Shown here one piece after another: positions 1-64,000 of a stretch of 64,000 nucleotides of DNA (position 1 is its first letter; the number at the start of each line of letters is the position of its first letter). Below the pieces are notes generated by a model that saw nothing but the letters and a program-made list of their open reading frames with translations, was not told where the DNA came from and ran no database searches. This stretch comes from Candidatus Eiseniibacteriota bacterium. Lineage in GTDB: Bacteria > Eisenbacteria > RBG-16-71-46. The position numbers were made by a program, and so were the translations under genes. The stretch is taken from contig JBGPFC010000019.1 in assembly GCA_041483195.1 (NCBI GenBank), forward strand, positions 2,853 to 66,852, in the 5' to 3' direction.

Positions 1-1926
1 CTCAAGAATCCGAAGACCACGATCGCGATCGGGCTCGCGGCGGTGCTCGCCACCGTGCCGATGGCGATGCGCCTCGGCAATGAGTTCATGCCGCCGCTGA
101 ACGAGGGCGACATGCTCTACATGCCGACCACGTTTCCCAACATCTCGATCGAGGAGGCCAAGCGCTACATACAGGTTCAGGACCGGCTGATCCGGACGGT
201 CCCGGAAGTGAAGTCAGTCTTCGGCAAAGCGGGTCGCTCCGAGACCCCGACCGATCCCGCGCCGCTCTCGATGGTCGAGACCGTGGTGCAGCTCAAGCCG
301 CGCGAGCAGTGGCGCATGCTCGATGACAGGCGCTGGTACTCGCGCTGGGCGCCCGGTTGGCTCAAGCCCGTATTCCGGCCGTTCTGGCCCGACCGCCACC
401 GCATCACGTGGCAGGAACTGACCGACGAACTCAACCGCACGGTGCAGATGCCCGGCTGGACCAACGCCTGGACCATGCCGATCAAGACGCGCATCGACAT
501 GCTCTCGACCGGCATCCGCACTCCGATCGGCGTCAAGATCTTCGGCGCCAGCCTCGATACCATCGAGCGCATCGGCATGGGCCTCGAGCGCGCGATCTCG
601 AAGGTGCCGAACACCCGCAGCGTGTATTCCGACCGCAGCACCGGGGGCTTCTACATCGACATCATTCCCAACCGCGAAGCGCTGGCTCGTTACGGCCTGA
701 CGCTCGGGGAGGTGCAGGACGTCATCGAGGCCGCGGTGGGCGGCCAGCCCATCGAGGTGACGATCGAGGGGCGGAATCGCTTCAGCATCAACGTACGTTA
801 TCCGCGCGAGCTGCGGCAGGACATCGAGCACTTGAAGCACGTGCTCGTGCCGCTTCATGGCTCCGCCGGCCGGGCGTCGCCCGGGGGCATGGGCGCCGTT
901 CCGGAGGCAACCCCGGTGCTGCTCGCCTCCGCGGGCGTTTCCGATGCTGGCGACGACTATCTCGCTCAGGCGATGGGTGGCTCGAGTGGAAGCCGAAGCC
1001 CCGGCTCCGGCATGGGCAGTTCGAACTCCGGCGGCAAGATGGGTGGTTCCCCCGGAATGAGCGATGGCGGGCAGGGGAATGTTCTCCCATCCGGTCCCTC
1101 GGGGTCTTCGGGCGTCGGGTTGTGGCCGGAACCCAGCGGCCCGCATGTCCCACTCGGACAGGTCGCCGAGATCCGCGTCGTCACCGGGCCCCCCATGATC
1201 CGCGACGAGGCCGGCATGCTGGTGGGCTACGTCTACGTGGACATGGACGCCGCGAAGAAGGACATCGGCTCGTACGTGGACGAAGCGAAGAAGGCGGTGG
1301 AGAAAGAGGTCAAGCTGCCCGCCGGCTACTTCCTCAAGTGGACCGGGCAATACGAGCTGCTCCAGCAGATGCAGGCGCGGATGCGGTTCCTGGTGCCGTT
1401 GACGCTGGTCATCGTGCTTCTCCTCCTCTACATGAACTTCGGCAACCTGACCGAGGCGCTGATCGTGCTCGCCTCGGTGCCGTTCGCGCTGGTGGGCAGC
1501 ATCTGGCTCATGGCGATTCTGCACTACAACCTGTCCACGGCGGTATGGGTCGGCATCATCGCCCTGGTCGGACTCGCCGCGCAGACCGGCGTGGTAATGG
1601 TCGTGTACTGCGACAGTTCCTATCACAAGTTCAAAGCCCAGGGTCGCATCCGCGATCTCGACGACATCGTCGAGGCCACGCTCGAGGGCTCGGTCCAGCG
1701 CGTGCGGCCCAAGCTGATGACGGTGGCGACCATGATGATCGGTCTCGTGCCGCTGCTGTGGTCGCAGGGCGCGGGCGCCGACGTCATGAAGCGGGTCGCG
1801 GCGCCGATGGTGGGCGGGCTGTTCACGTCGGCCTTCCTGACGCTCGAGATCATCCCGGTCGTCTACACCTACTGGCGCTACGCGCAGCTGCGCCGAGAGC
1901 GGCGCCAGATGCGGGTGGTGGCATGA
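1..1926 (+). CDS. cusA: CusA/CzcA-family heavy-metal efflux RND permease, C-terminal ~640 aa (5' end lies outside the window)
   Basis: The frame is open from nt 1 (LKNPKTTIAIGLAAVLATVPMAMRLGNEFMPPLNEGDMLYMPTT). Periplasmic porter segments and a C-terminal TM bundle (LVPLLWSQGAGADVMKRVAAPMVGG) are typical of CusA. It carries an unusual Gly/Ser/Met-rich insert at nt ~859-1143. Confidence 0.85.
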   Translation, partial: LKNPKTTIAIGLAAVLATVPMAMRLGNEFMPPLNEGDMLYMPTTFPNISIEEAKRYIQVQDRLIRTVPEVKSVFGKAGRSETPTDPAPLSMVETVVQLKPREQWRMLDDRRWYSRWAPGWLKPVFRPFWPDRHRITWQELTDELNRTVQMPGWTNAWTMPIKTRIDMLSTGIRTPIGVKIFGASLDTIERIGMGLERAISKVPNTRSVYSDRSTGGFYIDIIPNREALARYGLTLGEVQDVIEAAVGGQPIEVTIEGRNRFSINVRYPRELRQDIEHLKHVLVPLHGSAGRASPGGMGAVPEATPVLLASAGVSDAGDDYLAQAMGGSSGSRSPGSGMGSSNSGGKMGGSPGMSDGGQGNVLPSGPSGSSGVGLWPEPSGPHVPLGQVAEIRVVTGPPMIRDEAGMLVGYVYVDMDAAKKDIGSYVDEAKKAVEKEVKLPAGYFLKWTGQYELLQQMQARMRFLVPLTLVIVLLLLYMNFGNLTEALIVLASVPFALVGSIWLMAILHYNLSTAVWVGIIALVGLAAQTGVVMVVYCDSSYHKFKAQGRIRDLDDIVEATLEGSVQRVRPKLMTVATMMIGLVPLLWSQGAGADVMKRVAAPMVGGLFTSAFLTLEIIPVVYTYWRYAQLRRERRQMRVVA

Positions 1927-2762
1927 ACGCCGCGACGCAGACTTGCTCGCCCCCCAGGGCGAACCAAAACCAGCAGGGACAGGCGGCGGCGTGCGGAGGG
2001 CGTCCCCCGTTCCTCGGCGCCTCCGTCCTGGCCCTGCTGGGAGTCGCACTGCTCGTGATCGCGGGGCCACGTCATGCGCGAGCGGGAGTTTCGGGCAGCG
2101 AAGCCTCGCCCGACACCACCGGCATGGCGCTGGTCGAGTGGGTATATGACTCGTGGACCGTCCCATGGGTCCAGGTCGCCGGTGCCTCGCCGATGCTGGC
2201 CCCGGCGTCGCACGCCACGCTGATGGTGCTGGCGTGCGCGAGCGCGAATCTCGAACGTGATCGGCTGGCCCGGCACCTGAGTCGCGAGGAATGCGAGCAT
2301 CGCATGGGGGCGATCCGCGCGGATCAGGACACCGCGCTCATCTTCCGCCTCGATCTGCGGACCTTCAGCTTCCCCGGTTCGGCCGGCCTCGCCCGGCTCG
2401 ATACGCGGACGACGCTGACTCTCGAGGACGACCGCGGGCGCCAATGGTCGCCGATCGATGTGCGCCGGGGTCCCGCCGTTCCCGCAGCCACCGGAGGCAA
2501 GCTCAGGCGGATCTACTACCACCCGCCGTGGTTGCGTGGGGCGCAGCACCTGAACCCCTACCAGTACGACGTGGGGCCGGGGCGCGATCTGACCATCGCC
2601 GAGCATCTCGTCCGGTTCGCCCGGCATGACTCGCGCTCGGGCGAGCCGGTCGTCAGCAGCCGGACGCGGTGGCTCCGCTTGCGATTGAGCGCACCGGGTT
2701 ATGCGTGGGTATCGACGTGGACGTTTCGCCAGCCCGGGGACGATGAGCCAGGACGCGATTGA
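1923..2762 (+). CDS. hypothetical exported protein, translationally coupled to cusA
   Basis: The ATG at 1923 overlaps the cusA stop (ATGA). There is an N-terminal hydrophobic segment (FLGASVLALLGVALLVIAG). I recognise no family. The part of the 801-aa ORF upstream of 1923 is out-of-frame overlap with cusA. Confidence 0.5.
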   Translation: MNAATQTCSPPRANQNQQGQAAACGGRPPFLGASVLALLGVALLVIAGPRHARAGVSGSEASPDTTGMALVEWVYDSWTVPWVQVAGASPMLAPASHATLMVLACASANLERDRLARHLSREECEHRMGAIRADQDTALIFRLDLRTFSFPGSAGLARLDTRTTLTLEDDRGRQWSPIDVRRGPAVPAATGGKLRRIYYHPPWLRGAQHLNPYQYDVGPGRDLTIAEHLVRFARHDSRSGEPVVSSRTRWLRLRLSAPGYAWVSTWTFRQPGDDEPGRD

Positions 2763-2807
2763 ACGACGATGGGCGGACGAAGCCAACTCTCGAAGGAGAA
2801 ATCGGAG

Positions 2808-3299
2808 ATGAGAATCCGAAGATTGCTACTCGCCGTTCTCTGTACCTCGTGGGGGCTCGCCGCGATCCTGGCGGCGCCCCATCCCGCAGCGGCCCAGTGC
2901 ACGATGAGGGGCGGCGGCGGCCACGACCACTCGGCGATGGACGGGCAGGCCGCCAGGAAGCATTCGGCATCCGAGAGGAAGCTGCAGCAGAGCATCGATC
3001 GCCTGCTCTCGGACGACCGGGGGCGCACGATGCTCGCCGATGCGCTTCTGAGTGATCGCGCGTTCATGGAGAGCTTCATCCGGCGCATCGGGACGATTCC
3101 GGAGTGGAGGTCGCCGGCGGCGGGGCAGTTCACGCCCGCACCCCGGGGCGACTCCCTCGAGGCCGCCGCGCCCGAGGCTTACGATGAGGCCGCCGCGATA
3201 TTTGTCTGCCCGATGCACCGTGATGTGACGTCGTCGAAGCCCGGCGAATGCCCCAAATGCGGAATGCAGCTCGTGCGATCTCCGTCCAATCACAAGTGA
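2808..3299 (+). CDS. periplasmic protein with a C-terminal heavy-metal-binding domain (YHS/HMBD type)
   Basis: GGAG RBS 5 nt upstream of the ATG at 2808. Signal peptide MRIRRLLLAVLCTSWGLAAILA. His/Met-rich stretch GGGGHDHSAMDG. C-terminal FVCPMHRDVTSSKPGECPKCGMQLV matches the CPMH...CPKCGM metal-binding motif found in CusB/copper-resistance proteins. Confidence 0.7.
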   Translation: MRIRRLLLAVLCTSWGLAAILAAPHPAAAQCTMRGGGGHDHSAMDGQAARKHSASERKLQQSIDRLLSDDRGRTMLADALLSDRAFMESFIRRIGTIPEWRSPAAGQFTPAPRGDSLEAAAPEAYDEAAAIFVCPMHRDVTSSKPGECPKCGMQLVRSPSNHK

Positions 3300-3370
3300 C
3301 GGGTCGGCCGAGCGAGTGTCGCCCATGCGTCATGCCTGAGCAGCCTCGCTGCAACGAAGAGGAGGAGATC

Positions 3371-3718
3371 ATGAAGCCCACGATCGTTTCGCTCGTACTG
3401 CTCGCCCTGCTGGGGACCGGCACCGCCGCTTCGGCGGCCAGCCCCGGGGGGACGGAGCGGCGCATCCCGGTCACGGTCACCTCGAAGGGATTCGAACCGG
3501 CCTCGATCCCGGTGAGGGTGGGTCAGCCCGTGGTGCTCGTCGTGACCCGGACGACCGACCGCACCTGCGCGAAGGAGTTCGTGATTGCGGATCGGAAGAT
3601 CAGAAAGGCGCTGCCCCTCAACCGTGCCGTCGAGATTCGCTTCGTCGCGGAGAAGCCGGGCACCGTGCGCTTCGCATGTGGCATGGACATGGTCGCGGGC
3701 AAGCTCGTGGTGGAGTGA
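3371..3718 (+). CDS. small exported cupredoxin-like (EfeO-N/cupredoxin_1-like) protein
   Basis: GGAGGAG RBS before the ATG at 3371. Signal peptide MKPTIVSLVLLALLGTGTAASA. Beta-sandwich-like VTVTSKGFEPASIPVRVGQPVVLVVTR...FACGMDMVAGKLVV. Confidence 0.6.
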   Translation: MKPTIVSLVLLALLGTGTAASAASPGGTERRIPVTVTSKGFEPASIPVRVGQPVVLVVTRTTDRTCAKEFVIADRKIRKALPLNRAVEIRFVAEKPGTVRFACGMDMVAGKLVVE

Positions 3719-4860
3719 TGACCCGCGGGGCGGCTGAGATCGCGGCACCGCCCGATCGCACCCCACCGCTGGGGCGCCTTGAGCGGCGCAGATTTCAAGT
3801 GCTCGTACTCTGTGCGGTCGCGGTCGCCGTGCTGCTGTTCCTGCATTACACGGCCGCGCTTCACCGGCTCGGGGTTCACGACGCGCTCCGGCGCCTGTTC
3901 TACCTGCCCGTCATCGTCGCGGCCATCGCGGCAGGCAGCCGCGGCGGTCTCTCGATCGCCGGATTCGCGGTGCTGGGATTCCTGCCTCACCTGCGACAGC
4001 TTGCCCGGACGGATGACCGCGTGTTGGATTCGGTCTTCGAGCTGGTCCTCCTCCTCGTCGTAGGGGCACTGGTGGGTGCGTACGCGGACGCGAGCCGCCG
4101 CGCCCGTGCGCAAGCTGCTGAATCGGGCCGGCTCGCCGCGCTCGGGGAAACGGGCCTCGCGTTGATGGCGCAGACGGAGGGTCCGCTGGCGGCCATCGAG
4201 GGCCAGGCCGAATCCCTGACCGCGATCATGGACCCGGTGCGCAATAGTGCGGTCACGTTCGCGGCCCGCGTCATCCGCGAGGAGGCGGCGAGAGCGCGGC
4301 AGTTGCTCAGCGATCTGGGTGAGATCGCAAGAGTCTCGGAGCATCACGCGGATCGCATCGACCTGGCCCCGCTCGTTGTTGGCGTCGTCAAGGACGTGGC
4401 GCATGCCCGACGCGACGGCCGGCGCGTCGTCCTGATTCCCTCCGCCAGGGCTTCCCGCATCGAGGCGGACCGCCGAGCCCTGGCCTTCTCGCTGCGAACG
4501 CTGCTCTTCGGCCTGCTCGACACCATTCCGCCACCGGGATGGTTGGAGGTGCGCCTGGCGGAACGTTCCCCCGGTGAAGCCGTGATCGAACTCGGAATCT
4601 TCTCGACGGGCGAGGCGCTGCCGGACATGGAAGAGAGCCTGACTCGCGTGTTCGGGGCCCGCGTCGGGGAGTATCGATTCCGGCAGGTGCTTTGCGTCCG
4701 TCTGCTCGGCTCGCTCGGGGCCACCGTGCGTTTCGATTCGATCTCACCGCGTCATGCGCGAATCCTCGTCGGCTTCCGGGAGGTGCCGGCGAAGGCCGCG
4801 AACGGTCATCCGGTGAGCCATCCGGAGCCGAGCCGTGTCCGACAGGGAGCGGGCGGGTGA
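3718..4860 (+). CDS. membrane-bound degenerate histidine-kinase-like protein (phospho-acceptor His replaced by Gln)
   Basis: The start overlaps the previous stop (GTGATGA). About four N-terminal TM helices. The DHp-like segment RLAALGETGLALMAQTEGPL aligns to the usual RLAALGE..AGVAHEIRNPL, but with Q152 (CAG at 4171-4173) in place of His. The N/G1/G2 ATP-binding boxes are not recognisable. Confidence 0.55.
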   Translation: MTRGAAEIAAPPDRTPPLGRLERRRFQVLVLCAVAVAVLLFLHYTAALHRLGVHDALRRLFYLPVIVAAIAAGSRGGLSIAGFAVLGFLPHLRQLARTDDRVLDSVFELVLLLVVGALVGAYADASRRARAQAAESGRLAALGETGLALMAQTEGPLAAIEGQAESLTAIMDPVRNSAVTFAARVIREEAARARQLLSDLGEIARVSEHHADRIDLAPLVVGVVKDVAHARRDGRRVVLIPSARASRIEADRRALAFSLRTLLFGLLDTIPPPGWLEVRLAERSPGEAVIELGIFSTGEALPDMEESLTRVFGARVGEYRFRQVLCVRLLGSLGATVRFDSISPRHARILVGFREVPAKAANGHPVSHPEPSRVRQGAGG

Positions 4861-4878
4861 GGATGGAAGGAGGATGCG

Positions 4879-5871
4879 ATGAGCCTCTTACGAAAGGATC
4901 CGAGCACCGGGCGTTGGGTCGTGTTCGAAGACGGAACACGGGAGCCCCGCCCCGAGGTGACGGCGTGTCCATTCTGTAGCGGGAATGAAGCGATGACTCC
5001 GCCGGAGATCGCGGCATGGGGGCCGACCGGGAGGCAGGCCAACCAGCCCGGGTGGCAGGTTCGCGTCGTCGCGAATGTTCGGCCCGCGCTGAGGATCGAG
5101 GAGCCGCTGACTCGCAAGGCCGAGCGCATGTACGACGCAGCTTCGGGTACGGGCGCTCACGAGATCGTCATCGAGACTCCCGAGCACCGCGACAGCCTCT
5201 CGGCGCTGCCCAGTGAACACGTCGCGCTCGTGCTCTCGGCCTGGGCGGAGCGCATCCGGGACTTGAAACGGGACCATCGCATTCGTTCGGTCTTCGTTTT
5301 CAAGAACCAGGGCCTGATGGCCGGGGCGGCGATCCCGGGGCACGCGCACTCGCAAGTCATCGGATTGCCTGTCATCCCGAAAGCGCTCAAGGAGATGCTC
5401 AACGGCGCGCGCGCGCATTATCGCCTCAAGGAACGCTGCGTGTTCTGCGACATCCTCCGAGAGGAACTCGAGATGGATCGCCGCGTGATCCGGACCTCGG
5501 AACGATTCGTGGCGATCGCGCCATACGCTTCACGACATCCCTACGAGTGCTGGATTCTGCCACGGGAACATTCGCCTGACTTCGAAACGTCCGACCCGGC
5601 TGCGTTCTCGGACCTCGCGGCATTGCTGAAGGGACTCCTCCAGCGACTGGAGGCGACCCTTCCCGAGCCGGCGTACAACCTGTTCCTCTACAGCGGCCCA
5701 GGCCGCGACCGCCGCCCCGGTTATTGGAGCACTCTCGACCAGGACTTTCATTGGCACATCGCAATTCTTCCGCGTCTCACCGAGGTCGCCGGCTTCGAGG
5801 TCGGCACCGGGTTCTACGCCAACTCGGTGACCCCGGAAGTCGCGGCGGCGGCTCTGCGGGAGCGCCAGTGA
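4879..5871 (+). CDS. galT: galactose-1-phosphate uridylyltransferase family (GalT/HIT class) nucleotidyltransferase
   Basis: N-terminal zinc motif ACPFCSGNE, catalytic HxHxQ (GHAHSQVIGLP), length 330 aa. Confidence 0.8.
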   Translation: MSLLRKDPSTGRWVVFEDGTREPRPEVTACPFCSGNEAMTPPEIAAWGPTGRQANQPGWQVRVVANVRPALRIEEPLTRKAERMYDAASGTGAHEIVIETPEHRDSLSALPSEHVALVLSAWAERIRDLKRDHRIRSVFVFKNQGLMAGAAIPGHAHSQVIGLPVIPKALKEMLNGARAHYRLKERCVFCDILREELEMDRRVIRTSERFVAIAPYASRHPYECWILPREHSPDFETSDPAAFSDLAALLKGLLQRLEATLPEPAYNLFLYSGPGRDRRPGYWSTLDQDFHWHIAILPRLTEVAGFEVGTGFYANSVTPEVAAAALRERQ

Positions 5872-6011
5872 GAAGCAGAGCGCGCGCAACTGGCGCTGCG
5901 ATCATGCTCGCGTTAAGGTGCGCGCCGTGCAATAAGGCCGCGCCCGATCGAGGCCCGGCGGACCCGGGCCGAGCAGGGCGCAGAACCCGACGATCGAGGA
6001 GCGTGCCCTCC

Positions 6012-6785
6012 ATGAGATCCATGATTCGCGCCGCCGTACCGATGGTGCTGGGCGCCGGGCTGTTCGCGCTCCCGCTGTTCGCGAAGAACGCGGCGCCCCC
6101 GGACAGCGTCGAGCCGAAGCTCAATCCGCAGCAGGAACGGGGCGCGCGCGCGTTCCTCGCGTACTGCGCGTTGTGCCACGGCAACAACGGCTCGGGCGAT
6201 GGTCCGCTCGCGGCGCAGCTCGGCAAGCGGACCGGCGCGCCGCCGGTCCACCTCGACGATGCCTCGCGGATCGACCGGCTGGGACGCGCGGGGGTGCGCA
6301 CCGTGGTGACGCAGGGTGGGGGCCACACCGGGCGCTCCAACCTGATGCCGACGTGGGGGGAGCGCCTTTCGCCGGCCGTGGTGTCGGACATCGTCGAATA
6401 CGTGATGGTGCTGCCGCGGCTCAGCCCGTCGGTTCCACCGGCGACCGTCGCGAAGTATCTGAACGCCCCGCCCGGAAGCGCGCAGGCCGGGCGCGAGCAC
6501 TTCGTGCACTTCTGCTCGGGGTGCCACGGACCCCAGGGCCGCGGCGACGGATTCAACGCGGACTCGCTGTACGCGCGCAACCGCATCCGGCCGCGCAATC
6601 TCACGGACTCGACGTACTTCGCGCAGAAGACCGACGCGGTGCTCTACGAGACCATCGCGCTCGGCGGCGGACACATGGGGAAGTCGATGTACATGCCGGG
6701 CTGGACCTACCGCCTCTCGCCCGGGCAGATCAAGGATCTGGTGAGCTACGTGCGCGCCATCTCGCACACCGCCCCGCAGCCCTAG
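6012..6785 (+). CDS. periplasmic diheme c-type cytochrome (paralog of 25895-26650)
   Basis: Signal peptide MRSMIRAAVPMVLGAGLFALPLFA. Two CxxCH motifs (CALCH, CSGCH), each followed by a GGGHxG(R/K)S..MP.W motif. Clearly homologous to the product of 25895-26650. Confidence 0.8.
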   Translation: MRSMIRAAVPMVLGAGLFALPLFAKNAAPPDSVEPKLNPQQERGARAFLAYCALCHGNNGSGDGPLAAQLGKRTGAPPVHLDDASRIDRLGRAGVRTVVTQGGGHTGRSNLMPTWGERLSPAVVSDIVEYVMVLPRLSPSVPPATVAKYLNAPPGSAQAGREHFVHFCSGCHGPQGRGDGFNADSLYARNRIRPRNLTDSTYFAQKTDAVLYETIALGGGHMGKSMYMPGWTYRLSPGQIKDLVSYVRAISHTAPQP

Positions 6786-6845
6786 TCGCGGCGCGGGCGC
6801 CGGGCGCGTGATGCCTCCCGGCTCGATCGTCGCGCGCCTCGAGAC

Positions 6846-7256
6846 TCAGGCGGTGTGCCGCGCCCGTCTGCCGAGCGCGGCGTGGACGGCGTCCAGGATC
6901 TCTTCGGGCTCAGCTGGCTGCACGGCGTAGTAGACCGGACGCAGCTCCCGCACCACGCGCTCCTGATTGAGCGAGCCCGCGCACGCAATCAACACCAGCG
7001 GGACCTCGGGCGCCACGCGCTTCAGCAGCTGGAGCACCGCGAGATCCGACGGGCACTGTGCGCGCAACTCGTACACCACGACCTCGGGCCGGCGGCGAAC
7101 GACCTCCTCGATCACCGACTCGACCGCGGGACAGCAGTGCAGCTCGAACTCGGGCGGGATGAGCGCGGCGCGCAGCGTGCTCGCGGTGGAACGGTCGCAT
7201 GCGCACAGCACGAGGCGCGGCGCGGAGCGATCGTGGCGGATGGCGGGAGACGTCAT
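6846..7256 (-). CDS. stand-alone pseudo-receiver (CheY-like fold; Asp-to-Glu at the phospho-acceptor, Lys-to-Arg at beta5)
   Basis: ATG at 7256 (MTSPAIRHDRSAPRLVLCACDRS...). The beta3 strand reads VVVYELRAQ instead of ...D...; beta4 is LVLIACAG; beta5 is LRPVYY instead of KP. Paralog of 29613-30113. Confidence 0.6.
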   Translation of the reverse strand: MTSPAIRHDRSAPRLVLCACDRSTASTLRAALIPPEFELHCCPAVESVIEEVVRRRPEVVVYELRAQCPSDLAVLQLLKRVAPEVPLVLIACAGSLNQERVVRELRPVYYAVQPAEPEEILDAVHAALGRRARHTA

Positions 7257-7874
7257 GGCGCGTTCCCGGGGAAGCGGCCCGCAGGGCGCGGGCGGCGGCA
7301 ATAAATGAGGCGAGGCGTCACGTTCAAGACCCCCCACGGCGGAGAAGGATGCGTTCGCCCTTCCCGCCAAGTCACCCGTGACTACCTCGCCCCGACCGCA
7401 ACCGGGGATCCTCCCCGGCAATCACTGATGGGTGGGTGCGACCTTCACCCTGACCGTCCGGCGTCTCGCGAGCGCCTGGACGGCCCCCTCGATGTCCCGG
7501 TGACGGAGCACCCACCACTTCCGTTCGCGATTCGTACTGCAACGCGCGTGCCTGCCGGTGGGAGGCCCCGCGTTCGGCCGCAATCCGTTGCGCCTCAACG
7601 CCGCGAGGCGTGTGGGCGGTGGGCGTCGCGCGGTCTGCCTGCCGCCAGACCTGACAGGTTGGACGGTGAAACATGTAGTCGTGTCAGCCACGACCGACGA
7701 GGCGGGGCATTCCGCGCCCGCGCGCGGCGGGCGCGGCTGTTCCCGGCGGGTCGCGCGCGCGGCCGGGCCGGCCTCCGCCAAAGTGTCATCGCGCTGACGC
7801 GATGGCATGAACTGAAGTAGACCTGCGGGGGACCGCTCCGGGGCCGCGACGCCGCGCCCGGGGCTAAGCGTTAG

Positions 7875-7904
7875 TTGATAGTCAACTTGTGGCGGTCGTA
7901 TGGT
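7875..7904 (+). promoter_or_regulatory. candidate sigma70-type promoter for the mtrA operon (TTGATA-N18-TATGGT), overlapped by the palindrome AGTTGA-TAG-TCAACT (7873-7887)
   Basis: Read directly in an AT-richer patch of the 950-bp intergenic region, about 300 nt upstream of the mtrA ATG. Hexamers score 5/6 and 4/6. Confidence 0.3.
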
Positions 7905-8209
7905 GCAGGCTGAAGTCGAAGGGCGACGGCGCGCATGTTGCAGTCAACCCCTGCTGACAGGTGTCGGTTTCTCGAACGACACACCCGCATCGCGCGCGAA
8001 CGGAAGGCTCCTCACGCGTCGCCCGCACATCGGCGCTCATCATCGAGAAGTCGCTCCTGCTGATCGCAACGTTACGGGTTCACCCGGGGAACGTGGCCCG
8101 ATGCTCGTGCCCCCCCGGCGTCGGATGAGCACCAAGCCGAAGATTCACTCGCCCGAGGCCACACGCATGGCGGAAGGATCCGCGGCCGGCCCGAGGATGG
8201 AGGACCGCA

Positions 8210-9133
8210 ATGAGACGAGTTCCGATTCTAGTCGTCGCCTTGTTCACGGTCTCGGCGCTTGTGTGGATGGGTGCGCGAGCGCCCGCGTCTTCGCAAGGCC
8301 CGGCGAAGTACGTGGGGGGCGAGACCTGCAAGAACTGTCACGAAGCCGAGTGGAACGCCTTCGAGAAATCGCCTCACGGCCGCGCCGAGGCGGACCAGAA
8401 GGTGGTCGCGGACGTCGTGGGCTGCGAGTCCTGTCACGGACCGGGCTCCGAGCACGCGGAGGCCGGCGGCGACAAGGACAGCCCCGGCTTCAAGACCATC
8501 CGCAATCTCAAGAGCATGGACGCCGAGGCCGCGAGCGAGGTCTGCGCCTCCTGCCACAAGACGGGCGAGCAGTTCTACTGGAAACAGAGCAACCACTCGC
8601 ACGCCGGCGTCGGCTGCCTGAACTGCCACAGCATCCATCATCCGCTGAACGTGGGCGCCGGGCCGATGCTGGTGTCCGCCGACGTGAATCACCTCTGCCT
8701 CACGTGCCACAAGGACAAGCGCGCCGCGCTCGCGCGCTCCGCGCACATGCCGCTGCGCGAGGGCAGCATGACCTGCGCGGACTGCCACAACCCGCACGGC
8801 TCGATGGGCCCGCACATGCTGCGCGCCGCGACCAACAACGAGCTCTGCTACAAGTGCCACGCCGACAAGCGCGGCCCGTTCCTGTGGGAGCACGCGCCGG
8901 TGCGCGAGAACTGCCTGAACTGCCACCAGCCGCACGGCTCGAACAACGACAAGGTGCTGTCGGGCAAGCGGCCGTACCTGTGCCAGCGCTGCCACATCGG
9001 CACGCGCCACCCGAGCACGCTGTACGACAACCCCGACCTCGTGGGGAACCGGTTGTTCAACCGGTCCTGCACCAACTGCCATTCGCAGATTCACGGGTCG
9101 AATCATCCCTCTGGCAAGTACTTCGAGCGATAG
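8210..9133 (+). CDS. mtrA: periplasmic decaheme c-type cytochrome, MtrA/DmsE/PioA/MtoA family
   Basis: RBS GGATGGAGG, signal peptide, and ten CxxCH motifs in 307 aa (CKNCH, CESCH, CASCH, CLNCH, CLTCH, CADCH, CYKCH, CLNCH, CQRCH, CTNCH). Family-typical C-terminus CTNCHSQIHGSNHPSGKYFER. Confidence 0.85.
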   Translation: MRRVPILVVALFTVSALVWMGARAPASSQGPAKYVGGETCKNCHEAEWNAFEKSPHGRAEADQKVVADVVGCESCHGPGSEHAEAGGDKDSPGFKTIRNLKSMDAEAASEVCASCHKTGEQFYWKQSNHSHAGVGCLNCHSIHHPLNVGAGPMLVSADVNHLCLTCHKDKRAALARSAHMPLREGSMTCADCHNPHGSMGPHMLRAATNNELCYKCHADKRGPFLWEHAPVRENCLNCHQPHGSNNDKVLSGKRPYLCQRCHIGTRHPSTLYDNPDLVGNRLFNRSCTNCHSQIHGSNHPSGKYFER

Positions 9134-9143
9134 GAGGACGCCC

Positions 9144-11318
9144 ATGACGACGCTGAGATTTGCAGTCGCGATCGCGCTCGCGGGCGGCCTGGCCGTGAAC
9201 GCTCCCAGCTCCCCCGCGCGGGCCGCCGAAGGCGACGCCACGTTCGGAGGACAGTGGTGGAATCAGACCGCCCCCGACGCGAAGTACCAGGAGTTCCGGC
9301 AGGTGTCGCGCGGCGGCTTCCTCGAGAATTTCGTGATCCGCGAGTGGTCGGGCCGCACCAGCGTGGCGCTGTGGGGGGCGAACGCGCTCCACGGAGACCA
9401 GGCGGCGAAGCTCACCGTGGCGGACGGCGTTCGCTGGCGGGCGGACTTCGGCTACACCCAGATCCCTCACCAGTTCAGCTTCACGTCGCGCTCGCCATGG
9501 TCGCAGAGCTCGCCCGGGTCGTTCACGCTGCCGGACCTGATCCAGTCCGCCAACCAGACCACGCCGGCCAACTACTCGACGAACATGCGCGACGTGCTGG
9601 CCAACTCGCCGCTCATCGGGCTCGGTTTCGACACCGACATCTCGTCGGCCCGTCTCCGGGCGCGGCCCACGCGCGACTGGCAGCTCGATGCGCGAGGCAC
9701 GGTGCGCGAGCGCTCGGGTCAGAAGCCGTACGCCATGACGTTCGGGTTCAGCACCGCGATCGAGATCCCGGAGCCCATCGACCAGCGCATGGTCGACGCC
9801 GACGTCATCGCGAACTACCAGCACAAGGACATGACCGCGCAGGTGGACGTTGGCGTCTCCACGTTCACGAACCACATCAGCACGCTGCGCGTGGACAACC
9901 CGAAGCGCGCCACCGACGTGGTCGGCGGCGACGGGCCCCGGGTGGGAGCGCTCGACCTCTACCCCGACAACCAGGTGATTCGCGGCACGCTCGCGCTCGG
10001 CTATGAACTCCCGAAGCGCACGTCGGTGACCGCGACGGTCGGCATGAGCCAGGGCAAGCAGGACGACAAGTTCCTGCCGTACACCAACAATTCGGCGCTC
10101 GCCCAGAGCCGGATCGATTCGCTCCCGGTACGCAGCCTCGACGGCAAGGCGGTGCAGCTGAACGGAGACGTGCGGCTCTCGACCCGCCCGATCGAGGGGG
10201 TGGAGGGCGCGCTGCGCTTCCATTACACCGACTACGACAACCAGACCGAGGAGCACAATTTCAGCGGCCAGTCGCCATACGACGTCTCGTGGCAGCCGTA
10301 CGCCATCCACCCCAATCACGTGCTCAGCAACAAGCAGCTGGTGTCGGGCGGCGATCTCGACTACGCGGTGACGCCGCAGATCAAGCTCGGCGGGACGGTC
10401 GAGTACCGCACCCGCGACCGCACCGAGCGCGAGGTCGAGAAGGACAACGAGACCGTCTACGGCGGTCACGCGCGAATGCACCTGATGGACAACGTCCAGC
10501 TCCAGGGACGCTACACGCACGGCGACCGCAAGCTCGACGCTTTCAACAACGACGAGTACATGATCTACGTGGCGCGCACGCGCACCCCCGTCACCGGCAT
10601 CTACGACTCGCTGGTGCAGGGCGAGCAGACCGCGCTCCGGCGCTTCGACGTCGCGAACCGCGTGCAGGACATGGCGAGCGGCGGCGTGTCGTATGCGCTG
10701 GGCGAGCGCGCGGACCTGAGCGCGAGCTACGCCTACCTGAAGAACGACTACAAGGACTCGCAGTTCGGACTTCAGAAGGAGACTCAGCAGACCGTGGCCA
10801 CCGACGCGACGATTCACGTCAACGAGCGCCTGGACCTGAACGGCGGTTACGGCTACGGCGTGACCGAGACCAACCAGGCGTCGCGGGTGTCGAACGCCGC
10901 GACGCTCAGCACCCTGGCGAACAACAACTGGTTCGCGCTCTTGAAGGACACCGATGTCTTCTACTTCGCGGGCTTCGAGTGGACGCCGAAGGAGAAGCTC
11001 ACGCTGGTCGGCAACTACCAGCTGAGCCGCGACCTCTCTCTGTTCGATTTCACCGATCCGCTCAACACCTCGATCGACCTCCCGGGCACCATCTATCGCC
11101 GGCACGAGGCGCAGCTCGACGCGCGCTGGCAATGGATCAAGAGCACCGTGATCATCGGGCGCTGGGGCTGGGAGGAGTACGACTCGATCGACTGGGCCAC
11201 CAACAACGTGCCGTACGTCTTCCCGCTGGTGGGCGCCTCGACCGGCGTGTTCCTCGGCGACAGCTCGCAGGGGTACAAGGCGCATCGCCTGGCGCTGCTG
11301 GTGAAGCACAGCTTCTGA
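9144..11318 (+). CDS. mtrB: MtrB/PioB-family outer-membrane beta-barrel (decaheme-associated porin)
   Basis: Starts 10 nt after mtrA. Signal peptide ...SSPARAAEG. 724 aa with alternating beta-strand-like composition rich in Y/G/D/T/N, and a C-terminal aromatic residue (LLVKHSF). Its size and its position next to the MtrA homolog fit the family. Confidence 0.75.
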   Translation: MTTLRFAVAIALAGGLAVNAPSSPARAAEGDATFGGQWWNQTAPDAKYQEFRQVSRGGFLENFVIREWSGRTSVALWGANALHGDQAAKLTVADGVRWRADFGYTQIPHQFSFTSRSPWSQSSPGSFTLPDLIQSANQTTPANYSTNMRDVLANSPLIGLGFDTDISSARLRARPTRDWQLDARGTVRERSGQKPYAMTFGFSTAIEIPEPIDQRMVDADVIANYQHKDMTAQVDVGVSTFTNHISTLRVDNPKRATDVVGGDGPRVGALDLYPDNQVIRGTLALGYELPKRTSVTATVGMSQGKQDDKFLPYTNNSALAQSRIDSLPVRSLDGKAVQLNGDVRLSTRPIEGVEGALRFHYTDYDNQTEEHNFSGQSPYDVSWQPYAIHPNHVLSNKQLVSGGDLDYAVTPQIKLGGTVEYRTRDRTEREVEKDNETVYGGHARMHLMDNVQLQGRYTHGDRKLDAFNNDEYMIYVARTRTPVTGIYDSLVQGEQTALRRFDVANRVQDMASGGVSYALGERADLSASYAYLKNDYKDSQFGLQKETQQTVATDATIHVNERLDLNGGYGYGVTETNQASRVSNAATLSTLANNNWFALLKDTDVFYFAGFEWTPKEKLTLVGNYQLSRDLSLFDFTDPLNTSIDLPGTIYRRHEAQLDARWQWIKSTVIIGRWGWEEYDSIDWATNNVPYVFPLVGASTGVFLGDSSQGYKAHRLALLVKHSF

Positions 11319-11379
11319 TAGGATTCGGCGGACGGGGCGAGGCGGCCCCGTCCGCGCATCACACCCGAAGGCGAACGCC

Positions 11380-11850
11380 ATGAGCGAACCCACCGCGACG
11401 ACGCCCGCGCCGGCGCAGGGAGCATCCCTGGGCCGGCGCACCTTTCTGACCCGGCTCAGCCAGGCGTTCCTGAGCCTGTGGGGGATCGGCACCGCGGCCG
11501 CGGTCGCCGCCTATCTGCGCGCCCCCGACCGCGGCGAGCGCATCGCCGAGCGCATCGTGCGGGTCGGCATGCTCGACGATCTTCCGGTGGGCGAGGCGCG
11601 ACTGGTGCCGCACGGCACGACGCCCTTCTACGTGGTGCGCATGGACGCGACGCGGCTGGTCGCGCTCTCGGCGGTGTGCACGCACGTGCGCTGCATCCTC
11701 AACTACGATCGCGAGCGCAAGGGCCTCGTGTGCCCATGCCACGACGGGCGCTTCGATCTCTCCGGAAACGTGCTCTCCGGCCCGCCCCCGCGCGCGTTGC
11801 CGTCGTACGAGGTCGCGGTGCGGGCTGGCGAAGTGTTCGTGCATCTATGA
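11380..11850 (+). CDS. Rieske [2Fe-2S] protein with a Tat signal (module A)
   Basis: Twin-arginine motif GRRTFLTRL. Cluster-binding boxes CTHVRC and CPCHDGRF. Confidence 0.85.
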   Translation: MSEPTATTPAPAQGASLGRRTFLTRLSQAFLSLWGIGTAAAVAAYLRAPDRGERIAERIVRVGMLDDLPVGEARLVPHGTTPFYVVRMDATRLVALSAVCTHVRCILNYDRERKGLVCPCHDGRFDLSGNVLSGPPPRALPSYEVAVRAGEVFVHL

Positions 11851-12980
11851 GCGGCGCACCGGACCGCGAACCACCCCGCACCGATCGCGGCGTCATCGGC
11901 TGGCTCGAGCGGCGCGTCAACCTCACCGAGATCTTCTCGTTCGTCTCGCACTTCGGCTTGGTCTTCACGCCGGTGGACAGCTCGCGGCCGCTGCGCGAGA
12001 CCCTGCGCGACGTCGCGCGCCAGCCGATCCCGGACTTCGCGCGCTGGCCGCGCGTGCTCGGGCTGCTCGCCGCGATCGGGTTCGGCATCGAGGCGCTCAC
12101 CGGCGTGCTGCTCGCGTTCTACTACCGCCCCACCCCCGACGCGGCGTTCGAGAGCACGCGCACCATCGTGCGCGACCTGCCGCTCGGCTGGTTCATCCAC
12201 CAGATGCACGCCTGGGGCGCGTGGCTGCTGGTCGCGATCGTGGTGGTGCGCATGCTGCGGCTGTTTTGGGACGGCCTCTACCGCGCGCCGCGCGAAGTGC
12301 TCTGGATGACGGCGGTCGGGCTCGCGTGGCTGGTGCTGCAGGCCGACTTCACGGGCCACCTGCTCACGTGGGACGCGCACTCGTACTGGTCGACGGTGCG
12401 CGGCATGGAGGTGGTGTTCGCGCTGCCGCTGGTCGGGCCGGTGCTCGCGTTCCTGCTCGGCGGCCGCGTCGTGAACGACGACGTGCTGATCCGCTTCTAC
12501 GTGCTGCACGTGATGGTGCTGCCGCTGGCCTACGCCGCGCTCATCTACCTCACGTTCGCGACCCTGCGCCGCGTGGGGCTGAGCCCGGCGCCCACCGCCG
12601 TGACCACCGGGACCAGCACCTTCCGCGATCATCTCTACTCGATGACGGTCGCGAACGTCCTGGTATTCGGCGTGCTCGTGTCGCTCGCGGTCCTGCTCCC
12701 GTTCCGCTTCCTCGCGGCGGCCGATCCCTACACGACCCCCGGCGGCGTGCGGCCGCCGTGGTACATGCTGGCGCCCTACGCCGTGCTGCGCATGGCGCCG
12801 GGGCCCGCCTGGCTGTGGGGCCTGCTGCTGGTGGCGATCGCGTTCGCGGTGCTGCTGCTTCCGTTCTGGACGCGCGCCGAAGACGAGCGCGCGCGGACCC
12901 GCATCCGCCTCGGAAGCCTCGCGGCTTTCGCGGCCTGGATCGCGCTCAGCATCGCGGCGCTGTTCCTGGATCGGAAATGA
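11847..12980 (+). CDS. cytochrome b (b6+subunit IV-type fusion), atypical: only one of the two bis-His heme-b ligand pairs is present (module A)
   Basis: ATGA overlap with the Rieske gene. Aligns to the paralog at 28054-29130 (WFIHQMHAWGAWLL vs [14 protein letters not shown]; RFYVLHVMVLP vs [11 protein letters not shown]). R135 (CGC 12249-12251) and T236 (ACG 12552-12554) sit where the second His of helices B and D is expected. The Qo motif reads PPWY rather than PEWY. Confidence 0.8.
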   Translation: MSGAPDREPPRTDRGVIGWLERRVNLTEIFSFVSHFGLVFTPVDSSRPLRETLRDVARQPIPDFARWPRVLGLLAAIGFGIEALTGVLLAFYYRPTPDAAFESTRTIVRDLPLGWFIHQMHAWGAWLLVAIVVVRMLRLFWDGLYRAPREVLWMTAVGLAWLVLQADFTGHLLTWDAHSYWSTVRGMEVVFALPLVGPVLAFLLGGRVVNDDVLIRFYVLHVMVLPLAYAALIYLTFATLRRVGLSPAPTAVTTGTSTFRDHLYSMTVANVLVFGVLVSLAVLLPFRFLAAADPYTTPGGVRPPWYMLAPYAVLRMAPGPAWLWGLLLVAIAFAVLLLPFWTRAEDERARTRIRLGSLAAFAAWIALSIAALFLDRK

Positions 12981-14230
12981 GCGCGAGCCCCGTGGCATTC
13001 GCGCGGCGGGTCGCGCTGGTCACCCTCGTGATCGCGCCGCTCGCCGCGCTCGTCGCGCGCTCGCAGCCGGGCGCGCCCGCGCCCTCCGCGAGCCCGCCCG
13101 GGAACGCCTCGGCGGCGGCCGGCAAGTGCGGCGTGTGTCATCCGTCCGAGCGCGTGCAGTTCGAGACCAGCCTCCACGCTCGCGAGCAGGTCCATTGCAC
13201 GGCGTGTCACGGCGGGAACGACGCGAGCCTCGAGATGTCGGTCGCGCATTCGAGCGGCTTCCGGGGCCGGCCCGCGCGCAAGGACGTCCCCGCGCTCTGC
13301 GCGTCGTGTCACGCGAACGAGGCGCGCATGCGCGCATACAACCTGCCGGTGGATCAGTACGCGCTCTACCAGACCTCGGGACACGGCAAGCGGCTCGCGG
13401 CCGGCGACACGCGCGTGGCGGTCTGCTCCGATTGCCACGGGGCGCACGCCATCCTCGCGCCGAGCGATCCCGGCAGCAGCACGTTCCCGACCAACATTCC
13501 GAAGACCTGCGGCCGCTGCCACGGCGATGCCAGGCTGATGCCCGCCGGGAAGGCGGTGTTCGCGGACTACTCGAAGAGCGTTCACGCCGCGGCGCTGCTC
13601 GACAAGGGCAACCTCAAGGCGCCGACCTGCGTGAGCTGTCACGGCGTGCACGGCGCCGCGCCCCCCGCGGTCGGCGACATCGACAAGGTGTGCGGCCAGT
13701 GCCACACCGCGGAGCGTCGCTACTTCACCGCCGGGGCGCATCGCCACCCCGGCTCGGGCGAGGGGCCGGAGTGCTCGTCGTGTCACGGGGCGCACGCCAT
13801 CGAGGCCGCCCGGCCGGAGCGCATCGCGACATCTTGCGCGGGCTGCCACGCGAAGGGATCGCCAGAGGCCGCGCTCGGCAGCCGCATGTGGACCGAGGTC
13901 CGGGGCGCGGCCGACGAGATCGACAAGGCGACCGCGATCGCCACCAGGGCCGACGCCGTCCCGATCAACACCGACGACTACCGCGCGCGGCTCGAGGAGG
14001 CCCGCACCTACCTGCGCGAGGCCATGCCCGCCGCGCACTCGGTCCAGGAAGAAGTGGTGGCGGGGCTCACGACGCGCGCGCGATCGGTCGCGCACGAGGT
14101 CGAGTCCGACATTCACGGCAAGCTCGGCAACCTCCACGTGCGGCGCTTCGTGCTCATCCTCTTCTGGTTCTACCTGCTGCTCACCATCCTGGTGCTGCGC
14201 CGATTCCAGAAGCGGGCGCCGAGGATCTGA
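12977..14230 (+). CDS. nonaheme c-type cytochrome with a C-terminal TM anchor (module A)
   Basis: ATGA overlap with the cytochrome b gene. Signal/anchor at the N-terminus. Nine CxxCH motifs, followed by a coiled-coil-like region and a terminal TM helix (FVLILFWFYLLLTILVL). Paralog of 26735-28057. Confidence 0.8.
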   Translation: MSASPVAFARRVALVTLVIAPLAALVARSQPGAPAPSASPPGNASAAAGKCGVCHPSERVQFETSLHAREQVHCTACHGGNDASLEMSVAHSSGFRGRPARKDVPALCASCHANEARMRAYNLPVDQYALYQTSGHGKRLAAGDTRVAVCSDCHGAHAILAPSDPGSSTFPTNIPKTCGRCHGDARLMPAGKAVFADYSKSVHAAALLDKGNLKAPTCVSCHGVHGAAPPAVGDIDKVCGQCHTAERRYFTAGAHRHPGSGEGPECSSCHGAHAIEAARPERIATSCAGCHAKGSPEAALGSRMWTEVRGAADEIDKATAIATRADAVPINTDDYRARLEEARTYLREAMPAAHSVQEEVVAGLTTRARSVAHEVESDIHGKLGNLHVRRFVLILFWFYLLLTILVLRRFQKRAPRI

Positions 14231-14231
14231 C

Positions 14232-16040
14232 GTGGCCCGGCTCTCGGGGCTAGGGCCCGACTCGTCGATCGGCCGCTGGGTCGCTCGCGCGAGCTTAGGC
14301 CGCCTCACGCCGCGCGGCCTGCGCATCGCGAGCTTCAGCGCGGCGCTCGCCCTCGGGCTCGGCCTGGTGCTGGTCGTGTTCGCGGCGCAGATGTCGTCGA
14401 CCCCCACCTTCTGCGGCTCGTGCCACATCATGAAGCCATACTACGAGTCGTGGAAACACTCGAAGCACTCGCGCATCGCGTGCGTCGAGTGCCACATCGC
14501 GCCCGGTATCACCTCCGAGATCCGCAAGAAGTACGAGGCGCTGTCGATGGTGGCGAAGTACTTCACCGGAACCTACAGCACCAACCCCTGGGTCCAGGTG
14601 GACGACGCGGCCTGCCTGCGCTGCCACGAGCGGCGGCTGCTCGAGGGCAAGGAAGTCTTCCACAACGTGCTGTTCGACCACCGGCCGCACCTCACCGAGA
14701 GCCGGCGCGGACTCAAGCTGCGCTGCACCTCGTGCCATTCCCAGATCGTGCAGGGCAGTCACATCAGCGTGACCTCCTCGACCTGCGCGCTCTGCCACTT
14801 CAAGAACCAGCCGCTCAACACCGGCACCGGCCGCTGCCTGAACTGCCACCAGATTCCCGAGCGCGTGCTCACCACGGCCGGCACGACGTTCGACCACTCC
14901 GAGGTGCGACGGCTCGACATGGACTGTCGCTCCTGCCACGCCGGCGTGGTGCGCGGCGATGGAACCGTGCCGCGCGAGCGCTGCGTGACCTGCCACAACC
15001 AGGCCGACCGCCTCGCGCGCTTCGGCGACCGGGATTTCCTGCACCGGATGCACGTCTCCGAGCACAAGGTGAACTGCATGAACTGCCACCTCGAGATCCA
15101 GCACGGCAAGGCGGAGCACCCGATGGTGGCGTCGGCCGCCGGCTGCGAGTCGTGTCACGGCGGCGGCCACTCGCCGCAGCGCGACCTCTACGCGGGCGTC
15201 GGCGGCCGCGGCGTGCCCCGCATGCCCGGGCCGATGTTCGCGGCGGGCGTGAGCTGCGAGGGCTGCCACAATCCGTCGGTGTCGGTCGCGGCATCGAACG
15301 ACCCGTTCGCCGAGCGCACGCAGAAGGCGAGCGAGGTGTCGTGCATGAGCTGCCACGGCCCCGGCTACCGCCAGATCTTCTTCGCGTGGAAGGAGGCGGT
15401 GCGCTCGCGCCTCGCCGCGATGCGCGCGCAGCTGGCGGCGAGCGCCGGTGCGATGGGCGCGAACGCGCCGGCCGCGTGGCGGGACGCGCAGTACAACGTG
15501 GCGCTGGTGGATCGCGGGAAGGGCGTGCACAACGTGAACTACGCGTACGCGCTGCTCGAGAAGGCCCACGAGCAGATGAACGAGGCGCGGCGCGCGCGCG
15601 GGCTCGCTGCGCTGTCGCTCCCGTGGACCACGGTCGCGGCCGGATCGGCCGCCGCCAACTGTCTCGGGTGCCACGCCGGGATCGAGCGCCAGGCGGGCAC
15701 GTTCGCGGGGCGCGCCTACGCGCACGCGCCGCATCTGGCCGCGAAGCTCGACTGCTCGACCTGCCATCGCCCGCACCAGGAGCGCGCGCCCGGCGAGATC
15801 GTGAAGTTCGGCGCGAACGGCTGCGTGCCATGCCATCATCCGACCGCCGCGGTGGAGGCGCCGAAGTGCATGGCGTGCCACGGCGACGTCACAGCGCGCA
15901 CCGTGACCAGCTTCCGCGGCGAGTTCTCGCACAAGGGCCACCTCGAGCAGGGGCTCGAGTGCGGAACCTGCCATCAGCCGAAGAACGGCGACCCGCGGCC
16001 CGCGAAGGAAACCTGCGCGCAGTGCCACGAGGGCGGGTGA
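14232..16040 (+). CDS. 18-heme c-type cytochrome with an N-terminal NapC/NirT/CymA-like membrane-anchored quinol-dehydrogenase module
   Basis: GTG start 1 nt after the previous stop. TM helix, then FCGSCHIMKPYYESWKHSKHSRIACVECH (NapC/NirT signature). Eighteen CxxCH motifs counted in 602 aa. Confidence 0.8.
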   Translation: MARLSGLGPDSSIGRWVARASLGRLTPRGLRIASFSAALALGLGLVLVVFAAQMSSTPTFCGSCHIMKPYYESWKHSKHSRIACVECHIAPGITSEIRKKYEALSMVAKYFTGTYSTNPWVQVDDAACLRCHERRLLEGKEVFHNVLFDHRPHLTESRRGLKLRCTSCHSQIVQGSHISVTSSTCALCHFKNQPLNTGTGRCLNCHQIPERVLTTAGTTFDHSEVRRLDMDCRSCHAGVVRGDGTVPRERCVTCHNQADRLARFGDRDFLHRMHVSEHKVNCMNCHLEIQHGKAEHPMVASAAGCESCHGGGHSPQRDLYAGVGGRGVPRMPGPMFAAGVSCEGCHNPSVSVAASNDPFAERTQKASEVSCMSCHGPGYRQIFFAWKEAVRSRLAAMRAQLAASAGAMGANAPAAWRDAQYNVALVDRGKGVHNVNYAYALLEKAHEQMNEARRARGLAALSLPWTTVAAGSAAANCLGCHAGIERQAGTFAGRAYAHAPHLAAKLDCSTCHRPHQERAPGEIVKFGANGCVPCHHPTAAVEAPKCMACHGDVTARTVTSFRGEFSHKGHLEQGLECGTCHQPKNGDPRPAKETCAQCHEGG

Positions 16041-18551
16041 TTCGGCGTATCTACTACGTTTCCTCTTCGCGCGCTCGACCACCCCGCTCATGGCGCTGCG
16101 ACACGTACTTGCGTGAGAATACATCGAGTCGCTTGCCCAGCGCGTCATCGGTGTAATCATACCTGTCGACGTTTCGCTGTTTCCGCAGGCACCGCACAAG
16201 AAAGCTCACCGGCAAGACAAGAATCATCTTCGTATGCTCCACCCACGTAGTTCGCACCCAGCCTCGATCAGATTCATCGAGCCCCTCGAGCTCGCTGCGC
16301 GTAATAAGCACACCGAATCTGCCGTACGCGCCGGTTAGGTAACTCGCAATCTGCCTAAAGTCGGCCGGCTCCAGCTTCTGAAAGTTCTTCACCTCGAACA
16401 CAACCTGCCGAGAACCATAGTCCTCAAATACTCGCCGCCAGAATCCCCTCTCCGCTGAGTTTGTTGCCACAATGTCGCGTCTTTGGGTGGCATCTGCGTT
16501 CGGCTTCAGCTCCGGATTCGCCAAGGAGCCAGCGAAGAGGATTCTGATAGCTCTGAATACCCACGCCTCAAAATCGGTGCTTCCCGCTTGCCCGAGGGGG
16601 AGCTTTGGAACCTGGGCCACCAACTGCCCCAATTGTCTAGTCCGAAGGTCTTTCAGCTCCGACACCGGCGCGGCGTTTTCGTCATCGTGCACATCGGTGA
16701 GAATTCCAGGAGCTGGTTCGTTCGCGAGAACATCAAGTGCCAGCCAGTAGCATGGATGAATGGCAGTCCTTCTTTCGGCATCGCGCGTATCCAAGGCCGA
16801 AGGAGCTCCGTCATGGCAAAAGCTAAATCTGCCGGCCGCGACATCCTCGAGTCCTATGAAACCAATCCCGTGAAGCGCCGACAAGAGATCATGCCCGCCT
16901 CCGAAGATCGCAAAGTCGCTCGCCCCCCTCTGGCTGTAGTCATCATTGCGTGCGACCGCATCCAAGTAATCCGTTCGTTGCGCAACCGTTGCAAACGCTT
17001 GCGCGCCATGGAACGAGCGGAGAACAAGCTCTATCCCGGGAAAGACGGCGTCGTACTCCTTGATGAGATCGCTTAGGCGATCCCGAGATATCTGGGTCGC
17101 GGTCGCCTCGACATCCGCTTCTACCAGCGCGGTCCGCCCGGATCTCGCCGCAGCGACAAACGCTTGATTGAGGAGAACCAAGACGTCACGCGGTCGGAGA
17201 AGGGTCTGCTGAAGGCACCTCGCAAATCCTTCACGATCTTGGAGCCCGCGTTGGGCGAATCGATTCCAGACTTTGATGTCGTTTTGGGTCGACTCTAAGC
17301 GAAGCGCGACACGAAGCCGATTCGCCACAAGATGTAGGAGGCTGCCCTCGTCCCATCTGAGGCGAAGGGTGTTGCCCTCTATGTGGCGGGAGTAGTCCAT
17401 GTCTAGGTGAGCAAGCGCGCGGAATATATTGTCCCGCATGAAGAGAATGCCGTGGATTTCGCTCTTTCGGTCCACGAAGTCCGCCATCGCCAATGCAAGG
17501 CCTCCCAAGATCGCTGTTGATTGTTGGTCGGGAGCCCAGCCCTCATCGAGCCCGTCGAACAAGAACAATGCCGGCTTGCCGGAGTCGCGGAGCACCTCAT
17601 CCACCGACTCCTGGACGTCGCCGAGGCGAAGGTTGCTGGCTACGAGGCCCGGCACTTCATGGACGTCACTTCCCTGCGCGCGGGCGCGGCCCAGGATTTC
17701 CACGCAACGCCCTATGCCGCCGAGTTTCAGAAGGGATCGGTGCTCGTTGGCATAGCCCCTCAGGAACGCTGCGCTGCTGCTCCTGTCCAATTTCCAATAC
17801 TTCAGGACACCTTCCAACACTTTGAAGAGCAGGTGCGCACGCCACGTCACGCGCATCATGGCTCGAGTGCTCTTGTAATTCCCTTCAAAGCGTCGGATCG
17901 TGCTCTGAAGCGAGAGCATTTCGTTTTCTTCTGGGTGTGAGTCGAACAGGAACCGATCGTCTCTCCGCTGAAAATGCTCGGTGATCTTCATGTACAGAGC
18001 CGTCTTGCCGGAACCGCGGCGGCCCACCACAAAATTGAAGTCGGGTGTCCCGGTCAGGGCACGAAAATCCGGCGTCTCGACAAATGCCTGGGACAGCATC
18101 ATGCCGTCGGCCTCGGCTCTACTCGCGCCGAGGATGTTTCCGAAAAGCCCCGCGACGTTGTCTGCTCTGCGCGGTAGAGTATCGGGCGTGTCCACGGATC
18201 TGAAGCTAGCACACGAAGGTGCGCGCGCGGAGACCCTATGGCTATGCCGCCTATACAGCCGCCGCCCTGCCGCATCGGCAGGGCGACAGTTCAGGCGTGA
18301 TGACTGCAGCCAGGATGGGGGGGGCAAGACTTCGAAACGCGTCTTTGCGTTGGCGGCCATCACTCGGGTAGGAGCGCCCTGCAGCGTGGCGACGCCCCGT
18401 GGAAGGCACCCGCCCAGATTGACCGGTCCGTTACCTGTACCCGAAGATCGGATGATAGCGGGCTTCCACCCGGGGGCGATCGGATCGAGTTCTTCGACCG
18501 CGTCGACACCTGCGCCGAGAATATCCTGAGAGAGATGGCGAGGTTCACACG
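16041..18551. other. low-GC (~55% vs ~70% flanks) genomic islet carrying one gene
   Basis: Hand counts on several 60-nt lines inside the region give about 55% GC. Composition changes abruptly right after the stop of the 18-heme gene (16040) and recovers before the LysE gene (18552). No integrase, tRNA or direct repeats were seen. Confidence 0.6.
16054..18102 (-). CDS. P-loop (STAND/ORC-like AAA+) ATPase fused to a C-terminal Mrr-like PD-(D/E)xK nuclease domain; candidate stand-alone defence protein
   Basis: Walker A is VVGRRGSGKTALY and Walker B is ALFLFDGLDEGW, followed by the sensor-like strand ILFMRDN and LLRPRDVLVLLNQA. The C-terminus DFEAWVFRAIRILF...RRDIVATN...QVVFEVKNFQ...RFGVLITRS fits a D...ExK restriction-endonuclease core. 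The ORF is open up to 18363 (GTG), but the Arg-rich upstream part looks non-coding, and the ATG at 18102 has GAGG 11 nt upstream. Confidence 0.7.
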   Translation of the reverse strand: MMLSQAFVETPDFRALTGTPDFNFVVGRRGSGKTALYMKITEHFQRRDDRFLFDSHPEENEMLSLQSTIRRFEGNYKSTRAMMRVTWRAHLLFKVLEGVLKYWKLDRSSSAAFLRGYANEHRSLLKLGGIGRCVEILGRARAQGSDVHEVPGLVASNLRLGDVQESVDEVLRDSGKPALFLFDGLDEGWAPDQQSTAILGGLALAMADFVDRKSEIHGILFMRDNIFRALAHLDMDYSRHIEGNTLRLRWDEGSLLHLVANRLRVALRLESTQNDIKVWNRFAQRGLQDREGFARCLQQTLLRPRDVLVLLNQAFVAAARSGRTALVEADVEATATQISRDRLSDLIKEYDAVFPGIELVLRSFHGAQAFATVAQRTDYLDAVARNDDYSQRGASDFAIFGGGHDLLSALHGIGFIGLEDVAAGRFSFCHDGAPSALDTRDAERRTAIHPCYWLALDVLANEPAPGILTDVHDDENAAPVSELKDLRTRQLGQLVAQVPKLPLGQAGSTDFEAWVFRAIRILFAGSLANPELKPNADATQRRDIVATNSAERGFWRRVFEDYGSRQVVFEVKNFQKLEPADFRQIASYLTGAYGRFGVLITRSELEGLDESDRGWVRTTWVEHTKMILVLPVSFLVRCLRKQRNVDRYDYTDDALGKRLDVFSRKYVSQRHERGGRAREEET

Positions 18552-19184
18552 GTGACCCATTTCAGCGCATATCTCGCGATCGCCGTCCTCGTCATCGTGA
18601 CGCCGGGGCAGGACACCGCCCTGGTGATTCGAAACACGTTGGTCGGCGGGCGGAGGGCCGGCGTGTGGACGACCATCGGCGTCGTCGCCGGGCAGGCCAC
18701 GTGGGCGCTCGCGACCAGCGCGGGCGTTGCGGCGCTGCTGCTCGCCTCGGAGCCCCTGTTCGCCGCCCTCAGGCTCGCGGGCGCGGCGTATCTCGTGGTG
18801 CTGGGCGCGCAGGCCCTCTACGGCGCGTGGGTCCACGGTCGCGCGCGGGGCGACGCGATCGACGGGCGCTCGCAACGAGGCATCACGCCGCGCGTCGCGT
18901 TGCGGCAGGGGCTCATCAGCAATCTCGGCAACCCGAAGGTCGCGGTCTTCTTCACGAGCCTGCTGCCGCAGTTCGCGCCACCTCACCGAGCTTCGTTTTC
19001 CGCGCTGCTCTTTCTCGGCCTCGTGTTCTGCTCGGTGACGCTGGTCTGGCTGACCGGTTACTCTTTCGCCGTCGAGCGGTTCGGCGACGTGCTGCGCCGC
19101 GCGAGGATTCGCCGCGCGACGGAGGGATTGCTCGGCGCCGTGCTCGTCGCGCTCGGAGTGCGTCTCGCGCTGGAGAGGCGCTGA
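18552..19184 (+). CDS. LysE/RhtB-family amino-acid exporter
   Basis: MTHFSAYLAIAVLVIVTPGQDTALVI..., about six TM segments, 210 aa; typical of LysE translocators. Confidence 0.8.
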   Translation: MTHFSAYLAIAVLVIVTPGQDTALVIRNTLVGGRRAGVWTTIGVVAGQATWALATSAGVAALLLASEPLFAALRLAGAAYLVVLGAQALYGAWVHGRARGDAIDGRSQRGITPRVALRQGLISNLGNPKVAVFFTSLLPQFAPPHRASFSALLFLGLVFCSVTLVWLTGYSFAVERFGDVLRRARIRRATEGLLGAVLVALGVRLALERR

Positions 19185-19188
19185 GGTC

Positions 19189-19608
19189 ATGAGCGACTCG
19201 GTCCATCGCGTGACGACGAAAGCCGCGCATTTCATCCTCTACGTCTCGAGCCAATCGGTCAGCACCGACTTCTACGCGAAGGTCCTCGGCCGTCCGCCGC
19301 GGCTGAACGTTCCGGGGATGACGGAGTTCGAGCTGACCTCGGGCTCGGTGCTCGGCCTCATGCCATGCGAAGGAATCCGCCGCCTGCTGGGCGGAGCGAT
19401 CCCGGATCCGGAGGGCGCGGCGGGGATCCCGAGGTCGGAGGTCTACCTCGTGGTGGACGACGCATCGGCTCTCCACCGCCGCGCCCTGGCCGCGGGCGCC
19501 CGTGAGTTGAGCGGCGTCCAGAGACGGGACTGGGGCCACGACGCGGGATACACCCTCGATCCTGACGGTCACGTGCTCGCCTTCGCGAACGTGACGAAGC
19601 GGGCGTGA
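19189..19608 (+). CDS. VOC/glyoxalase-bleomycin-resistance family protein
   Basis: 139 aa. HFILYVSSQSVSTDFYAKVLG...YLVVDDASALHRRALAAGA...DPDGHVLAF resembles paired beta-alpha-beta-beta-beta modules. Confidence 0.65.
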   Translation: MSDSVHRVTTKAAHFILYVSSQSVSTDFYAKVLGRPPRLNVPGMTEFELTSGSVLGLMPCEGIRRLLGGAIPDPEGAAGIPRSEVYLVVDDASALHRRALAAGARELSGVQRRDWGHDAGYTLDPDGHVLAFANVTKRA

Positions 19609-19661
19609 AGGCCGGTCGTAGCGGACGGGGCTGAGCGCGGCCCCGGTTCAACCCCGATCCC

Positions 19662-22508
19662 CTAGCGGTACCCGAACACCGCGGCGTAGAGGATCAGCAG
19701 GATCAGCAGGATCCCGAGCGTGAGCGCGGCCGCTCCGAACACCTTCCACAGCAGCAGCGTGCGCGGATCGGGCGGCTCGACCATCCGCTCCTGCAGCTCG
19801 CCGCTCGCCATCATCTCCTCGTACTCGCGCGGGCGATCCTTCTTGTACTCCTCGAGCGGCACGATGCCGGTGAAGATCACGGTGTCCATCGGGAACTTCT
19901 CGGGGCGGAAGTGGGTGTTGAAGAAGTGCACGGTGAAGATGAATCCCACCGCCAGCAGCGCCTCGTCGCTGTGCACGATGGTCGCGACGTTCAGCAGCCA
20001 GCCCGGCAGCAGCCGCGTGAAGAACGTGGGGAACCAGAGCATGAGCCCGGTGGCGCCGATGATGGCGACGCCCCAGAAGACCGCGAAGTAGTCGAACTTC
20101 TCCCAGTAGGTCCAGCGGCCGTAGGCGGGGCGGGACCCGCGCCCGGCGAACCACTTGACGGACTGGATGAATTCCTTGAGATCGGTGAGCCCGGGGAGCA
20201 TCCCGTTCGGCCCGGCGATGAACGCCAGCCACGACCGCCCGCTCGCGCGCTTGCGCCTCGCCATGTCCCACAGGTGAATGCCGAAGTAGCTGAACGTGAT
20301 CACCGCGCACACGCGATGAATGAAGCCCGCCGCCTCGAAGCCTCCGAGCACGCGCGACAGCGCCCACGCCCAGCCTGTGTACGAGAACTTGAGCGTCATG
20401 CCGGTGATCGCGAGCCCGAGAAAGCTCACCATCACCATGACGTGGAGGTTGCGGTAGAGCTTGGGAAACCGCCGCAGGTACACGCCGGACGCGCCGACGT
20501 GCTCGCGCTTGAGCTCGGCGCGGTAGCGCAGCGAGCGCGGCAGCCATGCGAAGGTGTGCAGGCCGGCGAACGCGAAGGTGCCGATCAGGAGCCCGGTCAT
20601 TCCCCAGAAGGTCCAGAACAGCGCGGGGTATTTCTTCGGATCGTGGTGCGTCGCGTGCGTGAGGTAGCCCGCGAACCGCCGGTTCGATCCGGGATGGCAC
20701 TGCCCGCAGGTCTTCACGATGTTCTGCCGCGAGAGGTGCGATTTCGGATTGAAGATCGCCTGGATGTCGTGTGCGCCATGGCAGTCGTAGCACTTCGCGG
20801 TCTTGAGATAGCCCAGCTTCGACACCTTGCCGTGGTAGGTCTCGAAGTAGCTCTCGGCGAGCGCGCGATGGCAGCGCCCGCACTGGGTCATGATGTTGAG
20901 CCGGAAGTTCTCCTTGTCGGTCCGCCCGATCTGGTGCGCGCTGTGGCAGTCGGAGCAGGTCGGCAGCGGCTGCTTCGTGTGCGAAACGTTCGGCGAGTGG
21001 ATGCTGGAGCTGAACAGTTCGTAGATGCCGCGATGGCACCGGGCGCAGGTGGTCGCGATGTTCGCGGGGTTCACGCTGGACTGCGGATTCTCGTGCGGCA
21101 GCTCGCCGTGCGAGGTGTGGCAATCCACGCAGGTCGCGGTGACGACCAGCCCGCTCTCGAGCAGGCCCTTGCCGTGAATGCTCTCGACGTAGCTCTCGAC
21201 GATCAGGCGTTCCGTGCCGCGGTAGCGCACGGCGGCCTTGTTCCCGGTGCGGTGGCAGCGGCCGCACAGCTCTGGAACGTTCTTCGCGTAGGTCGGCGAG
21301 TCGGACTCGAGGTGGCCCTGCATCCCGTGCGTGCCGTGGCAGTCGGCGCACATCGGTGCATCCGGGCTCTCCTTCGCCGCCAGCTGGCCGTGGGTGCTCG
21401 AGCGATAGGTGTTCACCACCTCGGCGTGGCAGATCGAACAGTCCACCTTGCCGGTGATGGTGCGGCACGGCCGCAGCTCGGAGGGATTGCCGCCGGTGTG
21501 ACACTGCGCGCACGCGACGCGGGCGTGCCGCGAGTGGGCGAGCGAGTCGGCGTTCACGGTCATCGACGCCCCGCTCGCCGCGCGCAGGTCGCGCTTCGCG
21601 TGGCAGGACAGGCAGTCCTTGTCGGCCATGCCCTGGGTGTAGAACACCCGCCGCGCCTTGTGCGGCGAGTGGCAGTCCACGCAAGCCGGGATCAGGTTGG
21701 GCTGCTTCTCCCACAGCTCGCCGCGAACCACCTTGCGGTGCACGACCTCGATGCGCACGTGGCACTGCGTGCAAGTCTTCGCGACGTTGCGGTGCGCGAT
21801 CGAGGAGCGCGGGTCGGTGTGCGGGAGCACGAAGTGCGCGGTGTGGCAGCTGGTGCACACCGCGGTGGTGAGCAGGCCCTTCTTGTAGAGACCCTCGCCG
21901 TGGATCGACTCGGAGTAGTTGGCGAGGATGCTGTCCTGCGGGATGTGATACGTGATCTGGACCGGCGAACCCTCGTGATGGCAACGGCCGCAAAGCATCG
22001 GCACGTTGAACTTGTTCACCGGGGAAGCGAGATCGGAAGGCCTCAGCACGTCGTGCGTGCCATGGCACGCCTTGCAGCTCGGCGCGAGCTTCTCGCCGCG
22101 CTGTGCCGCGAGGCCGTGAATGCTCTCGTGGTACTGGATCTGCTCGGCCCCGTGACACTGGCCGCAATCGACCGGCTTCGGCTTCGGGTGCGGGAAGTCC
22201 TGGTTCGCTAGATCGGCGTGGCAGGCGGCGCACTCGATCCCGGCATGCGGCGAGGCGCGCAGCGCGGCAGCGTCGTAGTTCGGAGGCTCGTCCGGCCCGC
22301 GATGCGCGGCCGGCACGCCGCCCTGGTGGCACATCGCGCACGGTTCGGAGCCCGGGAGCTGCGCGGCGGCTGGCGCGTTCTTCTGCGCGGCGCCCGCCGC
22401 GGGGAGGGTCGCGGCGCCCTGCGCGTGTGCGCTCGCGGGCGCGCTCACGCGCGACCCCATCACCACGAACGCGAGCAGGGCCATGACGAGCGTCGCCCGC
22501 TGCGACAT
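19662..22508 (-). CDS. CbcL-like fusion: 19-heme periplasmic c-type cytochrome domain plus C-terminal HydC/FdnI-type membrane cytochrome b domain
   Basis: Signal peptide MSQRATLVMALLAFVVMG (ATG at 22508; the ORF is open to 22544). Nineteen CxxCH motifs counted. The C-terminal ~330 aa contain 5-6 TM helices with conserved His (GLHTFAW, NLHVMVM, FIHRVCAV, IVHSDEALLAVGFIFTVHFFNTHF). Confidence 0.8.
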   Translation of the reverse strand: MSQRATLVMALLAFVVMGSRVSAPASAHAQGAATLPAAGAAQKNAPAAAQLPGSEPCAMCHQGGVPAAHRGPDEPPNYDAAALRASPHAGIECAACHADLANQDFPHPKPKPVDCGQCHGAEQIQYHESIHGLAAQRGEKLAPSCKACHGTHDVLRPSDLASPVNKFNVPMLCGRCHHEGSPVQITYHIPQDSILANYSESIHGEGLYKKGLLTTAVCTSCHTAHFVLPHTDPRSSIAHRNVAKTCTQCHVRIEVVHRKVVRGELWEKQPNLIPACVDCHSPHKARRVFYTQGMADKDCLSCHAKRDLRAASGASMTVNADSLAHSRHARVACAQCHTGGNPSELRPCRTITGKVDCSICHAEVVNTYRSSTHGQLAAKESPDAPMCADCHGTHGMQGHLESDSPTYAKNVPELCGRCHRTGNKAAVRYRGTERLIVESYVESIHGKGLLESGLVVTATCVDCHTSHGELPHENPQSSVNPANIATTCARCHRGIYELFSSSIHSPNVSHTKQPLPTCSDCHSAHQIGRTDKENFRLNIMTQCGRCHRALAESYFETYHGKVSKLGYLKTAKCYDCHGAHDIQAIFNPKSHLSRQNIVKTCGQCHPGSNRRFAGYLTHATHHDPKKYPALFWTFWGMTGLLIGTFAFAGLHTFAWLPRSLRYRAELKREHVGASGVYLRRFPKLYRNLHVMVMVSFLGLAITGMTLKFSYTGWAWALSRVLGGFEAAGFIHRVCAVITFSYFGIHLWDMARRKRASGRSWLAFIAGPNGMLPGLTDLKEFIQSVKWFAGRGSRPAYGRWTYWEKFDYFAVFWGVAIIGATGLMLWFPTFFTRLLPGWLLNVATIVHSDEALLAVGFIFTVHFFNTHFRPEKFPMDTVIFTGIVPLEEYKKDRPREYEEMMASGELQERMVEPPDPRTLLLWKVFGAAALTLGILLILLILYAAVFGYR

Positions 22509-22654
22509 GCTCGTCACGACCCCGCCGATGCCATCGCGCGCCACAGCCCACCCGCTCTCGCGCGGCGTGGCCTGTTCCGCGCACTCCGACCCGCGGCGCC
22601 GCGGCCCGCGGGCGATGAGCGGGGCCGCGCGGCGCGCGGTCCCGCGTTATGTCC

Positions 22655-23332
22655 CTACTTGGTCGGCGCCGCCACCGCCACGACGTGCGTGCCCTTGGCC
22701 TTGTACTCGTCGAACTTGAAGTTCGGGCTCGTAACCGGCGTATGGCACTGCATGCACATGTTCGCGGTCGGATGACCGTAGATGAACTTCTTCTTGTCCG
22801 CCGCAGCCGCCGGCACGTGCAGGCTTCCCGGTCCGTGGCACCCTTCGCAGGTCATGTTGCTCACGCCCGCGTTCTTGGTGCTGTCCGCCGCCGGATATCC
22901 GCCCGCCAGGTGAAACGCGGTCACGTGGCACGTGACGCAGGCTTCGTTGTCCGCGGGATTGCCCTTCAGCTCGACCTTGAGCTTCGCGGCCATCTCGGCG
23001 ACCGCCTTGGGATCGGCCTTGCGAAGATTCTCGAGCGCGTGCGCGTGATTGGTCTCCGAAAACGCCTTGTACTGTTTGAAGTGGCACATCTTGCACTTGT
23101 TGACGCCCAGGTACTCGGCAGCCTTCGCATCGCTCGCGGCCGGCGCCTTCTGGTCCGTCTTGTACGTCTTGCCCGCTGCGCTGAGATCCGCACCGCCCGC
23201 GGGGTTCACGTGACAGGTCGCGCACGCCGCCTTGGTCTGGCGCGCAAATTCGGGGAACGCCCACGCATGGACCGCCAGCATCGCGACCAGGCCCGCCGCG
23301 AGCAGACCGACCACCACACTCCGTACTCGCAT
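22655..23332 (-). CDS. periplasmic pentaheme c-type cytochrome
   Basis: Signal peptide MRVRSVVVGLLAAGLVAMLAVHAWA. Five CxxCH motifs (CATCH, CKMCH, CVTCH, CEGCH, CMQCH). First gene of the minus-strand unit that continues into 19662-22508. Confidence 0.8.
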   Translation of the reverse strand: MRVRSVVVGLLAAGLVAMLAVHAWAFPEFARQTKAACATCHVNPAGGADLSAAGKTYKTDQKAPAASDAKAAEYLGVNKCKMCHFKQYKAFSETNHAHALENLRKADPKAVAEMAAKLKVELKGNPADNEACVTCHVTAFHLAGGYPAADSTKNAGVSNMTCEGCHGPGSLHVPAAAADKKKFIYGHPTANMCMQCHTPVTSPNFKFDEYKAKGTHVVAVAAPTK

Positions 23333-23416
23333 CGCTCAGCCTCCTTCGACCGTACGCTCTCGACCTCTCGAACCGGGCCATTCAGGGAGACCCGGTGCAT
23401 CACACCGGTACTAGTA

Positions 23417-23661
23417 GGCAAGGACCGGACCTCCGTAGTTTTCCGTAGGGTCCCTGCGGATATCCGAAACTTACGCGACTTCCGGCGCGACGCACAAGCC
23501 GGGAGGCGCCTCGTGACCGAGGCGAGTCTGCCACTATTGTCACGGCCTGCCAGAATGTCGGCCCGCGGCCCCGCCGGGAGCGGCGTTCGGGAGGGGCCGC
23601 CCTTGCGAATCAACCGTCTGCGCCGGGCCCGCGGTTGCCCTGCTATGGTCCGGTCCTTGCC
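23417..23661. repeat. perfect 15-bp inverted repeat pair (GGCAAGGACCGGACC at 23417-23431; GGTCCGGTCCTTGCC at 23647-23661) bracketing 215 bp of the divergent intergenic region
   Basis: Read directly; the two 15-mers are exact reverse complements. Confidence 0.8.
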
Positions 23662-23702
23662 GTTGGTTGGAGCACAGCAGCGCTGGTGCGAGGGCATCCT
23701 GC

Positions 23703-25898
23703 ATGGCGGACCGTGATGGGGTGGGACGGCGGGCTTGGGGCGCCGCGTGCGACGGACTCTTCCGCTCGCGCGCGGCCGGTCTGTCCGTGGCCACCGTGTT
23801 CGCCGCCATCGCGCTGCTCTTCGCCTCTGGAATTCCGCCGGGCGCCGCACCCGCGAACGCCGCGCCCGACAACGCGACCTGCCTCACCTGCCACGCTTCG
23901 CCCGACATGGGCAAGGCGGCCGTGGACACGCTCGCGATCCACGCTTCGGTCCACGCGGGCCTCGCGTGCTCGAGCTGCCACGCGGGCGTCACCGACATCC
24001 CGCACGCCGAGAAGCTTCCGCGCGTGCGCTGCGAATCGTGTCACGGCGCGGTCGCGAGCGCGCTCGCGCGGAGCGTGCACGGCGCGGCGGGTGCGGTCCG
24101 CTGCACCGACTGCCACGGCACGCACACGATCCGTCCCGCGAAGCGCACGTCGCTCGAGCTGTGCGGCCGCTGCCACGCGAACCAGAGCGCCGACTACCAG
24201 GCCAGCGTCCACGGGGTCGCCCTCGCGAACGGCGATCGCGACGCATCGACCTGCGCCGACTGCCACGGCGTCGTGCACTCGATCCGCGCCCATGCCGACT
24301 CGACGTCCACCGTCAGCCGCGGCCGGCTGGCCGCGACCTGCGGCCGCTGTCACGCCGATCGCGCGCTGATGGCGAAGCGCGGGATCACCATTCCCGAGGC
24401 CTACCAGCTCTTCCGCCGGAGCGTGCACGGCCGCTCGAAGCGCGCCGACGCCGCGGTGTGCTCGGACTGCCACGCGAGCCACCGGCTGCTCCGCGCGAAC
24501 GACCCCGCTTCGTCGATCTATCGCGCGAACATCCCCGCCACCTGCGGGCGTTGCCATCGCGCGCAGGACGAGAAGTACTCGGAGGGCGTGCACGGCACGG
24601 CGCTCGCCCGCGGCGTCACCGCCGCGCCGGTGTGCACCGACTGCCATGGCGAGCACCTGATCCGCGGGCCGAAGGACATCGATTCGCCGGTCGCGAGCGG
24701 GAACGTGAGCGAGACCTGCTCGCGCTGCCACGAGGCGACCGGCATTCGCGAGACCTACGGGCTCCCGGCGGGCCGGCTCTCGACCTACCGCGACAGCTTC
24801 CACGGGCTCGCGGCGCGCGGCGGCTCGCCGGTGGTCGCGAACTGCGCGAGCTGCCACGGCTACCACGACATTCTTCCGTCGAGCGATCCGCGTTCCGCGA
24901 TCTCTCCGGCGCGGCTGCCCACGACCTGCGGGCGCTGCCATCCGGGCGCCGGCGCGCGCTTCGCGATGGGCCGCGTGCACGTCGCCATGACCACGCGCGA
25001 CCAGCCGCTGCTGTTCTGGGTGCGTCGCGCCTATCTCGTGCTGATCGTGCTCACCATCGGCGGGATGACCCTCCACCAGGCGCTCGATTTCGGCTCGAAG
25101 CTGCGGCGTCATCTGTCGGAGCATCTCGGGCAGCTCACGCCGCACACCGACGCGATGAAACGCTGGTACGTCCGCCTCACGCCGTTCGAGCGCGTGCAGC
25201 ACGTGCTGCTGGCGGCGAGCTTCTTCACGCTGGTCTATACCGGCTTCGCGCTCAAGTTCCCGGAGGCCTGGCCGTTCGCATGGCTGGCGCGCCTCGAGGG
25301 CGGATACCGCTGGCGAAGCGTGATCCATCGCGGCGCCGCGGTCGCGATGGTGGCCGCCTCGCTGACGCACCTCGCGTACCTGGCGACGCGCCGCGGCCGC
25401 GAGGCGCTGCGCGCGATGCTGCCCGCCCCGGCCGACGCGACTCAGGCGATCGCGAACCTCCTGTATCTCGCGGGGCTGCGGCGTGCCCCGCCCCAGTTCG
25501 ACCGTTTCAGCTACATCGAGAAGGCCGAGTACTGGGCGCTGATCTGGGGAACCGTGGTCATGAGCGCGACCGGTCTCGTGCTATGGTTCGAGAACGCATC
25601 CTTGCAGTGGCTCAACAAGTGGGTGCTCGATCTCGCGACGGTGGTCCACTACTACGAGGCGTGGCTCGCGTTCCTCGCGATCGTCGTGTGGCACCTGTAC
25701 CAGGTCATGATGAACCCCGACGTGTACCCGATGAACTGGACGTGGCTGACGGGCCGCATTTCCGAGCAGCAGCTGCGCCACGAGCATCCGGCCGAATGGG
25801 CGCGCATGGCGGCGGCGGAAGCCGCGGCCGCGCTCCCCGAAAACCCGCCCGCGGCGGAGGGCGCGCCGCCCCACCCGGAGGAAAGGAACGAACCATGA
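23703..25898 (+). CDS. CbcL-like fusion: 13-heme c-type cytochrome domain plus C-terminal membrane cytochrome b domain
   Basis: Thirteen CxxCH motifs counted. The C-terminal TM region is homologous to that of 19662-22508 (FERVQHVLLAASFF, VIHRGAAVAMV, VVHYYEAWLAFLAIVVWHLYQV). The ATG at 23703 is the first plausible start before the hydrophobic leader. Confidence 0.8.
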   Translation: MADRDGVGRRAWGAACDGLFRSRAAGLSVATVFAAIALLFASGIPPGAAPANAAPDNATCLTCHASPDMGKAAVDTLAIHASVHAGLACSSCHAGVTDIPHAEKLPRVRCESCHGAVASALARSVHGAAGAVRCTDCHGTHTIRPAKRTSLELCGRCHANQSADYQASVHGVALANGDRDASTCADCHGVVHSIRAHADSTSTVSRGRLAATCGRCHADRALMAKRGITIPEAYQLFRRSVHGRSKRADAAVCSDCHASHRLLRANDPASSIYRANIPATCGRCHRAQDEKYSEGVHGTALARGVTAAPVCTDCHGEHLIRGPKDIDSPVASGNVSETCSRCHEATGIRETYGLPAGRLSTYRDSFHGLAARGGSPVVANCASCHGYHDILPSSDPRSAISPARLPTTCGRCHPGAGARFAMGRVHVAMTTRDQPLLFWVRRAYLVLIVLTIGGMTLHQALDFGSKLRRHLSEHLGQLTPHTDAMKRWYVRLTPFERVQHVLLAASFFTLVYTGFALKFPEAWPFAWLARLEGGYRWRSVIHRGAAVAMVAASLTHLAYLATRRGREALRAMLPAPADATQAIANLLYLAGLRRAPPQFDRFSYIEKAEYWALIWGTVVMSATGLVLWFENASLQWLNKWVLDLATVVHYYEAWLAFLAIVVWHLYQVMMNPDVYPMNWTWLTGRISEQQLRHEHPAEWARMAAAEAAAALPENPPAAEGAPPHPEERNEP

Positions 25899-26650
25899 CG
25901 ACCTGTCGCGCGCTGTTCGCGGGGACCCTCGCGATCGCCATGCTGTCCCTGATTTCCGCCTGCCAGACCACGCCGCGGCCGTGGGCGTCGCCGGAATCGC
26001 TTCAGAAGGGCCAGCAGGCGTTCCTCTCGTACTGCGCGATGTGTCACGGCGACGGGGGCGACGGCGACGGCGAGCTCGCCTCCACGCTCCAGCAATCCGG
26101 CGTGGTGGTCGCGCGGCTCAGCAGCGCGGCGAGCATGCAGAAGCTCGGATACCTGGGCGTGCGCAAGGTGATCGTTCAGGGCGGCGCGCACACCGGTCGT
26201 TCGAACATCATGCCCGCCTGGGGCGAGCGCTTGCCAGACGACCTCATCAGCGCCATCGCGGCCTACGTGATGACGCTCTCCGACAAGACGCCGGCCATTC
26301 CGGAGGCCACGGTGCGGAAGTACCTCGCGGCGCCGGCCGGCGTTCCGGACGAAGGCCGCCGCGTGTTCGTGCACTACTGCGCGGCGTGTCACGGCCCGTT
26401 CGGTCGCGGCGACGGCACCTACGCCGAGGCGCTGCGCGTGCAGCACAACATCCGCCCGCGCGATCTCACCGACTCGACCTACCTCGCGCAGAAGACCGAC
26501 GAGCAGCTGTTCGCGACCATCTCGCTGGGCGGGGCGCACGTCGGAAAGTCGAACTTCATGCCGGCCTGGTCAGTGTCGCTCAGCCCCGAGCAGATCAAGA
26601 GCCTCGCCAGCTACATCCGCGAGATCTCGCGCACCTCGCCGCGGCCCTGA
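25895..26650 (+). CDS. periplasmic (lipoprotein-like) diheme c-type cytochrome, paralog of 6012-6785
   Basis: ATGA overlap with the preceding gene. Leader ...MLSLISAC. Two CxxCH motifs (CAMCH, CAACH) with the same GGAHxG(R/K)SN.MPAW motifs as the paralog. Confidence 0.8.
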   Translation: MTTCRALFAGTLAIAMLSLISACQTTPRPWASPESLQKGQQAFLSYCAMCHGDGGDGDGELASTLQQSGVVVARLSSAASMQKLGYLGVRKVIVQGGAHTGRSNIMPAWGERLPDDLISAIAAYVMTLSDKTPAIPEATVRKYLAAPAGVPDEGRRVFVHYCAACHGPFGRGDGTYAEALRVQHNIRPRDLTDSTYLAQKTDEQLFATISLGGAHVGKSNFMPAWSVSLSPEQIKSLASYIREISRTSPRP

Positions 26651-26687
26651 GCGAGGCCAGTCAAGATCCGCTTCATCGCAAACGCGA

Positions 26688-26716
26688 GCGGGCCGGACCC
26701 AGTTGGTCCGGCCCGC
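26688..26716. terminator. GC-rich hairpin between convergent genes (candidate bidirectional terminator)
   Basis: GGGCCGGACC-CAGTT-GGTCCGGCCC is a perfect 10-bp stem, extendable to 12 bp. It is followed by CGCGTTT on the plus strand. Confidence 0.5.
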
Positions 26717-26734
26717 CGCGTTTACCGCTCCTCG

Positions 26735-28057
26735 CTACGCTTCGCGCTTCCCGTCGAGCTGCCGGATCTTGAGGACCAGCATGCCGATGGTCGCGAGGAT
26801 CACCAGCAGCGAGAGCCCCATGCCGATGCGCCGCGTGCGCCAGTCCTTCAGAGCGAGCCCCGCGTCGGCCTCGGCGTGCGACGCGAAGCCGTCGCCTTCC
26901 GCGATGACGGCCTGCACCGCCTCCGCGTCGAAGCCGTGGATCGCGGCGCGCGCGCCCACCAGACGGTCCTGCGCCTCGCGCAGCTGCGCGCGAGCGGCGG
27001 AGGTCTCCATGCCGCGCCGCTCCGCGAGATTCAGCAGGCTGTCCGCGCGAGCGAGCGATCCCTTGAGCCGGCCGAAGCGATCGATGATGAGCGCGGCGCC
27101 GCGCTCCCCGGCCGAGCCCGGCGCGTGACACGAGGCGCACACGCCGCCGGGGCCGTTCGAGAGCATCGCGTCGGTCGGGCGCTGGACGCCGTGATTGCTG
27201 TGGCAGGTTACGCAGCCGCGCTTGCCCGTCGCGAGGAAGGCCGCGCTCACCTTGCTCTTCGCGAACAGCTCGCCCTCGCGGCCGTGGCAGTTGCCGCACA
27301 CCACCGAGATGTCGCGCGTGTTGGGCGGCACGGCGCCGTGATTGCCGTGGCAATCGTTGCAGGCCGGGGCCGCGGTGTCGTCGCGCTCGAGCAGCGCCTT
27401 GCCGTGAACGCTCTGCGAGTAGAGCGCGAACTGGTTGGTCGGCACCGAGCGGCCCTTCATGTACTCGGCGTTGTGGCACTTCGAGCAGGTGATGGGAACG
27501 TTGCGGTGGTACACCGGCGAGCGCGGATCCTTGCGCGTGAGGATGCCGTGCACGCCGTGGCAGTTGGTGCAGGTCGCGACCTTGGTGTCGCCTTCCGAGA
27601 TCTTCTTGCAGTGGACGCTGGTGCGGAACTCGGCCATCGAGAACACGTAGGGCTTGGGGTTGTAGCGCTTCATGTAGGCCGCGTCGGCGTGGCACTTCGC
27701 GCAGACCTCTGCGATCTCGATGCGTGCCGGCGCGCCGCGGAATCCCTTGTCGGGATCCATCGCCGACAGCTCGGGATCGGCCGGATTTCCGCCGTGGCAG
27801 GCCACGCAGCCGAGCCCGCGCACGGCGTGGATGTCCTCCGCGAAATTGCGCGTGGGAGCGACCAGCCGCTCCTCGGTCTGCCGGCGGTGGCAATCCATGC
27901 AGGTGTTGGGGGCGCCCGGGGCGGAGGCCGCGGTCGCCGCGGCGGGCGCGCCCGCCGGAGGCTGCGCGGCGGGCGTTGATTCCGGCGCGGCGTGCGCGAG
28001 CGCCGCGCACAACGCGAGCGCGATCGCCAGCGCGGGCACCACCCGGGGCGCGCTCAC
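26735..28057 (-). CDS. nonaheme c-type cytochrome with a C-terminal TM anchor (module B)
   Basis: GTG at 28057 overlaps the cytochrome b stop (GTGA). Nine CxxCH motifs. C-terminal helix [17 protein letters not shown]. Same architecture as 12977-14230. Confidence 0.8.
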
Positions 28058-29130
28058 GGCTTCGCTCCGCGATACGACAGCAGCGTGAAGACGATGATGT
28101 AGACGATCGCCACCGCGCCCACCAGCGTCCAGAGCCGCGCGCGCCGGCCGGCGCCGCGCGGATCGTCGAGGAACGGGACCGCCACCCAGACCGCGGCCGC
28201 GAATCCGATCGCGAGGATGCCGACCAGCTCGCCTTCCATCCCCAGGATGTGCGAGGGCAGCAGCTTCAGCGTCTGGAACATCCACCCGAAATACCATTCG
28301 GGGCGGATGCCGGCGGGGGCCGGCGCGTAGGGATCGGCCTTGATGCCCAGCTCCCATGGCAGCAACGCCGAGAGCAGCGCGAGTACGCCGAGCGCGGCGA
28401 GCCATCCCACCATGTCGCGCAGCAGGAAGCCGGGGACGAATTTCATCGTGCGCGGCGGCGCGCCGGCGCTCTCCACCGACGGCGGAACGCTCATGCCGTG
28501 GCGCTGCACGAGGTAGAGGTGAAGGCCGAGCACCACGGTCACGGCCGCGGGCAGGATGGCGACGTGAATCCCGAAGAAGCGCGTGAGGGTTCCGCCGGTG
28601 ATGTGGTCGCCGCCGCGCATGAACCGCAGCATGAACGGGCCGATCCCGGGCAGCACCCCCATGATGTCGGTGCCGACCTTGGTCGCGAAGAACGCGAGCT
28701 GGTTCCAGGGCAGCAGGTAGCCGCTGAACCCGAACGCCATCGAGATGCCCAGCAGCGCCATGCCGGTGAGCCACGTGACCTCGCGCGGCTGGCGGTACGA
28801 CTTGAGCAGGAACGCGCTGAACATGTGCACCAGCGCCGCGCCGATCATGAGGTTCGCGCTCCAGGAGTGAATGGAGCGGATCAGCCAGCCGAACGACACC
28901 TGGGTCATCAGGAAGCGCACGCTCTCGTACGCTTCGTCGGCGCTCGCCCGGTAGTAGAGCAGCAACAGGATGCCGGTCGCGACCTGGACGCCGAACAGGA
29001 ACAGCGTCATGCCGCCCCAGTAGTACCAGAACGTGTGGCGATGGATCGGGACTTCCTTCTTCTCGGCGAGGTGCAGGATCTCGTCGAGGCCGATCCGGTC
29101 GCGCAGCCACGCCTGCAGCGCCTCTCTCAC
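28054..29130 (-). CDS. cytochrome b (b6+subunit IV-type fusion), canonical four-His (module B)
   Basis: [21 protein letters not shown] and [24 protein letters not shown] carry both bis-His pairs. The PEWY motif is present (RPEWYF). Confidence 0.85.
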
Positions 29131-29558
29131 GCCGGCCGGGCCTTCTCGACGACGATGTCATCGCCCTCGACGTGCACGACGTACTGCTCGAGCGGGCGCG
29201 GCGGCGGGCCCGAGACGTTGCGCCCCTCGAGGTCGTACATGCCGTTGTGACACGCGCACCAGATCACGCGGTCGCCCGCGCGGTACTGCACGGTGCAGCC
29301 GAGGTGGGTGCAGACCGCGGACATCGCGTGGAATTCGCCGTTCGCGTCGCGGATCAGGATCCCGGGCTGCGCGCCGAACGGGAAGGTCTTGAAGCTGCCG
29401 GGGGCGAGCTCGGTCTTCTTCGCCGCGACCACGCGGCGGGTGACGGCCTCGGGAAGACGCGGCGGGACCAGGTAGCGGACGACGGGATAAAGAACGAACG
29501 CGCCGAGCGCCGTCCCCGCGATGCGAATCATCCAGTCCAGAAACTGGCGTCGCTTCAT
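29127..29558 (-). CDS. Rieske [2Fe-2S] protein (module B)
   Basis: N-terminal anchor [23 protein letters not shown]. Cluster-binding boxes CTHLGC and CACHNGMY. 4-nt overlap with the cytochrome b gene. Confidence 0.85.
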
Positions 29559-29612
29559 CGGCCTCTCGAAGAGTGTGGTTCGCCGCGAACGGGATCCGAG
29601 CGCGGGACGATA

Positions 29613-30113
29613 CTACATGGATCCCGTTGCACGCGCGCGCCGGGCCAGCGCGGCCTCGAGCACTTCGCGCAGCTCGGCGTTCTCGACCGGTCCGATGATG
29701 GTGTACATGGGCCGGAGCCCGAGCATGAGCTTCTGCGTCACGAGCGATCCCTGCGAGGCGACCAGGATGAGCGGCACCGCCGGCGCGGCGCGCCGCAACA
29801 GCTCGAGCACGCCGAAGTCCTCGTCGTCGTGGGTGGTGAGCTCGAAGATCACGGCGTCCGGCGATTGCTGCACCGCCTCCTCGACCAGGGCGCGACCCTC
29901 CTGGCAGCGAACGGCCTCGAAGCCGATGGCGGCCAGCACCTGCGTGATCTCGCCGTCGCAGGAATCGCCGCGCTCGAACAGCAGGAGCCGCGGGGGGCGC
30001 TTCTTCGCGACATCGGGGCGGCCGGGCGCGGGACGCGCCGCACCCATCCCCTTCGGCCCCTTCACCGGCCCCCGTCCATCGGCCGTTTCCCTGCGCATCC
30101 CGTGATCGGTCAT
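29613..30113 (-). CDS. stand-alone pseudo-receiver (Asp-to-Glu, Lys-to-Arg), paralog of 6846-7256
   Basis: ATG at 30113 (MTDHGMRRE...). Receiver-like core RLLLFERGDS / AVIFELTTH / LILVASQG / LRPMYT. Located 54 nt upstream of the Rieske gene on the same strand. Confidence 0.6.
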   Translation of the reverse strand: MTDHGMRRETADGRGPVKGPKGMGAARPAPGRPDVAKKRPPRLLLFERGDSCDGEITQVLAAIGFEAVRCQEGRALVEEAVQQSPDAVIFELTTHDDEDFGVLELLRRAAPAVPLILVASQGSLVTQKLMLGLRPMYTIIGPVENAELREVLEAALARRARATGSM

Positions 30114-30249
30114 GTTCGAGTCGAGTGCTCGCGCCTCCGGAAGCGTGGCCGCCGCCCGGGCGCGATCCGGAGCGGCGATCGCGTCGTGCCGTCGTGTGCG
30201 GCGCCGGCCGCTCCCGCGTTCGTGGCGGGAGGCGGCTTGCCGGGAAGTC

Positions 30250-30268
30250 GTTGCAAGCCCCGAGCCGG
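30250..30268 (-). promoter_or_regulatory. candidate sigma54 (-24/-12) promoter
   Basis: The minus strand reads CCGGCTCGGGGCTTGCAAC. Aligned to TGGCACG-N4-TTGCA, it matches GGC-CG and TTGCA with correct GG-N10-GC spacing. It lies about 130 nt upstream of the pseudo-receiver start and downstream of a sigma54-activator gene. Confidence 0.4.
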
Positions 30269-30364
30269 GCATCGCGTTCCCCCCGGCGGAAACCCAAGCC
30301 GATGCGGGCCGGTGGATTGAGGGTGGGCGCCGCGCCCGCCTGCGTCCCTCACGCGGGCGCGCGA

Positions 30365-30379
30365 CTGTCAGGTTGACAG
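30365..30379. promoter_or_regulatory. palindrome CTGTCA-GGT-TGACAG, candidate enhancer-binding-protein UAS
   Basis: Perfect 6+6 inverted repeat about 100 bp upstream (in the minus-strand sense) of the candidate sigma54 promoter. Confidence 0.3.
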
Positions 30380-30444
30380 AGGAGCCTGAAGGAATGGCAA
30401 CCGCCGCGGGCGGACCGGCACCTCGGGCGGACCGGCGCCGCGGC

Positions 30445-31795
<1,351 letters not shown>

Positions 31796-31803
<8 letters not shown>

Positions 31804-33010
31804 CGTCGCCTCCGGGCCCCGATTCCGGCAGCCATAGGATGAAGCCCGCCCCTTCGCCGGGGCGGCTTTCGACCCGGATCCGGCCTCCGTGCCGGGTGAT
31901 GATGCGCTGGCTGATGGAGAGCCCGAGCCCCGTGCCCTGGCCCACCGGCTTGGTCGTGAAGAACGGATCCCAGATGCGATCGAGGTGAGCGGGATCGATG
32001 CCGGGCCCGGTGTCCGTGATCTCGATCGTGACGCCGCCCCCCTCGCGCCGCGTGCGCACCGTGAGCGTCCCGCCCTGCTGCATCGCCTGCACAGCGTTCA
32101 TCATGAGGTTCATGCACACGCCGCGGATGCCGCTCGCTCGCGCCCAGATCTCGGGCAGGTCGGGATCGAGATCCTCCACGCGTTGCACGTTCAGCCTGCG
32201 CATCTCGTAGTCGAGCAGCGAGAACGTGTCCAGCACCGCGCGGTTCACGTCCATCTTGGTCGCGGCCGTCTGATACGGCTGCGCCAGCAGCATGAGCTTG
32301 CGCGTGGTCTCGCTGCAGCGGCGCGCCTCGGTCTCGATCAGCGCCAGCACTTCCGCGGCCTCGGTCACGCCGTCGGCGTCGAACTGGCCGCGCCCGAGCC
32401 AGCGCTCCAGGCTCTCGACGCCCGCCAGCATCGAGGCCAGCGGGTTGTTGATCTCATGGCCGACGCCCGCGGCCAGCAGGCCGAGCGAGGCGAGCCGCTC
32501 GCTGTGCGCGAGCTGGCTCTCGAGCAGGCTGCGCTCCGAGATGTCGCGCCACACCTCGACGATGTGAGTGATCTCGCCGCCCGCGCCCGCGACCGGATTG
32601 AAGCTCACCTCCCAGCGGCGCGGCCGGCCCTCGGCGTCGGGGCGGGTGCGGAGCAGGCGGCGGGCCTGGCGCGAGTCGATCGCCTCGCACGCCGCGCAGC
32701 GATGGCCTTCGCCGCCCGAAACTTGCTCGGGACAATTGAGCGAGTCGTGACAGCTCGAACCCACCAGGCCCGCGCCGCTGATGCCGAAGGCTTCGATGTA
32801 CCGGCGATTGGCGGCCACCACGCGCAGCCCGCGATCGAGCACCACGAGCGCATCGGAGATCGAATCGATCAGCTCGGGGAGGATCGGGCCGACCTGCTGA
32901 AGATCCACGCGGCGCGAGGAATCGGCAGAGATCAGCGGGATGGCGCGGCCGGGCTTGGGTCTGGGGCGGGACGGCTCGCGTTCGCGCTCGGGCACGGAAG
33001 GCAGTGTCAT
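31796..33010 (-). CDS. cytoplasmic PAS-domain sensor histidine kinase with a four-Cys motif in the PAS domain
   Basis: ATG at 33010. PAS-like segment LIDSISDALVVLDRGLRVVAANRRY containing C87-x5-C93-x11-C105-x2-C108. Canonical H-box LAAGVGHEINNPL. N/G boxes MNLMMNAVQA, DTGPGI, GTGLGL. 8-nt overlap with the regulator gene. Confidence 0.85.
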
Positions 33011-33270
33011 CGGAATTCTCCCGGCTGTCACTTTGGCAGCACTCGTGCCGAAAGGCAAGCGGGCGCGAGCCCGTCGCGTGCCTGCAACTTCGCGCGGGCC
33101 TTCGATTAAAATCCGATTGGGGCGTTCCAAAGCGGTCACGTCAGTTCGACTGCAACGCACGAAGCATGCCCCGATGAGGCCCCCACGCCTGGCGGGCCGG
33201 CGGGGCCGTCACCCTCGTGCGCGGGGCGCGGCGTCGCTCCCACGTACGCGCGCATGTCAGATGCGCAGGG

Positions 33271-33298
33271 TTGACTGACTTCCTGGCATCGCGAGAAT
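33271..33298 (+). promoter_or_regulatory. candidate sigma70-type promoter for the cytochrome c-nosZ unit (TTGACT-N16-GAGAAT)
   Basis: Read directly. Lies about 200 nt upstream of the cytochrome c start and is embedded in the TGTCAG...GGTTGACTGAC element. Confidence 0.3.
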
Positions 33299-33498
33299 GG
33301 CTCGCGTCGGAAAAGCGAACCGCGTGCGGCACCAAGTCCGCTGTCCCCAGCGATCTGCCACCGCGCGCCCCATTCCCCTCCGGCGGCATACGCGTTGCAG
33401 AGACCCAGACGTCCCGGCGGCGTGGGCTCGCGCCGGGAACTCCATTCACGGCACGCCGCGCAACACTCTCGGCGCGATCTCCAGAAAGGATTGTCATC

Positions 33499-33981
33499 AT
33501 GAGGCACCATCTCGCGGGGGCCGCTTTCGCCCTGTCCATGCTGCTCGTCGTCGGCTGCGGCGGAAAGAAGGCGGCCGAGGACAGCGCCACGACCTCGTCG
33601 TCCTCCGCCACCTCCGCGACCACGATGCCGGCGGTCTCGCCGTTCGACTCGGGTCCGCGCGCAGCGGAGGCCCCGATCGACGAAGCCGCCGCCAAGATCG
33701 GCGAAGGGCTGTTCCAGACCAAGGGCTGCACCGCCTGCCACGGGTTCGGCAAGCGCGTCTCCTGCCCGGATCTCGCGGGCGTGACGTCGCGGCGCACCGC
33801 GCTGTGGATGAAGAACCAGATCCTCCACCCGGAGAAGATGACCAAGGAGGATCCGATCGCGCACCAGCTGTTCGCGCAGTTCTCGCTGCAGATGCCCAAC
33901 CAGGGTCTCACCGAAGAGCAGGCCCTGGCGGTCATCGAGTTCCTGAAGCACAAGAATCACGAAGCGGGCGAAACCAAATGA
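33499..33981 (+). CDS. lipoprotein monoheme c-type cytochrome, likely electron donor to NosZ
   Basis: Lipobox MLLVVGCGG, Ser/Thr-rich linker, a single CTACH, and Met in LQMPNQG. Its stop overlaps the ATG at 33978, which is in the nosZ frame. Confidence 0.75.
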   Translation: MRHHLAGAAFALSMLLVVGCGGKKAAEDSATTSSSSATSATTMPAVSPFDSGPRAAEAPIDEAAAKIGEGLFQTKGCTACHGFGKRVSCPDLAGVTSRRTALWMKNQILHPEKMTKEDPIAHQLFAQFSLQMPNQGLTEEQALAVIEFLKHKNHEAGETK

Positions 33982-33998
33982 TCGAAGGAGGAGGGGCC

Positions 33999-35909
33999 AT
34001 GAAGCGCTGGATCGCCGTCGCGCTCGCAGGGGTCGTCGCGCTCGCGCTGGCAACGCAGCTCCCGGGCTGCACAGCTTCGCGTGGCGCCGGTGGCGGAAAC
34101 GCCGCCGAGAAGGTGTACGTGAAACCGGGCGAGCACGACCCGTACTACGCGTTTCTCTCGGGCGGTCACTCCGGGCAGATCTTCGTGTACGGCATCCCCT
34201 CCTGCCGCCACATCACGACCATCCCGGTGTTCACGCCGGAGCCGGCCGTGGGATACGGGGTCGACGAGGAATCGAAGGCGATGCTGAAGGGCATCACCTG
34301 GGGCGACGCGCATCACCCGGGGCTCTCCGAGACCGACGGCGACTACGATGGGCGCTGGCTCTTCATCAACGACATGCCCAACGCCCGCATCGCGCGCATC
34401 GACCTGTCCGACTTCAAGACCCGCGAAATCTACGGGCCGATCCCCAACGTGTCGGCGGCGCACGCCTGCCCGTTTCCCACGCCCAACACCGAGTACGTGT
34501 TCGCGGCGTCGCGCTTCTCGATCCCGATTCCGTACCCGACGGTGAGCAAGATCTCGGACTACGCGAAGAATTTCAAAGGGGTGATCGCGGGCGTGAAGGT
34601 GGACCCGAAGAGCGGGCACATGTCGCTGGGCTTCGAGGTGCTGATGCCGCCTTTCGATTGGGACCTCGCGGACGCCGGAAAGGGCCCGAGCGCCGGGTGG
34701 GAGTTCTTCACCTGCTACAACAGCGAGGAAGCCTACGACTCGCTCGAGATCAAGGCCTCGCAGGCCGAGATGGATTTCATCGCGATGGTGGACTGGCGAG
34801 CCGCTCAGAAGGCGGTGGACGAAGGCAAGGCGAAGACCATCGGCGGCGCGCCCGTGCTCGATCCGAAGGACGTCCCGGGCGTCGTGTACCTGTTCCCGGT
34901 TCCGAAGAGCCCGCACGGCGTCGACGTGGATCCGAGCGGGGAATACATCTGCGGCTCCGGCAAGCTGCAGGCGGAGGTCAGCGTCTACAGCTTCAAGAAG
35001 CTGATGGCCGCGATCGACGCGAAGAAGTTCGACGGCGACCGGGAGGGCATCCCGGTGCTCAAGTACGAGGACGTGCTCGAGGCCAAGGTGCCGGTCGGTC
35101 TCGGCCCGCTCCACACTCAGTTCGACGGCAAGGGCTACGCCTACACGTCGCTGTTCCTCGATTCGCAGATCGCCAAGTGGAAGGTCGGCCCGCCGTGGAA
35201 CGTGGCCGACAAGATCGACGTCTACTACTCGATCGGCCACCTGATGGCGTCCGAGGGTGACACGCGCCATCCGACCGGCGACTACGTCGTGGCGCTCGAC
35301 AAGCTCTCGAAGGACCGCTATCTGTCCGTCGGCCCCACGCATCCCGAGGCCGCGCAGCTGATCGACATCCGCGGCCCGAAGATGGAGCTGCTCTACGACT
35401 TTCCGACCTACCTCGAGCCGCACTACGCGCAGATGATCAAGGCCGAGAAGATCAAGACCTTCACGGTCTACCCGCTCGAGAAGAACGAGAAGCCCTTCGC
35501 GATCAAGCGGGCCGAGGACGCGCGGATCGAGCGCAAGGGCAAGCGGGTGGACGTGATGATGGTGTCGGTGCGCTCGCACTTCACGCCAGACAACATCACG
35601 GTCGCGCAGGGCGACACCGTCTACTTCCACGTCACCAACGTCGAGCAGGACGACGACATCGCACACGGCTTCGGAATCCTGTTCTCGAGCAAGAACATGC
35701 AGATCGAGCCGGGCGAGACCAAGACCATGCGCTGGGTGGCGGAGAAGGCGGGGGTCACCCCGTTCTACTGCTCGAACTTCTGCAGCGCGCTGCACCAGGA
35801 GATGCAGGGCTACATCACCGCGATGCCCGCGGGCACGCCGGTGGCGTCGGTCCAGCGGCCCGACCCGGCGCGGGTGGCCGAGGTCGCGGCGTTGATGCGC
35901 CGCCAGTAG
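33999..35909 (+). CDS. nosZ: nitrous-oxide reductase, clade II (Sec/lipoprotein type)
   Basis: Strong RBS GAAGGAGGAGG before the ATG at 33999 (alternative ATG at 33978). Sec lipoprotein leader ...LATQLPGC, with no twin-arginine. Seven-bladed-propeller-type N-terminal region (DPYYAFLSGGHSGQ, WGDAHHPGLSETDG). C-terminal CuA site CSNFCSALHQEM. Confidence 0.9.
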   Translation: MKRWIAVALAGVVALALATQLPGCTASRGAGGGNAAEKVYVKPGEHDPYYAFLSGGHSGQIFVYGIPSCRHITTIPVFTPEPAVGYGVDEESKAMLKGITWGDAHHPGLSETDGDYDGRWLFINDMPNARIARIDLSDFKTREIYGPIPNVSAAHACPFPTPNTEYVFAASRFSIPIPYPTVSKISDYAKNFKGVIAGVKVDPKSGHMSLGFEVLMPPFDWDLADAGKGPSAGWEFFTCYNSEEAYDSLEIKASQAEMDFIAMVDWRAAQKAVDEGKAKTIGGAPVLDPKDVPGVVYLFPVPKSPHGVDVDPSGEYICGSGKLQAEVSVYSFKKLMAAIDAKKFDGDREGIPVLKYEDVLEAKVPVGLGPLHTQFDGKGYAYTSLFLDSQIAKWKVGPPWNVADKIDVYYSIGHLMASEGDTRHPTGDYVVALDKLSKDRYLSVGPTHPEAAQLIDIRGPKMELLYDFPTYLEPHYAQMIKAEKIKTFTVYPLEKNEKPFAIKRAEDARIERKGKRVDVMMVSVRSHFTPDNITVAQGDTVYFHVTNVEQDDDIAHGFGILFSSKNMQIEPGETKTMRWVAEKAGVTPFYCSNFCSALHQEMQGYITAMPAGTPVASVQRPDPARVAEVAALMRRQ

Positions 35910-35924
35910 TCCTCCGACTATACT

Positions 35925-35953
35925 GGCCGGCCGGGCGCTCCGCCCGGCCGGCC
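35925..35953 (+). terminator. very stable hairpin just after nosZ (13-bp GC stem, 3-nt loop): terminator, attenuator or mRNA 3' stabiliser
   Basis: GGCCGGCCGGGCG-CTC-CGCCCGGCCGGCC starts 16 nt after the nosZ stop. There is no clear U-tract (GTATCGTT). Confidence 0.45.
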
Positions 35954-35975
35954 GTATCGTTCCAGGAGGAACCTC

Positions 35976-36608
35976 GTGCACTACCTCACGGATCCGTTCA
36001 GGCCCGGAGAACGGAGGCTGATCTGGCTCGCGGCCCTCGTGCTGCTCCCGGTCTTCTTCTTCCCGGTGTTGCCGATCTGGATCATGAAGCTGTGGGCCCC
36101 GCAATATCGCGAGGGGCTGACCCTCACCATCCTCGCGAACAACATCCGGGGCGACCTGCAGAGCATCAACACGCTCAATCACTACGTCGGCATGAAGCAC
36201 ATCAGCGCCGACGACTTCAAGGAATTCCACTACCTGCCGCAGGCGCTCTCGCTGTTCGGCGTCCTCGCGGTGCTCGGCGCGTGGCTGAACCGCCGCTGGA
36301 TCGCGATCCTCGGGTGGCTGGTCTTCACCGGCTTCGCGATCTACATGTTCAGCGACTACGCGCGCTGGCTCTACGACTACGGGCACAACCTCGACCCGCG
36401 CGCGCCCATCAAGCTCCCGCTCTTCACGCCTCCGCTCATCGGCCTCAAGCAGATGGCGAACTTCAAGGTGCTGAGCATCCCCGGCCCGGGCACGCTGCTG
36501 CTGGGGGTCGCGTGGCTGCTGGGGCCGCTCGCGATCCTGCTCGAGATCCGCGCGGGCGCTTCCGGGACCGCGCCGGCGGCGGCGCGGCGTGACGCGACGC
36601 GCGACTGA
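35976..36608 (+). CDS. nosB: NosB-like integral membrane protein (clade-II nos cluster accessory)
   Basis: GTG start. About 4-5 TM helices. Its position directly downstream of clade-II nosZ matches published nosB placement. I cannot verify sequence family membership. Confidence 0.5.
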   Translation: MHYLTDPFRPGERRLIWLAALVLLPVFFFPVLPIWIMKLWAPQYREGLTLTILANNIRGDLQSINTLNHYVGMKHISADDFKEFHYLPQALSLFGVLAVLGAWLNRRWIAILGWLVFTGFAIYMFSDYARWLYDYGHNLDPRAPIKLPLFTPPLIGLKQMANFKVLSIPGPGTLLLGVAWLLGPLAILLEIRAGASGTAPAAARRDATRD

Positions 36609-38004
36609 GGTGCGGCCCCCGCGTCCGGCGGCGCTCACGCTGGTGGGAGTCGTTGCCCTCCTCGTTCAGGCCGGGGCGCTCGCGCCCGCGCTCGCCGCGG
36701 TGCGGGTGCCCGCGAGCGCGGGCGCGCTCGGAACGGCGCTGCGCGCGGCGGCGGAAGGCGACACGCTGGTGCTCGCCGCCGGGATCCATCGCGGACCGGC
36801 CCGCATCGATCGCCGGATCGTGCTGCGCGGAGAGCCGGGCGCCGCGCTCGACGGCGGCGGCGAGGCCACCGTGCTCGAGATCGCGGCCCCGGGCACGGCG
36901 GTCGAAGACCTCGAGATCCGCGGCAGCGGACGGCGCGCGCTCACCATCGACAGCGCCATTCACGTGGTGCTCGCGGGGGGCGTCAAGCTGCGGCGCCTGC
37001 GGATTCACGACACCCTCTACGGCATCTACGCGGAGCGCGCGGGATCCCTTGACGTCGAGGACTGCGAGATGGAGGGCCGCGTGCCGCCGCTCGCCGAGGA
37101 CGGCGAGGGCAACGGCATCCATCTCTGGTATTGCGTGGCGCCGGTGCTGCGGCGCAACCACGTCGAGCGCTTCGTCGACGGCATCTACCTCTCGTTCGTG
37201 ACCGACGCCGCGATCGATGGCAACCGGCTCGTCAATGCCGGCCGGTACGGCCTCCACACGATGTACTGCCAGGGCAGCCGCCTCACGCGAAATCTCTTCG
37301 CCCGCAACGTCGCGGGCTGCGCCATCATGTTCTCGAACCATCTCCTGATCGAGCGCAACGACTTCTTCCACAATCGCGGCCCGCGGACGTACGGCGTGCT
37401 GCTCCGCGATTGCTCGGACGGGATCTTTCGCGACAACCGCTTCGTGGAGAACACCGTGGCCGCGTTCATGGACGACTCGAACCGCAACCGGATCACCGGG
37501 AACCTGATCCAGGACAACGGGTGGGGGATCATCATGTTCTCGTCGTGCGCGGGCAACGAGGTCGCCGGCAACAGCTTCATCAACGACGACTACCCGGTCG
37601 CGCTCGACATGCGGCGCACCAGCAACCGCTTCGACGACGGGCGGCGCGGCAATTACTGGAGCGACAACACGCCATACGACCTGAACGCCGACGGCGTGAG
37701 CGACGTCGAGTATTCGCCGGTGAGCAGCTTCGCGTTCCTGTCGAAACAGTTTCCCGATCTGGCCGTGCTCGCGAAGAGCCCGGCCGTGCTCGCGCTCGGC
37801 GTGGCCGAGCGGGTGATTCCCGCGCTGCGCCCGAGCGAGGTCGTCGACCACGCGCCGCTGCTCAGCCCGGTCGCGGCGCCCGGCGCCGGCACGGCACTCG
37901 ATCGCGGCGGCCGCCCGCATCGCGCGGACGGCGCGCTCGCGGCCTTCGCGCTGCTCGCCGCGTTCGGCGCGGCGGGGCTCGCGCGCGGAACGCGCGGCGC
38001 ATGA
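36589..38004 (+). CDS. nosD: NosD, periplasmic right-handed beta-helix copper-centre assembly protein
   Basis: Leader, then GDTLVLAAGIHRGPARIDRRIVLRGEPGA..LDGGGEATVLEI. Repeated beta-helix coils follow (NGIHLWY, DGIYLSF, YGLHTMY, GCAIMFS, YGVLLRD, AAFMDDS, WGIIMFS). The start is uncertain (GTG at 36589 or 36610). Confidence 0.85.
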   Translation: MTRRATEVRPPRPAALTLVGVVALLVQAGALAPALAAVRVPASAGALGTALRAAAEGDTLVLAAGIHRGPARIDRRIVLRGEPGAALDGGGEATVLEIAAPGTAVEDLEIRGSGRRALTIDSAIHVVLAGGVKLRRLRIHDTLYGIYAERAGSLDVEDCEMEGRVPPLAEDGEGNGIHLWYCVAPVLRRNHVERFVDGIYLSFVTDAAIDGNRLVNAGRYGLHTMYCQGSRLTRNLFARNVAGCAIMFSNHLLIERNDFFHNRGPRTYGVLLRDCSDGIFRDNRFVENTVAAFMDDSNRNRITGNLIQDNGWGIIMFSSCAGNEVAGNSFINDDYPVALDMRRTSNRFDDGRRGNYWSDNTPYDLNADGVSDVEYSPVSSFAFLSKQFPDLAVLAKSPAVLALGVAERVIPALRPSEVVDHAPLLSPVAAPGAGTALDRGGRPHRADGALAAFALLAAFGAAGLARGTRGA

Positions 38005-38912
38005 TCCGCGTCGAATCCCTCACCAAGCGCTACGGAGCGATCACGGCCGTCGACGATCTCAGCTTCGAGGTCGAGCCGGGCGAGACCTTCGCGCTGATCG
38101 GCCCCAACGGCGCGGGCAAGACCACGACCCTCAAGATCCTGCTGGGGCTCGCGCGCCCCGACGCGGGCCGGGCCGCGATCGGGCCGGACGCGCTCGCGCC
38201 GACCGATCCGCGCGCGCGCGCCGAGCTGGGCTACGTCCCGCAGCGCGTCGAGTTCCCGCCGGGACGAAGCGTCGCCGAGGTGCTGGGCTTCTTCGCGGAG
38301 CTGCGCGGACTCGCGGGCGATGCGGTGAAGCGTGCGCTCGAGCGGGTGGGCCTCGCGGAGCACGCAGCGCGGCGCGCGAGCGAGCTGTCGGGCGGATACA
38401 CGCAGCGCCTCTCGCTCGCGCAGGCGCTGCTCGGCGATCCCGCGCTGCTGGTGCTCGACGAGCCCACCGCGAGCCTCGATCCCGAAGCCACGTGGGAATT
38501 CCGCTCGCTGCTCGAGCGGCTGCGGCGAGAGGGCAAGACGATCCTGCTCTGCTCGCACCTGCTCGCCGAGGTCGAGCGGGTCGCCGACCGCGTGCTGATC
38601 CTGGTCGCCGGCCGCCGCGCCGCGCTCGAGCGTCTCGCCGAGCTGCGCGCGCGCCAGGCGAGCGCCACGCGCCTCGTCATCGAGATCGCCTCGCCGCTTC
38701 AGCTCGCCGAGACCGCGCTGCGGCATCGCGCGATCGGCTTCGAGGCGCGCGATCCGCGCACGCTGATCGTGGAGGGCGCGGGCGGCCGGGGCCTCGAGGC
38801 GCTCCAGGCGCTGCGCGAATCGGAGGTCGCGGTGCGCTCGTTCGAGGTCGAGCGCCCGACGCTCGAAGAGATCTTCCTCGCGGTCGTGAAGGGTGGGCGC
38901 CATGCGCGCTGA
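38001..38912 (+). CDS. nosF: NosF, ABC transporter ATPase
   Basis: ATGA overlap with nosD. Walker A GPNGAGKTT, signature LSGGYTQRL, Walker B LLVLDEPT. Confidence 0.85.
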   Translation: MIRVESLTKRYGAITAVDDLSFEVEPGETFALIGPNGAGKTTTLKILLGLARPDAGRAAIGPDALAPTDPRARAELGYVPQRVEFPPGRSVAEVLGFFAELRGLAGDAVKRALERVGLAEHAARRASELSGGYTQRLSLAQALLGDPALLVLDEPTASLDPEATWEFRSLLERLRREGKTILLCSHLLAEVERVADRVLILVAGRRAALERLAELRARQASATRLVIEIASPLQLAETALRHRAIGFEARDPRTLIVEGAGGRGLEALQALRESEVAVRSFEVERPTLEEIFLAVVKGGRHAR

Positions 38913-39375
38913 GGGCGCTGCCGCCCGGCGCACGGCCATCGACCCGCGCGTGGCGGCCGGGACGGCGATCGCGATGGCGATCGCGGCCGCGCTCGGCGGC
39001 TGCGCGCGCTCGGGACCGCCCCGGATCCGCCTCGACACGCCGTGCGCGGCGTGCGGCATGAGCATCTCCGACCGCCGCTTCGCGTGCGAGCGCGTGGTGG
39101 CCGGGCGTGCGCGCGCCTACGACTCGATCGAGTGCCTGCTGCGCGAGGCGGCGGAAGGCGCGGGGCCCGGGGCCGGCGCGACGTGGCTCGCCGACTACGA
39201 CCAGGCGGCGCTGCACGCCGCGGACTCGATGTGGGTGGTGTGCGGCGCGTTCCCATCGCCGATGGGCGGCGGCTACGCGGCGTTCCTCGATCGCGCCGCG
39301 GCAGACCACGTCGCCGCCCGGACGCGCGGCCGCGTCGGCCGGTTCGCGGACTCGAGCGCCGGAGCGCGCCCGTGA
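38893..39375 (+). CDS. nosL: NosL copper-chaperone lipoprotein
   Basis: Lipobox AAALGGCARS. Diagnostic CAACGMSISDRRFA motif. Overlaps the nosF 3' end (alternative ATG at 38902). Confidence 0.8.
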   Translation: MGAMRAEGAAARRTAIDPRVAAGTAIAMAIAAALGGCARSGPPRIRLDTPCAACGMSISDRRFACERVVAGRARAYDSIECLLREAAEGAGPGAGATWLADYDQAALHAADSMWVVCGAFPSPMGGGYAAFLDRAAADHVAARTRGRVGRFADSSAGARP

Positions 39376-39782
39376 AGCGCGCGTACCTGGCGCTGGTCGC
39401 GATCACGCTCGCGCTGGCGCTCGCGAGCAGGCTGCCGGCGCGCATGCCGCGCGGGGCCGCCGCGACGCGCGCGGCCGCGCCCGCCGCCCGGACCCTCGCG
39501 CTCGCGCTCGCGATCGAGCACGGCGCGGTCACTCCGGAAGCCGCCAGCGTCCCGCGCGACGCGATCGTGCGGCTCTCGGTCTGGAATCGCGGCGCGAGGC
39601 CGCTGCGGTTCGCGCTCGCGGGCTACGACGACCGCGTGAACGCGGCGATCGCGGCGGGCGAGACGCTGCGTGTCGAGTTCGTCGCCGATCGTCCGGGCGG
39701 GGATTTCGCGTGGCTGGTGGACGCGCAGCCGGCCGGCCGCTTCGCGGTCTCGGGCTCGCACCTGGTGGACGGCCACCGATGA
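39372..39782 (+). CDS. hypothetical exported beta-sandwich (cupredoxin-like?) protein inserted between nosL and nosY
   Basis: GTGA overlap with nosL and ATGA overlap with nosY. Leader VKRAYLALVAITLALALA. LSVWNRGARPLRFALAGYDD...TLRVEFVADRPGDFAW resembles the small protein at 3371-3718 in style. No family assigned. Confidence 0.5.
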   Translation: MKRAYLALVAITLALALASRLPARMPRGAAATRAAAPAARTLALALAIEHGAVTPEAASVPRDAIVRLSVWNRGARPLRFALAGYDDRVNAAIAAGETLRVEFVADRPGGDFAWLVDAQPAGRFAVSGSHLVDGHR

Positions 39783-40624
39783 GCGCGCCGCTCGCGACCA
39801 AGCTGCGCCGCATGCGCGTGGTCGCGCGCGAGGAATTCCGGCGCGCGCTCGAGACCCGCTGGCTGTTCGGCTTCACAGCGCTGTTCGCGCTGCTGGTGCT
39901 CGGGCTCTCGTACTTCGGCCTCGCGCAGAGCCGCGAGGTGGGGTTCCAGGGGTTCGCGCGCGTGACCCTGAGCCTCATGAACCTGGTGCTGCTGATCGTC
40001 CCGCTCACCGGGCTGCTGCTCGGCGTCACCAGCATCGCGGGGAGCGGCGAGTCGCTGCCGCTGCTGCTCGCCCAGCCGGTCACGCGCGGCGAGGTGCTGC
40101 TCGGAAAATTCCTGGGGCTGGGCGCCGCGCTCTCGGCGGCGCAGGCGCTCGGCTTCGGCGGCGGCGGCGTGGTGGTCGCGCTCAACGCGGGCGCCGGCCA
40201 GGTGCCGGGCTACCTCGCGCTCACCGCGCTCTCGCTGGGGCTGGGCTGGCTCACCCTCGCGGCCGCGCTCTGCATCGGCGCGCTGTGGCCCGATCGGCTG
40301 CGCGCGATGAGCGTCGCGCTGCTGCTGTGGCTGCTGATGGTGATCGCGTACGACCTCGCGGTGCTGGGCGCGACCACGATGCTGCGCGGGCTTCCGCTCG
40401 AGAGCGTGCTGTTCCCCGCGCTCCTGCTCAACCCGGTGGACCTCGCGCGCGTGCTCACAACGCTCGCGGTGGGATCGGGGGCGCTGTTCGGTCCCACCTC
40501 GGCGGTGCTCGTGAAGTTCTTCGGCGCCTCGCTCGGCATCGCGCTCGGCGTGGCGGTGCTGGTGATCGAGACGCTGGTGCCGCTCGCGATCGCGGCGCGC
40601 GTCTTCCGTCGGCGGGACTGGTGA
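39779..40624 (+). CDS. nosY: NosY, ABC-2 type permease
   Basis: Six predicted TM helices, 281 aa, translationally coupled inside the nos cluster. ABC-2 permease-like N-terminus EFRRALETRWLFGFTALFALLVL. Confidence 0.75.
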   Translation: MSAPLATKLRRMRVVAREEFRRALETRWLFGFTALFALLVLGLSYFGLAQSREVGFQGFARVTLSLMNLVLLIVPLTGLLLGVTSIAGSGESLPLLLAQPVTRGEVLLGKFLGLGAALSAAQALGFGGGGVVVALNAGAGQVPGYLALTALSLGLGWLTLAAALCIGALWPDRLRAMSVALLLWLLMVIAYDLAVLGATTMLRGLPLESVLFPALLLNPVDLARVLTTLAVGSGALFGPTSAVLVKFFGASLGIALGVAVLVIETLVPLAIAARVFRRRDW

Positions 40625-41787
40625 AGACGCCGGAGCCCTACCGGGTGCTGTTCCCGCTGGGATTCGCGTACGCCCTGATCGGCGCGGGACTGTGGCCGCT
40701 GCACGCGCTCGGGTGGGTGCCCTATCCGGGCCCGCTCCATCGCGCGCTCATGATGCAGGGCTTCGAGACCAGCTTCGTGCTCGGCTTCCTGCTGACCGCG
40801 CTCCCCGGTTTCACGCACGGCGCGCGTTGCCACCCGCTCGAGCTCGCGATCGCGGCGCTCGCCTCCACGGTGTTCGGCGCGGCGGCGCTCGCCGGGCAGG
40901 CGGTGGTGGCGCAGGCCGCGTTCGTGGCCGCGGCGCTGATGCTCGCGGTCGCGGCCGCGCGCCGGCTCGGCCCCGCGTCGCTCGCGCCGCCGCAGGAATT
41001 CATGTTCGTGCTGTTCGGCCTCGCGCTCGGGCTCGCGGGCGGGCTCATCCAGCTGGGCGAGGCCCTGGGGATCGCGCAAACCGTGACGCCCCGGCTCGGC
41101 GAGCGGCTGATCTCGCTCGGCATGGTGCTCTCGCTGGTGCTGGGGGTGGGCGGCCTGCTGGTGCCGGTGTTCGCGGGAATGCGCGATCCGCTCATGATTC
41201 CGGGGATCGCGAAGCCGCACGAGCGCGCGGGGCGGCGCCCGTTCTACTTCGCGCTGATGGCGGCGTTCGCGCTCGCCTTCGCGGCCGAATCATTCGGGCA
41301 TCCGGGCTGGGGCGGCACGCTGCGCGCGGCGGCGGCGAGCGCCCTGCTGCTGCTGGTGTGGAAGATCACGTGCCGCCCGGGCCGGCGCGACGTCCCCGCC
41401 TGGTCGCTGTGGACGGCGGGCTGGATGGTGTTCGCGGGACTGTGGCTCGCGGTGCTGCTTCCGCTCCACGCGACCGCGGCGCTCCACCTCGCGTTCATCG
41501 GCGGCTTCGGATTGCTCACGTTCGGCATCGCCACGCGCGTGGTGATCGCGCACGGGAAGCACCCGCTCGATGACGAACGCCGCACGCTGACGCCGTGGGT
41601 GGTGGGCGTGCTCGCGATCGCGCTCCTCGCGCGGCTCGCGGCCGAGCTCGTGCCCGCGCGTCCGCTCCACGCGCTCGGATTGAGCGGCGCGGCGTGGGTG
41701 GCCGCGTGGCTCCTGTGGGGCGCGCGCGCGATGCCGCGGCTCGCGAAGACCGCGCCCGCCCGCACCACGCTTCCCCCGCGCGTCTGA
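40621..41787 (+). CDS. nnrS: NnrS-family heme/copper membrane protein (NO-stress associated)
   Basis: GTGA overlap with nosY. About 12 TM helices, 388 aa. N-terminus PYRVLFPLGFAYALIGAGLWPLHALGW and conserved His positions resemble NnrS. Confidence 0.65.
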   Translation: MKTPEPYRVLFPLGFAYALIGAGLWPLHALGWVPYPGPLHRALMMQGFETSFVLGFLLTALPGFTHGARCHPLELAIAALASTVFGAAALAGQAVVAQAAFVAAALMLAVAAARRLGPASLAPPQEFMFVLFGLALGLAGGLIQLGEALGIAQTVTPRLGERLISLGMVLSLVLGVGGLLVPVFAGMRDPLMIPGIAKPHERAGRRPFYFALMAAFALAFAAESFGHPGWGGTLRAAAASALLLLVWKITCRPGRRDVPAWSLWTAGWMVFAGLWLAVLLPLHATAALHLAFIGGFGLLTFGIATRVVIAHGKHPLDDERRTLTPWVVGVLAIALLARLAAELVPARPLHALGLSGAAWVAAWLLWGARAMPRLAKTAPARTTLPPRV

Positions 41788-41971
41788 CAGAACGGCAGCG
41801 GCCCTGTCAGTCTGTCGGGGCGGCATCGCCAAACCTCCGCGCCGCGAGTGCCGCGATCGCCGAGAACGCCGCGCGCGCCCTGAACTTCCCGCGCGATTTC
41901 CTCCCGCCCCGCGCTGGCGCGCCGATTGCGTTGCATCGCTCAACCGGCCGCGAGCGAGCGAGGAGGTTGCC

Positions 41972-42436
41972 ATGCTGATCGTGCTGGGAGTCGACGAGTC
42001 GCCTCATTCGGAGGCGGCGGTGGAGTGGGTGAAGAACATGACGTGGCCGAAGGGCACGCGGGTTCGCGTCGTGTCGTCGGTGCGCCCGCTGATCGCGGCG
42101 TACAGCGAGGTGTACGTGCCCGGTCCCGGGATCTCCGAGGAGCAGACGCGCCAGGAGCTCGAGTACCACGAGGGCCTGGCGGCGCGGGTCGAGGACCGGC
42201 TGCGCAAGGCCGGCTTCACGACCGAGGCGAGCGTGATCGCGGGCGATCCGCGTGAGGTGCTGATCGCGACCGCGAGGGAGGCGAAGGCGGATCTGATCGT
42301 GGTCGGATCGCACGGGCGTTCCGGCCTCAAGAAGCTGCTGCTCGGCAGCGTCGCGTCCCACGTGGTCACGCACGCGCCGTGCAGCGTGATGGTGGTGAAG
42401 CTGCCGGCGGACGCCGCGAGCGGACGCGCGGCGTAG
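41972..42436 (+). CDS. uspA: universal stress protein (UspA family)
   Basis: MLIVLGVDESPHSEAAVEWV... and the ATP-binding motif VVGSHGRSGLKKLLLGSVASHVVTHAPCSVMVV. Confidence 0.85.
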   Translation: MLIVLGVDESPHSEAAVEWVKNMTWPKGTRVRVVSSVRPLIAAYSEVYVPGPGISEEQTRQELEYHEGLAARVEDRLRKAGFTTEASVIAGDPREVLIATAREAKADLIVVGSHGRSGLKKLLLGSVASHVVTHAPCSVMVVKLPADAASGRAA

Positions 42437-42470
42437 ACACGCGCGCGAATCCCATGGCCCCGGAGAGGCG

Positions 42471-44672
42471 ATGAACGAGCGACTCGACTCCTTCAGCTAC
42501 GACGACGCCATCGTTCGGAAATTCCTGTTCGCGACGTTTCTCTGGGGCCTGGTCGGCATGCTGGTGGGCCTGTTCATCGCCCTCCAGCTCGCGAACCCGG
42601 TGTTCAACCTGGGCATCCCGTGGCTGGCCTTCGGGCGGCTGCGGCCGCTGCACACCAACGCGGTGATCTTCGCGTTCGCCGGGAACGCGTTCTTCACGGG
42701 GGCCTACTACTCGACCCAGCGACTGCTCAAGGCGCGCATGTTCTCGGACCTCCTGAGCCGGCTCCACTTCTGGGGCTGGCAGCTCATCATCGTGCTCGCC
42801 GCGATCACGCTCCCGCTCGGGCTCACCCAGGCCAAGGAGTACGCGGAGCTGGAGTGGCCGATCGACATCCTGATCGCGGTGGTGTGGGTGATCTTCGCCG
42901 TCAACTTCTTCGCCACCATGGCGCGGCGCCGCGAGCGCCACCTGTACGTGGCGATCTGGTTCTACATCGCATCGATCGTCACCGTCGCGATCCTGCACAT
43001 CTTCAACAACCTGTCGCTCCCGGTCGGGCCGTTCAAGAGCTACTCGATCTACGCCGGGGTGCAGGACGCGTTCATGCAGTGGTGGTACGGGCACAACGCG
43101 GTGGCGTTCTTCCTCACCACGCCTTTCCTCGGGCTCATGTACTACTTCATGCCCAAGGCGGCGGAGCGTCCGGTCTATTCCTACCGGCTCTCGATCCTGC
43201 ACTTCTGGACGCTGGTCTTCATGTACATCTGGGCCGGCCCCCACCACCTCCACTACACCGCGCTGCCGGAGTGGGCATCGACGCTCGGCATGATCTTCTC
43301 GGTGATGCTGTGGATGCCGTCGTGGGGCGGGATGATCAACGGCCTGCTCACGCTGCGCGGCGCCTGGCACAAGGTGGTCGACGACCCGGTGCTCAAGTTC
43401 TTCGTGGTCGCGATCACCGCCTACGGCATGGCGACCTTCGAGGGCCCGATGCTCTCGGTGAAGAGCGTGAACGCGCTCGCCCACTACACCGACTGGATCA
43501 TCGCGCACGTCCACACCGGCGCGCTCGGCTGGAACGGGTTCATGGCGTTCGGCATGATCTACTGGCTGCTGCCGCGCCTGTTCCAGACCCCGCTCCACAG
43601 CCGGAAGCTCGCCGAGGCGCACTTCTGGCTCGCGACCTTCGGGCTCATCCTCTACGTGACCGCGATCTACAGCGCAGGGCTCACCCAGGGCCTGATGTGG
43701 CGGGCTTTCGACGAGACCGGCCGCCTCCAGTTCCCGGACTTCATCGAGACCACGATGAAGCTCATCCCCATGTACTGGGCGCGCGCGCTGGGCGGAACGC
43801 TCTACATCGCCGGCATGCTGCTGTTCGGCTACAACATCCTGCGCACCTGGCAGGCGCGCCCCAAGACTTACGCCGTGCCGGTGGTGCAGGCGCCGCCGCT
43901 TTCGCGCGAGGCGCCGCCCGCGCACGGCGCGCCCCAGCCGGCGGGCGCGTGGGCGCGCTTCATCGCGGCGGGATGGCATCGCCGCTGGGAGGGGCTCCCG
44001 CTCACGTTCACCGTGATGACGGCGGTCGCCGTGATCGTGGCGTCGCTGTTCGAGATCCTGCCCACGTTCCTGATCCGCTCCAACGTGCCGACCATCGCCT
44101 CGGTCAAGCCCTACACGCCGCTCGAGCTGGCGGGGCGCGATCTCTACGTGCGCGAGGGCTGCTTCAACTGCCACTCGCAGATGATCCGTCCGCTGCGTCA
44201 CGAGACCGAGCGCTACGGCGAGTACTCGAAGCCCGGCGAGTTCGTGTACGACCACCCGTTCCTGTGGGGCTCGCGCCGCATCGGGCCCGACCTCGCGCGC
44301 GAGGGCGGCAAGTACAACGACCTCTGGCACGTGCGCCACCTCGAGGACCCGCGCTCGATCACGCCCAAGTCCATCATGCCCACCTACCGCCAGCTCACGA
44401 CCTCGCGGCTCGACTTCGCGGCGATCCAGAAGCACGTCGACGGCATGGCGATGCTGGGCGTGCCGTACGGCGAGGCCGTGCATCACGCGCCCGAGATGGC
44501 CCGCGCGCAGGCGCGCGAGGTCGCCGCGCGCATCGCGGAGCAGGGCGGACCCGCGGGCCTCGACGACCGGGAGATCGTGGCGCTGGTCGCCTACCTGCAA
44601 CGGCTCGGCACCGACATCCGCGGAACACCGGTGGCGGCCGCGGCGGCCGACAGCACGAAGGGGGCGCAGTGA
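42471..44672 (+). CDS. ccoNO: cbb3-type cytochrome c oxidase, fused subunits I and II (CcoN-CcoO)
   Basis: The N-terminal ~480 aa form a CcoN-like 12-TM heme-copper core (GRLRPLHTNAVIFAF, HFWTLVFMYIWAGPHHLHYT, HVHTGALGWNGF). The C-terminal part has the CcoO anchor plus YVREGCFNCHSQMIRP...GPDLAREGGKY. Confidence 0.9.
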   Translation: MNERLDSFSYDDAIVRKFLFATFLWGLVGMLVGLFIALQLANPVFNLGIPWLAFGRLRPLHTNAVIFAFAGNAFFTGAYYSTQRLLKARMFSDLLSRLHFWGWQLIIVLAAITLPLGLTQAKEYAELEWPIDILIAVVWVIFAVNFFATMARRRERHLYVAIWFYIASIVTVAILHIFNNLSLPVGPFKSYSIYAGVQDAFMQWWYGHNAVAFFLTTPFLGLMYYFMPKAAERPVYSYRLSILHFWTLVFMYIWAGPHHLHYTALPEWASTLGMIFSVMLWMPSWGGMINGLLTLRGAWHKVVDDPVLKFFVVAITAYGMATFEGPMLSVKSVNALAHYTDWIIAHVHTGALGWNGFMAFGMIYWLLPRLFQTPLHSRKLAEAHFWLATFGLILYVTAIYSAGLTQGLMWRAFDETGRLQFPDFIETTMKLIPMYWARALGGTLYIAGMLLFGYNILRTWQARPKTYAVPVVQAPPLSREAPPAHGAPQPAGAWARFIAAGWHRRWEGLPLTFTVMTAVAVIVASLFEILPTFLIRSNVPTIASVKPYTPLELAGRDLYVREGCFNCHSQMIRPLRHETERYGEYSKPGEFVYDHPFLWGSRRIGPDLAREGGKYNDLWHVRHLEDPRSITPKSIMPTYRQLTTSRLDFAAIQKHVDGMAMLGVPYGEAVHHAPEMARAQAREVAARIAEQGGPAGLDDREIVALVAYLQRLGTDIRGTPVAAAAADSTKGAQ

Positions 44673-44673
44673 G

Positions 44674-44871
44674 ATGAAGCTCTCGGACGTGATGAGCCAC
44701 TCCGGGCTCGCGATCTACGCCGAGATCGCGCTGATCCTGTTCCTGCTCGCGTTCGCCGTGGTGGTCGCGCGCCTGCTGGTGCGGCCCGACCGCCGCGAGC
44801 TGGATCGCATGAGCCGCCTGCCGCTCGACGATCCATCCGACACCCCACAGCCTCCGGGAGCCAGGCCATGA
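44674..44871 (+). CDS. ccoQ: CcoQ/FixQ-like small membrane subunit
   Basis: 65 aa with a single TM helix (LAIYAEIALILFLLAFAVVVARLL), located between ccoNO and ccoP. Confidence 0.7.
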   Translation: MKLSDVMSHSGLAIYAEIALILFLLAFAVVVARLLVRPDRRELDRMSRLPLDDPSDTPQPPGARP

Positions 44872-45485
44872 CCTCGGGCGCACCGCGCGACGAGAAGCAG
44901 GTTCCGCAACCGGAGCGCCTGCTCGACCACAACTACGACGGCATCCAGGAGTACGACAATCCGCTGCCCCGCTGGTGGACGCTGATCCTGTGGGCGACCG
45001 TGATCTACGCTGCGCTCTACTGGTTCAACGTGCCGGGGTTCGGCATCGGCAAGGGGCGGATCGTAAACTACGAGCGCGACATGGCCGCGGCTCGCGCGCA
45101 CGCCGCGGAGATCGCCGCGAAATCGCCGCCGCCGTCCTCCGGGATCACCGCGGCCTCGCTGCTCGCGATGGCGCACGATCCGTCGCGGCTCGGCTCCGCG
45201 AAGGCCCGCTTCATCGCCACCTGCGCCCCCTGCCATCGCCCGGATGGCGGCGGCAACATCGGGCCCAATCTCACAGACGATTACTGGATCCACGGCGGAA
45301 CCCCGCTCGAGATCATGAAGACCGTGAGCGACGGCGTGCCGGACAAGGGCATGCCCACCTGGAGCCTGACGCTCAAGCCCGAGGAGATCGCGGAGCTCGC
45401 GGCCTACGTCATCACGCTGCACGACACCCATCCGCCGAGCCCCAAGGAGCCGCAGGGCGTGAAGGTGGAATCCGAGCACGAGTAG
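44868..45485 (+). CDS. ccoP: CcoP/FixP, monoheme variant
   Basis: FixP N-terminal motif HNYDGIQEYDNPLPRWW plus a TM helix. There is only one CxxCH (CAPCH), where canonical CcoP has two. Confidence 0.8.
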   Translation: MTSGAPRDEKQVPQPERLLDHNYDGIQEYDNPLPRWWTLILWATVIYAALYWFNVPGFGIGKGRIVNYERDMAAARAHAAEIAAKSPPPSSGITAASLLAMAHDPSRLGSAKARFIATCAPCHRPDGGGNIGPNLTDDYWIHGGTPLEIMKTVSDGVPDKGMPTWSLTLKPEEIAELAAYVITLHDTHPPSPKEPQGVKVESEHE

Positions 45486-45536
45486 GTCCCGCCTCCGCGC
45501 ACGACGCGCGACGAGGACCACCGACGGGAGCGACCG

Positions 45537-46943
45537 ATGTCCGCGCAGCTTCAGCTCGTGACCGCGCCCGGCCGCGTGCTGTCCACGCTCAACGCCGACG
45601 GCTCGCGGCGCTCGATCCGGCCCAAGCCCTCCGGCGGCCGCTTCGAGCGCGCGCGCCGCGCGGTGGCCTACGCGCTGATGCTGGTGTTCTTCATCATCCC
45701 CTACCTGCGCATGGGCGGCCGGCCGCTGATCCTGCTCGATCTTCCCGCGCGGCGCTTCACGCTGTTCGGCACCACGTTCCTCCCCACCGAGACGCTGCTC
45801 TTCTTCCTCCTGTTCCTGAGCGCCGTGATCGTGATCCTGCTGGTCACCGCGCTGTGGGGCCGGGTGTGGTGCGGCTGGGCCTGCCCGCAGACCGTGTACC
45901 TGGAATTCCTGTTCCGCCCGGTCGAGCGCTGGATCGAGGGCGGCTGGCGCGCCTCGCAGCGCCTCGACCGCACGCGCGGCATTCACCCGCGCCGGCTCGC
46001 GAAGCACGCGATCTACCTGGGGTTCGCGTTGTTCCTCGCGCACACGTTTCTCGCGTACTTCGTGGGCGTCGAGGAGCTGGCGCGCTGGGTGCGGCGCTCG
46101 CCGGTCGAGCACCCCACCTCGTTCCTCATCATGCTCGGCACCACCGCGCTCATCCTGTTCGACTTCGGCTGGTTCCGCGAGCAGACCTGCCTGGTCGCGT
46201 GCCCATACGGCCGCCTGCAATCGGTGCTGCTCGACCGCCGCTCGCTGATCGTCGGCTACGACTCGCGCCGCGGCGAGCCGCGCGCGCGGGGCGTTCGCGA
46301 GCGCCCGGCCGGCGCCGGCGACTGCATCGACTGCCGCGTATGCGTGCTCACCTGCCCGACCGGGATCGACATTCGCGAGGGGTTGCAGATGGAGTGCGTC
46401 CACTGCACGCAGTGCATGGACGCTTGCGATTTCGTAATGCACCGCATCGGCAAGCCGCTCGGCCTGATCCGCTACGGCTCGCGCGACGAGCTCGAAGGCA
46501 AGCCCACGCGCTCGATCCGCTACCGCGTCGCGCTCTACCCCGCCGCGCTCGCGCTGTGCGTCGGCCTGCTGGTGTGGGGGCTCGCGACGCGCTCCAGCGC
46601 GGAGGTCACGATGCTGCGGGGGCTCGGCGCGCCCTACACGTTCGAGACCGATGGCAGCGTGGTGAACCAGGTGCGGATCAAGGTGATGAATCGCGGGCAC
46701 GCGGATCGCGCGTTTCACATCGCGCTCGGTGAAGCGCCCGAGGCGAGGCTGATCGCGCCCATCAATCCGTTCCCGGTCGCGGCGGGGACGATGCAGACCA
46801 CCACAGTGTTCGTGGTGGAGCCGCGCTCTGCGTTTCACGGCGGCGAGCGGGCGGTGCGCTTCACGATCTCGGACGGCGCGCGCTGGTCGGAGACGTTTCC
46901 GCACCGCCTGCTCGGCCCCGAAGGCGACGGAGGCATTCGATGA
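45537..46943 (+). CDS. ccoG: CcoG/FixG, membrane 4Fe-4S ferredoxin-type cbb3 assembly protein
   Basis: WCGWACPQT, CLVACPYGRLQ and CIDCRVCVLTCPTGIDIR...CVHCTQCMDACD. Confidence 0.9.
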   Translation: MSAQLQLVTAPGRVLSTLNADGSRRSIRPKPSGGRFERARRAVAYALMLVFFIIPYLRMGGRPLILLDLPARRFTLFGTTFLPTETLLFFLLFLSAVIVILLVTALWGRVWCGWACPQTVYLEFLFRPVERWIEGGWRASQRLDRTRGIHPRRLAKHAIYLGFALFLAHTFLAYFVGVEELARWVRRSPVEHPTSFLIMLGTTALILFDFGWFREQTCLVACPYGRLQSVLLDRRSLIVGYDSRRGEPRARGVRERPAGAGDCIDCRVCVLTCPTGIDIREGLQMECVHCTQCMDACDFVMHRIGKPLGLIRYGSRDELEGKPTRSIRYRVALYPAALALCVGLLVWGLATRSSAEVTMLRGLGAPYTFETDGSVVNQVRIKVMNRGHADRAFHIALGEAPEARLIAPINPFPVAAGTMQTTTVFVVEPRSAFHGGERAVRFTISDGARWSETFPHRLLGPEGDGGIR

Positions 46944-47422
46944 ACGCCGCGAAGCTCTGGCCGATCGCGATCGTCGGCGTGCTGGCCGTGACCGTCGCCG
47001 CCAACGCGGTGCTGCTCTACGAGGCGAACGATCGCGAGGCCGCGACCGTCGAGCCCGACTACTACCGCAAGGCGGTGGCGTGGGACTCGACGCTCGCGCA
47101 GCGCGCGCGTGACGCGGCGCTCGGCTGGCGAATCGACGCGCGGCTCGGCGCGATCGCGCGCGACGGCGCGCCGCTGATCGTGCGCCTCACCGACGCGCGC
47201 GGGCTGCCGGTCGCCGGTGCCGCCATCGAGGTGGTGGCCATACACAACATCGAGGCCTCGCGCCCGGCGCGCGCGGCCATGCGCCCCGCGCCAGACGGCG
47301 CGTACGAGGCGCGTCTGCCGCTCTCGCACGCAGGGCTGTGGGAGCTGCGCTTCACCGTCACGCGCGGGGCGGAGCGCTTCACGGCATCGCTGCGCCGCGA
47401 CACGGGAGCGATCGCGCCGTGA
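46940..47422 (+). CDS. ccoH: FixH/CcoH family protein
   Basis: ATGA overlap with ccoG. N-terminal TM helix WPIAIVGVLAVTVAANAVLL, then an Ig-like periplasmic domain (YYRKAVAWD...W.IDA). Confidence 0.75.
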   Translation: MNAAKLWPIAIVGVLAVTVAANAVLLYEANDREAATVEPDYYRKAVAWDSTLAQRARDAALGWRIDARLGAIARDGAPLIVRLTDARGLPVAGAAIEVVAIHNIEASRPARAAMRPAPDGAYEARLPLSHAGLWELRFTVTRGAERFTASLRRDTGAIAP

Positions 47423-48135
47423 TCGCGCTGCTCGGATCGGTGCTCGCGGCGAGCCTGCTCGGGAGCCCGCATTGCGCCGCGATGTGCGGCGGGTTCGTGT
47501 GCTTCTACGCCGGCCAGCCCGGCGCGCGGCGGGAGGCGCTCGCGCACGCCGCGTACAACGGCGGGCGGCTGCTGTCGTACCTCGCGCTCGGAACCATCGC
47601 CGGCGCGCTGGGCGCGGGCCTCGATCGTCTCGGCGGGGCTGCGGGGTTCACGCGGGCCGCCGCGGTGATCGCGGGCGCGATGATGGTCGCATGGGGCGGC
47701 GCGAGCCTGCTGCGCGCGCTCGGCGCGCGGGTGCCGGAGCTGGTCGCGCCCGCCTTCGCGCGCGCGCGCCTCACCGCGGCGCTGCGCGCGGTGCACGCGC
47801 AGCCGCCCGCGGTGCGCGCGCTCACCGTCGGCCTGCTCACCACGCTGCTGCCGTGCGGATTCCTGTACGCGTTCGTCGCGGTCGCCGCCGCCACCGGTTC
47901 CCCGTGGCGGGGCGCGCTCGCGATGGCGGCGTTCTGGGCCGGCACGCTGCCGGTGATGGCGAGCCTCGGCCTGATCGCGCGCCGCGCGTTCGGACCGCTC
48001 GAACGCCGTCTGCCCGCGATCACGGCGTCGGTGTTGCTGCTGCTCGGCCTGCTCACCCTCGCGGGAAAGATGACGCCCCGCGCGGCGCACGATCATATGC
48101 ACGGCATGCACGGGATGACCCATGGCGATCGCTGA
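47419..48135 (+). CDS. DsbD_2/TauE-SafE-like membrane protein with an HCxxMCGG motif
   Basis: GTGA overlap with ccoH. SPHCAAMCGGFVCFY at the N-terminus and about six TM helices. This gene type commonly sits between ccoH and ccoI. Confidence 0.65.
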   Translation: MIALLGSVLAASLLGSPHCAAMCGGFVCFYAGQPGARREALAHAAYNGGRLLSYLALGTIAGALGAGLDRLGGAAGFTRAAAVIAGAMMVAWGGASLLRALGARVPELVAPAFARARLTAALRAVHAQPPAVRALTVGLLTTLLPCGFLYAFVAVAAATGSPWRGALAMAAFWAGTLPVMASLGLIARRAFGPLERRLPAITASVLLLLGLLTLAGKMTPRAAHDHMHGMHGMTHGDR

Positions 48136-50623
48136 GCTCGCGCGCCCCGAGCCGGATGACGCGCCCGCCGCGGCTGCCGCGCCGCCCTCCGCGCCACGCC
48201 TCGGCACCGACACCCCGTGCGCGCACTGCGGGCTCGCGGTGCCGCGCGGGTCGATCGACGCGTGCGCCGCCGACCAGTTCTGCTGCGGCGGCTGCCGCGC
48301 GGCGTGGTCGGTGATTCACGACGGCGGGCTGGCTCGCTACTACGGGCTCGCCGAGCGCCGCGCCGCGCCGGTCCGGCCCAGCGGCCGCAGCTTCGAGGAG
48401 TTCGATCACCCGGCGTTCCACGCGCTCTACGTGACGCCGCGCGCGGGCGGAGCCTGCGAGACCGAGCTCTACCTGGAGGGCGTGCGCTGCGCGTCGTGCG
48501 TGTGGCTGGTGGAGCGCGTGCCGCGACTGATGCCGGGCCTCGCGGCTGCGGAGCTCGACGTGCAGCGCGCGCGGGTCAGGCTCTCGTGGGACGGGACGCG
48601 CGTGACGCTCGGCCGCATCGCCCGCGCGCTCGACACGCTCGGCTACCGCCCGCACCCGTTCCGCGGCATGAAGGCCGAGGCCGCGCGCCGCGCGGAGGAC
48701 CGCGCGATGCTCGCGCGCATCGGCGTGGCGGGGGCGATCGCCATCAACGTCATGCTCGCGGCGCTCGCGCTCTACAGCGGACGCTGGAGCGGCATGGAGC
48801 GCGAATACGAACACTTCTTCCGCTGGGTGAGCCTGCTGCTCGCCACGCCGGCTTTGATATTTCCGGGCCGCGTGTTCTTCCGCGGGGCGTGGGCGGCGTT
48901 GCGCACGCGCGCGCTCCACATGGACCTCCCGATCGCGATCGCGCTCGGCGCGGGCTGGCTGCGCGGCGCCATCAACACCGTGACCGGCAGCGGGCCCATC
49001 TACTTCGACGGCGTGGTCATGCTGATCTTCCTGCTGCTGGTGGGGCGCCACCTCCAGCAGCGTGCGCAGCGCGCGGCCGCCGACTCGGCAGAGCTGCTGC
49101 TCGCGCTCTCGCCCGCCACCGCTCGCGTGATCGAGGACGGCCTCGTGCGCGAGGTGCCGGCCGAGGCGCTGCTCCCCGGCATGACGATCGAGGTGCGCCC
49201 CGGCGAAACGCTCGCGGCGGATGGAGTCGTGATCGAGGGCGTCTCCGACCTCGACGTGTCGCTGCTGTCGGGCGAGTCGCGCCCCGTGGTCGCGGCGCCC
49301 GGCACGCGCGTGTTCGCCGGCACGCTCAACCGTCGGGCGCTGTTGCGGGTCCGCGTCGAGGAGGCCGGCGAGACCACGCGCCTCGGGCGCATCGTGCGCG
49401 ACATCGAGGCGGGCGCGCGCCGCCGGGCTAAGGTGGTGGGACTCGCGGACCGCATGGCCGGCGTGTTCGTGGCGGCGGTGCTCGCGCTCGCGGCGCTGAC
49501 GTTCGCCGTGTGGCTGCGGCTCGACCCGTCGCGCGCGCTCGACCACGCGATCGCGCTGCTGATCGTGACCTGCCCGTGCGCGCTCGCGCTCGCGACCCCG
49601 CTCGCCGTGACCGTCGCGATCGGACGCGCCGCGCGCGCGGGGATACTCATTCGCGGCGGAGAGGCGCTCGAGCGCCTCGCGCGCCCCGGACGCGTGGTGC
49701 TCGACAAGACCGGCACGGTCACCGAGGGCCGCAGCCGGCTGGTCGCGTGGGACGGGCCCGAGGCCGCGAAGCCGCTGGTGCTCGCGCTCGAGCGCGACGC
49801 GACCCACCCGGTGGCGGGCGCGTTCTTCGAGGCGTGGCCTCACGTGGCGCCCGCGATCGCGCGCGACGTGACGCACGCGGCGGGCGGCATCGAGGGCGAG
49901 GCCGATGGCCATCGCGTGATCGTGGGCGCGCCGACTTTCGTGAGCGCGCGGGCGGATGTTCTCGGAGCGACCGCTCCAGCACACCACGCCGCGCCCATCG
50001 CCGGCAACGATGACGCAGCGCTCACGCCCGTACTCGTCGCGGTGGACGGCGCGGTCATCGCTCGCGCAGCGTTCGGCGACGCGATCCGGCCCGAGGCGGC
50101 CGCCGCGCTCGCCACGCTGCGCGCGCGCGGGTTCAATCTCTCGCTGCTCTCGGGCGACGATCCCGCGGTGGTGGAATCCGTGGGGCGGCGTCTCGGATTC
50201 GCGACGTTCGAGTGCCGCGGCGGGGCTTCGCCCGAGGACAAGCTCCGCACGATCGAGGCCATCAGCCAGGTCGAGCCGGTCGTGATGGTGGGCGACGGCG
50301 TCAACGACGCGGCCGCCATCGCGCGCGCCGACGTGGGGATCGGCGTGCGGGGCGGCGCGGAGGCGTGCCTCGCGGCGGCCGACGTGTTCCTCGCGCGCCA
50401 GGGGCTCGATCCGCTGGTCGCGCTGTTCGCCGGCGCGCGGCGCACGCTCGCCGTGATCCGCCGCAACATCGCGTTCTCGATCCTCTACAACGTGGCGGGC
50501 GCGAGCCTCGCGATCACAGGCCACATGCATCCCCTGCTCGCCGCGGTGCTGATGCCGGCCAGCTCGCTCACCGTGGTGCTCGCCTCGTGGCGCAGCCGCA
50601 CCTTCGAGGAGGGCGCGCGATGA
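48122..50623 (+). CDS. ccoI: CcoI/FixI copper-translocating P1B-type ATPase
   Basis: N-terminal Cys-rich metal-binding region (CAHCGL...CCGGCRAAW). TM CPC motif (VTCPCALALATP), DKTGTVT and MVGDGVNDAAA. Confidence 0.9.
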   Translation: MAIAELARPEPDDAPAAAAAPPSAPRLGTDTPCAHCGLAVPRGSIDACAADQFCCGGCRAAWSVIHDGGLARYYGLAERRAAPVRPSGRSFEEFDHPAFHALYVTPRAGGACETELYLEGVRCASCVWLVERVPRLMPGLAAAELDVQRARVRLSWDGTRVTLGRIARALDTLGYRPHPFRGMKAEAARRAEDRAMLARIGVAGAIAINVMLAALALYSGRWSGMEREYEHFFRWVSLLLATPALIFPGRVFFRGAWAALRTRALHMDLPIAIALGAGWLRGAINTVTGSGPIYFDGVVMLIFLLLVGRHLQQRAQRAAADSAELLLALSPATARVIEDGLVREVPAEALLPGMTIEVRPGETLAADGVVIEGVSDLDVSLLSGESRPVVAAPGTRVFAGTLNRRALLRVRVEEAGETTRLGRIVRDIEAGARRRAKVVGLADRMAGVFVAAVLALAALTFAVWLRLDPSRALDHAIALLIVTCPCALALATPLAVTVAIGRAARAGILIRGGEALERLARPGRVVLDKTGTVTEGRSRLVAWDGPEAAKPLVLALERDATHPVAGAFFEAWPHVAPAIARDVTHAAGGIEGEADGHRVIVGAPTFVSARADVLGATAPAHHAAPIAGNDDAALTPVLVAVDGAVIARAAFGDAIRPEAAAALATLRARGFNLSLLSGDDPAVVESVGRRLGFATFECRGGASPEDKLRTIEAISQVEPVVMVGDGVNDAAAIARADVGIGVRGGAEACLAAADVFLARQGLDPLVALFAGARRTLAVIRRNIAFSILYNVAGASLAITGHMHPLLAAVLMPASSLTVVLASWRSRTFEEGAR

Positions 50624-50787
50624 GCGTGATCTTCATCGTGCTGCCGCTCGCGATCCTGGTGGTGCTCGCAGCGGTGATCGCCTACGTGTGGGCCGCACGG
50701 CACGGCCAGTTCGACGACGTCACGACCCCGGCGCTGCGCATGCTGCACGATGACGAGGAGGCGGGCGAGGAAAGTCGGAAGGAGTGA
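50620..50787 (+). CDS. ccoS: CcoS/FixS cbb3 maturation protein
   Basis: ATGA overlap with ccoI. MSVIFIVLPLAILVVLAAVIAYVWAARHGQFDD is typical of CcoS. Confidence 0.85.
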   Translation: MSVIFIVLPLAILVVLAAVIAYVWAARHGQFDDVTTPALRMLHDDEEAGEESRKE

Positions 50788-50875
50788 GGCGTCCACGGAG
50801 CCGGGGCGAATCCAGTCCCGGGGACACGGAGGCATGCTACCGTCGCCGGCAGACCGGCGCCGGTCGGAGGTCGCG

Positions 50876-51289
50876 ATGGGAAGAATGAATTGGGGACGGG
50901 TGCTCCGCTGTGGACTCGTGGCGGGCCTCGTCTGGACCGTGCTCGGTTCGCTTCTTACCGCGTTTGTCGGGCACGATTTCGCGGCCGCGGTGCCCGGCGG
51001 CAGGCTGTCCGCGCCCGGCATCGGCCTGGTCGCGTTCCTGTTCACCGTGAACCTCGCGATGGGCATCTGGGCCATGTGGCTCTACGCGGCCATTCGCCCT
51101 CGCTATGGGGCGGGGCCGATGACCGCCGCGGTGGCCGGGGTTTCCTGGTGGGTGATCAGCAGCCTGGCGGATGCCACCTGGGGATCGTTTGGATTCGTTC
51201 CCGTAAAGGCACTGCTGCCCCTGTCGGCGGGCTCCCTGCCCGCGCTCATCGTGTCGGCGGTGGCAGGCGCCTGGCTCTACAAGGAATGA
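50876..51289 (+). CDS. hypothetical four-TM membrane protein
   Basis: GGAGG RBS before the ATG at 50876. Hydrophobic helices. No family recognised. Confidence 0.5.
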   Translation: MGRMNWGRVLRCGLVAGLVWTVLGSLLTAFVGHDFAAAVPGGRLSAPGIGLVAFLFTVNLAMGIWAMWLYAAIRPRYGAGPMTAAVAGVSWWVISSLADATWGSFGFVPVKALLPLSAGSLPALIVSAVAGAWLYKE

Positions 51290-53658
51290 ACCGGACGATG
51301 CGGTCCATCGTACTCGCGGCATCGGTCGCGATGGCTGCGTCACTCGCCGCGGCGCCGTCGCCCGCGACGGCGGCCGGGTCGCGGCTCGGGGCTTCAAGCG
51401 GGGCGGATGGGGTGTGGCAACCGATCCCACCCATGAGCCCGCGCTACGAGCATGCAGCTGTCTACGACCCGGTGCGGCATCAAATGCTCGTATTCGGTGG
51501 CCTCGACGTCACCCCGGACAACGCGGTCTGGGCGCTCTCACTCGACGACGCTCCGGAGTGGAATCCCGTCGCCACCCTCGGTGTTCCACCAGCCGCTCGC
51601 GGTCACCACAGCGCAATATATGATCCGGTGCGCGACCGCATGATCGTGTTCGGCGGCGACAATATTGTCGTCAACAGCGTCACGTCCAGCGGTTCTGTCC
51701 TCGGAGACGTGTGGGCGCTATCGCTGTCCGGGACCCCGACCTGGACGCAGCTTCAGCCGTCGGGGATCGCGCCAGGGGCTCGTCGATACCACAGCGCGAC
51801 CTATGATCCGGTCAGGGACCGAATGATTGTATTTGGGGGCTGGGACGATACTCGATCCCAGTGGTCGAACGAAGTGTGGACGCTCTCCTTCGGCGACACC
51901 CTCGAATGGTCGCTGCTCGCGACGGCCGGCGCCCCGCCGATGGCCCGCGGCGAACACAGCGCCGTCTATGATCAGGCGCACGACCGTCTGATCGTCTTCG
52001 GCGGAGGGCAGTGGAGCTACCAGGCTCCGTTGAACGACGTCTGGGTGCTCTCTCTCACGGACACCCCGACCTGGATCATGCCTGTGATCGCCGACCCCCG
52101 GCCGACGCCACGCGCCGACCACACGGCAATCTACGACCCGCAGCGCGCGCGGATGATCGTGCTCGGCGGCGAATGGGATCGGGACACGGCAACCGGTATG
52201 CCCTGGGTGCTCGAGCTCGGTGACAGTTTGCACTGGTCGCCCCTGGCCCCGTCGGGGCAGGGCCCCGAGCCACTCGACGGCCACGCCGCGATCTACGATC
52301 CAATCCATGACCGCATGGTGGTCGCGGGCGGTGCGCAGTACGGCAACGGCGATATGAGCGTTGACACGTGGTCGCTCGCGCTCGCCCCGGGCCCCGCATG
52401 GACACTTCTCAGTCCTTCCGCGAAGCCGTGGTGGAGGCGAAGCGGGCACGCGGCGGCCTATGATCCCGTGGGCGACCGGATGGTCGTTGTCGGGGGTGTC
52501 GGCAAGGATCTCTGGCTCAATGACGCGTGGGCGCTGCCGTACTCGCGACCGCAGGACCGGGAGGCGATCGTTCCCACCGGACCGGCGCCGTCTCCACGCG
52601 AGGCACACAGCCTGATCCTCGACCCCAAGCGGCATCGCCTGCTTCTCTTCGGTGGGTACTCTCATGATTACTCCACCGGCACCACGTCGTGGTTCGACGA
52701 CGTGTGGGCGCTCTCGCTCGATGCCCCGCCCGCGTGGATCCCGATCTTGCCAGAAGGGGCGCCCCCGCCTGCGCGCGCGTGGCACACCGCGGTCTACGAT
52801 CCGTCGCGTGATCGGATGATCGTCTTCGGCGGATTGCCCACGGCCAACGATGCCTGGGCGCTCTCGCTCGCGGGAACTCCCCGGTGGACGCCCGTCCCCG
52901 CGGTTGTCCCGGCTGAGATGCCCCAGTTCACGAGCCACGCGGCGATCTACGATCCGCCGCGCGACCGCATGATCGTCTTCGGCTGCCCTACTGGCTCCAC
53001 GAATGAGGTGTGGGCTCTGTCGTTCGTGGGCGACCCATCCTGGACGCAGCTCGTGCCGCGAAGCCTGACCACCGGCCCGCACTACCGTACCAGTCCCACG
53101 GCCATCTACGATCCGCTGCGCGACCGCATGATCGTCTTCGGCGGATCCCTCTCGTCCTGCTGTGCCGTCTTCAACGACACGTGGGCGCTCGACCTCGCGG
53201 GGCCTCCCGCGTGGACACAGCTCGCTCCGGCTGGACCGCTGCCCGGCGCGAGGTTCGAGCATTCGGCGGTGTACGACCCGATCCATGACCGGATGCTCAT
53301 TTTCGGCGGGCTCTCCAATGACGCCTGGGCGCTTTCGTTTTCGGGCGCATGGGTCGGGGCGCCGCAGCCGCCACCTCCTGGCCTGCCCGCCCTTTCTCCC
53401 GCGCATCCGAATCCCGCGCGCGGCGCCGTGGCTCTCGAGATCGAATTGCGGCAGGAGACACGCGTGACGTTGCGCGTGCACGATGTGTCTGGCCGCGTGA
53501 TTGCGACGCTCGCGGACCGAACTTTCGGCGCCGGAAGCTCCGTCGTGCGCTGGGACGGCCGCACGCGCGAAGGCACGCGCGCCGCCGCCGGGGTCTATTT
53601 CGTGCGCCTCGTCGCCGGAGGTGACATCCGGACGCGGCGAGTCGTGCTGTTGGAATAG
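51286..53658 (+). CDS. exported protein with 12 Kelch-like repeats and a FlgD-Ig/T9SS-type C-terminal sorting domain
   Basis: ATGA overlap with the upstream gene. Signal peptide. Twelve copies of the H(S/A)A(I/V)YDP.RDRMIVFGG blade motif between nt ~51450 and 53310. C-terminus PNPARGAVALEIEL...VHDVSGRVIATL...WDGRTREG..AAAGVYFVRL. Confidence 0.8.
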   Translation: MNRTMRSIVLAASVAMAASLAAAPSPATAAGSRLGASSGADGVWQPIPPMSPRYEHAAVYDPVRHQMLVFGGLDVTPDNAVWALSLDDAPEWNPVATLGVPPAARGHHSAIYDPVRDRMIVFGGDNIVVNSVTSSGSVLGDVWALSLSGTPTWTQLQPSGIAPGARRYHSATYDPVRDRMIVFGGWDDTRSQWSNEVWTLSFGDTLEWSLLATAGAPPMARGEHSAVYDQAHDRLIVFGGGQWSYQAPLNDVWVLSLTDTPTWIMPVIADPRPTPRADHTAIYDPQRARMIVLGGEWDRDTATGMPWVLELGDSLHWSPLAPSGQGPEPLDGHAAIYDPIHDRMVVAGGAQYGNGDMSVDTWSLALAPGPAWTLLSPSAKPWWRRSGHAAAYDPVGDRMVVVGGVGKDLWLNDAWALPYSRPQDREAIVPTGPAPSPREAHSLILDPKRHRLLLFGGYSHDYSTGTTSWFDDVWALSLDAPPAWIPILPEGAPPPARAWHTAVYDPSRDRMIVFGGLPTANDAWALSLAGTPRWTPVPAVVPAEMPQFTSHAAIYDPPRDRMIVFGCPTGSTNEVWALSFVGDPSWTQLVPRSLTTGPHYRTSPTAIYDPLRDRMIVFGGSLSSCCAVFNDTWALDLAGPPAWTQLAPAGPLPGARFEHSAVYDPIHDRMLIFGGLSNDAWALSFSGAWVGAPQPPPPGLPALSPAHPNPARGAVALEIELRQETRVTLRVHDVSGRVIATLADRTFGAGSSVVRWDGRTREGTRAAAGVYFVRLVAGGDIRTRRVVLLE

Positions 53659-53713
53659 CCGCGCGAGCGATCGAAGGTCCTATCGCGGGCGCATTCGCGA
53701 CCACGGCCCCGCG

Positions 53714-56335
53714 CTACCTCACCCGCACGAACCTCGCGACCGCGCTCTCGCCCCCCGCGCTCGCGCGCACGAAGTAGAGCCCGGCGGGCGCGGCATTCCC
53801 GAGATCGTCCGCGCCGTCCCAGCGCAGCGGCGTGGCGCCGGCGGCGAGCGGCCCGCGCCACAGCGATCGCATCACGCGGCCGCCCACGTCGAGCACCTCC
53901 ACGCGAGCATCCCCGGCGCGCGGCAGCTCGATGCGCAGGCTCACCGCGCCCCGCGCGGGATTGGGCCACGGCGTCGCGAGCCGCAGCGCGCGCGGCAGCG
54001 CGGGCGCCGGCACCGCGACGGACGCGTTCGCCGCGTCGTAGACGGTGAGATCGTCGACCGCCCCTTCGACGATGTTGCCGGGCGTGCCGTCCCTGGCGAT
54101 GAAGCGCACCTTCATCTGATTCGTGGGCGTCACGAAATCCGAGACGGAAATCGCGCGCTCGACCCACTGATTGTGATTGCCGCGCGTGGTGTCCACCGGC
54201 ACCCAGCTCGCGCCGTCGTCGTCGCTGATGAGCACCGCGAACCAGTCCTCGGCCGCGCCGTCGCAGTAGAACCATCGCCAGTAGCCGATGGTGGGCTGCG
54301 CCATGCCGGTGAGATCGAGCGCTGGCGAGGTGAGCGAGGTCTTGCCGCCGTCCACGTCGTTCTGGCTGATGCTGGTGGAATCGGTGCCCTGGCCCGTGAC
54401 CCAGCACCGCACGCCCGGCGGCGGCGTTCGGTCGTCTCCCGGCTGCACCTGGCCGGGATAGAGCCCGAGCTCCTCGCCCTCGTGCAGCGGGCCGCTGGGC
54501 TCGCGCGCCGAGAGCAGGTCGGGCGAACGTCGCGCGCGCGCGGGCGCGGAGGGCGCGGCCGAAGTGCCGAGCGGATCCACGCGCACCCAGATGCCGGTGA
54601 GGGCGTTGTCGCCGGTTCCCGCGCCCCCCACGGTCCAGCCGCGATCGATCTCCATGTCGTCGTAGTCGCGCGCCGGCACGAGTTGAATGTGGTGCGTGGG
54701 AAAGCCGGGGTCGAGATCGAGCGTGTAGCTCGCCGGAATGTGGCCGGGCGCGTGGGCCTCCACGTTGTAGAGATCCTCGGGCACCACCGGCATCGAGAAC
54801 GCGCCGCTCGCGTCGGTCAGGGTGGCGAGCGGGGTGTCGAGCAGGTCGATCTCGGCGGTCTCGAGCGGCAGAGCACTCACCGCGTCCTTCACCGTGCCGC
54901 TGTAGTCGCGCACCGGCCGGTGGACCAGCGAGAGCGCGACGGTGTCGCGGCTGCCGATCGTCACCGCGCGCGTCGCGGACGCGCTCACGAAGCCGAACTT
55001 CTTCGCGGTCACGGTGTGGGTGCCGGGGCTCGGCGCGAACTGGACGATGCCGTCGCCGGTGGTCGTGAGCGAGTCGCCCTGGGTGACGAGGCGCACGCTC
55101 GCGCCTGCGAGCGGCGCGACGCCGTCGCTGTCCACCACCGCGCGCACGATGCCGTAGTCGCGCACCGGGCGATACACGTAGAGCCCGGTCTGCATGTCGC
55201 TCGCGATCACGGTGCCCGACGGGAAGAACGGGCACACCTCCCACACGCCGAAGAAGTCGCCGGAGGGCCCCGGATACGAATCCGCGTACGCGAACTCCGC
55301 GGGATGCACGGGATCGGAGAGATCCAGGACGCGGATGCCCTCGGTGTAGTTGGAGAGGTAGAGCTCGTTCCCGACCACCTTGGGGTTGTGGATGATGGCC
55401 ACCGGGTTCGAGGTGATGGCGTTCACCTCCACCGGGCTCATCACATTGGTGATGTCGAAGATCTTGAGCGGCTGGCCGTCCACCTCGTCGGTTACGTACA
55501 GGCAGTGGCCGGTCGCGTCGGGCCACGAGCTGTGGGTGAACGCGCCGGGATAGGTCCACGCGTTGATCTGGAACGGGTTCGCGGGGTCGGTGAAGTCGAG
55601 CACGCGCTCGTCGCCGGAATAGATCGACGCGCAGTAGAGGCGGTTTCCGATCGGGACGCAGTCGTGCACGTACTGCGCGTTCGGCACCGGGATCGCGCCG
55701 CCCGGCCACCACGTGAGCTCGACCGGCGCCTCGGGATTGGCGATCGAGAGGATGTGCATGCCGGTCGCCAGGCCCGCGGCGTTGCGCGTGCCGTTGCAGA
55801 TCAGGATCGCGCGCGCGGTGTCGATCGCGACCGTGTGCGAGTGGGTGAAGCTGCCGGTGTAGGTCGCGGCCAGCACCGGCGCCTCGGGATCGGACATGCG
55901 CACGATCTGCACGCCCTCGCCAGCGCCCGTGCCTTCGGTCGTGATGTAGATCCAGTTCCGGTACGACTTCATCTCGCGCCACGCCGAGAATGGACCGGTG
56001 ATGAACCCCACGCGGTACACGCTGTACGGGTCCGTCACGTTGTAGATCGCGGTGCCGTTGTTGGTGCCGATGATCGCGTACTCGCGCCCGTCGCCGTGGA
56101 TGTACGACCAGCACGCCGAGTAGCCCGCGCCGAACGGCGAGACGATGGTGGGCGGGTACTCGTTCCGGTTCGCGGTGAACGTGAGGTTGCGCGTGATCGG
56201 CGGCTGGGCCACGGCGGGCGCCGCGGCGAGCGCGATCGCGAACGGAAGCAGCGCGCGGAGCGCAATCCCTGGTGCACGCAACGTGAGAGGTCCTTTCGAG
56301 GGAGCGCGGCGCGGCCGCACCGCGGGCACAATCAT
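53714..56335 (-). CDS. exported choice-of-anchor-B/LVIVD-repeat beta-propeller protein with carboxypeptidase-regulatory-like and MAM-like domains and the same C-terminal sorting domain
   Basis: ATG at 56335 plus leader ALLPFAIALAAAPAVAQ. Repeated ..(V/L)D.(S/T)(D/N)P..P strands (YNVTDP, VRMSDPEAP, LSIANPEAP, LDFTDPANP, FDITNVMSP, LDLSDPVHP). Two CarboxypepD_reg-like modules. C-terminus PNPARGAVSLRIEL...VLDVGGRVMRSL...WDGADDLG..APAGLYFVRA. Confidence 0.75.
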   Translation of the reverse strand: MIVPAVRPRRAPSKGPLTLRAPGIALRALLPFAIALAAAPAVAQPPITRNLTFTANRNEYPPTIVSPFGAGYSACWSYIHGDGREYAIIGTNNGTAIYNVTDPYSVYRVGFITGPFSAWREMKSYRNWIYITTEGTGAGEGVQIVRMSDPEAPVLAATYTGSFTHSHTVAIDTARAILICNGTRNAAGLATGMHILSIANPEAPVELTWWPGGAIPVPNAQYVHDCVPIGNRLYCASIYSGDERVLDFTDPANPFQINAWTYPGAFTHSSWPDATGHCLYVTDEVDGQPLKIFDITNVMSPVEVNAITSNPVAIIHNPKVVGNELYLSNYTEGIRVLDLSDPVHPAEFAYADSYPGPSGDFFGVWEVCPFFPSGTVIASDMQTGLYVYRPVRDYGIVRAVVDSDGVAPLAGASVRLVTQGDSLTTTGDGIVQFAPSPGTHTVTAKKFGFVSASATRAVTIGSRDTVALSLVHRPVRDYSGTVKDAVSALPLETAEIDLLDTPLATLTDASGAFSMPVVPEDLYNVEAHAPGHIPASYTLDLDPGFPTHHIQLVPARDYDDMEIDRGWTVGGAGTGDNALTGIWVRVDPLGTSAAPSAPARARRSPDLLSAREPSGPLHEGEELGLYPGQVQPGDDRTPPPGVRCWVTGQGTDSTSISQNDVDGGKTSLTSPALDLTGMAQPTIGYWRWFYCDGAAEDWFAVLISDDDGASWVPVDTTRGNHNQWVERAISVSDFVTPTNQMKVRFIARDGTPGNIVEGAVDDLTVYDAANASVAVPAPALPRALRLATPWPNPARGAVSLRIELPRAGDARVEVLDVGGRVMRSLWRGPLAAGATPLRWDGADDLGNAAPAGLYFVRASAGGESAVARFVRVR

Positions 56336-56371
56336 AACCGCGCGGCGCGCGCCTTTGCTAGAGTCGCGGGG

Positions 56372-57820
56372 ATGAAGCCTCCCTCCCCGGCCGTCGCGGT
56401 GGCTGCGATCGCCCTCGCCGCCCTCGCGCTGTGGATCGCGCTCTCGCCACCTCAGCGCAACGACGTGGTGGGCGGCGACGAGGGCTACTACGGCACCATG
56501 GCGCGCAACGTGCTCGCCTCCCCGCGCTTCCTCGCGAGCCCCGCGCTCACGCCGCTCGGCCCGCCTGGCGACAAGCCGCCGCTCTACCCCGCGCTGCTCG
56601 CGGCGTTCGTGCGGATCATGGGGCCCACCGCCGCCGCGCTGCGCTGGCCTTCGCTGCTCAGCGCGCTGATCGTGATGCTGTGCGTGGGAGCGCTCGCCGG
56701 GCGAGCGGCGGGCGCGGCCGGCGCGACCACCGCCACGCTCTTCCTCGCATCGCTTCCCTGGTTCGCCGACTCCTCGCGCGTGGCGAACGCCGAGCTCCCG
56801 CTCACCGCGTTCGGTGCGCTCGCGCTGGTCGTGCTCGCGGGCGGCCGTGCCACGCCACGGCGCGCCGCCGCTGCGGGCGCGCTGCTCGGGCTCGCGTTTC
56901 TCTGCAAGCTGTGGCTCGTGGTGCTGATCGCGATCCCGGCGGCGGCGTGGGTGTGGCCCGACCGCGGCGCGCTGATCGCGCTGGCCACCGGCGCGGTGCT
57001 GGTGGGCGCGCTGCAGCTGATCGGCGTCGCGATCGTGGCGCCGCGCGATCTCGCGCACTGGTGGTCGGTCTACATGAGCTTCTCGCTCGCGAGCCGCGTC
57101 GGAGGTGAGGGCTTCGCCGCCGACTGGATCAGGCCGCCGACGTTCTACCTCGCGACGCTGGCGCGCGCCTTCGTGCTGCTGCTGCCGCTGGTGGCGGTCG
57201 GCGCGTGGGAGGCCGCGCGCCGGAGGCGGGAGCCCATCATGCGCGCGCTGCTCGCCTGGTCGCTGGGTTTCGTGCTGCTCTCGCTCTTTCGCGTGAAGTC
57301 GGGGGTCTACCTCTACCCCGTCGTTCCCGCGTGGGCTGCGCTAGCGTCGGTGGGGCTCGGTGCCATCGCGCGTCGCTGGAAGCGCGCGGCGCTGGCGCTG
57401 GGCGCGGCGATCGCGATCGCGGGCTTCGCGCGGGAGATCCAGCGGCTGCCCGTGCGCTATCACGATCCCGGCTACCGCGCGGTCGCGGCCGCGCTCGCGC
57501 CGCTGCTGGCGGACGCCGATCCCGCGCGGGCGAGCTACGTCGCGCCCGAGGCCCCGGCGTTCGGTTACACGCTGTTTCGCGCCGGGCGCTACTGGGGCAC
57601 TCCGCTCCGGCCGTGGTCGAGCGCGAGCCTCGAGCCGCTGATGAGCGACTCGACGCTGCGCGCGTTCGTGGTCGACCCCTCGGAGCGCTTCTACGGCGGC
57701 TGGCCCGACTCGACCACGCTCCACCGGCTCAAGCTCGCGACCCGGGAGATCACGCCCGACATCGAGCGGTCGAGCGGGCGGAAGCTGGAGGTGAGGGTGT
57801 TCGTGCGCGCGGCGAACTGA
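56372..57820 (+). CDS. ArnT/PMT-like (GT-C fold) membrane glycosyltransferase
   Basis: About 11 TM helices. N-terminal GGDEGYYGTMARNVL and DKPPLYPALLA loop motifs are typical of GT39/GT83 enzymes. Soluble C-terminal domain. Confidence 0.65.
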   Translation: MKPPSPAVAVAAIALAALALWIALSPPQRNDVVGGDEGYYGTMARNVLASPRFLASPALTPLGPPGDKPPLYPALLAAFVRIMGPTAAALRWPSLLSALIVMLCVGALAGRAAGAAGATTATLFLASLPWFADSSRVANAELPLTAFGALALVVLAGGRATPRRAAAAGALLGLAFLCKLWLVVLIAIPAAAWVWPDRGALIALATGAVLVGALQLIGVAIVAPRDLAHWWSVYMSFSLASRVGGEGFAADWIRPPTFYLATLARAFVLLLPLVAVGAWEAARRRREPIMRALLAWSLGFVLLSLFRVKSGVYLYPVVPAWAALASVGLGAIARRWKRAALALGAAIAIAGFAREIQRLPVRYHDPGYRAVAAALAPLLADADPARASYVAPEAPAFGYTLFRAGRYWGTPLRPWSSASLEPLMSDSTLRAFVVDPSERFYGGWPDSTTLHRLKLATREITPDIERSSGRKLEVRVFVRAAN

Positions 57821-58152
57821 TCACCCAGCGCGCGGTCTCGTGTCGGTCCACCGCGCGCGCAACCTCGCATCGTTGCGTCATCTCGCTCTCGATCGCCGGC
57901 GCGACGACGGCGCCGAAGGTGGTCGCGATCGTGGAGTCTCGTCGACGCGCGGAGCGAACACCGACCCTCACGCCACCGGCCACGATGTCGCGTACGCGAC
58001 ACATCGCCCATCGCCCCGATCGCGCCGACCGCGCCGACCCCTCTCGCGAAGAGATCGCAAAAAAATTTCTCTGGCGCGTTTCACTTGCATGGACATTGAG
58101 CGCAATCGCTGCACATCGAGCGCGCCCGCATTCTTGGGCATCAATTTCGCGC

Positions 58153-58183
58153 TTGAACCAACGCACGTCGACAGTGGTATAAC
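58153..58183 (+). promoter_or_regulatory. candidate sigma70 promoter for nrdJ (TTGAAC-N19-TATAAC, with TGg extended -10)
   Basis: Read directly in the AT-richer leader. The spacer is 19 nt, which is long. This would give a ~185-nt 5' UTR. Confidence 0.25.
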
Positions 58184-58374
58184 ACCACACGCCGCGCGCA
58201 GTGATCGACCTCGCATGCGCACGGAAGCACCTTCCCTCACGCAGAAGACGATTAACGCCGTACACGTCGACGCGGGTCAAACCGAGCCGGCGGCCTTGGG
58301 TGCCTTCGGGACGCCGTCACGGCTTGGCAATTCATCTGAGGGGTGCAGTACTCGCGAGGGACAGGGAGGTCCCA

Positions 58375-61300
58375 GTGACCCAGACGCTCAGCACCGATCA
58401 CATCTCCGCTCCGACACCGCCCGCTTCGACGCAAGCGGGCCTGCGCGTGCCCCGCCGCTTCACGCGGCCCGGTATCCATCCCTTCGACGAGATCGCTTGG
58501 GATCGCCGCCGCACGGTGATCGCGAACCCCGACGGCTCGGTCGTGTTCCAGATGGACGACGTCGAGGTGCCGGCCGACTGGTCGCAGCTCGCCACCGACA
58601 TCGTCGTGAGCAAGTACTTCCGCAAGGCGGGGCTCCAGAGCGCACCCGGGCACGAGACCAGCGTGCGGCAGGTCGTGCACCGGCTCGCGCACACGCTGCG
58701 CGTCGCGGGCGAGCGGCAGGGCGGCTACTTCGAGCGCCCCGAAGACGCCGAGGCCTTCGAAGCCGAGCTGGCGCACATGCTGGTCCACCAGATCGGCGCC
58801 TTCAACTCGCCGGTGTGGTTCAACTGCGGGCTCTTCCACGAGTACGGCATCAGCGGCTCGGGCGGCAATTTCGCGTGGGATCCCGAAACCCGCAGCGTGC
58901 AGGTCACGCCCGACTCCTACTCGCGGCCCCAGGTGTCGGCCTGCTTCATCCAGTCGGTGGAAGACGACCTCATGTCGATCTTCGAGCTGGCGAAGAACGA
59001 GGCGCGCGTCTTCAAGTTCGGCTCGGGCACCGGCTCCAACTTCTCGCGGCTGCGCGGCCGCATGGAGAAGCTCTCGGGCGGCGGCACCTCGTCGGGCCTG
59101 ATGAGCTTCCTCGAGGTGCTCGACCGCGGCGCGGGCGCCACCAAGTCGGGCGGCACCACGCGCCGCGCGGCGAAGATGGTGGTGCTCGACGTGGATCACC
59201 CCGAGATCGTGGACTTCATCCAGTGGAAGGTGCGCGAGGAGCGCAAAGTCGCGGCGCTGGTCGCATCCGGCTTCTCCTCCGACTTCAACGGCGACGCCTA
59301 CGGCACGGTCTCCGGGCAGAACTCGAACAACTCGGTGCGGGTGCCCGACGCGTTCATGAAGGCGGTCGAGAGCGACGGCCCGTGGCAGACCACGTTCCGC
59401 ACCACGGGCCAGGTGTACGAGACGCACCGCGCGCGCGGCCTGTGGCGCACGCTCTCCGAGGCCGCCTGGCAGTGCGCCGACCCCGGGGTCCAGTACGACG
59501 ACACCATCCAGAAGTGGCACACGGTCAAGGCGACCGGGCGGATCAACGCCAGCAACCCGTGCTCCGAGTACCTGCACCTCGACGACACGGCCTGCAATCT
59601 CGCCTCGATCAACCTCATGAAGTTCCTGCGCGACGACGGCACCTTCGACGTGGACGGCTACAAGCACGCGAACCGAGTGTTCTTCCTGGCGCAGGAGATC
59701 GCGGTGAGCTTCGCCTCCTACCCGACCGAGAAGATCGCGCGGCGCTCCGAGCAGTTCCGGCCGCTGGGCCTGGGCTACGCGAACCTCGGCACGCTGCTCA
59801 TGGTGCAGAGCCTGCCCTACGACAGTCCCGCGGCGCGGGCGACCGCCGCCGCGATCACCGCGATCATGACCGGCGAGGGCTACGCGCTCTCCGCCGAGAT
59901 GGCGGCGAGCAAGGGCCCGTTCGAGGGCTTCGCCACGAACCGCGACAGCATGCTCGACGTGATGCGGCTCCACCGCGAGGCGGCGCGCGCGATCGATCCG
60001 GCGTACGCGCCGAACGACCTGCGCTCCGCGGCGGTCGAGTGCTGGGACCGCGCGCTGGCGCTGGGCGCGCTCCACGGCTACCGCAACGCGCAGGCCACGG
60101 TGCTCGCGCCGACTGGGACCATCGGGCTGCTGATGGACTGCGACACGACCGGGGTCGAGCCCGACTTCGCGCTGGTCAAGTTCAAGAAGCTCGCGGGCGG
60201 CGGCTACTTCAAGATCGTGAACCAGTCGGTGCCGCGCGCGCTGCGGCGGCTCGGCTACGACGATCCCGCGATCGAGGGCGTCATCCGCTACGCGATCGGC
60301 ACCGGCAGCCTCGACGGCACGCCGCACATCAACCGCTCGTCGCTCATGCGGAAGGGCCTGCACGAGAGCGAGATCGAGCGGATCGAGCATTCGCTGCCCA
60401 CGATGCTCGACATCCGTTTCGCCTTCTCGCGCGGCATGCTCAGCGAGGAGACGCTCACGCGCCTCGGCGTCACCATCGCCGAGCGCGAGAAGCCGGCGTT
60501 CAACGCGCTCCCGTTCCTGGGCTTCACCGACGAGCAGATCGAGCAGGCGAACAGCGCGATCTGCGGCTCGCAGTCGGTGGAGGGCGCGCCCGGCCTCCGG
60601 CACGAACACCTGCCGGTGTTCGACTGCGCGAACCGCTGCGGGCCGCGGGGCACTCGCTACATCGAGCCGATGGGCCACATCCGCATGATGGCGGCGGTGC
60701 AGCCGTTCATCTCGGGCGCCATCAGCAAGACCGTGAACCTGCCGCACGACGCCACGGTCGACGAGGTCGAGCGCATCTACTTCGACTCGTGGAAGCTGGG
60801 GCTCAAGGCGGTCGCGCTCTATCGCGACGGCAGCAAGCTCTCCCAGCCGCTCGCGAGCACCAAGAAGGCCGAAGACGCCGCCAGCCCGCCGCCCAAGCTG
60901 CGCCGCCGCCGGCTGCCCAAGCGCCGGCACGGATTCACGCAGGAGGCGCGCATCGGCGGGCACAAGGTGTTCCTGCGCACCGGCGAATACGAAGACGGCA
61001 TGATCGGCGAGATCTTCATCGACATGCACAAGGAGGGCGCGGCGTTCCGCAGCATCATGAACTGCTTCGCGATCTCGGTCTCGATGGGCCTCCAGTACGG
61101 CGTGCCGCTCGAGGATCTGGTGGACCAGTTCTGCTTCACGCGCTTCGAGCCGCACGGCCGCGTGGACGGGCACGACAACATCCGCGCCTGCACCAGCGTG
61201 GTGGATTACGTCTTCCGCGTGCTGGGGCTCGAGTACCTGGGCCGCACCGATCTCGCGCACATCGTGACCGACGACCTCAAGGGCGGGCCGGTGCCGCACG

Positions 61301-61605
61301 CGATCGGACACCCGGTCGGCAAGGAGCACAACCGCGCGGGGAACGGGTCCAATGGGCACGGCAGCCCCGAACCCGCGGCGAGGCCGGCGGGGGCAATGTC
61401 GGCTGCGGCGCCGCTGGTGGTGGTGACGCCCGCCTCCGCCGCCGCGAAACACCGCGACAATCCCGGCACCGAAGGCGTGCAGGACGCGATGCTCGGCAAA
61501 TTCCCGGGCGACGCGCCGTTGTGCGACAACTGCGGCCACATCACCGTGCGCAACGGCACCTGCTTCAAGTGCCTGAACTGCGGAACGAGTATGGGGTGCT
61601 CCTGA
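58375..61605 (+). CDS. nrdJ: class II (adenosylcobalamin-dependent) ribonucleotide reductase
   Basis: GGGAGG RBS before the GTG at 58375. [10 protein letters not shown]...VVSKYFRK N-terminus. Active-site [22 protein letters not shown]-terminal Cys tail [27 protein letters not shown]. Confidence 0.9.
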
Positions 61606-61662
61606 GCCACACGCGGAGGGAGCCGCGTAACCGGGGCGCGTGACCTCTCCGGTGGCCGATGC

Positions 61663-61692
61663 GGGCGGAGGCCTCTGGCTTCCGCCCGTTTG
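61663..61692 (+). terminator. candidate rho-independent terminator after nrdJ
   Basis: GGGCGGAGG-CCTCTGG-CTTCCGCCC (9-bp stem including one G-U pair) followed by GTTTG. Confidence 0.45.
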
Positions 61693-61736
61693 CTCTGGGG
61701 CCTGAGGCGCGATCCGCCGCGGCACGCGGTTCGAGT

Positions 61737-62354
61737 ATGCTCGCGCGCGTGATGAAGCCCCGCACCGCCGCATCGCTCCCCGCGCCGTTGCTCGCCTGCG
61801 CGCTCGCCTGCGCCTTCACCTGCGCGGCCGCCTTCGCGGATGCCGCCCCGCCTCGCGCCTCGGCGATGGGGCGCGACACCACCCATCTCGCGCCCGCCGC
61901 GGTGGCGCGCGATTCGAGCGTCGTCACCTACGTGATCGTGCGCCACGCCGAAAAAGACACGACGGCGGGCGCAAGCGACCCGCCGCTCACCGCGGCGGGC
62001 GAGGCGCGCGCGCGGGCGCTGGCGCGGGTGCTCGCCGACGCGCGCGTCACGCGCATCTACGCGACGCCTACGCGGCGCGCGATGCGGACCGGCGAGCCGC
62101 TGGCGCGGGCGATCGGCGACAGCGTGCGGGTCGTGGACGGCACCGCGGAGCTGATGAGGCGGCTGCGCACGCACCAGGCGGGCGACGTGGTGGTGGTGAT
62201 CGGGCACAGCAACACGGTGCCCGAGATCGCGAAGGGGCTCTGCGGCGATTCCGTGCCCGCGTTCCGCGACGACGAGTTCGACCGCATGCTCGTGATCGTC
62301 GTGCCGCGCAGCGGCGGGCCGATCCTGCTCGCGCTCCGCTACGGGGATCCCTAG
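61737..62354 (+). CDS. exported histidine-phosphatase superfamily (SixA-like) protein
   Basis: Signal peptide ...ACALACAFTCAAAFADA. Catalytic RHAEK and GHSNT motifs. Alternative ATG at 61752. Confidence 0.7.
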   Translation: MLARVMKPRTAASLPAPLLACALACAFTCAAAFADAAPPRASAMGRDTTHLAPAAVARDSSVVTYVIVRHAEKDTTAGASDPPLTAAGEARARALARVLADARVTRIYATPTRRAMRTGEPLARAIGDSVRVVDGTAELMRRLRTHQAGDVVVVIGHSNTVPEIAKGLCGDSVPAFRDDEFDRMLVIVVPRSGGPILLALRYGDP

Positions 62355-62419
62355 CGAGATCGGGGCGGGAGCGCCGGGGGGCTTGAGCGCGGCGCACGCA
62401 TCGTGCACAGTCCCGCGCC

Positions 62420-63553
62420 ATGACGGCCGCCGAAGCGCGCCCCGCGCGCTCAAGCCTCTTCGCCCCCGAGCGCGCGCTTCAGCTGTTGATCGTGTTCGTC
62501 GTCATCGCCCCGCTCGCCCACGCGCTCCACTGGGACCCGCTCGTGGTGTTCGCGTGCGCAGCGCTCGCGATCGTCCCGCTCGCGGGGATGATGGGCGAAG
62601 CCACCGAGCGGCTCGCCTCCCGGCTCGGCGCCGGCGTCGGCGGGCTGCTGAACGCGACCTTCGGCAACGCGGCCGAGCTCATCATCGCGATCGCGGCGCT
62701 CGAGCGCGGGCTCTACGACGTGGTCAAGGCGAGCCTCACCGGATCGATCATCGGCAACGTGCTGCTGGTGCTGGGGCTCGCGTGCGTCGCGGGCGGGGCG
62801 CGGCGCGAACGCCAGACCTTCGACCGCGCGGCGGCGGCGGCCGGCTCCACGCTGCTCGCGCTCGCCGCGATCGGGCTCGTGGTGCCGGCCATGTTCCACT
62901 TCGTCGCGGAGGGCGCGGTGACGCACGCCACGCTGAGCCCGGCGCGCGAGATCGAGATCGAGCACGGGCTCTCGCTCGAGATCTCGATCGTGCTGTTCGC
63001 GGCCTACCTGCTCTCGCTGGTCTTCAGCCTGCGCACCCACCGCCATCTCTACGCCGGGCAGTCCGGCGCGCACGTCGCGCACTCGCAAGCCGCGCCGCCG
63101 GGCGCGGCGGTGGTCACGCTGGTGGCCGCGACCGCGCTGGTGGCGTGGATGAGCGAGCTGCTGGTGGGCGCGGTCGAGCCGGCCTCGCGCGCGCTCGGCT
63201 TCACCCCGGTGTTCATCGGGGTGGTGGTGGTCGCCATCATCGGAAACGCGGCCGAGCACTCGACCGCCGTGCTGATGGCGATGCGCGACCGGATGGACCT
63301 CGCGCTCCACATCGCGATCGGCTCCAGCACCCAGATCGCGCTGTTCGTGGCGCCGGTGCTGGTGTTCCTCTCCTACCTGATGCGGCACGGTCCGATGGAC
63401 CTGCGTTTCACGCCGTTCGAGGTGCTGGCGGTGGGGATCGCGGTGGGGGTGGTCAACCTGGTCGCGCAGGACGGCGAGTCGAACTGGCTGGAGGGCGCGC
63501 TGCTGCTCGCGGTGTACGCGATCCTGGCGATGGCGTTCTACTTCCTGCCATGA
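62420..63553 (+). CDS. cax: Ca2+/H+ antiporter (CaCA/CAX family)
   Basis: Two alpha-repeats with [10 protein letters not shown] and [10 protein letters not shown]. About 11 TM helices. Confidence 0.85.
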
Positions 63554-63601
63554 GCGCGGGCCGCGCTCTGCTACCATGAGGCGCACAGGAGGGTTCCCGC
63601 C

Positions 63602-64000
63602 ATGACCGTGAGTCCGCATTCCTCGAAGGTGGACGAGCTGATCCGCCGGCTCGACGAAGCCGTCGCGGTGCGCGACGACGCGACCCGCTGTCGCAACGTC
63701 AAGCGCGTGCTCACCGACGTCGTGAACAGCGGCGAGCAGTTCCTCGACCCGCCGATGCTCGCGCCCACCCCCGACTGCTACGCGCGGCGGCTGCTGCACC
63801 GCGACCCGGACGGGCGCTACACCGCGCTCGTGATGGTGTGGGACCGCGACCAGGGCACGCCGCTCCACGATCACGCGGGCATGTGGTGCGTCGAGTGCGT
63901 GTACCGCGGCAAGATCCGCGTGACCTCGTTCTCGGCCCACGGCGGCGACCCGGAGCGCGACATCGTGCGCTTCGAGAAGGAAAACGTGGTGCTCGCCGGG
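63602..64000 (+). CDS. cysteine-dioxygenase-type-I-like cupin protein, N-terminal 133 aa (runs off the window; absent from the ORF track because there is no stop)
   Basis: AGGAGGG RBS before the ATG at 63602. My own translation gives MTVSPHSSKVDELIRRL...YARRLLHRDPDGRYTALVMVWDRDQGTPLHDHAGMWCVECVYRGKI, i.e. the cupin motif G.P.HDH. Confidence 0.6.
   Translation, partial: MTVSPHSSKVDELIRRLDEAVAVRDDATRCRNVKRVLTDVVNSGEQFLDPPMLAPTPDCYARRLLHRDPDGRYTALVMVWDRDQGTPLHDHAGMWCVECVYRGKIRVTSFSAHGGDPERDIVRFEKENVVLAG

Follow-up and report, generated by a model that had tools for sequence, protein, structure and literature searches.

An MtrAB-type conduit adjoins a Rieske/cytochrome b module lacking canonical heme bH ligands in Candidatus Eisenbacteria

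Gene layout of the locus

The window, a 64,000-nucleotide stretch of DNA from Candidatus Eisenbacteria, a soil bacterium, contains the six + strand open reading frames (ORFs) considered here, with spacings of 10, 61, −4 (ATGA), −4 (ATGA) and 1 nt. They form two modules: MtrAB (8210–11318) and a four-gene Rieske module (11380–16040). The first encodes an MtrA/MtoA/PioA-type periplasmic decaheme cytochrome with a Sec signal (8210–9133; 307 amino acids) and an outer-membrane barrel with the MtrB/PioB fold and 26 strands (9144–11318; 724 amino acids). The second encodes a Tat-exported Rieske 2Fe–2S subunit (11380–11850; 156 amino acids), a fused cytochrome b/subunit IV with about eight transmembrane helices (11847–12980; 377 amino acids; PF00033 and PF00032), a nonaheme cytochrome c in the cytochrome c1 position with a Sec signal (12977–14230; 417 amino acids), and an 18-heme cytochrome with an NrfH-type head (14232–16040; 602 amino acids). 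Profile matches and motif counts agree with the gene identities, the gaps and the total of 37 c-hemes (10 + 9 + 18 CxxCH) given in a sequence-only reading of this DNA, and the six ORFs lie at the coordinates stated there. The gene set is no product of chance: the same six genes appear in independent gene calls on three public contigs, and a check of gene-order conservation found the six-gene order in the diverged relatives L008, L035 and L076.

Upstream on the + strand, a diheme c-type cytochrome of cbb3/c4-like type (6012–6785; PF13442 and PF00034) is a possible accessory; its homologues adjoin the Rieske module or MtrAB in L001, L002, L008, L012, L035 and L077. The window also holds a clade II nosZ, ccoNO and two CbcL-like quinol oxidoreductases, forming a respiratory island. 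A second, canonical Rieske/cytochrome b complex lies on the − strand (26735–29558), 12 kb from the module. Its cytochrome b keeps all four heme ligands (HHHH) and a PEWY Qo motif, its Rieske protein has the G-Y signature, and the complex adjoins sigma-54 two-component genes and nosZ. The proposed tie of the six genes to the neighbouring nos and cbb3 genes therefore fits this second complex better.

A perfect hairpin of 11 G+C base pairs and a loop of 6 nt (11328–11355, + strand) lies in the 61-nt spacer that separates the barrel gene from the Rieske gene. The 76-nt stretch around it folds at −33.5 kcal/mol (z = −2.0), and L035 retains about 8 of the 11 stem base pairs. The hairpin has no U tract, no canonical terminator call and no Rfam match. 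It could serve as an attenuator or mRNA-stability element and may separate transcription of the two modules, so a single operon for all six genes is unproven. Within the Rieske module, overlapping stop and start codons point to translational coupling of its four subunits; within MtrAB, the 10-nt gap also speaks for coupling.

An MtrAB-type conduit without a surface decaheme

The decaheme cytochrome scores 271.1 bits against the DmsE-family model TIGR03508 (cutoff 192.2), covering profile positions 1–258 of 258, and its residues 32–307 match MtrA of the solved Mtr complex (6R2Q_A) over the full length (E = 2.9e-64). It carries ten CxxCH motifs, a hydrophobic N-terminal signal and an IHGSNHPSG tail. 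Its assignment to the MtrA/DmsE family is thus borne out. The barrel likewise proved to be of the MtrB/PioB type: it matches PF11854 (MtrB_PioB) at 280 bits (cutoff 23; profile positions 38–635 of 635), although its 216.3 bits against TIGR03509 fall under the curated cutoff of 240.05. The AlphaFold2 model of the barrel (pLDDT 88.6) has 26 long strands, and its best Foldseek match in the PDB is 6R2Q_B (E = 6.4e-40; TM 0.80/0.89), the runner-up reaching a TM of 0.39. The barrel gene follows the decaheme gene in every relative in which sequence upstream of the barrel is present.

Among the window ORFs with at least two CxxCH motifs (eight multiheme ORFs), none encodes a surface decaheme of the OmcA/MtrC type. 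The sole TIGR03507 match in the window, at 24 bits (cutoff 209), falls on a CbcL-like protein. The conduit is therefore of the MtrAB/MtoAB/PioAB type, a decaheme sheathed by a barrel without a surface MtrC, as had been proposed.

Loss of the heme bH ligands in cytochrome b

We aligned the module cytochrome b to cytochrome b6 of solved structures and compared 37 family members with paralogues. H121 and H221, the heme bL ligands, are retained, and four independent alignments put Arg135 and Thr236 where heme bH normally has its ligands. The helix-B histidine is replaced by arginine in 37 of 37 module cytochromes b. In a wider comparison of 150 representatives drawn from 1.84 billion proteins, the top ~20, which are family members, have the same arginine, and all four histidines are intact in the 121 cytochromes b that are more distant. 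At the helix-D position, threonine is found in Eisenbacteria and H, T, S, N, Q or G across the family, a variation to be expected if the heme is gone. As judged from these alignments, the cytochrome b has lost the canonical bis-His site for heme bH, so the module is not the standard Rieske/cytochrome b quinol oxidoreductase that the sequence-only reading had taken it to be. We infer that heme bH is absent from the module cytochrome b. Two conserved cytoplasmic-side histidines, His35 (in Eisenbacteria only) and His262, could give non-canonical heme bH ligation. The Qo motif is PPWY, conserved in the family, not PEWY or PDWY.

The Rieske subunit matches PF00355 and has CTHVRC and CPCH-D-G-R-F boxes with the disulfide cysteines, along with a GRRTFL twin-arginine motif. 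Its signature is of the low-potential G-F type, and both the boxes and this signature are kept in every locus having the Rieske gene. By the published signature rule, G-F corresponds to about 150 mV (PMC4122944). At a potential near +150 mV, a Rieske centre is poorly suited to reduce low-potential multihemes, which counts against the explanation that we favour below.

Multiheme subunits of the Rieske module

Nine CxxCH motifs and a C-terminal transmembrane anchor are found in the nonaheme protein in every locus having its gene. Over its full length it shares 37% identity with the 9-heme subunit of the second, canonical complex (E = 3e-63).

The 18-heme protein has an N-terminal transmembrane helix (residues 29–57) and matches PF03264 (NapC/NirT) over residues 39–173 at 46.6 bits (cutoff 24.1). 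It stays under the equivalog cutoffs for NrfH (TIGR03153, 58.6 versus 134.2 bits) and NapC (TIGR02161, 18.4 versus 310.6 bits). Its N terminus aligns to NrfH of D. vulgaris (2J7A_C), with CGSCHIM against CTSCHIM at heme 1. Together, the profile match, the helix and the NrfH alignment uphold the proposed CymA/NapC-type N terminus. All but one of the loci with the 18-heme gene keep 18 CxxCH motifs and a CxxCH[ILV]M motif.

Conservation of the Rieske module and its link to MtrAB

The four-gene Rieske module, with heme counts fixed at 9 + 18, occurs in Eisenbacteria, Acidobacteriota, Latescibacterota and Gemmatimonadota, often in the absence of MtrAB. In Eisenbacteria, no MtrAB lies within about 7–10 kb upstream of the module in at least eight distinct loci, and MtrAB relatives occur without the module in L041, L044–L048, L051, L077 and L078. 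Because each is found without the other, it is the four-gene Rieske module that forms the conserved unit, and not the six genes, which had been read as one unit.

MtrAB nevertheless recurs beside the module. It lies directly upstream in the window and in L008, L010, L035, L039, L042 and L076, all from Eisenbacteria, and 5–7 kb away in L012 and L021. In Blastocatellia-type loci, a diverged MtrA-like decaheme and an MtrB-fold barrel precede the module in six of six cases; no Pfam model detects this barrel, which has an MtrB-like fold (TM 0.64/0.69). In one locus (L080), the Blastocatellia-type conduit adjoins a canonical type of Rieske/cytochrome b complex instead. Given the recurrent adjacency in both groups, a functional link of the conduit to the module is plausible on genomic context. 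The partnership suggested by the sequence-only reading is thus sustained in that adjacency recurs, but the arrangement is labile and many loci have either part alone. The two CbcL-like oxidoreductases or the second Rieske/cytochrome b complex could serve MtrAB instead; this, with the labile linkage, the spacer hairpin and the possible non-canonical ligation of heme bH, also weighs against our favoured explanation.

A proposed route from the quinone pool to the cell exterior

The position of MtrAB beside the Rieske module suggests that the quinone pool may be hard-wired to the cell exterior by a route that works without a classical Q cycle. The module would be an inner-membrane complex of four subunits that descends from a Rieske/cytochrome b complex. 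It would oxidise menaquinol, the substrate that we infer, at the periplasmic side; a classical Q cycle would be precluded because no transmembrane path leads from bL through bH to Qi. The NrfH-type head of the 18-heme subunit would be of the quinol-dehydrogenase type. Electrons would then enter a wire of 27 c-hemes, predicted to be long enough to span much of the periplasm and to deliver them to MtrA at the outer membrane, from where MtrA/MtrB would pass them to acceptors outside the cell, for example Fe(III)/Mn(IV) minerals or humics. We regard this Q-cycle-free oxidation of menaquinol, wired through 27 c-hemes and MtrAB to the outside, as the best explanation and give it an even chance of being right. 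The outward direction is presumed, since multiheme chains are reversible and flow cannot be read from sequence.

Electrons could also run inwards. MtrAB would then act like MtoAB/PioAB, with Fe(II), Mn(II), reduced humics or minerals outside the cell as electron sources, and the 27-heme wire would carry them to the quinone pool via Qo and/or the NrfH-type site, or to periplasmic NosZ/cbb3 via the diheme cytochrome. The missing MtrC, as in MtoAB/PioAB, fits uptake, as do the clade II nosZ and ccoNO in the window, and the bc1 complexes of Acidithiobacillus ferrooxidans, in which electrons are known to run in reverse from Fe(II), have the same PPWY at Qo (PMC4122944). Eisenbacteria are also among the taxa with iron-cycling genes in FeGenie-type surveys, and Cyc2 homologues have been reported from Eisenbacteria metagenome-assembled genomes. 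However, what drives reverse flow through a Rieske/cytochrome b complex is the action of the membrane potential on the bH–bL path, and with the heme bH site lost, uphill quinone reduction would be without its usual driving force. The MtrA/MtrB sequences give no direction, and a carbon-fixation or lithotrophy context was not seen in the window. We consider uptake unlikely.

We think it similarly improbable that the two modules are neighbours without a dedicated partnership, in which case the Rieske module would serve these phyla as a general complex for distributing electrons in the periplasm. MtrAB would simply have been inserted into the island or shuffled within it, and would receive its electrons from other quinol oxidoreductases or from soluble cytochromes. 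Many genomes and phyla have the module but no MtrAB, and MtrAB occurs without the module; both speak for such independence, as do the spacer hairpin, the two CbcL-like genes nearby, the L080 conduit next to a canonical-type complex, and the rearrangement of flanking genes (czc/RND efflux, GalT and diheme c) between relatives. It is hard to square with same-strand, short-gap adjacency in at least seven distinct Eisenbacteria loci, found again in all six Blastocatellia-type loci even though their barrels have diverged past HMM recognition. Moreover, contigs of equal size (19470, 6942, 6900, 11333, 20187, 7651 and 5751) appear in both homologue lists, pointing to possible further co-occurrences.

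Least probable is an electron-bifurcating variant, in which quinol oxidation at Qo would send one electron through the Rieske centre to the 9-heme subunit and the other through heme bL, left without bH to pass to, into the 18-heme subunit, giving two separate exits at different potentials; it would suit two distinct anchored multiheme subunits, one per end of the Qo bifurcation, heme counts of strictly 9 and 18, the loss of bH but not bL ligands, and an NrfH-type head that would set hemes at the periplasmic membrane surface, but it is purely structural speculation, assumes insulation between the two heme chains, and the head could instead re-reduce quinone or merely anchor the wire. The corresponding broad proposal, that the module represents a class of Rieske/cytochrome b complex not recognised before, which has abandoned the Q cycle and bifurcates electrons into two wires, the low-potential branch leaving through MtrAB-fold conduits, is only a shade less doubtful; if true, quinol-driven electron bifurcation would be wired to the cell exterior in Eisenbacteria, Acidobacteriota and relatives.

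Comparison with known systems

Like Shewanella MtrCAB, Sideroxydans MtoAB and Rhodopseudomonas PioAB, the conduit pairs a decaheme of the DmsE/MtrA family with a 26-strand barrel of the MtrB/PioB fold, and it shares with MtoAB and PioAB the two-gene form without MtrC. Unlike those conduits, it belongs to the phylum Eisenbacteria, and its barrel has only 17% identity to MtrB. The inner-membrane partner encoded beside it is a Rieske/cytochrome b derivative, whereas those systems use CymA, or PioC/HiPIP with bc1 encoded elsewhere. The 18-heme subunit has the N-terminal transmembrane helix of NrfH/CymA, followed by the CxxCH-x-M heme-1 motif and a second heme motif, but it holds 18 hemes, not 4–5, and its gene comes last in a Rieske/cytochrome b operon.

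At the gene-cluster level the arrangement has a precedent, contrary to what had been claimed: in Geobacter sulfurreducens, the extHIJKL conduit is contiguous with extMNOPQS (Cbc6), which encodes two cytochromes, of 12 and 10 hemes, besides a Rieske protein and cytochrome b (PMC5877670). ExtHIJKL with Cbc6/CbcMNOPQR (GSU2940–2930) thus has the same architecture, with conduit genes running on into those for a Rieske protein, a cytochrome b and two large multiheme cytochromes, and as a precedent it speaks for our favoured explanation. By published sizes and heme counts, on which this comparison rests rather than on sequences (PMC5877670), ExtM has 12 hemes in 68 kDa and ExtN 10 hemes in 47 kDa, against 18 in 602 and 9 in 417 amino acids here. 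The Geobacter conduit consists of the ExtI porin, ExtKL and a rhodanese instead of MtrAB, its cytochrome b is split (ExtP and ExtQ) and not fused, and its gene order differs. The ExtP model NF040969 gives 155.5 bits on the module cytochrome b (cutoff 290) and a higher 192.8 on the canonical paralogue.

The petI bc1 complex of Acidithiobacillus ferrooxidans, an acidophile, is a dedicated bc-type complex tied to an outer-membrane iron oxidase pathway, as the module may be to MtrAB, and has the PPWY Qo motif, but it is a canonical two-b-heme complex with cytochrome c1 and is not encoded beside the outer-membrane component. With bc1/b6f complexes, including the second complex in the window, the module shares the Rieske CxH...CxCH boxes with disulfide cysteines, the cytochrome b/subunit IV fold, a P-x-W-Y Qo-type motif and a C-terminally anchored c-type subunit. 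It differs from them in Arg and Thr at the heme bH ligand positions, PPWY in place of PEWY, G-F in place of G-Y, and an additional subunit, the fourth, which combines 18 hemes with an NrfH-type head.

A parallel to the ligand loss is found in Pyrobaculum, whose cytochrome b lineage also systematically lacks a heme bH His ligand, which Kao and Hunte (2014) read as loss of heme bH (PMC4122944). That lineage is archaeal and unrelated and, unlike the Eisenbacteria module, has no multiheme partners. The same survey dropped all sequences lacking any of the four histidines (PMC4122944), so the module-type family would have been filtered out of it. What is new here is that a widely conserved Rieske/cytochrome b complex with 27 additional c-hemes always has Arg instead of the helix-B ligand of heme bH, joined in Eisenbacteria by Thr at the helix-D position.

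The six genes form an MtrAB conduit and a Rieske module

The sequence-only reading had described six same-strand genes at 8210–16040 that join a porin–cytochrome conduit to a Rieske/cytochrome b module, and had taken them as one operon; the six genes, all on the forward strand, are confirmed, and a single transcript for them is possible. All six open reading frames were recovered with exactly the same boundaries and with intergenic gaps of 10, 61, −4, −4 and 1 nt. Direct counting gave 10, 9 and 18 CxxCH motifs in the decaheme, 9-heme and 18-heme proteins, respectively; the IHGSNHPSG tail and the GRRTFL twin-arginine motif were both present, and transmembrane helices lie C-terminally in the 9-heme protein and N-terminally in the 18-heme protein. 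Family searches placed the decaheme in the DmsE/MtrA family (271 bits against a cutoff of 192) and matched the Rieske protein, the N- and C-terminal domains of cytochrome b and NapC/NirT (PF03264). The barrel matched PF11854 MtrB_PioB with 280 bits, whereas its TIGR03509 score of 216 fell just below the cutoff of 240. The decaheme aligned over its full length with MtrA of the solved Mtr complex (6R2Q_A, E 2.9e-64), and the barrel, modelled with AlphaFold2 (pLDDT 88.6), has 26 long strands, its top structural match being by far MtrB (6R2Q_B; TM 0.80/0.89, next match 0.39). The window has a G+C content of ~70%; GCA_041496185.1 and a JGI metagenome contain the same sequence.

The 61-nt spacer between the barrel and Rieske genes contains a perfect 11-bp G+C hairpin (11328–11355) that lacks a U tract, and most of the stem (~8 bp) is retained in the related locus L035. 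Scanning this spacer between the two modules revealed neither a terminator nor a promoter of canonical type; a search for the sigma-54 −24/−12 pattern returned 16 matches compared with 21 in shuffled sequence, and no Rfam element matched within 6700–16200. Upstream of the mtrA-like gene, a stretch of ~0.8–0.95 kb (7422–8209) is unusually long for one without a convincing gene; it has no Rfam match and holds a single weak sigma-70-like site at 7875–7904.

The Rieske module is conserved across phyla

Close homologs of the module cytochrome b number in the hundreds. We compared the neighbourhoods of homologous loci (handles beginning with L) in public contigs and in a search that took a single genome for each species, locating proteins by tblastn and HMMs. 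A recurring gene order emerged, namely Rieske, cytochrome b, a multiheme protein of ~410 aa and a NapC-like multiheme protein of ~600 aa. This order was found in Eisenbacteria with cytochrome b identities of 58–80% and, at 40–46% identity, in Blastocatellia, Polarisedimenticolia, Aminicenantes and Latescibacterota, as well as in one metagenome-assembled genome (MAG) attributed to Gemmatimonas phototrophica and in several MAGs that bear the label 'uncultured Clostridia'. In essentially every locus with the respective gene, box 2 of the Rieske protein has the sequence CPCH-x-G-x-F, the third protein is anchored at its C terminus and contains exactly 9 CxxCH motifs, and the first motif of the fourth protein is CxxCH[ILV]M; the fourth protein carries 18 CxxCH motifs throughout, with one exception at 17. 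The conserved unit is the four-gene Rieske module (11380–16040), and the MtrAB conduit (8210–11318) is more variable. The potential of a Rieske centre can be predicted from the residues that follow CxCH by two and four positions, G-F indicating a low value of ~150 mV (PMC4122944). The module Rieske protein is of the G-F type in all loci.

The 9-heme protein of the module and the 9-heme subunit of a second, canonical Rieske/cytochrome b complex in the window are full-length paralogs with 37% identity; the module protein therefore takes the cytochrome c1 position. The 18-heme subunit is the addition relative to the canonical complex. Its N terminus can be aligned with NrfH (2J7A_C), a menaquinol dehydrogenase; the alignment takes in the CxSCHIM motif, the Met of which ligates heme 1 in NrfH.

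Arginine occupies a heme bH ligand position in the module cytochrome b

Alignment of the module cytochrome b to cytochrome b6 of solved structures showed that the heme bL (bp in b6f) ligands are kept as H121 and H221, and that the heme bH (bn) ligand positions are occupied by Arg135 and Thr236. Pairwise alignment of the two cytochrome b paralogs of the window gave the same ligand result. When all locus-derived sequences were aligned with MAFFT, the helix-B bH position was Arg in 37 of 37 module cytochromes b; at the helix-D position, Eisenbacteria have Thr and most other lineages His. Paralogous cytochromes b encoded near many loci, including that at 28054–29130 (− strand) in the window, have all four His intact. 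When 1.84 billion representative proteins were searched with a profile, the outcome pointed the same way: the best-scoring ~20 of the 150 representatives listed have His-Arg-His-(H/T/S/N/Q) and a PPWY-like Qo motif, and 121 of the 150, the more distant ones, have the canonical four His with PEWY or PDWY. PPWY is also the Qo motif of A. ferrooxidans bc1 complexes (PMC4122944).

A helix-B position that is always Arg, together with a partner position that has decayed in several sublineages, fits the loss of heme bH, as far as sequence can indicate; non-canonical heme ligation is possible. His35 and His262 were considered as replacement ligands and are unsupported: equivalents of His262 are common in canonical cytochromes b, and His35 is found only in Eisenbacteria, other sublineages without His236 being also without His35. 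The four His of cytochrome b have been regarded as invariable, with Pyrobaculum as a natural exception, and a survey of cytochromes b removed sequences without any one of the four (Kao and Hunte 2014; PMC4122944). Because sequences short of four His were discarded in this way, the Arg-type cytochrome b family has probably been overlooked so far.

MtrAB-fold conduits recur beside the module

MtrAB lies directly 5′ of the module in the window and in L008, L010 (at the contig end), L035, L039, L042 and L076, and 5–7 kb upstream of it in L012 and L021. Eight or more further Eisenbacteria loci, all distinct, have no MtrAB within ~7–10 kb upstream of the module, and MtrAB relatives without the module occur in L041, L044–L048, L051, L077 and L078. 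Contigs of identical length in the homolog lists of the two suggest about seven further candidate co-occurrences of module and MtrAB. A heavy-metal RND efflux set (AcrB/CzcA-like, HMBD protein and cupredoxin) and a GalT-like gene, found at 1–4000 in the window and also in L021 and L076, are recurrent yet rearranged neighbours of the Eisenbacteria MtrAB/Rieske cluster.

In Blastocatellia-type loci, five same-strand genes precede the module. They encode a Crp-type regulator, an MtrA-like decaheme with ~36% identity to that of the window, a secreted protein of ~700 aa with no Pfam match, a multiheme cytochrome of ~300 aa and a CbcL-like protein, a fusion of a multiheme cytochrome with a cytochrome b561 domain. 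The conduit stands upstream of the module in all six Blastocatellia-type loci (6/6); the same conduit triad occurs alone in L079 and adjoins a canonical Rieske/cytochrome b complex in L080. A database search returned more than 900 homologs of the ~700-aa protein, all annotated 'hypothetical'. Family members, such as that at 2842–4983 in L027 and those in L024, L025, L028, L032, L037, L079 and L080, invariably have as flanking neighbours an MtrA-like decaheme and a multiheme cytochrome of ~300 aa. The AlphaFold2 model of the protein is a large barrel (pLDDT 80.4) with MtrB as its best PDB match (6R2Q_B, TM 0.64/0.69; TonB-dependent receptors ~0.4). From this model, the family appears to be an unannotated porin–cytochrome conduit family of Blastocatellia with an MtrB fold. 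Comparison of the barrels of Eisenbacteria and Blastocatellia did not support homology at the sequence level (hhalign probability 14%, and neither HMM cross-detects the other family); the proposed relationship is one of predicted fold.

A further conduit adjoining a bc-type complex lies at 1–6620 of L064, an unrelated metagenome contig: genes for a CymA-like 5-heme transmembrane protein, an MtrA-like decaheme and a barrel of 800 aa resembling MtrB diverge from those for a canonical Rieske/cytochrome b pair and a monoheme c-type cytochrome.

As conduits and Rieske/cytochrome b complexes are repeatedly co-located, a functional link between them is favoured, even if co-location does not prove an exclusive partnership. 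That the modules merely share a place within a respiratory island seems unlikely to us.

The respiratory island contains a second, canonical complex

The window is a respiratory island. A diheme cytochrome c gene is found at 6012–6785, and a gene for an Sll1717-family P-loop ATPase at 16054–18363 (− strand; NF047389, 228 bits; a weak anti-phage model match). The G+C content of the ATPase gene is markedly lower (58% against ~70%), and relatives L003, L008 and L076 carry at this site a trio of 244-aa multiheme, 4Fe-4S and NrfD proteins. The ATPase gene is probably a horizontally acquired insertion. Two CbcL-like proteins, each with a periplasmic multiheme part fused to an FdnI/HydC/b561-type membrane domain, are encoded at 19662–22544 (− strand, 19 CxxCH) and 23667–25898 (+ strand, 13 CxxCH). 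They are paralogs (32% identity, E 8e-88), and their genes diverge around that of a c554-like pentaheme cytochrome (22655–23335, − strand). A CbcL-like homolog is also encoded directly 5′ of the Rieske gene in Acidobacteriota-type and Gemmatimonas loci.

In the canonical complex (26735–29558, − strand), the Rieske protein has CACH-N-G-M-Y, a G-Y signature; the cytochrome b retains all four His and carries PEWY, and the 9-heme subunit is C-terminally anchored. This complex adjoins a sigma-54 two-component pair and nosZ, which encodes a Sec-dependent (clade II) NosZ (33279–35909, + strand; TIGR04246, 875 bits) and has nosD downstream; a fused CcoN–CcoO cbb3 subunit is encoded at 42399–44672 (+ strand), with ccoG and a gene for a copper P-type ATPase after it. 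The tie to N2O or O2 respiration that had been suggested for the six genes is more natural for the canonical complex, which probably serves these processes.

Each Rieske/cytochrome b cluster also has nearby one of two paralogous small proteins (6846–7421 and 29613–30272, both − strand; 36% identity over 108 residues, E 4e-21), and the one scanned had no Pfam match. From their sequences, they may be candidate regulators resembling degenerate receiver domains.

A proposed electron route

The sequence data establish the parts, their motifs and folds, their conservation and their neighbourhood, and from these the electron flow is inferred. Our preferred reading, to which we give about even chances, is that the Rieske module works without a Q cycle and oxidises menaquinol on the periplasmic side. 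Electrons would then enter 27 c-hemes anchored on the inner membrane, and this 27-heme wire would reach MtrA inside the MtrB barrel, joining the quinone pool to extracellular redox partners. The same hardware could run inward, taking up electrons from Fe(II), Mn(II) or a cathode; however, bc complexes normally run in reverse by way of the bH–bL path, which weakens this reading and leaves it improbable. We regard a true bifurcation with two exits as very unlikely. Should the proposed working of the module hold, it would be a Rieske/cytochrome b machine that needs no Q cycle, and a candidate site at which electrons enter or leave the inner membrane during extracellular electron transfer in soils. 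Its genes would then be additional markers with which to survey metagenomes for iron and manganese cycling.

Discussion

How electrons leave the quinone pool of bacteria that respire or oxidise minerals is known mainly from Shewanella and Geobacter. Here, MtrAB-fold conduits and a Rieske module are repeatedly neighbours in phyla that are abundant in soil (Eisenbacteria and Blastocatellia). This non-canonical module is of more interest than the juxtaposition of the six genes. Our analysis defines a rigidly conserved, cross-phylum complex of four subunits: a G-F Rieske protein, an Arg-substituted cytochrome b, a 9-heme cytochrome and an NrfH-headed 18-heme cytochrome. In the part of the open literature covered, we found no description of this four-subunit complex, of the Arg substitution in its cytochrome b or of an MtrAB/MtoAB-type conduit adjoining a Rieske/cytochrome b complex; MtoA, MtoB and Rieske came up together only in a general survey.

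The interpretation offered with the sequence-only reading is partly supported: a functional link is favoured, and the statement that no precedent was known is wrong at the level of the gene cluster. In Geobacter sulfurreducens, the porin–cytochrome genes extHIJKL (GSU2940–2936) are contiguous with extMNOPQS (GSU2935–2930), which encode ExtM (12 hemes, 68 kDa), ExtN (10 hemes, 47 kDa), the Rieske protein ExtO, the cytochrome b ExtP, the membrane protein ExtQ, and ExtS (PMC5877670). The latter genes are Cbc6/CbcMNOPQR, the physiological role of which 'remains unknown' according to a 2026 review (PMC13591261). Judged by published description, the subunit sizes of the Geobacter cluster resemble those of the module. 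ExtP is the top NCBIfam match of the module cytochrome b, yet the canonical paralog scores higher on this model, and we therefore make no claim of orthology; the likeness would be one of architectural analogy. The pairing of a porin–cytochrome conduit with a bc-type quinol oxidoreductase is already known, and the six-gene cluster is a further variant of it.

Follow-up and report, generated by a model that had tools for sequence, protein, structure and literature searches.

The window, a stretch of 64,000 nucleotides from a Candidatus Eiseniibacteriota bacterium, encodes two paralogous cytochromes b, and the one considered here, that of module A, is the membrane subunit of a divergent Rieske/cytochrome b complex in which both ligand positions of the N-side heme bH (bn) have lost their histidine. 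The protein belongs to a clade with an invariant arginine at one of these positions. We lean towards regarding the complex as a quinol:multiheme-cytochrome oxidoreductase, which would have heme bL (bp) as its only b heme and would work without a transmembrane b-heme chain and without a Q cycle, a reading based on sequence comparison. The genes concerned are:

8210-9133, plus strand: decaheme cytochrome c of the MtrA/DmsE family, the first operon gene in this genome (10 CxxCH motifs; TIGR03508 271 bits, cutoff 192)
9144-11318, plus strand: MtrB/PioB-type outer-membrane porin (PF11854 280 bits; TIGR03509 216 bits, just below the cutoff of 240)
11380-11850, plus strand: Rieske iron-sulfur protein of module A (PF00355; Tat-type RRTFL signal; CTHVRC...CPCHDGRF)
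11847-12980, plus strand: module A cytochrome b, 377 amino acids, of the seven-helix fused b6/subunit-IV type
12977-14230, plus strand: mhc1, nonaheme cytochrome c (9 CxxCH motifs; signal peptide; C-terminal hydrophobic helix/membrane anchor)
14232-16040, plus strand: mhc2, 18-heme cytochrome c (18 CxxCH motifs; N-terminal membrane helix; NrfH/NapC-like domain with a CxxCHxM first heme)

The cytochrome b reading frame extends from the ATG at 11847, which overlaps the Rieske stop as ATGA, to the TGA at 12978-12980. It contains PF00033 (116.6 bits, threshold 27.2) and PF00032 (39 bits, threshold 20.7), and Foldseek places the protein at a TM-score of about 0.70 to bc1 cytochrome b; an AF2 model, read for its fold and confidence only, reached a pLDDT of 84 and a pTM of 0.80. 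Members of the bc1/b6f superfamily are recognized by four histidines, a pair spaced 14 residues apart in helix B and a second pair in helix D, of which only H121 and H221 are present. The best NCBIfam match is ExtP (NF040969), but with 155.5 bits against an equivalog cutoff of 290 the protein is not an ExtP member, and its 139 bits for the three-heme b6 family NF002990 fall below the cutoff of 325. Cys35 of b6, to which heme cn/ci is covalently attached, is also absent, its position being taken by Val70 in module A and by Trp in module B.

Ligands were assigned by phmmer alignment to the cytochrome b6 structures 6rqf_I and 7r0w_I, which is ungapped across helix B and pairs H121 with b6 H86. 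The four positions are:

12207-12209, plus strand: His121, helix-B ligand of the P-side heme bL/bp, kept; 100% conserved in the clade and in its canonical relatives
12249-12251, plus strand: Arg135 (CGC), helix-B ligand position of heme bH/bn; aligned to b6 H100
12507-12509, plus strand: His221, helix-D ligand of heme bL/bp, kept; aligned to b6 H187 and 100% conserved
12552-12554, plus strand: Thr236 (ACG), helix-D ligand position of heme bH/bn; aligned to b6 H202

The first-pass annotation of this DNA had attributed the two missing ligands to one and the same heme, and the alignment bears this out, because R135 and T236 fall on the bn/bH pair and the bL pair is kept. The peptides on which that comparison was built, MHAWGAWLLVAIVVVR, LHVMVLPLAYAALIYLT and RPPWYM, lie in module A on the plus strand, and their module B counterparts, including RPEWYF, lie on the minus strand within 28054-29130. 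Leu235, next to the lost helix-D ligand, is encoded by CTC.

The protein contains seven histidines in total (positions 35, 118, 121, 171, 178, 221 and 262), and the N-side half of helices A-D contains none of them. H118, H171 and H178, which had been named from the outset as possible substitutes for the bH ligands, are all on the P side. H171 adjoins the bL-side Gly170, and both H171 and H178 are unconserved, with Arg at position 171 in 104 of 120 homologues and His or Arg at position 178 in 79 and 37 of them. His35, in the N-terminal segment, is conserved and N-sided in Eisenbacteria, where it covaries with Thr236, and a ligand swap is conceivable in that phylum. Such a swap is not general, since His is missing from both 35 and 236 in at least six lineages (L017, L018, L020, L024, P0123 and P0131) and from 262 as well in three of them (L018, L020 and L024).

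The loss of the helix-B ligand is a property of the whole clade. In canonical relatives the bH ligand columns hold His in 113/113 and 112/113 sequences, whereas the helix-B position is Arg in 44/44 sequences of the clade. Arg135 is likewise found in 34/34 genome loci and in every cytochrome b linked to an mhc2 that shares 53% identity or more with that of the window. Among 120 homologues at 64-100% identity, R135 is present in all, T236 in 118 (Ser in the other 2) and PPWY in 117, and every ortholog near MtrAB (L002, L004, L007 and L016) carries the substitutions. The clade is monophyletic and comprises Eisenbacteria, Acidobacteriota, Latescibacterota, Gemmatimonadota and other phyla. The helix-D position 236, in contrast to position 135, is His in many deep clade members (about half of the deep lineages) and T, N, G, S or Q elsewhere. 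Thus, the earlier view that the loss is not decay holds, but the two ligands were not lost in concert: the helix-B exchange of His for Arg is ancestral to the clade, and the helix-D His disappeared later, independently at least four to five times. This pattern suggests a residual role of the helix-D His in the deep lineages that keep it.

The reading frame is unbroken in more than 150 orthologues, and dN/dS is 0.40 for the module A cytochrome b and 0.20 for the canonical paralogue, both values being rough because high GC3 compresses dS. Judged by these ratios, the module A protein is under purifying selection and evolves faster than its canonical paralogue.

Two further changes in the pocket of the missing heme were seen only alongside Arg135:

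12312-12314, plus strand: Ala156, at the bH-side heme-packing glycine position in helix C (Ala in 52% and Gly in 41% of the Arg135 clade)
12546-12548, plus strand: Tyr234, aromatic, two residues N-terminal of the lost helix-D ligand (Y/F/W in 100% of the clade)

Outside the clade, Gly occupies position 156 in 99% of the canonical sequences and in every relative that retains both bH histidines (His/His relatives), and position 234 is G, A, V, M or L in both of these groups. An N-terminal insertion (residues 31-49) was considered as a plug of the lost pocket, but this idea is weakened by similar insertions in the His/His relatives L139-L159. At the beginning of helix E, the Qi Lys/Asp pair corresponds to Ser265/Met266, with L/M/I at the Asp position in 98% of the clade, although the de loop could be misaligned by one residue. 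The Qi Asp is absent in the His/His relatives too, so its loss is not specific to the clade.

The N-side face nevertheless contains residues that are 100% conserved in the clade, namely R138, P148-R149-E150, W153, R241 (equivalent to b6 Arg207, the Qi-site counterpart of bc1 His201) and G244; judged by this invariance, it is still constrained and retains a function. One possible function is that the pocket is still a redox site, which would support a modified but still electrogenic Q cycle. In a first variant, the Qi site would be heme-less, and a quinone would sit in the vacated pocket, bound by Arg135, Arg138, Arg241 and the polar residue 236, and would receive its electrons directly from bL, a reaction for which we are aware of no precedent. 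In a second variant, a heme would persist with unconventional ligation, provided by a single His236 in deep members and by His35 or His262 in Eisenbacteria. Besides the invariant N-side residues and Arg135, this reading is favored by the retained helix-A packing glycine G72, by the helix-D His in many deep lineages, by His35 appearing with Thr236, by His262, which is common in the clade, and by position 236 being almost always hydrogen-bonding (H, T, N, S or Q). Yet to our knowledge Arg is not among the axial ligands of heme, six lineages are without His at 35 and 236, three of them also without His262, the packing position 156 is relaxed, position 234 is aromatic, and the equivalent of the Qi Asp is hydrophobic. 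On balance, we regard a redox-active N-side pocket as distinctly unlikely.

On the P side, the following changes stand out:

12198-12200, plus strand: His118, in place of the canonical Arg one turn ahead of the bL ligand (80% of the clade has His, 89% of canonical sequences have Arg)
12753-12764, plus strand: Qo motif PPWY, canonical PEWY (PPWY-like motifs also in the His/His sister group)

His118 is accompanied by a new invariant Arg185 (12399-12401) in the clade and by Arg188 in the sister group. The charged P-side residues R109, D110, R185 and E188 are invariant and appear together with the heme loss. The Qo-site Tyr171 is lost, and the bL-side glycines G86 and G170 are 100% conserved across phyla. 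The difference in the Qo motif, RPPWYM in module A and RPEWYF in module B, is as originally described. It had been noted beside the heme loss, but is not a consequence of it: PPWY, His118 and the 18-heme subunit all occur with sister-lineage cytochromes b that retain both bH ligands, and are thus neither consequences of the lost heme path nor replacements for it. PPWY is also the Qo motif of the active bc1 complex of Acidithiobacillus ferrooxidans and a documented natural variant (PMC4122944); PDWY, PVWY and APWY are further known variants of PEWY.

The cytochrome b is always encoded with multiheme cytochromes, in agreement with the association proposed at first. The order Rieske, cytochrome b, mhc1, mhc2 is conserved in every locus with enough sequence, with translationally coupled genes, and mhc1 lies downstream of cytochrome b in every locus that reaches that far. 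The Rieske cluster and disulfide cysteines are present in 33/33 clade orthologues, with Phe instead of the potential-raising Tyr. The heme spacing of mhc1 matches that of the nonaheme protein of module B. The N-terminus of mhc2 belongs, by sequence and at the family level only, to the NapC/NirT/NrfH quinol dehydrogenases: it scores 46.6 bits for PF03264 (threshold 24.1), residues 27-97 align to NrfH 2j7a_C and its CxxCHxM motif (CGSCHIM) is invariant in 36 orthologues, whereas the score for the NrfH equivalog TIGR03153 (58.6 bits) is below the cutoff of 134. The 18-heme subunit was not gained when the bH ligands were lost, because in the sister lineage P0135/L083 and in many metagenome loci (L126-L160) the operon is the same but both bH histidines are present. 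The subunit and the PPWY motif are older than the heme loss. A search downstream of mhc2 revealed no conserved genes of unknown function.

These partners also bear on whether the cytochrome b is a degenerating or non-redox copy, which would merely be a scaffold for the multiheme subunits while the NrfH-like 18-heme subunit oxidizes quinol. A dN/dS twice that of the canonical paralogue and the missing Qo Glu and Tyr171 would fit such a role, and so would mhc2, whose N-terminal domain is far better conserved than the cytochrome b and whose homologues also occur without any cytochrome b (L120 and L123), so that an NrfH-like protein can stand alone. However, conservation across phyla is 100% for the bL ligands, G86, G170 and the Rieske cluster and disulfide cysteines, the frame is intact, the Rieske and cytochrome b genes are translationally coupled, and PPWY is compatible with activity in A. 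ferrooxidans. A degenerate copy therefore appears highly improbable.

Judging by the family matches, the pair at 8210-11318 is an MtrAB/PioAB porin-cytochrome conduit. The porin stop and the Rieske start are separated by 61 nt, and no MtrC gene was found adjacent to the MtrA and MtrB genes. The attachment to MtrAB, emphasized in the first-pass annotation, is real in this operon, but a strong match was found in only 6/35 loci, which identifies MtrAB as a variable neighbor and not as a constant or defining partner; on the 143-kb contig of locus L080, a diheme cytochrome c is located upstream of the unit instead.

The second cytochrome b of the window belongs to a separate unit:

26735-29558, minus strand: module B, canonical paralogous unit (Rieske 29127-29558; cytochrome b 28054-29130, with four His and PEWY; nonaheme cytochrome c 26735-28057)

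Module A might pair with module B in a cytochrome b heterodimer or a supercomplex, in which electrons would pass from the bL of A to the bL of B and use the bH and Qi site of B, one half of the dimer being specialized for multiheme and MtrAB output. Module B is encoded no more than 10 kb from module A in 14/35 loci and directly downstream on the same strand in Blastocatellia-type loci, both modules share a homologous nonaheme subunit, and inter-monomer bL-bL electron transfer has been established for bc1 (PMC4330944). On the other hand, A and B are each equipped with a separate Rieske gene and nonaheme gene, their cytochromes b share only about 30% identity, and the long contigs of L003, L013, L014, L029, L033 and L034 have module A but no module B within 10 kb. 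We consider such pairing very unlikely.

For the favored quinol:multiheme-cytochrome oxidoreductase, a complex of four subunits would be expected: the Rieske protein, the cytochrome b, the C-terminally anchored 9-heme cytochrome c and the N-terminally anchored 18-heme cytochrome c with its NrfH-like domain. The Qo-side machinery is retained, with the Rieske cluster ligands and the bL ligand pair in place. The cytochrome b would bind heme bL only, so that electrons could not cross the membrane and both a canonical Qi site and a Q cycle would be absent; the initial proposal that module A has no Qi site and no Q cycle is reasonable as a prediction. Quinol would be oxidized at the P side with the release of scalar protons only, and both electrons would be passed to the periplasmic multiheme cytochromes and, in this genome, from there to the MtrAB conduit of the same operon. 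The low-potential second electron could leave heme bL via the membrane-proximal NrfH-type heme of the 18-heme subunit, a step that we see as speculative and rather doubtful. Alternatively, it could take a semiquinone-mediated bypass through the Rieske center, as in the Chlamydomonas QiKO mutant. Without a Q cycle, turnover would be possible at a small driving force or unopposed by the membrane potential, which would suit low-potential extracellular acceptors. It is also conceivable, but unlikely, that the complex is a bifurcating quinol oxidase with two wires, a high-potential one from the Rieske center to the 9-heme subunit and a low-potential one from bL to the NrfH-like heme of the 18-heme subunit. 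Quinone bifurcation would then yield a low-potential periplasmic or extracellular reductant, e.g., for poorly reducible Fe(III) minerals via MtrAB, rather than power a Q cycle, and electrons of the high-potential wire could go to the cbb3 oxidase or the N2O reductase of the window.

Compared with bc1 and b6f complexes, including module B, module A retains the cytochrome b fold, the bL ligands, the packing glycines on the bL side and the P-x-W-Y loop. Like bc1 and b6f, it adjoins a Tat-exported Rieske protein with a disulfide, and a membrane-anchored c-type cytochrome is encoded downstream. It differs from them by Arg and Thr at the bH ligand positions, Pro for the Qo Glu, replacement of Tyr171 and Arg118, apparent absence of the Qi Lys/Asp pair and 27 c-type hemes in two subunits in place of the monoheme c1 or cytochrome f.

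Cytochrome b is regarded as having four invariant histidines, and the most extensive family survey dropped every sequence without one of them, with the argument that heme loss breaks the Q cycle (PMC4122944); variants such as module A have thus been systematically overlooked. Nonetheless, two precedents exist: the fourth His is absent in Pyrobaculum cytochrome b (Kao and Hunte 2014, PMC4122944), and in cyanobacterial subfamily K the helix-2 His is replaced by Glu or Gln and a packing Gly is lost (Dibrova et al. 2017, PMC5600118). As in module A, these are lineage-wide losses of an N-side heme ligand, which the authors read as possible heme loss. In contrast to both, the module A clade is found in other phyla, its Arg is invariant, both ligands are gone in the present protein, and its conserved operon also encodes a Rieske protein and two large multiheme cytochromes. 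An independent origin of the clade is suggested by the differences in taxa and substitutions.

Chlamydomonas QiKO b6f, which is devoid of hemes bH and ci, retains a functional Qo site and supports growth (Malnoe et al. 2011, PMC3112540), indicating that a broken Q cycle is viable. However, QiKO is engineered and accumulates only with a protease mutation, whereas module A is natural, cross-phylum and under purifying selection. Anammox bacteria possess Rieske/cytochrome b complexes with hexa- or octaheme cytochromes (Kuste4569-4574 and Kustd1480-1485; PMC12954380). These resemble module A in having a b6-like core, a multiheme cytochrome c in place of cytochrome f and a low-potential electron proposed for use outside the Q cycle. 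Their low-potential branch, however, is thought to run via the b hemes to an N-side NAD(P) reductase, while module A is missing the N-side heme and encodes no cytoplasmic partner. With NrfH, NapC and CymA, mhc2 shares the NrfH-like membrane helix and the CxxCHxM first heme at the N-terminus, but it differs from them by its 18 hemes and by its joining to a Rieske/cytochrome b operon.

Literature searches for the Arg135 clade retrieved no description of it. It represents a widespread and selectively maintained group of cytochromes b without N-side heme ligands but with the Rieske/Qo machinery kept. If active, it would imply that the Q cycle is not obligatory for natural Rieske/cytochrome b enzymes, and it would offer a natural system for tracing the second electron of Qo-site quinol oxidation. 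It would also constitute a new type of inner-membrane entry point for extracellular electron transfer, hosted by uncultured soil and groundwater phyla (Eisenbacteria, Acidobacteriota, Latescibacterota and Gemmatimonadota).

Among known entry points, the Cbc-type inner-membrane cytochromes of Geobacter (CbcL and the ExtP-type cytochrome b) are the nearest for comparison, ExtP being the below-cutoff NCBIfam match mentioned above. Module A with mhc2, module B and a CbcL-like protein would provide several alternative inner-membrane entry points to the extracellular electron transfer chain in the window, which encodes, in addition to the CbcL-like protein, a cbb3 oxidase and an N2O reductase.

The cytochrome b of module A has lost both ligands of the N-side heme bH and retains both ligands of the P-side heme bL. 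Its gene lies in a tightly packed operon on the forward strand, with ATGA overlaps at the Rieske/cytochrome b and cytochrome b/mhc1 junctions, and a paralogous unit, module B, is encoded on the reverse strand:

8210-9133, + strand, MtrA-type decaheme cytochrome (10 hemes)
9144-11318, + strand, MtrB/PioB porin, an outer-membrane beta-barrel
11380-11850, + strand, Rieske protein of module A, with a Tat signal and CTHVRC...CPCH
11847-12980, + strand, cytochrome b of module A, 377 aa (ATG at 11847, TGA at 12978-12980)
12977-14230, + strand, mhc1, 9 hemes, C-terminal membrane anchor
14232-16040, + strand, mhc2, 18 hemes, N-terminal membrane helix, NapC/NirT/NrfH-like domain
26735-29558, - strand, module B, paralogous Rieske/cytochrome b/nonaheme unit

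The protein matches PF00033 (116.6 bits) and PF00032 (39 bits), and its AlphaFold2 model (pLDDT 84, pTM 0.80) resembles solved structures of bc1 cytochromes b (TM-score about 0.70). Ligands were assigned with phmmer against cytochrome b6 chains of known structure; the alignment, ungapped in helix B, places H121 on H86, R135 on H100, H221 on H187 and T236 on H202. Heme bH is ligated by H96 and H197 in yeast numbering (PMC4122944), so Arg135 and Thr236 occupy the bH/bn pair, as the first-pass annotation had claimed; its quoted peptides and codons (R135, CGC 12249-12251; T236, ACG 12552-12554) were all found in place. The protein contains seven His, none of them in the N-side half of helices A-D, and the position of the b6 heme-cn cysteine is Val70. 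H118, H171 and H178, considered as substitute bH ligands, are all P-side. The module B cytochrome b carries all four His and PEWY, and the heme spacing of its nonaheme protein equals that of mhc1.

The substitutions recur throughout the orthologues. In the 120 best homologues drawn from 5.8 billion clustered sequences, at 64-100% identity, R135, H118, H121 and H221 are each found in 120/120, T236 in 118/120 (Ser in the other two) and PPWY in 117/120. Across 79 genome loci, the 34 most similar all have the helix-B Arg and the other 45 are His/His. The Arg loci belong to Eisenbacteria, Acidobacteriota (Blastocatellia, Polarisedimenticolia, Terriglobales), Latescibacterota, Aminicenantes, Gemmatimonadota and some mislabelled bins, and an exhaustive HMMER search of 1.84 billion representatives recovered about 20 clusters (50% identity) that carry the Arg. 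In a neighbour-joining tree the Arg clade is monophyletic, with the His/His lineage P0135 as its sister (P-numbers denote protein lineages, L-numbers genome or metagenome loci). The helix-D position varies within the clade: Thr in Eisenbacteria, Asn in L018, L020 and P0131, Gly in L024, Ser in P0123, Gln in P0149, and still His in many deep lineages. Given this monophyly and variability, a single loss at the base of the clade accounts for the helix-B ligand, and at least four to five later, independent losses for the helix-D ligand. The loss is thus stepwise and not, as had been proposed initially, concerted. In P0160/L082 the two bH positions are Phe and Leu, with PPWY, a Rieske gene upstream and a nonaheme gene downstream. 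P0174 (L085) also has Phe and Leu in place of the bH ligands and retains PEWY; this orphan cytochrome b adjoins a CoA-ligase gene and has no neighbouring Rieske gene.

Relative to the closest genome locus, dN/dS is 0.40 for the module A cytochrome b; the canonical paralogue has 0.20 and the rest of the operon 0.25-0.46. The cytochrome b is thus under purifying selection that is somewhat relaxed. Less probably, it might serve mainly as a structural subunit.

When 44 clade members were compared with 113 canonical sequences and with His/His relatives reached through mhc2, three kinds of change were strictly tied to Arg135. The bH-side helix-C glycine, present in 99% of canonical sequences and all His/His relatives, is Ala in 52% of the clade, Gly in 41% and occasionally Met; position 234, two residues before the lost helix-D ligand, is Tyr, Phe or Trp in the clade and Gly, Ala, Val, Met or Leu elsewhere; and the charged residues R109, D110, R185 and E188 in P-side loops are invariant in the clade. 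The bL-side glycines G86 and G170 are 100% conserved in the clade. These Arg135-linked changes are consistent with a heme pocket that has been filled in or rebuilt and with remodelling of the P-side surface. Canonical cytochromes b begin helix E with a Lys/Asp pair (bovine K227/D228; 78% have R/K and 80% D/E), which is replaced by Ser265/Met266 in module A; 98% of the clade carries L, M or I in place of the Asp. This loss supports the heme-loss reading but is not clade-specific, since in that alignment the Asp also seems to be absent from the His/His relatives. Other features are older than the heme loss: His118, the loss of Tyr171 and the Pro of PPWY are common to the clade and its His/His sister group (L126-L134), and the N-terminal insertion (residues 31-49) also occurs in the His/His lineages L139-L159. 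His118 (12198-12200) takes the place of the Arg that canonical sequences have one turn ahead of the bL ligand, and a new invariant Arg is present on the cd helix, at position 185 (12399-12401) in the heme-loss clade and 188 in L126-L134, an apparent relocation.

Several features argue that the N side still has a function, perhaps as a heme-less or unconventionally ligated redox site. R138, P148-R149-E150, W153, R241 and G244 are 100% conserved in the clade, above canonical sequences; R241 corresponds to Arg207 of b6, which neighbours Qi and heme cn. Glycine G72 of helix A is retained, as is His236 in deep members, and the N-side residues His35 and His262 are conserved in Eisenbacteria. However, His is absent from positions 35, 236 and 262 in L018, L020 and L024, and from 35 and 236 in L017, P0123 and P0131, which rules out a His-ligated N-side heme as a general property of the clade.

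The gene order Rieske, cytochrome b, mhc1, mhc2 is found in every clade locus that extends far enough, and thus constitutes a conserved four-gene unit. The Rieske orthologues all keep the cluster ligands and disulfide cysteines and carry Phe where high-potential Rieske proteins carry Tyr. The N-terminus of mhc2 aligns to NrfH (2j7a_C), is far more conserved than the co-encoded cytochrome b, and contains a first-heme motif, CxxCHxM, that is invariant in 36 orthologues. This region (14232-14560) is near-identical across phyla, reading FCGSCH(I/V)M(K/E)PYY...ACVECHIPPG...RKKYEALSMV...DDAxCLxCH. In a reverse survey starting from mhc2, 41 loci on metagenome contigs had enough upstream sequence; a cytochrome b precedes mhc2 in 31 and is absent in 10. 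Where mhc2 is at least 53% identical the cytochrome b always has Arg135, and with more distant mhc2 it is His/His. Homologues of 36-51% identity without cytochrome b or Rieske genes within 6 kb upstream were seen in L120, L123, L143-L148, L158, L161 and L165. The 18-heme NrfH-like family therefore also occurs outside Rieske/cytochrome b operons, and because both His/His loci and loci without cytochrome b carry mhc2, it is older than the heme loss and able to exist alone. Mhc2 thus cannot be taken simply for a replacement exit of bL electrons.

We infer that the module A cytochrome b binds heme bL only, and that its complex therefore has neither a transmembrane b-heme chain nor a canonical Q cycle. 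Both quinol electrons would end on periplasmic multiheme cytochromes, in this genome probably wired to MtrAB, for which a strong match lies nearby in 6 of 35 clade loci (the window, L002, L004, L007, L013 and L016). The second electron may pass from bL to a membrane-proximal c heme, with the NrfH-type heme of mhc2 as the obvious candidate, or, as in the Chlamydomonas QiKO b6f mutant, which sustains growth without bH and ci (PMC3112540), may take a semiquinone bypass via the Rieske centre. Alternatively, module A might be paired functionally with the adjacent canonical module B by bL-bL transfer; module B lies within 10 kb in 14 of the 35 clade loci. Giving up the Q cycle would halve the proton yield, while no large driving force would be needed and the opposition of the membrane potential would be removed, a trade-off that would fit low-potential extracellular acceptors. 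By the same logic, proton-motive force could not be used to drive electrons uphill from Fe(II) to quinone.

Full-text literature searches returned no description of the Arg clade, and the best NCBIfam match of the module A cytochrome b is ExtP, far under its cutoff. The Qo-motif survey of Kao and Hunte excluded every cytochrome b missing any of the four His, mentioned only Pyrobaculum, where the fourth is absent, as such a case, and recorded PPWY for Acidithiobacillus ferrooxidans (PMC4122944). In the cyanobacterial subfamily K of Dibrova et al., the helix-2 His is Glu/Gln and a packing glycine is absent (PMC5600118). Anammox Rieske/cytochrome b complexes bear multiheme cytochromes; their low-potential electron has been suggested to serve a purpose other than a Q cycle (PMC12954380). 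In contrast to Pyrobaculum, subfamily K and the anammox complexes, only the Arg clade combines an invariant Arg, the loss of both ligands (in Eisenbacteria) and 9-heme plus NrfH-like 18-heme subunits.

The closest relatives are MAGs labelled Candidatus Eisenbacteria. A 13-heme cytochrome c fused to a b561/FdnI-type membrane cytochrome b (23667-25898, +) has an architecture like that of Geobacter CbcL. In at least 11 loci, spread over several phyla, a homologue with 40-70% identity adjoins module A, so that the two modules and the CbcL-like protein form a conserved neighbourhood. A sigma-54 two-component system is among the genes between and around the two modules. Further cytochromes are a 960-aa protein with 19 CxxCH, MtrC/MtrF domain matches and hydrophobic C-terminal segments (19662-22544, -), with 72-75% identical homologues near module A in L003, L007, L009 and L012-L014; an adjoining 5-heme c554-like protein (22655-23332, -); and two paralogous diheme class-I cytochromes c of the Cytochrome_CBB3 type (about 6012-6782, +, and 26003-26647, +, one directly beside module B), 64% and 57% identical to a gene upstream of module A in L080. 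With nosZ and nosD (33297-38004) and a cbb3-type oxidase cluster (42471-50623; a ccoN-ccoO fusion followed by ccoG and a P-type ATPase of the ccoI type), the window is a large respiratory island in which genes for extracellular electron transfer stand together with those for high-potential terminal reductases. Directly after mhc2, a 769-aa ORF (16054-18363, -) lies in a stretch of lower GC (about 58%, compared with about 70% window-wide) and appears to have been inserted into the cytochrome island by horizontal transfer; its matches, to an AAA_16 ATPase domain and to PADLOC candidates (PDC-M36A, 54.7 bits), are weak.

What the first reader, a model, noticed from the sequence alone, without database searches (positions are those of the whole stretch)
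19662..25898. Divergent pair of giant CbcL-like proteins (19-heme and 13-heme c domains fused to membrane cytochrome b)
**Seen in sequence.**
- Both proteins combine a Sec leader, a long array of CxxCH motifs (19 and 13 by my count, many in the paired C..CHG.H...C..CH pattern) and a homologous C-terminal 5-6-TM domain with conserved His pairs.
- They are transcribed divergently from a 370-bp region.
- The minus-strand copy follows a pentaheme cytochrome. The plus-strand copy is translationally coupled (ATGA) to a diheme cytochrome.

**Established knowledge.** Geobacter CbcL fuses a 9-heme domain to a HydC/FdnI-type diheme b domain and acts as an inner-membrane quinol:periplasmic cytochrome oxidoreductase tuned to a redox-potential window.

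**Inference.** Two paralogs with very different heme counts may serve different potential windows or acceptors. Nineteen hemes is unusually large for this architecture.
Basis: partly seen in the sequence, partly recalled or inferred. Interest (0 to 1): 0.65.

Follow-up and report, generated by a model that had tools for sequence, protein, structure and literature searches.

The report
Paired CbcL-family membrane multiheme cytochromes
Two neighbouring, intact genes encode inner-membrane proteins that join a two-haem membrane anchor to periplasmic chains of 19 and 13 haems; they are new members of the already catalogued CbcL/MtoC/MtrH family, so they are ordinary for that family, though no large member has been tested biochemically.

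Summary
Protein A (19662-22508, minus strand, 948 aa) has 19 CxxCH motifs. Protein B (23703-25898, plus strand, 731 aa) has 13. Each ends in an FdnI-type di-haem cytochrome b domain.

- **Real fusions.** Most of the 120 closest database clusters keep the haem count (109 have 19 for A; 111 have 13 for B).
- **Haem ligands.** The four FdnI haem-ligand histidines are invariant in both proteins, and FdnI is the only significant structural match for both models.
- **Relation to CbcL.** A aligns end to end with true 9-haem CbcL orthologues (36-40% identity, E 1e-114 to 1e-127). It equals CbcL plus an N-terminal extension that includes a duplicated 8-haem module. B belongs to a more divergent clade with five membrane helices.
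- **Nineteen haems is not unusual.** A 2018 survey (PMC6295460) lists 3-23 haems for this family, including many 19-haem proteins with A's motif spacing.

A perfect inverted pair of sigma-54-type promoter elements lies in the 370-bp divergent region, beside a sigma-54 activator and sensor kinase.

These are new members of a known kind. The direction of electron flow and any redox-potential specialisation remain untested.

The parts
19662..22508 (-). Gene A: a 948-aa, 19-haem CbcL/MtoC/MtrH-family bc-cytochrome. The ORF could also start at the GTG at 22544.
   Evidence: Found as an ORF with 19 CxxCH motifs. It aligns to CbcL orthologues at 36-40% identity over about 520-620 aligned positions. 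Of its 120 best relatives, 109 have 19 motifs.
22422..22508 (-). A signal peptide, residues 1-29 (MSQRATLVMALLAFVVMGSRVSAPASAHA).
   Evidence: There is a hydrophobic segment at residues 5-23 followed by an AxA-type site read from the sequence. The cleavage site is inferred.
20634..22421 (-). A periplasmic haem domain, about residues 30-625, with 19 CxxCH motifs.
   Evidence: All 19 motifs plus 20 further His residues are invariant in 42 homologues. No Met in this domain is invariant. This fits bis-His ligation of every haem.
21645..22265 (-). First copy of the 8-haem, roughly 240-residue module (A residues 82-288).
   Evidence: Comparing A with itself gives 37% identity over 209 residues with 2 gaps, E 7e-42. 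The motif spacing repeats with a period of 240 residues.
20919..21545 (-). Second copy of the 8-haem module (A residues 322-530).
19662..20633 (-). A membrane domain, residues 626-948. It has a linker helix TM0, a four-helix FdnI-type core and a C-terminal sixth helix.
   Evidence: - Helices come from hydropathy.
- It is 43-46% identical to the CbcL membrane domain.
- The model matches FdnI (1kqf_C) with a TM-score of 0.78.
- H689, H731, H846 and H861 are invariant. Through the A-B alignment they correspond to the FdnI ligands.
- Pfam PF01292 scores only 20.6 bits, below its cut-off.
22655..23332 (-). Pentahaem c554-family periplasmic cytochrome (225 aa), upstream of A on the same strand.
   Evidence: It has 5 CxxCH motifs and matches Pfam Cytochrome_C554 at 61.9 bits. 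The same gene sits next to A-type and/or B-type genes in L082, L083, L084, L088 and L089.
23418..23432 (-). Sigma-54-type -24/-12 promoter element (AGGTCCGGTCCTTGC), 86 bp upstream of the pentahaem start codon.
   Evidence: It is one arm of a perfect 15-nt inverted repeat. The 14-mer occurs only twice in the window. It is conserved in L088 and L089. Promoter function is inferred.
23646..23660 (+). Sigma-54-type -24/-12 promoter element (TGGTCCGGTCCTTGC), 43 bp upstream of B's ATG.
   Evidence: The same element sits at the same distance upstream of the B-type gene in L088. Its position favours the ATG at 23703 over the TTG at 23667 as B's start.
23703..25898 (+). Gene B: a 731-aa, 13-haem bc-cytochrome of a divergent clade with five membrane helices. 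The mechanical ORF starts at the TTG at 23667.
   Evidence: It has 13 CxxCH motifs. Of its 120 best relatives, 111 have 13 motifs and 101 show 5 helices after the haem domain. It is 26-30% identical to CbcL orthologues (E 3e-51 to 1e-63).
24993..25898 (+). B membrane domain, about residues 431-731. It has TM0 and the four-helix FdnI-type core, lacks a sixth helix, and ends in a Pro/Ala/Glu-rich tail.
   Evidence: - Pfam PF01292 scores 51-53 bits against a cut-off of 30.1.
- The model matches FdnI with a TM-score of 0.81 and rmsd 3.5 A.
- The B-family profile hits FdnI at E 4.4e-7.
- H500, H542, H649 and H664 align to FdnI H18, H57, H155 and H169.
25895..26650 (+). Dihaem class-I cytochrome c (251 aa) with a lipoprotein-type signal (LISAC), translationally coupled to B through ATGA.
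   Evidence: Sequence. Pfam Cytochrome_CBB3 and Cytochrom_C each match twice. The same coupled gene follows the B-type gene in L088 and L089 but not in L082-L086.
30445..33160 (-). Sigma-54-dependent response regulator (30445-31803) and PAS histidine kinase (31796-33160). These are the likely regulators of the two promoters.
   Evidence: Domains are from Pfam. Both genes are in the same position in L088 and L089. The regulatory link is inferred.

Best explanation
**What they are.** A and B are intact members of the CbcL/MtoC/MtrH family. These are single polypeptides that connect the membrane quinone pool to periplasmic cytochromes.

**Anatomy.**
- A Sec signal exports a chain of bis-His c-type haems to the periplasm: 19 in A and 13 in B.
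- One linker helix (TM0) returns the chain to the cytoplasmic side.
- A four-helix FdnI-type bundle then holds two b-haems, one near each face of the membrane.
- The ligands are H689+H861 and H731+H846 in A, and H500+H664 and H542+H649 in B.

**Mechanism.** By analogy with FdnI and CbcL, the quinone site lies on the cytoplasmic side, so electrons cross the membrane through the two b-haems and then run along the c-haem chain.

**A in detail.**
- A is essentially a whole CbcL (9 haems and 6 helices) with an N-terminal extension of about 10 haems.
- The extension includes a tandem duplicate of an 8-haem module of about 240 residues.
- A is co-transcribed with a soluble pentahaem c554-type cytochrome.

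**B in detail.** B belongs to a separate five-helix clade. In this lineage it is translationally coupled to a class-I dihaem lipoprotein cytochrome.

**Regulation.** Both operons carry the same sigma-54-type promoter element. They are probably switched on together by the adjacent NtrC-type two-component system.

**Shown and inferred.**
- Shown here: the architecture, the homology, the conserved ligands, the fold, the synteny and the promoter motif.
- Inferred: haem occupancy, the quinone-site position, the partner proteins and the direction of flow.
- My estimate for direction is about 60% outward (quinol oxidation feeding the nearby MtrAB-type outer-membrane conduit) and 40% inward or reversible.
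For: **Motifs and intact genes**
- All haem motifs, and a matching number of extra His, are invariant or nearly so (20 extra His for A's 19 haems, 13 for B's 13).
- Large families of full-length relatives keep the same haem counts.

**Homology**
- A and B are homologous.
- A residues 356-942 align to residues 30-612 of CbcL orthologues from Trichlorobacter thiogenes, Oryzomonas japonica, Geomonas propionica, Geomesophilobacter sediminis and Desulfuromusa kysingii.
- Three of these species (T. thiogenes, O. japonica, G. propionica) are listed as >65%-identity CbcL homologues in PMC9129911. Desulfuromusa kysingii is in Table S2 of PMC6295460.

**FdnI-type domain**
- FdnI (1kqf_C) is the only significant fold match for both models.
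- The four FdnI ligand positions align with the invariant His.
- Positively charged loops follow TM0, TM2 and TM4, which fits the FdnI topology (sequences).

**Other points**
- Module duplication in A.
- Synteny of A-type, B-type, pentahaem, NapC/NirT-type and Rieske/cytochrome b genes.
- MtrA-like decahaem and MtrB/PioB porin at 8210-11318.
- Sigma-54 motif pair, conserved in L088 and L089.
- Sigma-54 activator and kinase.
Against: - There are no biochemical or expression data for any 19-haem or B-type member.
- A's membrane domain scores below the Pfam PF01292 cut-off (20.6 against 30.1 bits). True CbcL orthologues do not hit that model at all, so this says little.
- The A model is only moderately confident (mean pLDDT 67, pTM 0.44). 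Its haem domain cannot be trusted.
- The general sigma-54 consensus is not enriched in the window (44 matches against 64 expected). The promoter call rests on position, duplication and conservation alone.
- B lacks the sixth helix that most family members have.
- The B-dihaem coupling is limited to the closest relatives (L088, L089).
- G. sulfurreducens GSU0274 itself was not retrieved. Orthologues stood in for it.
Confidence: 0.75

Rival explanations
1. Electrons flow inward. A and/or B act as quinone reductases, as proposed for MtoC in Fe(II) oxidisers. They would take electrons from the MtrAB/PioAB-type outer-membrane conduit or other periplasmic donors and reduce quinone at the cytoplasmic face. 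Like formate dehydrogenase-N, this would build membrane potential.
For: - The family occurs in both Fe(III) reducers and Fe(II) oxidisers, and no sequence feature separates the two directions (PMC6295460).
- FdnI's native direction is periplasm to quinone, and both proteins have the FdnI fold and ligands.
- The window also encodes NosZ/NosD, a fused cbb3 oxidase and two Rieske/cytochrome b complexes. These could dispose of electrons taken up.
Against: - All c-haems appear to be bis-His and therefore low potential, as in CbcL (-194 mV, PMC9129911). That suits outward transfer at least as well.
- Fe(II) to quinone is usually uphill, and this topology would not let the membrane potential help.
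- No organism-level physiology is known.
Confidence: 0.25
2. B with its coupled class-I dihaem lipoprotein is not part of extracellular electron transfer. It would be a quinol:cytochrome c oxidoreductase feeding high-potential terminal enzymes encoded nearby (cbb3 oxidase, NosZ). Only A would serve the outer-membrane conduit.
For: - The dihaem protein has two class-I cytochrome c domains of the CcoP type with ..MPAW.. motifs. Such domains are typically His/Met ligated and high potential.
- nosZ, nosD and ccoNO lie within 20 kb.
- B keeps this partner in L088, where no A-type gene is present.
Against: - Two Rieske/cytochrome b complexes already provide that function.
- B-type genes in other lineages lack the dihaem partner. 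They sit instead in operons with A-type and NapC/NirT-type cytochromes.
- The shared promoter element suggests one regulon with the pentahaem-A operon.
Confidence: 0.2
3. A and B work as one unit, either as a hetero-oligomer or as a hard-wired conduit. In the conduit version, A's 19-haem chain reaches across much of the periplasm to the MtrA-like cytochrome without soluble shuttles.
For: - A-type and B-type genes lie within 10 kb of each other in the window and in 6 of the 8 related loci examined. In L083 and L084 they overlap as an operon pair.
- They share the same promoter element.
- Nineteen haems in a row could span roughly 15-19 nm. This is my own estimate from published 10- and 12-haem structures and was not computed here.
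Against: - L088 has B without A. L087 has A with no B within 10 kb.
- A soluble pentahaem is co-transcribed with A, which suggests a shuttle is used.
- The model of A's haem domain is too poor to measure its length.
Confidence: 0.1
4. The fusions are assembly or frameshift artefacts, or pseudogenes.
For: None found.
Against: - Both reading frames are uninterrupted, with third-codon-position GC of 0.91-0.93, typical of genes in this window.
- There are hundreds of full-length relatives with the same domain order and haem counts, from independent assemblies.
Confidence: 0.01

Closest known systems
CbcL (GSU0274) of Geobacter sulfurreducens and its Desulfuromonadales orthologues
   Same: - The domain order is the same: signal peptide, bis-His multihaem c domain, linker helix, then an FdnI-type di-haem b core. 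A also has the C-terminal sixth helix.
- A aligns to essentially the whole orthologue (36-40% identity overall, 43-46% in the membrane domain), including the strongly conserved RWTYWEKFD and NVATI(V/I)HSDEALLA motifs.
- Five membrane-domain His are conserved across A, B and CbcL.
   Different: - CbcL has 9 haems and about 616 aa. A has 19 haems and 948 aa, through an N-terminal extension with a duplicated 8-haem module.
- B has 13 haems and only 5 helices, and is only 24-28% identical in the membrane domain.
- A and B each have one more invariant His at the cytoplasmic end of TM2 (A H745, B H556) that CbcL lacks.
- CbcL's role at low redox potential is shown genetically in Geobacter. Nothing is known for A or B.
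19-haem CbcL/MtoC/MtrH homologues catalogued by Zhong & Shi 2018 (for example Caldithrix abyssi Cabys_319 and Gemmatimonadetes MAF27600.1)
   Same: - Length (905-952 aa), 19 CxxCH motifs and six helices all match.
- Motif spacing is almost identical to A's. MAF27600.1 has motifs at 53, 90, 113, 143, 171 ... 603, and A has them at 57, 93, 115, 145, 173 ... 601.
   Different: They come from different phyla. None has been characterised.
MtoC / MtrH (Dechloromonas aromatica Daro_1404, Gallionella Galf_2006, Rhodoferax Rfer_4073)
   Same: They belong to the same family and are often clustered with mtrAB/mtoAB-type porin-cytochrome genes. In this window an MtrA-like decahaem and an MtrB/PioB porin lie about 8-11 kb from A.
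   Different: They have 9 haems, about 655-673 aa and six helices.
FdnI, the cytochrome b556 subunit of E. coli formate dehydrogenase-N (PDB 1KQF chain C)
   Same: The four-helix di-haem fold matches (TM-score 0.78-0.81). All four haem-ligand His are matched (H18, H57, H155, H169).
   Different: FdnI is a separate subunit that docks to an FeS subunit. In A and B the domain is fused, through an extra helix, to a c-type haem chain. Sequence identity is only 15-18%.

Membership tests
CbcL/MtoC/MtrH family (as delimited in PMC6295460) | An N-terminal exported domain with multiple CxxCH motifs, placed before the membrane domain. | tested here: met
   A has 19 motifs and B has 13, all N-terminal to the helices. 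Both have N-terminal hydrophobic signal segments.
CbcL/MtoC/MtrH family (as delimited in PMC6295460) | A C-terminal HydC/FdnI-like di-haem cytochrome b membrane domain. | tested here: met
   - B scores 51-53 bits on PF01292, above the cut-off.
- A scores 20.6 bits, below the cut-off, but true CbcL orthologues score nothing.
- Both models match FdnI with TM-scores of 0.78-0.81 as the only significant hit.
CbcL/MtoC/MtrH family (as delimited in PMC6295460) | Conserved His ligands for the b-haems in the membrane helices. | tested here: met
   B H500, H542, H649 and H664 align to FdnI H18, H57, H155 and H169. The equivalent A residues are H689, H731, H846 and H861. All are invariant in 42-sequence family alignments and in five CbcL orthologues.
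CbcL/MtoC/MtrH family (as delimited in PMC6295460) | Six transmembrane helices, the usual state. The survey itself lists a few members with five or four. | tested here: inconclusive
   - A has six helices, met.
- B has five and no C-terminal helix, as do 101 of its 120 closest relatives.
- The feature is not strictly required by the survey.
CbcL/MtoC/MtrH family (as delimited in PMC6295460) | Full-length sequence similarity to established members. The survey reports 28.6-100% identity within the family. | tested here: met
   A is 36-40% identical to CbcL orthologues over about 520-620 aligned positions (E 1e-114 to 1e-127). B is 26-30% identical over about 550-600 positions (E 3e-51 to 1e-63), at the lower edge of the range.
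CbcL sensu stricto (Geobacter-type orthologue) | Nine haems, about 610-620 aa, and more than about 57% identity to GSU0274. | tested here: not met
   A has 19 haems and B has 13. Identity to CbcL orthologues is 26-40%. Neither is a CbcL orthologue in the narrow sense.
CbcL sensu stricto (Geobacter-type orthologue) | A menaquinol oxidase required for acceptors at or below about -100 mV, with potential-dependent switch-off. | not testable with these tools
   This needs genetics and electrochemistry. It is known only for G. sulfurreducens.
All-bis-His multihaem c domain (as shown for the CbcL periplasmic domain) | One conserved distal His per haem and no conserved Met ligand. | tested here: met
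   - A family: 20 invariant non-motif His for 19 haems.
- B family: 13 invariant or nearly invariant non-motif His for 13 haems.
- Neither haem domain has an invariant Met.
- Actual ligation was not observed.

The most novel reading that the evidence does not exclude
A-type (19-haem, six-helix) and B-type (9-13-haem, five-helix) proteins could form a conserved, co-regulated functional pair: one sigma-54 regulon with two wires of different length. In this reading, A's duplicated haem modules make a chain long enough to bridge most of the periplasm to the MtrAB-type conduit without soluble carriers. B would serve a second, membrane-proximal acceptor. That would be a hard-wired, branched inner-membrane exit for electrons, unlike the shuttle-based Geobacter model.
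Probability: 0.12. Interest if true: 0.6.

Novelty: new member of a known kind. Interest (0 to 1): 0.3.

Why it matters
Only the 9-haem Geobacter CbcL has been studied in this family. The 19-haem class is widespread in uncultured soil and sediment phyla. Named relatives here are Candidatus Eisenbacteria and Terriglobia, and the 2018 survey adds Caldithrix, Ignavibacteria, Bacteroidetes, Gemmatimonadetes and others.

This locus shows a 19-haem protein, a five-helix paralogue, their partner cytochromes and a likely sigma-54 control region in one compact, conserved arrangement. It sits next to an MtrAB-type outer-membrane conduit.

It is a useful template for annotating such respiratory islands and for choosing constructs to express. 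It does not change what is known about how these proteins work.

Tried and rejected
1. **Lost protein search.** I queried the protein database with CbcL fragments taken from a machine-read supplementary figure of PMC9129911. The text was too corrupted and only two fragments came back, so one of three searches was largely wasted. One fragment (P0122) did lead to a frameshifted CbcL-like gene (L001). Through the genome scan it then led to intact orthologues.
2. **GSU0274 not retrieved.** G. sulfurreducens was not among the 80 loci kept. I used orthologues named in the CbcL literature instead.
3. **PDB sequence searches.** A alone gave no hit. The A-family profile hit only c-type cytochromes, not FdnI. 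The FdnI link for A rests on the fold match, on homology to B and on homology to CbcL.
4. **Promoter and terminator scans.** The sigma-70 and terminator scan of 19400-26900 found no sigma-70 promoter and no terminator on the minus strand. The generic sigma-54 consensus with 2 mismatches is not enriched in the window. Only the specific 14-mer is informative.
5. **A's haem domain.** The model has stretches with pLDDT below 50. I did not use it to judge the shape or length of the haem chain.
6. **Artefactual fusion.** I considered this and rejected it.
7. **The pentahaem as an obligate partner of A.** I rejected this as a strict rule because L088 keeps the pentahaem and B but has no A.


Full report
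**1. The observation**

The reading frames are as described.
- A runs from 22508 (ATG; the mechanical ORF starts at the GTG at 22544) to 19662 on the minus strand.
- B runs from 23703 (ATG; the ORF starts at the TTG at 23667) to 25898 on the plus strand.
- A has 19 CxxCH motifs and B has 13, with no variant CX3-4CH or CxxCK motifs.
- 38 of A's 40 cysteines and 26 of B's 27 are in these motifs. Composition alone predicts about 0.1 motif per protein.
- Both genes have the codon-position GC pattern of real genes in this 70% GC window, with third-position GC of 0.91-0.93.

The neighbouring genes are also as described.
- The pentahaem gene (22655-23332, minus strand) precedes A.
- The dihaem gene's ATG at 25895 overlaps B's TGA stop.
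- The 370-bp divergent region lies between the pentahaem start and B's ATG.

**2. Both are real, conserved fusions**

A has thousands of database relatives.
- The 120 best clusters are 64-85% identical and 877-991 aa long.
- 109 of them have exactly 19 motifs. The other 11 are shorter at the N-terminus and have 18.

B's relatives behave the same way.
- The 120 best are 58-91% identical.
- 111 have 13 motifs, and 101 show five helices after the haem domain.

In 42-sequence alignments every haem motif is invariant or nearly so. So is a matching number of additional histidines (20 for A's 19 haems, 13 for B's 13). No methionine in either haem domain is invariant. This is the pattern expected for all-bis-His haems, as shown experimentally for the CbcL periplasmic domain (PMC9129911).

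Named relatives come from Candidatus Eisenbacteria and Terriglobia. The window probably comes from an Eisenbacteria-like organism.

**3. The membrane domains**

A and B are homologous over 650 residues, including the C-terminal domain (32% identity, E 6e-88).

Hydropathy and the predicted structures give the following layout.
- One helix (TM0) comes directly after the haem domain, followed by four more helices.
- A alone has a sixth helix at the C-terminus.
- Positively charged loops follow TM0, TM2 and TM4. This places the four-helix core with both ends in the cytoplasm, as in FdnI, and explains why an extra helix is needed after a periplasmic domain.

The evidence that the core is FdnI-type is as follows.
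- B matches Pfam PF01292 above its cut-off (51-53 bits).
- A's domain scores 20.6 bits, below the cut-off. True CbcL orthologues do not hit the model at all, so this failure is uninformative.
- The predicted structures (B mean pLDDT 78.6, A 67.3) each have one significant PDB match: FdnI of E. coli formate dehydrogenase-N, with TM-scores of 0.81 and 0.78.
- A profile of the B family hits FdnI by sequence (E 4.4e-7).
- In that alignment B's invariant H500, H542, H649 and H664 fall on FdnI H18, H57, H155 and H169. I recall these as the four haem ligands from the 1KQF structure paper.
- The equivalent A residues are H689, H731, H846 and H861.

**4. Relation to CbcL**

I could not retrieve GSU0274 itself. 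A genome scan seeded with a CbcL-like fragment returned the gene from cultured relatives:
- Trichlorobacter thiogenes, Oryzomonas japonica and Geomonas propionica, which appear in the >65%-identity CbcL alignment of PMC9129911;
- Geomesophilobacter sediminis;
- Desulfuromusa kysingii, which is in Table S2 of PMC6295460 with the same length of 621 aa.

All are 615-621 aa with 9 motifs.

The comparisons give the following.
- A residues 356-942 align to residues 30-612 of these proteins at 36-40% identity (E 1e-114 to 1e-127).
- B aligns at 26-30% identity (E 3e-51 to 1e-63).
- In the membrane domain, A is 43-46% identical to CbcL but only 31% to B. B is 24-28% identical to CbcL.
- Five membrane-domain histidines are conserved in all seven sequences: the four ligands plus one at the cytoplasmic end of TM0.

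A is therefore a whole CbcL-type protein with an N-terminal extension. Comparing A with itself shows a tandem duplication: residues 82-288 match 322-530 at 37% identity with two gaps (E 7e-42). The motif spacing repeats with a 240-residue period, which is an 8-haem module.

Read against the published motif tables, the size classes look modular. This reading is my own.
- 11 haems = 1 + 8 + 2.
- 19 haems = 1 + 8 + 8 + 2.

**5. What was already known**

Zhong & Shi 2018 (PMC6295460) surveyed this family, which they call CbcL/MtoC/MtrH.
- They found 138 homologues in 15 phyla, 416-1034 aa long, with 3 to 23 CxxCH motifs.
- Most have six helices and a few have five or four.
- The genes are often next to mtrAB/mtoAB.
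- Table S2 lists many 19-haem, six-helix proteins: Caldithrix abyssi, Ignavibacteria, Bacteroidetes, Elusimicrobia, Solibacteraceae, Handelsmanbacteria and Gemmatimonadetes MAF27600.1. The last has motif positions nearly superimposable on A's.

Nineteen haems is therefore a common, catalogued class, not an outlier.

I saw no 13-haem, five-helix entry in the parts of that table I read (parts 2 and 3 in full, part 1 only through searched passages). The five-helix entries I could see there (PKN12990.1, OGT98815.1, OQX95005.1) are otherwise ordinary 9- or 20-motif members. B's clade may therefore not have been catalogued. It is still abundant.
- Its membrane domain finds 464 clusters (at 50% identity) at E <= 1e-30 among 1.84 billion representatives.
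- Among the best 150, haem counts run from 0 to 19, with 11 the most frequent.

**6. Genomic context**

The window carries a dense respiratory island, with 85 haem motifs in eight genes between 8.2 and 28 kb. The genes, in order, are listed below.

| Coordinates | Strand | Gene |
|---|---|---|
| 8210-9133 | + | MtrA-like decahaem cytochrome |
| 9144-11318 | + | MtrB/PioB porin |
| 11380-11850 | + | Rieske protein |
| to 12980 | + | Cytochrome b |
| to 14230 | + | 9-haem anchored cytochrome |
| 14232-16040 | + | 18-haem NapC/NirT-type cytochrome |
| 16054-19608 | mixed | Three unrelated genes |
| 19662-22508 | - | A |
| 22655-23332 | - | Pentahaem cytochrome |
| 23703-25898 | + | B |
| 25895-26650 | + | Dihaem cytochrome |
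| 26735-29558 | - | Second 9-haem / cytochrome b / Rieske operon |
| 30445-33160 | - | Sigma-54 response regulator and PAS kinase |
| 33297-38004 | + | nosZ and nosD region |
| 42471-44672 | + | Fused ccoNO |

Related contigs compare as follows.
- L089 has exactly this order around A and B.
- L082 has the same divergent B / pentahaem-A core.
- L083 and L084 have a B-type gene (11 haems) overlapping the start of an A-type gene, in one operon with a NapC/NirT-type cytochrome.
- L085 and L086 have B-type genes (13 and 9 haems) within 8 kb and about 2 kb of the A-type gene.
- L088 has B, the dihaem and the pentahaem, but no A.
- L087 has A with no B within 10 kb.
I did not verify these pairs.

**7. 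Regulation**

The divergent region contains a perfect 15-nt inverted repeat, GGTCCGGTCCTTGCC.
- Its arms are at 23417-23431 and 23647-23661.
- Each arm faces outward. One lies 86 bp before the pentahaem start and the other 43 bp before B's ATG.
- The sequence TGGtccggtccTTGC has the GG and GC elements and the spacing of a sigma-54 -24/-12 promoter.
- The 14-mer occurs nowhere else in the window.
- Both copies are conserved, at the same distance from the genes, in L088. One exact copy is in L089. The rest of the intergenic region has diverged.

Together with the syntenic sigma-54 activator and PAS kinase, this suggests that both operons belong to one regulon. It also favours 23703 as B's start. 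The promoter function is inferred. The generic consensus is not enriched in the window.

**8. How it most likely works**

- *Shown:* architecture, ligands, fold, homology and context.
- *Inferred:* each protein exchanges electrons between the quinone pool and periplasmic cytochromes. The route runs through two b-haems spanning the membrane and then along a bis-His c-haem chain.

The most conserved stretch of the family (RWTYWEKFD in A and CbcL) aligns with the FdnI loop before TM3. I recall that loop as forming part of the cytoplasmic-side quinone (HQNO) site. This is a lead, not a test. If the site is there, two consequences follow.
- Outward flow (quinol oxidation) releases protons to the cytoplasm and is helped by the membrane potential. 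This has been argued for CbcL at low potential (bioRxiv 10.1101/2022.08.31.506072).
- Inward flow would conserve energy as in formate dehydrogenase-N.

The nearby MtrAB-type conduit fits either direction. I lean towards outward flow (about 60%) because of the CbcL precedent and the all-bis-His chains.

A's likely first partner is the soluble pentahaem. B's likely first partner, in this lineage, is the dihaem lipoprotein.

**9. Verdict**

A is a member of a catalogued 19-haem class. B is a member of an abundant but less well described five-helix clade.

- the 8-haem module duplication;
- the recurrent A-type/B-type neighbourhood;
- the paired sigma-54-type promoter elements.

None changes the category: new members of a known kind, of modest interest.

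Noticed in passing
window 16054-18363 (-): A 769-aa gene with a weak AAA ATPase match sits in a 58% GC stretch inside the roughly 70% GC respiratory island. It has weak matches to PADLOC candidate defence families (PDC-M36A, E 1.8e-15; PtuA-like, E 0.003). It is absent from the otherwise syntenic L088, so it may be an inserted defence gene.
   Followed up: partly
window 8210-16040 (+): An operon-like run of genes: an MtrA-like decahaem, an MtrB/PioB porin, a Rieske protein, cytochrome b, a 9-haem cytochrome with a C-terminal anchor, and an 18-haem NapC/NirT-type cytochrome. The same order is seen in L088. It links an outer-membrane conduit directly to a bc-type complex.
   Followed up: partly
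window 26735-29558 (-): A second Rieske / cytochrome b / 9-haem cytochrome operon, with start and stop codons overlapping. It is followed by a conserved gene of unknown function (29613-30272) and the sigma-54 two-component system. The same arrangement is seen in L088 and L089.
   Followed up: partly
window 33297-38004 and 42471-44672 (+): A nosZ-type N2O reductase (its mechanical ORF is over-extended at the N-terminus) with nosD, and a fused CcoN-CcoO cbb3-type oxidase (733 aa). The organism therefore also respires N2O and O2.
   Followed up: no
A residues H651, H745, H866; B residues H458, H556 (window about 19911-20558 and 25074-25370): These invariant histidines are extra to the four FdnI-type ligands. 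All are predicted at the cytoplasmic ends of TM0 and TM2 or just after TM4. The TM0 His is also conserved in CbcL. The TM2-end His is found in the A and B families but not in CbcL. They could belong to the quinone site, or less likely bind a further cofactor.
   Followed up: partly
B residues 59-189 (window 23877-24269): The best solved-structure sequence match for B's N-terminal haem domain is a recent entry, 28pb_A, described only as 'Cytochrome c' (278 aa). E is 1.2e-10 with B alone and 1.4e-14 with the family profile. I could not identify the protein. MtrA (6r2q_A, mislabelled in the table) is the next hit.
   Followed up: no
L001 2635-4805: A CbcL orthologue in a 686-kb metagenome contig is split into several called genes by frameshifts. 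This looks like long-read assembly error rather than a pseudogene. It lies next to a 482-aa NapC/NirT-type (ImcH-like?) gene.
   Followed up: partly
P0355, P0359, P0332, P0338 (representatives): Some relatives of B's membrane domain have the opposite domain order. The b-domain is at the N-terminus, with 14-16 closely spaced CxxCH motifs at the C-terminus, or there are haem motifs on both sides. The membrane module has been combined with haem domains in more than one way.
   Followed up: no
L085 4667-9970: In one Candidatus Eisenbacteria genome the A-type gene directly follows a multihaem / 4Fe-4S / NrfD-type quinol module and lies near feoAB. This is a different neighbourhood from the window's.
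   Followed up: no
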